Virus record (IMG/VR): IMGVR_UViG_3300025168_000062
Source of the DNA: an uncultured virus (IMG/VR IMGVR_UViG_3300025168_000062)
Taxonomy: Duplodnaviria; Heunggongvirae; Uroviricota; Caudoviricetes
Direction: 5' to 3' (one strand)
Length of the DNA: 20,000 bases
Below, piece by piece: positions 1 to 20,000 of the stretch. A program made the translations under genes and the position numbers. Under the pieces are notes generated by a model. It was given only the letters and a program-made list of their open reading frames with translations. It did no database searches and was not told the origin of the DNA. Numbering within the stretch: the stretch's first letter is position 1; every line of letters starts with the position of its first letter.

Positions 1-126
1 TGCACCATGACGTAGTAATGCGCTACCTAGCATCTGATATGACTCAACAATCATTTTAGGGATATGCTTGTCGCACATCATACTAGCGGCTTTTCGTGGG
101 TTTTCGTCTAGGACAAAGATGTTCAT
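1..126 (-). CDS. Pyrimidine dimer DNA glycosylase (DenV/endonuclease V)-like phage protein, N-terminal part (runs off window)
   Basis: Manual translation MNIFVLDENPRKAASMMCDKHIPKMIVESYQMLGSALLRHGA matches the MNIFxLDxxPxxAAxxxCDKHxxKMIxESxQML N-terminus common in marine viruses; TATA-like ATTATAAA 29 nt upstream. Confidence 0.75.
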   Translation of the reverse strand, partial: MNIFVLDENPRKAASMMCDKHIPKMIVESYQMLGSALLRHGA

Positions 127-147
127 AACACACCCTAAGCGTGTTTC

Positions 148-155
148 TTTATAAT
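148..155 (-). promoter_or_regulatory. Archaeal TATA box (ATTATAAA) for leaderless gene at 126
   Basis: 29 nt upstream of the ATG; no CTCNNGAG box. Confidence 0.5.
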
Positions 156-661
156 CATTTAGGAAAACGGGTGCATTCTAGGCAGTATTCAAGATGTTCT
201 TCAAAGTATCTTCTCCTACCGCATTTGGTGCATTGTTTTGCACAGGCCGCTTCTTCCTTACTCAGTGCATTGAACGGTAAAGTAAATAGAATGTCGTTAT
301 AATCCCTAATCAATTCAAAATTAACTTCGTATTGTGGAACGCGCCTTCTCCTACCATCACCAGTAGTAATGATAACAGACTTTTCAGAATTAACCTGCGG
401 ATTACGAGATAGTATAGTTCCTAAAGAAATAGGACTAGGGGTGCTTAAGAGATTTAACCTATTCATAAGATGCGTTGTTATTTCCTGTTTGGTAAGTGGT
501 TCATCCACATCCCACAGTATGTTAATCAATTCCCTTCTAATCCTTGCATTATACGCCGCCATTCTTACACCTTTTGTTCTTCTTCCCATATAATAGCCGG
601 TCAATTGCCCTTTTTCTCCTGCTGAACCCCAAGACTTTCTTTTACGCCCATTATATGCCAC
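155..661 (-). CDS. Putative winged-HTH DNA-binding protein with C-terminal Zn ribbon
   Basis: LINILWDVDEPLTKQEITTHL...SLGTILS resembles a wHTH; CTKC...CLEC at the C-terminus; GTG start 31 nt from TATA, alternative ATG at 562. Confidence 0.6.
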   Translation of the reverse strand: MAYNGRKRKSWGSAGEKGQLTGYYMGRRTKGVRMAAYNARIRRELINILWDVDEPLTKQEITTHLMNRLNLLSTPSPISLGTILSRNPQVNSEKSVIITTGDGRRRRVPQYEVNFELIRDYNDILFTLPFNALSKEEAACAKQCTKCGRRRYFEEHLEYCLECTRFPK

Positions 662-684
662 TACCGTATGGGGTGAGGTAATTG

Positions 685-692
685 TTCTTAAA
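685..692 (-). promoter_or_regulatory. Archaeal TATA box (TTTAAGAA)
   Basis: 31 nt upstream of GTG 661. Confidence 0.45.
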
Positions 693-694
693 TG

Positions 695-880
695 TTACTG
701 TTCCAACCACATAGCATAGTCTGCGAGGTCGTCATACTTTTCAGTATCTCTCTTATTCAGATAATTCCGGCTACTAATTTTTGGTTCAAAAATATTGAAA
801 AAAAGGTTTATAAATCTCATAACATAGATTAGCACAAAGATAATCAAAGGAGATAATAGGGCAAGTTGTATCACAACCAT
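695..880 (-). CDS. Small membrane protein
   Basis: Hydrophobic N-terminal helix; overlaps the upstream stop. Confidence 0.6.
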   Translation of the reverse strand: MVVIQLALLSPLIIFVLIYVMRFINLFFNIFEPKISSRNYLNKRDTEKYDDLADYAMWLEQ

Positions 881-1536
881 TCTATCAGCGTCTCCTTAGT
901 TTTCTTTATAGTAGGTGGTGCTTGGTCTATGGTTCTTAACTTATTCCTTACTTCGGGGGCGTTAGCAACAATCATATCTGCATAAACATCGGTAGACCTG
1001 AATCCGAAGGGGATTATTGAATCATCCTTTATTTTCTTCTTAGGCCACGATACACTACTCTGTAATGCCTTCGTGCCAAAGACCAAAGCGGCTTTAGCAT
1101 AATCTTCTTCCATCTGATATCTCGCCATACTTACTATTCTTTGTTCTTCAATCCCCTGCGGTCTATTGACTTTATGGAATGCTTCTGCAAGAGCAAGTGG
1201 GACAGGTTTCATAGCCTTCCATGCCCTGTTTCTATCTGACCACTTCATCATAGCATTGATTGGTGAATTGAAATTATTTTTACCCTTCTTAGCGGAATTA
1301 TGGATTAGTATATTATTACCTTCACGAACACCCTTAATCCCCTTTCTAGGTATCACTACAAGACGATATTGCACCAATTCAGCCCATTCTTTTGCCATAG
1401 ATAGGGGGAATGATTCACAATGTAAAATATAGGTAGTGTCCGGTGCTGTGGGGGGCGATGTCAGTTCACCATACATCAAAATATAGTCTCCGCTCCTAAA
1501 AGAAGCATCATCACCTGCGTAAATTATTACACCCAT
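871..1536 (-). CDS. Hypothetical protein (221 aa)
   Basis: Long ORF in operon, TAATG coupling. Confidence 0.8.
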   Translation of the reverse strand: MGVIIYAGDDASFRSGDYILMYGELTSPPTAPDTTYILHCESFPLSMAKEWAELVQYRLVVIPRKGIKGVREGNNILIHNSAKKGKNNFNSPINAMMKWSDRNRAWKAMKPVPLALAEAFHKVNRPQGIEEQRIVSMARYQMEEDYAKAALVFGTKALQSSVSWPKKKIKDDSIIPFGFRSTDVYADMIVANAPEVRNKLRTIDQAPPTIKKTKETLIEWL

Positions 1537-1811
1537 TATTTCACTCTCCCTACCGGTTGTTGTGGTATTACCCTATGGCCTCCGCATTCGGCACATGATT
1601 CTTTTCCTTCTTTGTGAAATATACTACCGCCACCCTTACATACAGGACATATTATCAATAATCTTGTAATACATATCTTGCATCTTATTTCCCCCGTTGT
1701 AATGTGGTGAATAGTATGCCTAGAGTGTCTCCACTTAGAACATTCAATACAATAACCTTTCCAAGAAAACTCATTCTTCTTCATGTCCTTCTTCATATAC
1801 CCCATCTCCAA
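1536..1811 (-). CDS. Cys-rich Zn-finger protein
   Basis: Four CxxC motifs, including DnaJ-like CPVCKGGG and CAECGG; true start may be a later ATG. Confidence 0.7.
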   Translation of the reverse strand: MEMGYMKKDMKKNEFSWKGYCIECSKWRHSRHTIHHITTGEIRCKICITRLLIICPVCKGGGSIFHKEGKESCAECGGHRVIPQQPVGRVK

Positions 1812-2298
1812 ATCCTATTGTCTTAAACACATAGTCGGGATAGATAGTATGTTCACGGTAATTTGCCTTTGCTTCTAAACTCATTTTATTCCACTCATTA
1901 TCAACAACGTCTGACCACCATCTGATACCATAAGCAAGACGAGGAACTGCAACGCGCATAATATCTAAAGTATGAAAGCAAAAGAATAAATCATGTCGGC
2001 CACCTGTTTCTGGTAGTGGGTGGTCCCTATCTTCCATATCAGGAAGAGTAACTGCGCTTCCTATTAGAAGAACTGGATGCTTACCTCCGCAATTACCAAC
2101 TAATTCTTGTAGCACAGATTCTTTACCATTTTCGAGAATGGTCCCCGGCATTACAGCCACCACAGGATAATCCTCTCGATTTACACCATCAAAAGCATTA
2201 AAGTTCCACTCAACCGCATTATATTCTTCTTCACCGTATTTATCCATATATTCTATCTCCATTTCACTTAGCATATATTCTAGCCATGCCTTATACAT
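1771..2298 (-). CDS. Hypothetical acidic protein
   Basis: ORF in operon. Confidence 0.75.
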   Translation of the reverse strand: MYKAWLEYMLSEMEIEYMDKYGEEEYNAVEWNFNAFDGVNREDYPVVAVMPGTILENGKESVLQELVGNCGGKHPVLLIGSAVTLPDMEDRDHPLPETGGRHDLFFCFHTLDIMRVAVPRLAYGIRWWSDVVDNEWNKMSLEAKANYREHTIYPDYVFKTIGFGDGVYEEGHEEE

Positions 2299-2304
2299 AA
2301 TAAG

Positions 2305-2634
2305 TCAGGCAGGCCAGCCCTTATAAACATAGCGTTGAAAGCGTCTCCATTGATGTTCCGTCAAACCCCATACTTCACGGATAGCAGTAGTTGTTACCTT
2401 ATACTCACCATGATACCATTGATAACCCTCATCATTAAGAACAAACTTAATACCGTCCTCAACCATAAGATTCACAAGTGTTGGGAATACCTCTTTTGGT
2501 ATAGGTTTAGTGGCTAAATGCTTATTTCTCTTACGCCACCTTTCCCTACCAACCTTCGGTAACATATCAGCGATAACATCAATATCAGTATCAAGCGTTT
2601 CAATATCTGCATCAAGAAACTTATATTTCGTCAT
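2305..2634 (-). CDS. Hypothetical protein with possible C-terminal HTH
   Basis: ORF with upstream GAGG; TTTAIREVWGLTEHQWRR is HTH-like. Confidence 0.7.
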   Translation of the reverse strand: MTKYKFLDADIETLDTDIDVIADMLPKVGRERWRKRNKHLATKPIPKEVFPTLVNLMVEDGIKFVLNDEGYQWYHGEYKVTTTAIREVWGLTEHQWRRFQRYVYKGWPA

Positions 2635-3256
2635 CTGTTAATTCCTCATACGATACTTCTATGGCAGGGGCTTTTAATGTTGATACTCTTAATTCCACTT
2701 GGTCTAGTAATTTAGGATGTTCCTTCAATGTATCTACCAAGACATACATTACTTCATCCAATTGACGTTGCGCTAAGAGAAGTTGATTATCAACACCTAT
2801 TTCCTTTTTCAATTGACCTGCTAACTTAAGATAGCCACCTAACTGACCTGTAAGTCTAGTTACATCAGCAATAAAATCACTATCTATGTATGTTTCATCT
2901 CTTTGGGCTTCTAATTCTTCAATCCACGTTGCTAATCTTTGAGCCATATTTTCTGCTAGATTGACAGTATTAATAGTGTCTTGTCTCATGGCTTCGATAA
3001 GCCCTGCTTTTAGTGGGTCATAATCTTCGTGGTCTGCTAAGTGAACATTTACTGAGCCAGGTAGCCAACCATATTTCTGTTCTAAGAAAGAAGCGGTAGT
3101 TTCGCCCCTGTATAATTTCATTTCCAACTCAACTTTATTAAGTGCTTCACACATAGGACAATCGGGAGGCGTAAGAACCCATCTAAGAGCGTCAGCCCAA
3201 TCTCCTTTAGGACCCAAACGCATTAATTTTTCTTCTATCAATTTTCTTGTTTTCAT
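2621..3256 (-). CDS. Zn-binding HTH plus coiled-coil protein (possible terminase small subunit-like or DNA-binding protein)
   Basis: CPMC...HLADH flanking an HTH-like segment, then helical coiled coil; ATGA-coupled to the ATPase gene. Function inferred only. Confidence 0.6.
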   Translation of the reverse strand: MKTRKLIEEKLMRLGPKGDWADALRWVLTPPDCPMCEALNKVELEMKLYRGETTASFLEQKYGWLPGSVNVHLADHEDYDPLKAGLIEAMRQDTINTVNLAENMAQRLATWIEELEAQRDETYIDSDFIADVTRLTGQLGGYLKLAGQLKKEIGVDNQLLLAQRQLDEVMYVLVDTLKEHPKLLDQVELRVSTLKAPAIEVSYEELTDDEI

Positions 3257-4578
3257 TGTTCAACACTACTCCATTCTCCCCATTTTACTTCGGGTTTTGC
3301 TCTTTGTGGGGGTGTATCGTGTCCTATGCGACACATAACACCCTTTCTTCCTCTTCCTTCCTTGACTGTCTTAAACTCTTTATACCATGAGTTTCCTTCT
3401 AATGATTCTTCAATCCATCTTTTTGCTGTTTGATAGTCTCCGTTAGTAACCATTTTGGCAACTTCTTTCACAAGGGTAGACTTGGGCATATCACGATTCC
3501 AAAAGGTTGATTTGATTAACTCCATATCTGCATCCATTACTGTTCTTCTCATCCTAAGTGCATCATCAAGATACTTTCTCAGTTCATCGTTTATTGATAC
3601 TTCAAAGACCGGCATAGGCTTATATGTTTCTTGCATCATCCAATACCCAACCATTAGTCTCCTAAACAAATCTGCTTCCCATGACCTAACGTCTTTATTT
3701 TCTAACCAATCTTGAACATCCTGTCCGAAGCGGACCTGAACAGGGGGATTTAATACTGCCTCTAACTGCCGCTTCATAAAGAACCTTCTTATTACTTCTC
3801 TTAAAGCATTAATCTTAAGTCTTTGGTCGTGTGGCATATTAGCCTGTTTTTGGTTAGCCCTCTTAAATGCCAATTCCTTTTGAGGGTTCATGTCAATATC
3901 AATGATAAAGAACCTTCTGTCAAGACCGGATTCTAATTCAAATCGACCGGGTTGAGTTCCGCCCCATACAGTATATCTTGTTGTATATCTGACCCAACCA
4001 CTTCGCATAGACTTATTTACTCTACCATTATCGGTGGATGTAAGCATTTGATTCATCATATCTGTGCTGTGGTCTTTATTTCCCGCATCCACTAAACTGC
4101 TGAACTCTTCAAATCCTAAGAAGCCACCACACATCTCACGCGCAAGTGGTCGTCCAACAATAATCCCATCTTCATTTACAGACCCAAACATACCGGCTTC
4201 GGTTATACTGTTAGGTCCAATCATAGTTCTAAAACCTTCTCCTTGCCATCCTTTAGGATTCCAAAGCAGACCTGTGCCTTGTGCTAAGAATGTGTCGATT
4301 AAGATTGACTTACCCGAACCTTTCATACCTCTCATTAGTATATGTAGGCGTGTGTCAGCCGCTCTTGCTCCGGGTGTATAGAATGGGGCATTAGGGTGTC
4401 TCATAGGGCAGGGTTCGATTACGAACTCTTCACCTTCTGTAAAATCACAAGTAGCACACTTGTTCAAAGTATTAAATATATGCGAGCCAACAGAAGCAAT
4501 AAATATCGGTATCTTATCTTCTAGGTCTATCAGATAATTCAAATCGCAGTAGTTTTGTGTTGCCTTAAATATATTCAT
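3253..4578 (-). CDS. MCM-family-like AAA+ ATPase / putative replicative helicase
   Basis: Walker A GMKGSGKS; SITEAGMFGS helix-2-insert region; Walker B GFLGFEEF; presensor-1 hairpin and sensor-1 TVWGGTQP; Arg finger LDRRF; GGTGA RBS. Confidence 0.75.
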   Translation of the reverse strand: MNIFKATQNYCDLNYLIDLEDKIPIFIASVGSHIFNTLNKCATCDFTEGEEFVIEPCPMRHPNAPFYTPGARAADTRLHILMRGMKGSGKSILIDTFLAQGTGLLWNPKGWQGEGFRTMIGPNSITEAGMFGSVNEDGIIVGRPLAREMCGGFLGFEEFSSLVDAGNKDHSTDMMNQMLTSTDNGRVNKSMRSGWVRYTTRYTVWGGTQPGRFELESGLDRRFFIIDIDMNPQKELAFKRANQKQANMPHDQRLKINALREVIRRFFMKRQLEAVLNPPVQVRFGQDVQDWLENKDVRSWEADLFRRLMVGYWMMQETYKPMPVFEVSINDELRKYLDDALRMRRTVMDADMELIKSTFWNRDMPKSTLVKEVAKMVTNGDYQTAKRWIEESLEGNSWYKEFKTVKEGRGRKGVMCRIGHDTPPQRAKPEVKWGEWSSVEQ

Positions 4579-4702
4579 TTGCTCACCATCGGTAAGCCAC
4601 TTTCCTTTTTTTCCAATCTTTTTAGTCTCTTATTTTCGCGTTTGCGTGTGGGCTTATGGTTAGCACACACCCCATTTAGTATTAAACCTTTGGATGGAAA
4701 TT

Positions 4703-4917
4703 AATTCTTTTTATTATTTCTGTAGCCTACAAAAAGAATAAAACGCTATACTACGCCCCTGTTTTAACTATTCTTTTATTACCCTTAGTAGGTATTTACT
4801 TACTACATACCGTGTAGAGTAGATATATACCCTACACGAAATAACATATATACAGAGTTTCGATGCACTGCGCCCCTGTTAATCTTTCAGTAGCAAATAA
4901 AAAGAATAAAAAGAATT
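4703..4917. repeat. AT-rich repeat cluster, candidate replication origin
   Basis: Terminal 13-bp inverted repeat AATTCTTTTTATT (4703-4715 / 4905-4917); further copies of the core at 4731-4743, 4769-4780, 4896-4904; direct repeat CGCCCCTGTT (4754-4763, 4871-4880); central inverted repeat CGTGTAG/CTACACG (4811-4838). Confidence 0.6.
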
Positions 4918-4922
4918 GAACT

Positions 4923-5327
4923 CTAAAGCCTTTTTTTCCTATTTTCTTTCCAATTTGAATAAGGTGCTCTTGTAATTGTTTTTTGTTTCCAATCATTTTT
5001 AGGGTCATGCCTAATACAATAACCTTCGTTTTTCTCTAAATCTAACTTATAAGTCGCTAAACCCTTACAAGGTTTGCCTTTGACCGTTGTTCCTTTACAT
5101 TGTGGGCGTATATTAGGGTCCTTAACACATTTACCACACAAACCCAACGGTGTTTTTACTCTCGAACTAGGTTTTTTATTAGGCTTAACAACACACCCAC
5201 AACCTCTACAATAGTCTTGGTGTATTCTATGAGTAACTTTCATAGGTTTTATTTTATTTTCTCTTATGTGTTCGTTTAATACTTTTCTGCTTCTCATACT
5301 AATCCTTCCAACAGGCTTGCATCTCAT
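4923..5327 (-). CDS. Basic Zn-finger protein (DUF5763-like CxGxTxxGxPC...YCxxH motif)
   Basis: CRGC, CGKC, CKGTTVKGKPCK...YCIRH. Confidence 0.65.
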   Translation of the reverse strand: MRCKPVGRISMRSRKVLNEHIRENKIKPMKVTHRIHQDYCRGCGCVVKPNKKPSSRVKTPLGLCGKCVKDPNIRPQCKGTTVKGKPCKGLATYKLDLEKNEGYCIRHDPKNDWKQKTITRAPYSNWKENRKKRL

Positions 5328-5736
5328 AACCGTTAAACCACAACTCGGGGCTTACGGGATGACTACCGCCTTCTAATAATATAACATCTAAATCACCACT
5401 ATTCTTAAGAGCAATTCTTAACCTTTCTATAAACCAATCAATACCTAAGTCAAAGCCTTCTTTAACAAAGTCATGCGGCATAGCGACTCCATGCGCTGAA
5501 ACCCCTAAAAACATACCTATCTTAGTATATCCCCTAAGCATTATGTTTCTATCTAATTCTTTAGACCACAAAACAAGACAAGCCTCATTGACCGTTTTGT
5601 ATTCACTACCTAACGAGTAATTAAAGTATAATTGTTTCGCCTCTAATTTGTTAGGTTTTACACAACCATTCCATTTGAAATTAAAGGGAATTGATGTAGT
5701 AAGTGGTCTAGGGCTAAAATCCCCGCGTCTAAGCAT
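5299..5736 (-). CDS. Hypothetical protein, leaderless
   Basis: TATA-like CTATAAGT begins 30 nt upstream of the ATG. Confidence 0.7.
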   Translation of the reverse strand: MLRRGDFSPRPLTTSIPFNFKWNGCVKPNKLEAKQLYFNYSLGSEYKTVNEACLVLWSKELDRNIMLRGYTKIGMFLGVSAHGVAMPHDFVKEGFDLGIDWFIERLRIALKNSGDLDVILLEGGSHPVSPELWFNGYEMQACWKD

Positions 5737-5768
5737 ATAATTGATGCTAAACCTATTTACTTATAGTC

Positions 5769-5963
5769 TTATTCATAGTCTATTGGTCGCCATTCTGTGT
5801 TTTCACAATCGTCGAGAAAATGTAAGGCGTCTCTTTTTAGGCAATTAGGACAAAAATCTGGTCTAAACTCTGTTATAAGATAAAATTGGTCATAACAGTT
5901 GATACATTCCCAAAGAGTTATAGGTATTTCCTCTTCAATTTCGTCTGTGTTGTATCTACTCGT
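5769..5963 (-). CDS. Zn-ribbon small protein lacking a canonical start (ACG start or degraded gene)
   Basis: Frame reads TSRYNTDEIEEEIPITLWECINCYDQFYLITEFRPDFCPNCLKRDALHFLDDCENTEWRPIDYE*; no in-frame ATG/GTG/TTG. Confidence 0.55.
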   Translation of the reverse strand, partial: TSRYNTDEIEEEIPITLWECINCYDQFYLITEFRPDFCPNCLKRDALHFLDDCENTEWRPIDYE

Positions 5964-6096
5964 GAGAATGCCCCAAGTGGTCCTTTTTAGCCTTATTCTT
6001 AATAAGAGTTTGGTCGCCTTGTTTACTCGACAGGTCGCTATAAAAATTGCTCAAGAACTCTACCGAAATCCACCTACAATAGAGAGAAGAAATGTT

Positions 6097-6324
6097 TCAT
6101 TCCTCTTCCTCTACCGGAAATAATTGTTCAGCCCAAAACTCGAATACAACCCAATTAAGACCTTGCTCAGCATCGTGATGTCGTTCTGCCTGTCTCAAAA
6201 CAGCCATACATTGGTCATCATCTAAGTCCGGTCTTATCGACTTTACGTCGTCTGTATGCCAGAGCACTATTATGCTATTCTTGTCGTTCCAGTGTATGTT
6301 GTCGTATAACTCATTAATTTTCAT
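6097..6324 (-). CDS. Conserved phage hypothetical protein
   Basis: IIVLWHTDDV...RPDLDDDQCMAVL...HDAEQGLNW motif that I recognise from phage hypotheticals; start moved to the ATG overlapping the upstream stop. Confidence 0.75.
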   Translation of the reverse strand: MKINELYDNIHWNDKNSIIVLWHTDDVKSIRPDLDDDQCMAVLRQAERHHDAEQGLNWVVFEFWAEQLFPVEEEE

Positions 6325-6601
6325 CAAACTCGCTCCATTCTTTTTCTGTGAATACGACAACATTACCTAGAGGGTGTTTCTTACCTCCAACATAACTCGG
6401 ATGTTGGAAGCAAAGAGGATTCATAGGCAGACCTTTTAGTATCGCTTCCTCATTTACTAAGGCATTTTCTCCTGTGCTGAGTATCATGTGAGTCACCCAC
6501 CCACCGACTGCTGTTTGGAAATCTCTCATACACAAATACTCCATAGTGCCTAAGTCTTGCTCTACGCCAGTCCATCTCAATAATTTAACCACTCGAATCA
6601 A
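6314..6601 (-). CDS. DUF3846-like protein
   Basis: FQTAVGGWV...LVNEEAILKGLPMNP...GNVVV pattern; start uncertain. Confidence 0.65.
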   Translation of the reverse strand: MIRVVKLLRWTGVEQDLGTMEYLCMRDFQTAVGGWVTHMILSTGENALVNEEAILKGLPMNPLCFQHPSYVGGKKHPLGNVVVFTEKEWSEFDEN

Positions 6602-7217
6602 CCCTCATACCATTACCACACTCAGGACACTTATACTCGTTATAACAATTACCGAGTCTGTTATGCACACTTAAGTCGCATTTACCTTGCTCTGCAAATT
6701 GAGTGCATCCAAAGTAATATAACTCGCATTCACTAGGTCTATAACCTAATACCATAATAACTCCACCTTCTGCTCCATACCACTTACATAATACTCTTTT
6801 AGAAGTTTTGTGTGAGTTGCTACCCCATACTTTATCCCACCAGAGATATAGTATATCATGCTCTTTATCGCCCCAAAGTCGCCAAAGTCTTGCCTCTTCA
6901 TCACTACCTTTTTCTGCAAGTGTCACTCTTTTCTCATCTATATTAGCAAAATTAAGGAGATTATAGTATCTCGCATTTTTATGCAACTCCCAATCAAAAT
7001 CTTCTCCCGTATTCATAATACGCTCCGAAGCGGCCACACTTCTCGCCATTCTTTTGATAGGGTCAACATCATAATCAAGTCTTTCTCTTTCGCTCAGATA
7101 TGCTTTCTCAGTCATTTCGTGCATAGACCTACTATTAGGTGGACCAGCAAAAAGGTCTACCGGCCACATATCATAGTATTTTGGATTTGAGATAGTCTCA
7201 TACCCCATTATTACCAC
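6585..7217 (-). CDS. Hypothetical protein with C-terminal Zn ribbon
   Basis: H...GNCYNEYKCPECG...VDSSG ending; start probably 7205. Confidence 0.75.
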   Translation of the reverse strand: MVIMGYETISNPKYYDMWPVDLFAGPPNSRSMHEMTEKAYLSERERLDYDVDPIKRMARSVAASERIMNTGEDFDWELHKNARYYNLLNFANIDEKRVTLAEKGSDEEARLWRLWGDKEHDILYLWWDKVWGSNSHKTSKRVLCKWYGAEGGVIMVLGYRPSECELYYFGCTQFAEQGKCDLSVHNRLGNCYNEYKCPECGNGMRVDSSG

Positions 7218-7431
7218 CTCTTGAAATAAAAGACCTCAATCTATCTGCGACATCTTTTAGATGAGCCAACTGGACTTTCATACCTCTAATAGCGTCAATA
7301 ATCTCTTCATCAGTAAAAGGCTCAGCATCCTCTAAAAACATCTGGTCTTTTGAGACATAATCCCCTACTTCTTCGTGGACCAAGTGCTTGAACTCTTCAG
7401 AATCTACATGACCAAAAAATATCTTTTCCAT
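7198..7431 (-). CDS. Hypothetical protein
   Basis: Abuts the upstream stop. Confidence 0.7.
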   Translation of the reverse strand: MEKIFFGHVDSEEFKHLVHEEVGDYVSKDQMFLEDAEPFTDEEIIDAIRGMKVQLAHLKDVADRLRSFISRGGNNGV

Positions 7432-7677
7432 TTACTCTTCCTCCTCTTCTTCATCTCCACAATGTTCTCTTAAACTATCCCAATCAATAGTCGTAAAATC
7501 TATTAGGTCTGTGTAAAAGTGGGCTGTTGAGCCATACTCCTTCTTCATCATATCAAGGAACTCATCTTCTATCATTTCCTCTAGATAATCCACATCACTC
7601 GCAGTCTCAGGGTTATACCATAAATTGACGAGCCATGTTGCCCTATTTCTCCAACCATTTACTTCTCTATTACACAT
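7432..7677 (-). CDS. Conserved phage hypothetical (NGWxNxxTWxVNLW family)
   Basis: NGWRNRATWLVNLW motif; GGAG RBS. Confidence 0.75.
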   Translation of the reverse strand: MCNREVNGWRNRATWLVNLWYNPETASDVDYLEEMIEDEFLDMMKKEYGSTAHFYTDLIDFTTIDWDSLREHCGDEEEEEE

Positions 7678-7691
7678 ATTAAATCTCCGTT

Positions 7692-7772
7692 TAGTGCAAG
7701 AGGACTAAGGCTTTGGAGAATACCGGAAAGAATGTCTCTATGGAATGAATGCGCCTCAGCCCCCTTACACTA
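7692..7772 (-). ncRNA. Structured 5' leader / small RNA: 20-bp stem with 41-nt AUUC-repeat loop
   Basis: 7753-7772 pairs with 7692-7711 without bulges; all 4 non-Watson-Crick positions are G-U on the minus strand; begins at the predicted transcription start. Confidence 0.65.
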
Positions 7773-7789
7773 CTTCTAAAAGTTAATAG

Positions 7790-7814
7790 TATATAAATAG
7801 TTCTATCTCTTGAG
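7790..7814 (-). promoter_or_regulatory. CTCNNGAG-N9-TATA promoter
   Basis: CTCAAGAG ATAGAACTA TTTATATA. Confidence 0.85.
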
Positions 7815-7839
7815 TTACCGCAGAAACTCTACCGTATAT

Positions 7840-7995
7840 CTATAATTCTTTTGCTGTCGTCTCAAACAAATTATGAGCGGCACATGATACGCACTCGGGA
7901 TGATTACACACTCTGAATAAGATAGGTTGGTAGACACCATCCTCAAAAGCAACAGGTCTAACATTACAATAGTCGCATACTTCCTCAGAAATCAT
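7840..7995 (-). CDS. Small Zn-finger protein (51 aa)
   Basis: MISEEVCDYC...VCNHPECVSC...; ATGA-coupled. Confidence 0.7.
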   Translation of the reverse strand: MISEEVCDYCNVRPVAFEDGVYQPILFRVCNHPECVSCAAHNLFETTAKEL

Positions 7996-8063
7996 TTCTC
8001 TTCCTCTTTTCTTTCGTCAGGTCGAGGCCAATACGGTTCTGTCCAGTCGGGAATAGGTCTCAT
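7992..8063 (-). CDS. Microprotein (23 aa)
   Basis: MRPIPDWTEPYWPRPDERKEEEK; ATGA overlaps at both ends; GGAGG RBS. Confidence 0.6.
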   Translation of the reverse strand: MRPIPDWTEPYWPRPDERKEEEK

Positions 8064-8122
8064 TCTTCTTCCTCCGTTGGGAGTATCATGTTAATTATAT
8101 CTCTTCCTGTTATTGGGCTCAT
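8060..8122 (-). CDS. Microprotein (20 aa)
   Basis: MSPITGRDIINMILPTEEEE; ATGA overlaps at both ends; GGAGG RBS. Confidence 0.55.
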   Translation of the reverse strand: MSPITGRDIINMILPTEEEE

Positions 8123-9324
8123 TCTTCTTCCTCCATTAATTCTGTTGCTCTTAAAGCACCTAACTCATCAACCATAATACTTCTATCTCCAACTCTTCTT
8201 AGTGCCTCTTCTATACTAATCTCAATGTTTTCGACATTATGTTGCCAAGGTTCGAGAATATAGTTGACCGCTTTCTGTGCTTTTTGAGCGGCCGTCATCA
8301 AAAACTTTGGCTCCTTAGCAAGAACAGTCGCCCAATTGTTGATATACTCAACATTACGAAGTTCTCCTTGAATCTTAAAATTACCTAAGAGAAAGGCTGT
8401 GCCAAACTCTGCAATCAACTCTTCCTTAGCATAATCTTCACTCCCGAATCTATTACCGAGGGCGCGGTTAAGTCGAAGGGGATGACCCGTGCTATGAATA
8501 ATCTCATGTCCTTTGACCGATAGGTAGTTTGCATTATCTTCAAACTGCTCATGAAGAGGAAGTGCTATCCTATCACGACTAGATGTATAAAACGCTCTAT
8601 CACCGCCATGTTTTAACTCTATTTTACCTTTTCTCATAATCCACTGTGCCTCTGTTGCTTTTTGACCGTCAGGCATTATATCTCCGATGGCTTTAGCAAC
8701 TCTATTAGGATTATCGACATAGTAATTAAGACAATTCTCAAGACTTAACTCATTTTCTGCAAACTCATCTGCTGTCAATTCTATCTCTTTCTTAGGGATA
8801 GGAGGAAGTCCTGTCTGGTCACGGTTGAATACCTCGAAAACACGCATCATAAGACTCTGATACATATACTCTTCAGTCTCGCCTGTGGTTTTATTCTTAC
8901 GCTCACCGGCTCTAAGTCCCATTGGTTTGTAGAGAACAATACTCGTGCCTGTCTGACCTTTTTGAACACCATACCACTCTGTGGTGTGTTTGTAGGGCTC
9001 GCCTTTTCTGCTAACTTTTAACTCGAACTTGCCCTCTTTTATTGCGTGTTTTCTCGATTCCTCTTTCCAACCATTATATGTCGCCCAAGTATTAGACTCA
9101 AACTCCATACCGCTCAGCCAAAGTATCAGCGTATTAACTCCACTGTATGGTCTACCTTTCTGATTATGGGGCATAGTATCTCCACCGAGCATCTGCCAGC
9201 CCTTACTCCAACCATTTACTTCACCTTCTCTAATTTTACTAATGAAGTCGGCCGCTAATTTTTCCTCAAACTCTTTACGTTTTTCTTTACTCATACTTCT
9301 TCCGAAGTCTCCGCGCTTTGCCAT
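8119..9324 (-). CDS. ardC: ArdC-family ssDNA-binding anti-restriction protein (DUF1738 plus zincin-like metallopeptidase domain)
   Basis: RPYSGVNTLIL...WATYNGW...VQKG...FEVFNRDQT N-domain; AFY...DRIALP...HEIIHSTGHPLRLNR...FGSEDYAKEELIAE C-domain. Confidence 0.92.
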   Translation of the reverse strand: MAKRGDFGRSMSKEKRKEFEEKLAADFISKIREGEVNGWSKGWQMLGGDTMPHNQKGRPYSGVNTLILWLSGMEFESNTWATYNGWKEESRKHAIKEGKFELKVSRKGEPYKHTTEWYGVQKGQTGTSIVLYKPMGLRAGERKNKTTGETEEYMYQSLMMRVFEVFNRDQTGLPPIPKKEIELTADEFAENELSLENCLNYYVDNPNRVAKAIGDIMPDGQKATEAQWIMRKGKIELKHGGDRAFYTSSRDRIALPLHEQFEDNANYLSVKGHEIIHSTGHPLRLNRALGNRFGSEDYAKEELIAEFGTAFLLGNFKIQGELRNVEYINNWATVLAKEPKFLMTAAQKAQKAVNYILEPWQHNVENIEISIEEALRRVGDRSIMVDELGALRATELMEEEE

Positions 9325-9345
9325 ACTACCTAATCTAAGTCATAG

Positions 9346-9370
9346 GATATAAACCTTTGTTGGTCTTGAG
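9346..9370 (-). promoter_or_regulatory. CTCNNGAG-N9-TATA promoter (variant)
   Basis: CTCAAGAC CAACAAAGG TTTATATC. Confidence 0.8.
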
Positions 9371-9395
9371 ATATATACTATATCTCTACCGTGTT

Positions 9396-9572
9396 TTACT
9401 TAATAGACTTAGAGTATGAGTCAAGAACATATACCTCTTTTACTATCTTGGTTGCTCTAGCACCGCACTCTTTGCATCTGAGATGTTCTATGACCTCCCA
9501 CTTTTTCTGGTCGTAAACAAAACCCTCTAACTCAAGTGCGCATCTATGAATCTCATTTTCTTTTGCTACCAA
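9396..9572 (-). CDS. Small Zn-ribbon protein (58 aa, TTG start)
   Basis: MVAKENEIHRC...LRCKECGA...; GGAGTGA RBS; overlaps the helicase end. Confidence 0.6.
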   Translation of the reverse strand: MVAKENEIHRCALELEGFVYDQKKWEVIEHLRCKECGARATKIVKEVYVLDSYSKSIK

Positions 9573-11169
9573 TCATATCACTCCAAAGGTCAATAGACTT
9601 TCTGCCTGTTCTGGTCAATCTAGGGGAGCAGTGATGCAACGCTCCTTCTTGTCTCAATAACTTATGACACTTCTCGCATATATGTTTTGGTTTCTCAACT
9701 TTTGGTTTTCTCTTAGGTAACTCTGGTTTTTCTTCTTGGCCGACCTTGCGCAATCCTGAACTCGGACTATACTTCCACCACTCGATGGTCCCATCGGGGA
9801 GTTTGCCGCCATATTTGAGATTGACTATACCTTTTTGGTCGGTTGTATTGGGAACGAAGAGAATATACACCACCGCTTGCTCTTTATCGCCTTTTCTGAG
9901 ACAACGACCAAGTGTCTGAACTCTAGCACGAGCGGAATTAGTGCCACTCACCATAATACCTAGGTCGCACGAGGGAACATCTATGCCTTCTCTAAGAGCC
10001 TTGCATGATAATAGAATACTCGAATCACCGTTAGCGAACTCGTCTAGTGCGCGGTCGTTTTCACCTTTGGAACGCTCGCCATGATATATCTCAGGATTTG
10101 TGCCTATCCACTCGGAACAGTCCGGCTCAGGAAGATTAACTTGCTCCCATGTGTGCTCACAATTTGGTATTACCTCGGGACATAAGCCTCGGTATTTATC
10201 GTGCATCCACTCTATCTGCTTGATACGCTCGTGAAATATCATAGTTTTGCTCTGTTCGTGAAGTCTCAGTATTTCATCCACTGCCTCGAATCTGAAATGT
10301 GCCTCATTGACAAGTCTCTTACGCTTCATACATAGGTCTTTGAATGTGGTCAATGCTGAATCGGGGTCATTTGGGTCTTGTCTCAGCGTGAACCAATTAC
10401 TCGAACCGTATCTTTTGCGGAGAACGAATGAGATTCTTCTGATTTGCTGTGTTATCTCGTCATATTCTGACTCTTCAGCACGACTAAGGGGTATAGCAAC
10501 CGCTCTAACCGTGAATGGGATAATAACTCCGTCACTCAAGGCTTGGTCAAACTTGTAATTATACACAATAGGTCCGCAGAGATGTGATACAACGGTCAAA
10601 CCGCTATCTTCTCTAGCAGGAGTTGCACTAAGACCTAGCACCGCAGTATGGTCATTATTACGAATAGCGTATTGTCGGAAATCTGAGCCGATGTTATGGC
10701 ACTCATCAACAACAATGAGATGTGGACCATCCACTTCGGGCAGACCTTTTGCCGCAGTATTCATGGTCACAATAGAGATTTGTCTGAAATCTGCTCTACC
10801 GCCACCAAGCATACCAATTCTCATGTGCGGAAACGCTCTAACCATGTCTCCGCGCCACTGTCTCTGTAAGCCCCTAGTCGGAACAAGCACAGTGACTCTA
10901 CCGGTTGGGTTAGATTGAAGCCAGACCCATATACACTCTGTTGCTGTAAAGGTCTTACCTGCACCGGTCACGGCAGAGATAATACCACGAAACTCTTCAT
11001 CACCGGACAAGTTCTCGCCTGTGCGTGGGTCTTTTGCTATACCAACTCCAGCCCAAGCCTGTATCGCTCCTTCTTGCCATAGATATAGACTCATTTCTTT
11101 GTGGTCTTGATTATGTAACTCTTTTAATCTATCCGAAACTCCGGATGGTAAGTTTTCTCGTTCAATCAT
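9553..11169 (-). CDS. Superfamily 2 DNA helicase, XPB/Rad25 (SSL2)-like, with C-terminal C2H2-like finger
   Basis: Q motif LYLWQ; TGAGKT; VLVPT; DECH; LSATP; LREGIDVP; QTLGRCLR. Confidence 0.92.
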   Translation of the reverse strand: MIERENLPSGVSDRLKELHNQDHKEMSLYLWQEGAIQAWAGVGIAKDPRTGENLSGDEEFRGIISAVTGAGKTFTATECIWVWLQSNPTGRVTVLVPTRGLQRQWRGDMVRAFPHMRIGMLGGGRADFRQISIVTMNTAAKGLPEVDGPHLIVVDECHNIGSDFRQYAIRNNDHTAVLGLSATPAREDSGLTVVSHLCGPIVYNYKFDQALSDGVIIPFTVRAVAIPLSRAEESEYDEITQQIRRISFVLRKRYGSSNWFTLRQDPNDPDSALTTFKDLCMKRKRLVNEAHFRFEAVDEILRLHEQSKTMIFHERIKQIEWMHDKYRGLCPEVIPNCEHTWEQVNLPEPDCSEWIGTNPEIYHGERSKGENDRALDEFANGDSSILLSCKALREGIDVPSCDLGIMVSGTNSARARVQTLGRCLRKGDKEQAVVYILFVPNTTDQKGIVNLKYGGKLPDGTIEWWKYSPSSGLRKVGQEEKPELPKRKPKVEKPKHICEKCHKLLRQEGALHHCSPRLTRTGRKSIDLWSDMIGSKRK

Positions 11170-11720
11170 TCTTCTTCACTCCCTAATTCATCATAGAACT
11201 CGGATTCTTCCCTTCGCTCTTCATCTATACTGAGAAGTATAAGGGCAACTCTTTCAATATCCGAGGGCTTAAGATAAGACACTCCGTTATCGCAGTTCTC
11301 TGGTAAGACCTTAGAACAGGCTAAACTCATGAGTTTCATAGCACCGTATGCCTCCATACGGGCTGACTCATGTCTAGACCACCTCGCGTAAGGATACATC
11401 GCTCCGCCTTTTCTATCTTGAGTCACTTCTGAACGGGTCTTGTAAGATTTCCACTCGGCTGTCTCCGGTATAGCGACCACATATCTATGGTTACTCGGAA
11501 CACCTTGAAACAACTCTGATTTGCGAAAGCCTTGCTCGTTAAGGGCTGAACCCCACTCGTCTTTTTGTTCTTGACTCCATGCCTTATCAGAAGGGTCATA
11601 GAGTTTATAGAAAAGATATTTAGTTTGAGTTATAACATTCTCTTGTTGTCTAATGAGAAAATCCATTGGTTGTGCAGGACCATAATCTGATAGGTCATCT
11701 TCTGCTGTCTCTGTTTTCAT
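11166..11720 (-). CDS. Hypothetical protein
   Basis: ORF ATGA-coupled to the helicase gene. Confidence 0.8.
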   Translation of the reverse strand: MKTETAEDDLSDYGPAQPMDFLIRQQENVITQTKYLFYKLYDPSDKAWSQEQKDEWGSALNEQGFRKSELFQGVPSNHRYVVAIPETAEWKSYKTRSEVTQDRKGGAMYPYARWSRHESARMEAYGAMKLMSLACSKVLPENCDNGVSYLKPSDIERVALILLSIDEERREESEFYDELGSEEE

Positions 11721-11758
11721 TCCGCTTCGCCTCGCATACTACCTAATATTCGTTCTAT

Positions 11759-11783
11759 AATATAAAGTTTTCTAGGTCTGGAG
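11759..11783 (-). promoter_or_regulatory. CTCNNGAG-N9-TATA promoter (variant)
   Basis: CTCCAGAC CTAGAAAAC TTTATATT. Confidence 0.75.
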
Positions 11784-11789
11784 TTAGCC

Positions 11790-12224
11790 TTAATACTCAA
11801 TAGTTTCGACAGCATCATCATCCTCTCCATAGTGGTGGTAGTGGTGGTGTCGTGCTATAAACCCTCCAACCTTAGAAGCAACTCCAATAGCATACGCCTC
11901 ACAGTGAACACATCTCGATATAACAATAGGTTCATTGTAACTCGTCATGCCGTTTTCGACTGTAATAATCTCTGTAGTGTCTACGTCATTGAGGTTGTAG
12001 ACTTTTTGTTGTCTCATCTCGCTATCAACAATAACGACTTCGGGTTCTAGGAAATCTCGTTCTGATTCGCTCAGATTACGCATTTCGTCGGTTGTGATAA
12101 TAGGACGAGTAAAGGTCTTGTTTTTCTGTGCTACCTCTATACCACACGGAGCACAATAGAAATTGTCGTGCGCATATAACTCTACCGGCTTATCACAATC
12201 CTCCTTATTACATCCCAATCTCAT
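11790..12224 (-). CDS. Zn-finger protein with His-rich C-terminus
   Basis: CNKEDC, CAPC, CVHC...HHHYHH; ATG at 12224 after GAGGCGA RBS. Confidence 0.75.
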   Translation of the reverse strand: MRLGCNKEDCDKPVELYAHDNFYCAPCGIEVAQKNKTFTRPIITTDEMRNLSESERDFLEPEVVIVDSEMRQQKVYNLNDVDTTEIITVENGMTSYNEPIVISRCVHCEAYAIGVASKVGGFIARHHHYHHYGEDDDAVETIEY

Positions 12225-12284
12225 ATTATCGCCTCTTTTCTGCACAGCCTCACGCCCGTCATATCTACTATTTGTATTACCTAG

Positions 12285-12309
12285 TTATTAATGGTTTGCA
12301 TCTCTTGAG
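12285..12309 (-). promoter_or_regulatory. CTCNNGAG-N9-TATA promoter
   Basis: CTCAAGAG ATGCAAACC ATTAATAA. Confidence 0.75.
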
Positions 12310-12411
12310 ATATCTAGCGGGACCTGAGACTACCGTCCCTTTTTGGTTTAATTGCGAGCAACGACTGATTTGTGCCTACTCTCTAAAAGAGTAGGATGTA
12401 ATCCGGTAGAA

Positions 12412-12436
12412 CTCAAGAGTCACAAGGGTATATATA
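12412..12436 (+). promoter_or_regulatory. CTCNNGAG-N9-TATA promoter
   Basis: CTCAAGAG TCACAAGGG TATATATA. Confidence 0.85.
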
Positions 12437-12501
12437 CTATGAACATTTATTAGTAGATATGCGAAGCGGAGGAATACGAAACCCGCAGGAGGTGATAATT
12501 T

Positions 12502-12984
12502 ATGAGTAAGCAAACAGAATCAAAAGAGACTGAGAGTAAAGTTAATACAGAAGAGACCGAAGCAGTTCCTCTTCCATCATGGAATAAAGGAGATATAGCA
12601 ACACATGGTCATTCTGAGTATGACTTATTCGGAGTAAACGGCCTTTGGCGAGAAAAAGGGTGCAACGAGATTGGTGGTATGAAAGTGAGAATCTATCTAT
12701 CAGCAAGAGCCGACGCACCTATCTGCAATCGACCTGACAAACATACAGTCGTTATCACCGGAGTTCATGAAAGTGGTAAAACAGACCTAAATGTGAGTAA
12801 ACTTCAGAAGCATGGAGCAGCCAACCGTAAGGAGGCACTCAAACTAGCGAGGCACCCTGCAACATGGAGCAAGAAAGCACAAGTCATAGTCGATAAGATT
12901 GCTGAGGCCAAAGCGAAAGCAGAGGAAGCAGCAAAAGCAGAGACAGAGTCAAAAGAATCTATCAAAGAAACGGTAGAGGCTTAG
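12502..12984 (+). CDS. Hypothetical protein, probably highly expressed; possible nucleic-acid binder
   Basis: Perfect GGAGGTGAT RBS; K/E/A-rich termini with repeated ETESK. Confidence 0.85.
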   Translation: MSKQTESKETESKVNTEETEAVPLPSWNKGDIATHGHSEYDLFGVNGLWREKGCNEIGGMKVRIYLSARADAPICNRPDKHTVVITGVHESGKTDLNVSKLQKHGAANRKEALKLARHPATWSKKAQVIVDKIAEAKAKAEEAAKAETESKESIKETVEA

Positions 12985-12989
12985 GCACG

Positions 12990-13425
12990 AGCACATTGGG
13001 ATAGGAGACCAGATTCACAATTCAAAAACTCCTATTCCATAACTCAGCCCTGTGTGGGTGGCTCCGCCCCCACGATAGCAGGAGAACAGGCAGAAAGAGC
13101 CGAAAAGCCGCGCCATAGAGCGGTGATGGTGGAGTAAACATTAAGGAGGCGAGTCTACATAAACAGGTGGTAGACCAAACCGTAACCGAGCCGCACACTA
13201 AACTCTTCTTGAGTAAAAGGGCTACCCGAGTATCTTGGGAGACGTTCATTGAAAGAGACAGAAATGTAACGAGAAAGTGAGACTAAAACAGGCGGTAATA
13301 AGTCGGATAAGCCTCCACCTAATACTCCTTTTGGGAGGTCAAGGAGAAATGCTGGGTAGGCATACTGCAACCGACCTTCCACCTTTCTTCTCTCAAGGGG
13401 CGGGAGACGAGAACCCCTACCTTTG
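12990..13425 (+). ncRNA. Candidate large structured ncRNA (~440 nt), family not recognised
   Basis: No credible ORF; nested and local stems containing G-U pairs on the + strand (see findings). Confidence 0.55.
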
Positions 13426-13432
13426 TAATTAA

Positions 13433-13492
13433 CGGTAGAGCAAAAATAAGAATTGCTCACCCTTGTAAGAGAGAATGACGATATCTCTACCG
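13433..13492. terminator. Convergent junction with inverted pair of CGGTAGAG motifs
   Basis: CGGTAGAG at 13433-13440 (+) and 13485-13492 (-). Confidence 0.45.
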
Positions 13493-13513
13493 CCAAACTT
13501 TTAGGTTTGGTTC

Positions 13514-14689
13514 TCAATAATGACCCGGTTCACCATAGCAACTCCAACAGTCTCTATCGCTACCCGGAGCTCCGCTACCACCATACTGTTCAGTCGTATA
13601 GCAGGAGCATTGGCGAGCAACTTCTTCTGTGCTCATACCTGCAAATAATGGTTGACCTATTAAATCAACTCCACCAACAGGGTAATCTCCATGCTCTTGG
13701 CCTTTACGCTCACTTCCACATCTCATACAAGTATAATACTCACTTGTAGCATGAACAGGAGCACCACGCATCTCTTGATACCCACGCTCGTAATATGTTC
13801 TCACGGCTAATCTATTTTGACCATGTTGGTCGCAATCGAAACAAGTCGCATATTTATTACCACTCTTAGGTCTACCGTAAATAGCATCCACTATTTGCTC
13901 ATCCTCTAACATCTTCCACTCGAAAGGTTTCTCTAACTTATGTGTTTTGAGACAATAGTGTTTGAGCTCAAGGCTTTTCCAGTCGTCGTTATGCGCAGGT
14001 CTTATATCCTTTGTCTCTACCTTAACCATAACATTTCTCAAGAAATATACGACTTTATCAAAGGCCTCTATCTTAGTATCTCGAACATATTTGTATCTGC
14101 TCCAATCTTCGAGGTATTCATCTTCCTCTTTGAAAGGGTCTTTCTTAGCATGAGCAAAGGTAAGACCATACTTTAAGTCCTTCTCTTTAGGCTGTAATCT
14201 CTTTGCTATCTCCATCGAATATGTAGTCGCCCAATAAGACTCTAAATCCAACTCTTTTTGATATTCTTCTCTAAATACTAGAGTTCCGTATGGACCACCA
14301 AGCGGTGTATGACCACGACTAGGCATATGTTTTACTCTTTCTAAGAAAGACTCGTATCTTACGACCCAAGCCTTCTCATCCTCGCAATCATGCTTATCTG
14401 AGATAAAACTATTGCTTCCGTCGTGATTCTGACATATCTCGTATAGTTCTCTTAATATTGAGAAACCTTCACCAAAGAGCTCGAATACATGAGCCCACTT
14501 TTCTTTGAACTCTTCATTGAATGTAGTCGCCATAACGTGTTCTCTATCCCACATCTCTTGTTTTATGAGTGCTAGGAACTCATCCACATTATCATGACCA
14601 AGTTTAAGCATCTCATCCGACACATCTTTTATCGCAAGGGTCATAGCCTCTTTATCCGAGTAAGGTATTAATTCTCTTTTATCTGACAT
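13514..14689 (-). CDS. Hypothetical protein with C-terminal Cys motifs
   Basis: 391-aa ORF; GGGGTGAT RBS; CFDC, CMRC, CSC, CWSC. Confidence 0.85.
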   Translation of the reverse strand: MSDKRELIPYSDKEAMTLAIKDVSDEMLKLGHDNVDEFLALIKQEMWDREHVMATTFNEEFKEKWAHVFELFGEGFSILRELYEICQNHDGSNSFISDKHDCEDEKAWVVRYESFLERVKHMPSRGHTPLGGPYGTLVFREEYQKELDLESYWATTYSMEIAKRLQPKEKDLKYGLTFAHAKKDPFKEEDEYLEDWSRYKYVRDTKIEAFDKVVYFLRNVMVKVETKDIRPAHNDDWKSLELKHYCLKTHKLEKPFEWKMLEDEQIVDAIYGRPKSGNKYATCFDCDQHGQNRLAVRTYYERGYQEMRGAPVHATSEYYTCMRCGSERKGQEHGDYPVGGVDLIGQPLFAGMSTEEVARQCSCYTTEQYGGSGAPGSDRDCWSCYGEPGHY

Positions 14690-14816
14690 TCTCTATCACC
14701 CCCTCGAAGTTTCAGGTCTGTCATCCTATCGTTCCTCCTACTGAGAGGTAATGCCCCCTGCGAGTTCCCCATACCCCGCAGAGGATTTTCGTAATTCCGC
14801 TCGCCGCTCTGGACAA

Positions 14817-15494
14817 TCAATCTCTAAGGAATGATGTGTCGCAGATACGGTGAGATACAACGCTAAGGTCAGTCTTACAGTCAAGACCATAATCGTTCTC
14901 GTCTGTGCAGGTCATGCTTCTTACTGTGCTCATAACTATATCGTGGTAGCCTTTGATTGCTCCATCGACTTCTGGTCCGCCCAAGTCTGAACCTGAGTCA
15001 CCTATGACCGATATTACTGCAACTCCTAGCCTGAAGTCGATTGAATCAAGTGTTACTCTATCATCAACCCAGTCGGGTGTCTCATCCCATCCGAAGTGCT
15101 CGTATAGGTTAAGTGGCTCTATTGTTGCCATCTCTTCCTTAGTCGTATCAACTATCTCAACATCACTTTGGTCAATTAACAGTGGTAGTAAGGCCTCTTT
15201 GAACCATTCTAACTCACCTCGTAAGAAGGTGGTCACAGTATCGTCTCCGATACGCAAACCTTGTGTGCTCACATACTTTGTTGTCTCATTACCAACATCT
15301 CCATCGTGCTCACCAATCCAACCATTTCTCTGCATCTGAAACCCGAAGGTCGCATTGATGCTCTTAAGGAAGAACTCGCTTGCAGGTGTCTTCTCTTCTT
15401 TGGTGTCTCCACCTAAAGGAGTAAAGTTAATTGTTACTCTGCGTCTAGCATCTCTTTCCGTTTCTTGCTCTATTGTTTTTATATTTTCACTCAT
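14817..15494 (-). CDS. Hypothetical acidic protein
   Basis: 225-aa ORF downstream of a motif promoter. Confidence 0.85.
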   Translation of the reverse strand: MSENIKTIEQETERDARRRVTINFTPLGGDTKEEKTPASEFFLKSINATFGFQMQRNGWIGEHDGDVGNETTKYVSTQGLRIGDDTVTTFLRGELEWFKEALLPLLIDQSDVEIVDTTKEEMATIEPLNLYEHFGWDETPDWVDDRVTLDSIDFRLGVAVISVIGDSGSDLGGPEVDGAIKGYHDIVMSTVRSMTCTDENDYGLDCKTDLSVVSHRICDTSFLRD

Positions 15495-15546
15495 ATTCTA
15501 TGACATCTCCTCGGCTTCCGCCTACACTACCACATTATAGTTCTAG

Positions 15547-15571
15547 TATATAAATAGTTCTGACTCTTGAG
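15547..15571 (-). promoter_or_regulatory. CTCNNGAG-N9-TATA promoter (divergent pair, left)
   Basis: CTCAAGAG TCAGAACTA TTTATATA. Confidence 0.85.
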
Positions 15572-15589
15572 TTATTAAAATAGGTATCG

Positions 15590-15614
15590 CTCAAGAGTCC
15601 ACAATCTTTATATG
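15590..15614 (+). promoter_or_regulatory. CTCNNGAG-N9-TATA promoter (divergent pair, right)
   Basis: CTCAAGAG TCCACAATC TTTATATG. Confidence 0.85.
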
Positions 15615-15635
15615 TAAAGACGTAAATTGGTAGAT

Positions 15636-15719
15636 ATGGCGGCCGTTGGAGGACTTATGCGATTAAGAGTTCGTATTATGACTGAGAAATGGTGCTATGA
15701 GGAGTGGGATTACCTATGA
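15636..15719 (+). CDS. Microprotein (27 aa; 20 aa from ATG 15657)
   Basis: MAAVGGLMRLRVRIMTEKWCYEEWDYL; leaderless position 29 nt from TATA. Confidence 0.55.
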   Translation: MAAVGGLMRLRVRIMTEKWCYEEWDYL

Positions 15720-15787
15720 CCGATATACACAAAGAGATACTTGCGTGGAGAGCGCATATGAAAAAGGAGAGGCTTGCTAATGACTGA
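15716..15787 (+). CDS. Microprotein (23 aa)
   Basis: MTDIHKEILAWRAHMKKERLAND; ATGA overlap. Confidence 0.55.
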   Translation: MTDIHKEILAWRAHMKKERLAND

Positions 15788-15863
15788 GTTCACACTATTA
15801 GACCATTATTATCTGAGAAGATTTGGTTTGACCAAGGAGGAATATGAAAATGCTAACGACTGA
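15780..15863 (+). CDS. Microprotein (27 aa)
   Basis: MTEFTLLDHYYLRRFGLTKEEYENAND; GGAGAGG RBS; overlaps the previous stop. Confidence 0.6.
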   Translation: MTEFTLLDHYYLRRFGLTKEEYENAND

Positions 15864-16017
15864 AATAAGAGAAGAAGTCTATGACGAGTTATCCAAAGAT
15901 GACGGAGTTAGAGTTTTTAACTGCGGACCAAAGTTTCTTGCATACTGTCGAGCAAAGCATATAGATGTAGTCGAACTTTTTGAGGCGGCGGGTGTTTTGA
16001 GTGACGAAGAAGAGTAA
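15850..16017 (+). CDS. Small hypothetical protein (55 aa)
   Basis: MLTTEIREEVYDEL...GVLSDEEE; GGAGG RBS. Confidence 0.65.
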   Translation: MLTTEIREEVYDELSKDDGVRVFNCGPKFLAYCRAKHIDVVELFEAAGVLSDEEE

Positions 16018-16384
16018 GAATCTTAAGTGCTCAATCTGCAAGAAAGAGATAAGAGGACCTAAGCATCCTTTTACTGAGCAATTATTATTCGATGAGGGTG
16101 AGTATATGGGTAATAATCCCGCTCCCTTCGATTCAACTCGTAATAAGCGAGTGTGCGATATGTGCGACAGCGTATATGTTCTCCCTGCGAGAATGGGTTA
16201 TGATGTATTCTCAGAAGATTGGGAGAAGCGCACCGAGTCATTTAGATTTGGTATGAGAATGTGGAAATCACGACTGAAAGCGAGAAAACTGATGTATGAG
16301 ATGGGTTTCGACAAACCATCTCCAATTTACATCGACAAGGATGACCCTACACAACAATTAGACCCGACAGGAAAGCCAATATGA
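16001..16384 (+). CDS. Zn-binding phage hypothetical protein
   Basis: CSIC...GNNPAP...VCDMCDSVYVLPAR motif. Confidence 0.8.
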   Translation: MTKKSKNLKCSICKKEIRGPKHPFTEQLLFDEGEYMGNNPAPFDSTRNKRVCDMCDSVYVLPARMGYDVFSEDWEKRTESFRFGMRMWKSRLKARKLMYEMGFDKPSPIYIDKDDPTQQLDPTGKPI

Positions 16385-16417
16385 CGGTAGAGTGGGGCGG
16401 GAGAAATATCTCTACCG
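16385..16417. terminator. Convergent junction with inverted pair of CGGTAGAG motifs
   Basis: CGGTAGAG at 16385-16392 (+) and 16410-16417 (-). Confidence 0.45.
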
Positions 16418-16507
16418 CCTTTTAGGTATATGCCGAGCACTGAGACATGTAGATATGCAGAGAAACTGCATCGAGAGGATTTACGCTCTTTAAGTATTCT
16501 CAATGTT

Positions 16508-16789
16508 TCAATCCCTTACTCCAACTTCATACTCAGATACTTGCTCTTCTAAGCACTCTTGGCACATGAGAATCCAGTGTCTCTCATTTGGATATGCGTT
16601 TCTCCATGAGTCTGGTAATATAAGGAGCCTTAGATATACGGGCTCTTGATAGTTCTCATCCCCACCTTCATGCTCTTGTGGAAAACGAGAACCTATCTGA
16701 CTAACTCCACATGATTGACATTTCTCTGTGTCCGACCTATCGTCTAACAACTCTTCATCTCCAACCTTGTTAGGACTCATTCTTTCCAT
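16508..16789 (-). CDS. Zn-finger hypothetical protein
   Basis: CQSC...CQEC; start probably 16780 (ATGA overlap). Confidence 0.75.
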   Translation of the reverse strand: MERMSPNKVGDEELLDDRSDTEKCQSCGVSQIGSRFPQEHEGGDENYQEPVYLRLLILPDSWRNAYPNERHWILMCQECLEEQVSEYEVGVRD

Positions 16790-17202
16790 GACTCCTTTAC
16801 AATATCCGTCATCTCTTCATCATTCTCAATTAAGCACTCAGGACATAGAAAATATATTTCTCTAAAAGCATTAGAGATTAGGACAGTATTCTCATCCTTA
16901 TGTTCTCCACAGTTCTCGCATTTATTCTCTTGAAATCTCCCAATTATCTTATGATATCTCGGAAGTGATAATACTCGCCTATCTATTCTCCCATGATGTA
17001 ATGACTCTGATTGTTCGAGACATTTCGGACAGAAGGGAGCAAACGTGCAGTTATCTCCTATCTTTGCTCCTTGTCTATATCTCACAATCATCGAGTTTAC
17101 GTCATAAAGACCTATCATACAGTCTCTATTTTTACATCTCGCTATTACGCTGTCTCCGTTATGCTTCGCTCCGTTAGTTTGCATCTCTTTTTCTATCCAC
17201 AT
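16777..17202 (-). CDS. Double Zn-finger hypothetical protein
   Basis: CKNRDC, CPKC, CENC, CPEC. Confidence 0.75.
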   Translation of the reverse strand: MWIEKEMQTNGAKHNGDSVIARCKNRDCMIGLYDVNSMIVRYRQGAKIGDNCTFAPFCPKCLEQSESLHHGRIDRRVLSLPRYHKIIGRFQENKCENCGEHKDENTVLISNAFREIYFLCPECLIENDEEMTDIVKESWKE

Positions 17203-17205
17203 TTC

Positions 17206-17325
17206 TCATTCACATCTCCATATATTATGGCACATCTCGCATAGTTTCAATACTCTTTTAGTTTCTTTCTCGTCAATCCAATGAGTCCACGTTCCACACG
17301 AGCAACCATCACAAATCTCTTTCAC
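17206..17325 (-). CDS. Small Cys-rich protein (39 aa, GTG start)
   Basis: MKEICDGCSCGTWTHWIDEKETKRVLKLCEMCHNIWRCE. Confidence 0.55.
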   Translation of the reverse strand: MKEICDGCSCGTWTHWIDEKETKRVLKLCEMCHNIWRCE

Positions 17326-17353
17326 TTCCCATAACCTCTCATCAGCGTCATAT

Positions 17354-17378
17354 GATATAAAGATTTCCCACTCACGAG
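17354..17378 (-). promoter_or_regulatory. CTCNNGAG-N9-TATA promoter (divergent pair, left)
   Basis: CTCGTGAG TGGGAAATC TTTATATC. Confidence 0.85.
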
Positions 17379-17385
17379 ACATAGG

Positions 17386-17410
17386 CTCAAGAGTCAGAAA
17401 AGTTTATATC
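17386..17410 (+). promoter_or_regulatory. CTCNNGAG-N9-TATA promoter (divergent pair, right)
   Basis: CTCAAGAG TCAGAAAAG TTTATATC. Confidence 0.85.
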
Positions 17411-17449
17411 TGATTACTTAAATGAGGTAGTGCCGGAAGGCGGAGGATA

Positions 17450-17902
17450 ATGATTAATATGAGAACAGTAATGCAGAGAAATATACCAGAGAAATACCTT
17501 AACGAGTGGGGTTATCCGAAATCGGAGCACTTCAAGTCTCACCATAGACTCGCACCACTCTACGAGTCACGATGGGAGCCAATCCCACGTGAGAATTACC
17601 ACAGAACGACTTGCCGTGAATGCGGAGTTCTTGGTTCAGAGCATGGCCTTTGGCGAGCAGTTGAATATGTTACGCTAGAGAATGCTCCCGGATGGGAGTT
17701 AGCCCATGTGAGATGCTTTGATTGCGGAGACAATCTTGTTGGAAACGAGCCTTGTGAAGAGTGCATGGGTTGGAAAGAGCCCAAAGCATCGAGACACCTT
17801 ATTGAAGAGCCATCTGATGAAGAGATGGAAGAACTAAAAAGAGAAGGACTAATCGGAGCAGATGCGGTTGACCTATTTTGTCATTGTGAGGAAGAAGAAT
17901 GA
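17450..17902 (+). CDS. Zn-finger hypothetical protein
   Basis: CREC, CFDC, CEEC; GGAGG RBS. Confidence 0.8.
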   Translation: MINMRTVMQRNIPEKYLNEWGYPKSEHFKSHHRLAPLYESRWEPIPRENYHRTTCRECGVLGSEHGLWRAVEYVTLENAPGWELAHVRCFDCGDNLVGNEPCEECMGWKEPKASRHLIEEPSDEEMEELKREGLIGADAVDLFCHCEEEE

Positions 17903-18000
17903 GTAAAGGTCAACGATGTATGGAGTGTGTTGGTGAGGGTAAATGGTGCTACTGGTCACGAATGCTGAGTTGTGATAGAGACGGGGCTGACCAGCCTTAA
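17899..18000 (+). CDS. Cys-rich microprotein (33 aa)
   Basis: MSKGQRCMECVGEGKWCYWSRMLSCDRDGADQP; ATGA overlap. Confidence 0.55.
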   Translation: MSKGQRCMECVGEGKWCYWSRMLSCDRDGADQP

Positions 18001-18067
18001 GCAACTCCTTTTATGTCATAACCGAGCGATTTTTTGGTCTACCGTATTATCCACTATTTCGGGAGCG

Positions 18068-18092
18068 CTCGTGAGTTAGAAACCTTTATATC
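18068..18092 (+). promoter_or_regulatory. CTCNNGAG-N9-TATA promoter
   Basis: CTCGTGAG TTAGAAACC TTTATATC. Confidence 0.85.
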
Positions 18093-18133
18093 TGATGACG
18101 ATGATGAGGTAGTGCCGGAAAGGAGGCCTAAAA

Positions 18134-18808
18134 ATGACAATGAGAAATATAGACGCAGAGACAGAAGAAAGAGATATACAAGAGACCCTTGTAAATCGTG
18201 AGTGGCTTCCGCTAGGAGCCATGAATGGAGTTAGAGTGATAACAGAATACCGAGAAGGTGTTTCTGCTGGCTCTAATTACATCAATCTCACATATAATGA
18301 TTGGGAGTCAAGAGAAGTGGCAACATACCTCAGGGAGAAATGCCATGTATCTGACCCAGACTTGGAGCAGAAAATTGAGTGTAAGAAACAGACACTCAAT
18401 GATTCGACCCACATGGGAGATATGAGATTTTTAGCACGAGATACAGGGTGTAAGAGTGGGTGGTTCAATAGAGCCAATGACAGAGCCTATTTAGTGAGAT
18501 ACACGTCAAGCCGAGTGTATCTTGGACCACAAGAGGGTGGCACTTGGGGGACCCATAGGATGCCTAGAGCAGTTATGGTTTTCCGAGATTACCAAACAGC
18601 CGAGAAAGTTAAGAAATACCTCAAAGAGATAAACAAGGAACATTTCGAGCCAGATTGGAAGTCTCTAGGGCATGACGAGACAGTTAGTTCGACTTACCCC
18701 GAGGGATTCATTCCGAGTATGTGGGTTGGCTCTAAAGAGACAACATATATTGTTGAGCCTGTTATTGGGATGGGCTCTATTGATACGAGTAATTGGCATT
18801 ACGAGTGA
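18134..18808 (+). CDS. Hypothetical protein
   Basis: 224-aa ORF; GGAGG RBS. Confidence 0.85.
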   Translation: MTMRNIDAETEERDIQETLVNREWLPLGAMNGVRVITEYREGVSAGSNYINLTYNDWESREVATYLREKCHVSDPDLEQKIECKKQTLNDSTHMGDMRFLARDTGCKSGWFNRANDRAYLVRYTSSRVYLGPQEGGTWGTHRMPRAVMVFRDYQTAEKVKKYLKEINKEHFEPDWKSLGHDETVSSTYPEGFIPSMWVGSKETTYIVEPVIGMGSIDTSNWHYE

Positions 18809-19254
18809 TTATTATGAGTTACGAGCGAAACAAGAATACCGACTGGGCTCAAAGATGGCAGAGCGAACTGCATAGAGATACAAGAGAGTTTGTATCTTTG
18901 AGTAAGTTGCAGGAGATATTCAGTAATGAGTATGATAGACTCCACAGAAGCGACGAATCAAGCGAGTTTGTTAGAGGCTTTATGAACATGAGCAAAGAAC
19001 AATGGGAGTCATGGGAAGGAGATAGTCATGGCGACCCTGACCTTTACATATACCAAGAGAACCACAATAGAGCGAAGCGCAACACGACCAACCAAGTATA
19101 TGAGTTGTATTGGTCAGCGTATGAGAAACAGCAAGAAAATATTACGGTAGAGCCAATTGTTGCGAGCGATAATGTTGATGACCTAGTTTCCCAAATGGAG
19201 AAAGCCTGCGAGCAAGCATTTGAATCTCGCTTATATGGTCAAACCAGAAATTGA
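18793..19254 (+). CDS. Hypothetical protein
   Basis: ORF; true start probably GTG 18805 or ATG 18814. Confidence 0.8.
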   Translation: MALRVIIMSYERNKNTDWAQRWQSELHRDTREFVSLSKLQEIFSNEYDRLHRSDESSEFVRGFMNMSKEQWESWEGDSHGDPDLYIYQENHNRAKRNTTNQVYELYWSAYEKQQENITVEPIVASDNVDDLVSQMEKACEQAFESRLYGQTRN

Positions 19255-19345
19255 GAGACGGGGCGGAGAGATAAAGTAAGCATCTCTTTCTGCACAGGCG
19301 ACCAACCACGTTTCTCTATCCTCTCAGCATGATTTAACAGGAGCG

Positions 19346-19370
19346 CTCGTGAGTCACAAGGGTTTATATA
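19346..19370 (+). promoter_or_regulatory. CTCNNGAG-N9-TATA promoter
   Basis: CTCGTGAG TCACAAGGG TTTATATA. Confidence 0.85.
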
Positions 19371-19417
19371 GTAAAACGAACATAGAGAGGTAGGCGGGAA
19401 GCCAAAGGAGAAATGAT

Positions 19418-19816
19418 ATGACGAGAAAAAGAATAAGCGAGATGAATGAAGAAGAGCTCAAGGAGAAATATGACATATTGGTCGAAGCATTGACCAATGA
19501 GATGGGTGGTGAGTATTTACCAAGACTCACCGATATGCGAGAAGAACTCGGATATACTGGTCTGGAATATGTTCACGACCCTGGTCATGAATGGGATGAA
19601 TTGAGCAAAGAGACAAGGGCGGCACTCAACGTGGCTGGTCTTGAATATGGGATGGTCATGCAAGACGAACTCGATATAACCGACCTAAACATTGGGTCGT
19701 TTCAACTGAGTATTGAGTCAGGGCATTGGTGGCTCACGGCCGCGAGATGTTATCTGTATGAACTCACAGGTCAGATGGATTGGAGAAAGGTTATCCGAGA
19801 ATCCGACCCGTATTAA
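19418..19816 (+). CDS. Hypothetical acidic protein
   Basis: 132-aa ORF; GGAG RBS. Confidence 0.85.
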   Translation: MTRKRISEMNEEELKEKYDILVEALTNEMGGEYLPRLTDMREELGYTGLEYVHDPGHEWDELSKETRAALNVAGLEYGMVMQDELDITDLNIGSFQLSIESGHWWLTAARCYLYELTGQMDWRKVIRESDPY

Positions 19817-19834
19817 TTGAGCACACAGGCGGGA

Positions 19835-19856
19835 GAGCCGCAAGGGGCTCCTTTTT
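19835..19856 (+). terminator. Hairpin plus oligo-T terminator candidate
   Basis: GAGCC-gcaagg-GGCTC followed by CTTTTT after the gene end. Confidence 0.45.
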
Positions 19857-19900
19857 AATACCCCCGAGCCATAAAATGCTCTCTCAAGAGATACAGAGTT

Positions 19901-19925
19901 CTCAAGAGTCAGAATACTTTATATA
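19901..19925 (+). promoter_or_regulatory. CTCNNGAG-N9-TATA promoter
   Basis: CTCAAGAG TCAGAATAC TTTATATA; extra CTCAAGAG at 19883-19890. Confidence 0.85.
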
Positions 19926-20000
19926 GTTAAACCCCGATGAGGGAGTAGCGGCGGAAGCCGAGGAAAGGTGTAAATGAGAAATGAAATTGAGAAGTAATGA

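Follow-up and report, generated by a model that had tools for sequence, protein, structure and literature searches.

Comparison of related loci indicates that positions 12985 to about 13430, on the plus strand of the DNA analysed here (20,000 nucleotides of the uncultured virus IMGVR_UViG_3300025168_000062, hereafter the window), encode a conserved, highly structured, multi-domain, and uncatalogued viral RNA. The RNA is the 3' part of the transcript of a 160-aa gene, which appears to run from a TATA-type promoter at 12410-12437 to a hairpin and T-tract. Depending on the virus, it is 330-450 nt long, and its layout from 5' to 3' consists of a variable hairpin, pseudoknot A, a three-way junction, pseudoknot B, and a 3' hairpin with a T-tract. 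The original prediction of an ornate, uncatalogued viral RNA that is co-transcribed with the 160-aa gene is borne out by conservation and covariation in homologous loci. As to function, our tentative best guess is that the RNA and the protein, which has a basic core, form a dedicated ribonucleoprotein pair.

The virus and its relatives

A second record (G001) is identical to the two ends of the window and lacks positions 4612-17426 alone. Therefore, both represent the same genome, the length of which is about 75 kb. The structural genes include a large terminase, a portal, a tape measure, and collagen-like fibres, and the replication genes include a family B polymerase, an RFC-like clamp loader, and an ERCC4 nuclease. 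Among cultured viruses, the polymerase is best matched by haloarchaeal tailed viruses (E 4e-43 at 24% identity, with identities of only 22-24% overall), and the best bacterial phage among the polymerase matches listed has an E of 7e-20. The terminase shares at most 24% identity with anything cultured. From its gene content, the virus appears to be a marine tailed virus of about 75 kb with archaeal-type replication genes. The host is probably archaeal, since the polymerase matches, the archaeal-type replication genes, and the TATA-type promoters favour such a host, and the RNA is probably part of the early programme of an archaeal virus.

Six DNA loci from three clades were compared, of which five are distinct; the loci of the two most distant protein relatives, P0008 and P0009, lie outside this set. 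L017, a 76-kb metagenome contig, belongs to the same clade as the window, L001, a 75-kb viral contig, represents a separate clade, and L008 and L009 form a third one (clade C). L018 is identical to L009 over the RNA. The order of promoter motif, leader hairpin, small gene, non-coding stretch, and convergent gene is common to all six loci, and the RNA is present behind the gene in all five distinct loci for which DNA was read. A looser pattern of RNA blocks found three true loci among viral contigs, together with four unrelated coding matches (L011, L012, L015, and L016), two true matches among metagenome contigs, and none in a genome collection; in these three sources, no true RNA match occurred without the gene. 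Exact scans of the viral contigs with two 20-24-mers recovered the L001 contig only. The RNA occupies one place in a 100%-complete relative (75,290 bases), and no second copy is found in the rest of the window's own genome (record G001). In terms of DNA identity, the RNA core does not exceed the gene in comparison with clade C (65.1% and 65.2%, respectively), whereas it does so in comparison with L001 (84.7% versus 68.4%).

The gene-free stretch

The RNA lies in a 529-nt space (12985-13513) between the 160-aa gene (12502..12984, plus strand), which forms the upstream half of the transcription unit, and a convergent gene of 391 aa (13514..14689, minus strand). Neither flanking protein has a Pfam or PHROG match. 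The G+C content of the RNA stretch is 49-50%, versus 41% for the window. The gap without a credible ORF that had been reported here is real, and the ORFs inside it, at 13022..13249 (minus strand, 75 codons), 13155..13517 (minus strand, 120 codons), and 13277..13432 (plus strand, 51 codons), are not conserved. This includes the two minus-strand ORFs, which the original prediction had raised as possible conserved genes.

A missed protein-coding gene on either strand is extremely improbable, even though the minus strand of the window, L017, and L001 stays open for as many as 96-102 codons. Between the window and L001, the alignment of the minus-strand ORFs extends over just 34 residues, exactly where the DNA is near-identical. 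An all-against-all comparison in six frames showed short similarities in every frame, again only at near-identical DNA, and the similarity switches frame from relative to relative, with no single reading frame kept open and similar across the relatives. Moreover, 1-nt and 2-nt indels separate close relatives within the stretch, and neither Pfam nor PHROG offers a family for it. Read-through of the stop codon of the 160-aa gene was also considered and dropped, since further stops follow in frame.

Searches of RNA catalogues were likewise negative, in agreement with the earlier failure to match an RNase P, SRP, tmRNA, or intron consensus. Rfam 15 (4227 models) gave no match on the whole window at gathering thresholds. 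At E up to 10, matches to 12200-13700 and to the isolated RNA of the window, L008, and L001 were at chance level, with best sub-threshold scores of 17.7 bits for ctRNA_p42d (own threshold 50) and 16.6 bits for Rhodo-rpoB (33.6). At the same E, the models of RNase P RNA, SRP RNA, 6S RNA, tRNA, and tmRNA found nothing in three representatives. ARAGORN found no tRNA or tmRNA gene in the window, and blastn of 12300-13560 against phage and plasmid records returned no match. Several candidates were considered by eye and dropped: a tmRNA tag frame, conserved regions of RNase P (look-alike words are absent from clade C), H/ACA and C/D box motifs, a K-turn, and a CsrA-type GGA sponge (the GGA words lie mostly within stems). 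Literature searches, with the supplementary candidates of PMC10690425 outside their range, found no description of the RNA. That study lists 10,006 candidate RNAs from viral contigs, and the present RNA may figure among those that are unnamed.

Structure of the RNA

In the eight helices of the model, standard pairs occur in all 249 cells, compared with 37-50% when the partners are slid; because the helices were picked by eye on the very sequences that were then scored, the comparison with slid partners is biased towards them. When a weak outer stem is added to the eight, both sides have changed at 11 of 54 pair positions, a count that draws on five distinct sequences in three clades and so on few independent events. 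One base pair has been lost as two matching 1-nt gaps. From the sequences only, RNAalifold recovers a 3' hairpin, the stem-loop of pseudoknot A, the second stem of pseudoknot B, and helices H4 and H5. The central domain was aligned by hand, and since MAFFT misaligned clade C, helices H6 and H7 were aligned by coordinates (local numbering in the RNA plus 12984 gives window coordinates). The two pseudoknots have the same layout, which consists of a first stem of 6-7 bp, a first loop of 2 nt, and a second stem of 8 bp without a spacer. In each, a strand of the hairpin loop pairs with a strand further downstream and both stems carry compensatory change, by which an H-type pseudoknot was recognised here.

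The first element, H1, is an 11-bp hairpin on the plus strand (12997-13007/13029-13039, spanning 12997..13039) directly past the stop codon. It had been proposed from the window, and a hairpin does stand at this site in each of L017, L001, L008, and L009, although its sequence is unrelated in every one of them.

Pseudoknot A begins with an outer stem, CCUG/CAGG (13049-52/13079-82), which is the weaker one (90% paired), and an inner stem of 5-7 bp (13053-58/13069-74), which is 100% paired with both-sided change in three of seven pairs. RNAalifold finds both of these on its own. The inner stem is capped by an invariant 10-nt loop, UGGCUCCGYC (13059-68), of which bases 13061-13068 pair with the downstream strand GGTGGAGT (13128-13135). 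This second stem has eight pairs and is 100% paired; both sides have changed at one pair of the loop-downstream stem, and a series of C-G, U-A, and U.G is seen at one pair. For pseudoknot A as a whole, 92 of 94 cells in the MAFFT alignment are standard pairs, versus 39-53% when slid. Both-sided change is found in 5 of 19 pairs, and the covariation score was reached by none of 500 column shuffles. The downstream strand, GRYGGAG, has an alternative partner in the 3' strand of the terminator, for which RNAalifold gives equal purine-pyrimidine covariation (columns 110-116/410-417). Thus, this helix has two candidate partners, the pseudoknot A loop and the terminator 3' strand, possibly used in turn. 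Within pseudoknot A, the insertion at 13083..13127 is variable. It forms two small hairpins in the clade of the window and L017, those of L017 having another sequence, and it is lacking in L001, L008, and L009.

Invariant loop nucleotides in pseudoknots are typical of small ribozymes, and the RNA might be a self-processing ribozyme that excises itself from the transcript. In HDV-like ribozymes, the strand order places the second-stem strand between the stems. In pseudoknot A, however, this strand lies in the apical loop and the order is not HDV-like. No small self-cleaving family (HDV-like, hammerhead, twister, pistol, or hatchet) matches at E up to 10, and such a ribozyme is very unlikely.

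The three-way-junction domain (13145..13316) is closed by H4, GGAGGC/GCCUCC (13145-50/13311-16), which is followed by ACC at 13317-19. H5, GTCTAC/GTAGAC (13153-58/13170-75), is a stem of the original prediction that is kept in the relatives, in clade C as GGCTAC/GTAGTC. H6 (13186-89/13303-06) is joined by a 6-nt bulge to H7 (13190-94/13292-96), and the latter appears as GCCGC/GCGGU in two clades, GGUGU/GCACC in L008, and GAUGU/GCAUC in L009. When aligned by coordinates, all 105 cells of the domain are paired, compared with 27-49% when slid. Of its 21 pairs, three show both-sided changes (H5 pair 2 and H7 pairs 2 and 3) and four show one-sided changes. In the junction interior (13195-13291), no pairing is consistent across the clades.

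Pseudoknot B is built from a first stem, CUCCUU/AAGGAG (13325-30/13341-46), and a second stem, GGGAGGTC/GACCTTCC (13333-40/13373-80), both 100% paired, and a conserved ACC follows at 13381-83. The second stem had been predicted from the window; it is kept and contains two covarying pairs, while the first stem contains one. All 70 cells are paired, versus 44-59% when slid, with both-sided change in 3 of 14 pairs and a score that was reached by 1 of 500 shuffles. For a small hairpin inside pseudoknot B, no pairing consistent across the clades was found.

All five sequences have an ACC behind H4 and another behind the second stem of pseudoknot B. It is conceivable, though unlikely, that these G+C-rich helices starting with GG, together with the ACC, mimic tRNA acceptor ends as a decoy or substrate for host enzymes. 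The tRNA-processing enzymes would cut the RNA, extend it, or be soaked up by it, which might serve to mature the RNA, to take over the host, or to blunt an RNA-targeting defence. In viral tRNA-like structures, a pseudoknot forms the helix beside the acceptor end, and here as well a pseudoknot builds the helix adjoining the second ACC. A third-pair G.U wobble, which the window and L017 have in pseudoknot B and L001 has in H4, points the same way, but it is missing from clade C at both helices. Furthermore, ACC is followed by U or C where an acceptor end would have A, both sites lie inside the RNA rather than at a free 3' end, no T-arm precedes either of them, and neither ARAGORN nor the Rfam models of tRNA, tmRNA, and RNase P recognise the RNA.

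At the 3' end (13387..13431, plus strand), the sequence and RNAalifold suggest one or two hairpins and a T-rich end. A hairpin CUUCUCUC/GAGACGAG (13387-94/13404-11) is an alternative to AGGGG/CCCCU (13396-400/13414-18), after which CCTTTGTAATT follows. The latter hairpin had been proposed to close the RNA and is present in the window, but the relatives have a different hairpin with a T-tract at this place. The T-tract follows the RNA in L001, L008, and L009, and is weaker in the window. Terminator-like sites with T-tracts were called on the plus strand of L001; in the window, the terminator caller reported none at the 3' end of the RNA. The 8-mer CGGTAGAG, which had been taken as the end motif of the RNA, is a genome-wide word with 13 copies (0.38 expected) rather than a mark of where the RNA ends, and pairs of it form hairpins at gene ends.

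Overall, four of the stems in the original prediction hold, and about half of its pairings are wrong, the actual architecture being two H-type pseudoknots and a three-way junction. The nested trio AGCCCT/AGGGCT, GTGT/ACAC, and GTGGCTC/GAGCCGC is complementary in the window and is not kept in the relatives. AGGGCT has an uncompensated change in L017 and is deleted in L001, and GAGCCGC has non-complementary letters in clade C. The trio is not supported, and its bases belong to better supported helices. CGCCAT/ATGGTG and CCCGAG/CTTGGG are located in window-specific insertions, and ACTC/GAGT lies in a variable region. The word AACAGG does recur three times in the window, as had been noticed, but clade C keeps only the first copy (as CAGG).

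The plus strand is indicated by 23 G.U cells among the 249, which fit this strand only, since the minus strand would have A.C mismatches at these places. The promoter motif upstream and the terminator-like sites of L001 point to the plus strand as well. The fold energy of the plus strand in the window has a z of -2.54 (1 of 100 shuffles), versus +0.16 for the minus strand. As a strand test, however, fold energy failed in L001 (z of -2.20 and -2.03 for the two strands) and L008 (-1.49 and -2.34). Since both strands score alike in these two loci, it is covariation, and not fold energy alone, that shows the fold to be more than chance. In addition, GAG exceeds CTC on the plus strand over the RNA in four of four loci (19:8, 18:9, 13:7, and 15:9), and such a sense-strand excess marks every transcription unit of the region.

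The same words bear on another explanation, in which the stretch acts at the DNA level (as an origin, a packaging site, or a protein-binding site) or is a by-product of the GAG/CTC bias, with no RNA function. The stretch lies within the replication and early module, and GAG/CTC words are about 2-fold enriched from about 6000 onward, so that pairing of GAG with CUC could yield some of the helices. Yet the covarying positions are mostly outside the GAG/CUC cores, and G.U-specific pairing is meaningless for duplex DNA. The loss of a whole pair and the exchange of hairpins for unrelated hairpins indicate an RNA, and inspection of the sequence by eye revealed neither direct repeats nor iterons. A DNA element or a by-product is accordingly a highly improbable explanation.

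Transcription and expression

The transcription unit begins with a recurrent viral promoter motif, AACTCAAGAGTCA, combined with a TATA-like box at 12429-12436 (together 12410..12437, plus strand). The motif precedes gene blocks at 7804 (minus), 12410 (plus), 15561 (minus), 17384 (plus), and 19899 (plus). With up to two mismatches, seven matches were found where 1.44 are expected, a number that none of 200 shuffles reached. A leader hairpin, GCGG-loop-CCGC (12466-12486), and a Shine-Dalgarno-like sequence, AGGAGGTGA (12487-12495), were read from the sequence of the plus strand. The relatives have CGGG/CCCG at the place of the hairpin, and similar leaders stand behind other copies of the promoter. 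In an archaeal-type transcription unit, a TATA-like box is located about 25 nt before the start and oligo-T marks the end.

The original prediction had called for expression data, and contigs from RNA libraries do cover the gene and run into the RNA, although their strand is unreadable. The 160-aa gene is covered in four of four metatranscriptome runs from four studies, always by sequences close to L017. Two contigs of 339 nt and 588 nt, from two runs, bridge the gene and the RNA, and a further one spans 13148-13292 and carries 19 extra nucleotides in the variable part. Contig X23 was traced back to about 12457, the earliest readable start, which is about 25 nt past the TATA-like box, though contigs cannot prove a start. 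Contig X19 matches from 12476 and begins near 12470. No contig extends upstream of the promoter, and none covers 13312-13430. Contigs of this kind show neither strand, ends, nor level, and may include DNA carry-over; they provide moderate support for expression of the gene and the RNA.

The continuity of gene and RNA raises the possibility of a cis-acting 3'-UTR element, a tail that would shield the 160-aa mRNA against attack by 3' exonucleases, with no separate RNA being made. The RNA is contiguous with the gene, contigs bridge the junction, and the interval from the stop codon to the RNA contains no promoter motif. Two 3' hairpins of L001 use one strand in common and so exclude each other, and GRYGGAG has a choice between the pseudoknot loop and the 3' strand of the terminator; through such alternative 3' pairings, the tail may determine whether transcription terminates or reads on towards the convergent gene. 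On the other hand, two pseudoknots, a junction, and invariant single-stranded blocks far exceed the usual needs of a stabiliser, and simple hairpins end the other transcription units of this virus. A cis-acting tail is thus a possible reading, albeit a rather unlikely one.

The 160-aa protein and the function of the RNA

The protein encoded upstream belongs to a small orphan family, which comprises five clusters among 5.8 billion proteins, with identities of 93, 93, 68, 69, and 55%. It has two representatives in a set of 1.84 billion, and a full HMMER pass over that set added P0009 (E 2e-21), which is the most distant protein relative and is absent from the viral contigs. A tblastn search of the protein against phages found no match, and its profile found nothing in the genome collection. 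The core of the protein (residues 23-132) has a pI of 9.66 and is flanked by acidic tails. No RNA-binding domain was found with Pfam, PHROG, or a PDB profile search; the only PDB profile match, Rop (E 0.55), was taken as noise from helical composition. The structure model is unusable (pLDDT 37), and the Atlas gave no usable match.

Features that constrain the function of the RNA are its linkage to the gene, the basic core of the protein, the invariant loop and single-stranded blocks, the variable peripheral hairpins, and the two helix-ACC sites. A ribonucleoprotein is circumstantially favoured by the co-occurrence of RNA and gene in five of five distinct loci and by the pI of the protein core. 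The RNA would be the working partner of the protein encoded just upstream, whose basic core would bind the folded RNA while both arise from one transcript. The RNA may be trimmed from the mRNA tail, and the result would be a virus-specific ribonucleoprotein early in infection. An RNA-protein particle is thus ranked first, tentative as it is, the cis-acting tail second, and the mimic or substrate of tRNA-end enzymes third, while a ribozyme, a DNA element, or a coding sequence would be improbable even when taken jointly. A more elaborate scheme, in which host tRNA-processing enzymes free the RNA from the mRNA tail at the two acceptor mimics and the RNA is then loaded with the protein and captures or redirects a conserved host RNA machine early in infection, appears doubtful.

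To our knowledge, hardly any work has addressed structured RNAs in archaeal viruses, and no culture system exists for the marine ones. The RNA of 330-450 nt and the 160-aa protein, both of which can be made in vitro, would provide a concrete and clonable handle, which rests on two pseudoknots supported by covariation, an invariant loop, the association with an orphan protein, and indications that the RNA is expressed in the ocean. Should the RNA belong to a new ribonucleoprotein or imitate tRNA ends, it would reveal how the RNA machinery of the host is engaged by such viruses; if it is a stabilising tail only, it would still be a new RNA family for the catalogues. It also serves as a warning that the 'gaps' in such genomes are often RNA genes.

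Comparison with known systems

The T4 gene 32 leader pseudoknot is a translational operator of a phage replication gene. The two systems are alike in having a pseudoknot in the untranslated part of an early mRNA, putatively bound by the encoded protein. However, the T4 element is a short 5' leader, whereas the present RNA is a multi-domain 3' tail of more than 300 nt for which binding is predicted. The csRNAs near GP32 are treated in PMC10690425.

Viral tRNA-like structures and tmRNA resemble the present RNA in that an H-type pseudoknot builds or adjoins a G+C-rich helix, which is then followed by a single-stranded ACC. In contrast, the present RNA has its ACC at internal sites and lacks a T-arm, a tag reading frame, and a terminal A. 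It also differs from viral tRNA-like structures in belonging to a DNA virus, and it lacks their defining features. Papers on viral tRNA-like structures include PMC8127992 and PMC10870377.

Papers on large structured RNAs include PMC2864571 and bioRxiv 10.1101/2024.12.08.627333. Orphan phage RNAs of the GOLLD, ROOL, and HEARO type are similar in being virus-borne, ornate, and multi-domain, with pseudoknots and covariation, and their function is unclear as well. The present RNA differs from them in matching no Rfam 15 model and in its smaller size. Unlike these RNAs, it forms the 3' end of an mRNA, is associated with a single orphan protein, and belongs to a virus with archaeal-type genes.

Natural variation in the RNA and its genomic setting

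In the conserved structured RNA that forms the 3' part of the small gene's transcript, 19 extra nucleotides are inserted at window position 13236, within the variable region, in one metatranscriptome contig (run X19). Therefore, natural variants diverge in the peripheral region of the RNA, which is the same region that varies among the window and the related loci L017 and L001.

The nearest virus record, G001, is 100% identical to the window over positions 1-4611 and 17427-20000, and its termini map to 17427 and 4611. Therefore, G001 is the same genome without the 12.8-kb early region, perhaps because the assembly broke where the genome is variable. The early block includes two minus-strand genes, one for an anti-restriction protein that is ArdC-like and has a metallopeptidase domain (8119..9324) and one for a superfamily 2 helicase (9553..11169). 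Two neighbouring orphan proteins, 11790..12245 and 13514..14689, both on the minus strand, have tails that are cysteine-rich and zinc-ribbon-like, with CxxC pairs; no family was matched for either of them.

Recurrent sequence elements

From about 6000 to 20000 in the window, GAG/CTC words occur at 1.5-2.5 times the expected number, and in each transcription unit it is always the sense strand that bears GAG; upstream of about 6000 the words occur at 0.6-0.9 times expectation. The 8-mer CGGTAGAG is present in 13 copies versus 0.38 expected, within genes as well as between them (e.g. at 6058, 7827, 9384, 12180, 12971, 13433, 13485, 16385, and 16410), and where two copies face each other in inverted orientation at the end of a gene, they make a hairpin (13433/13485 and 16385/16410). 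The loops of end-of-gene hairpins repeatedly contain GGGGCGGGAGA (13397-13407 and 16394-16404), which in the relatives of clade C is also found upstream of the small gene's promoter (L008 2731, L009 2719, and L018 3417). Instead of belonging to the RNA core, GGGGCGGGAGA may be a module for termination or protein binding that these sites share.

A promoter-like motif, AACTCAAGAGTCAGAAC followed by a TATA-like box, recurs ahead of gene blocks in the window, at 12410, 17384, and 19899 on the plus strand and at 7804 and 15561 on the minus strand. It is followed about 25 nt downstream by GGTAGTG-like letters, and by a leader in which a small hairpin of the GNRA type is accompanied by a strong ribosome-binding site. 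This set looks like a viral promoter family of the archaeal type.
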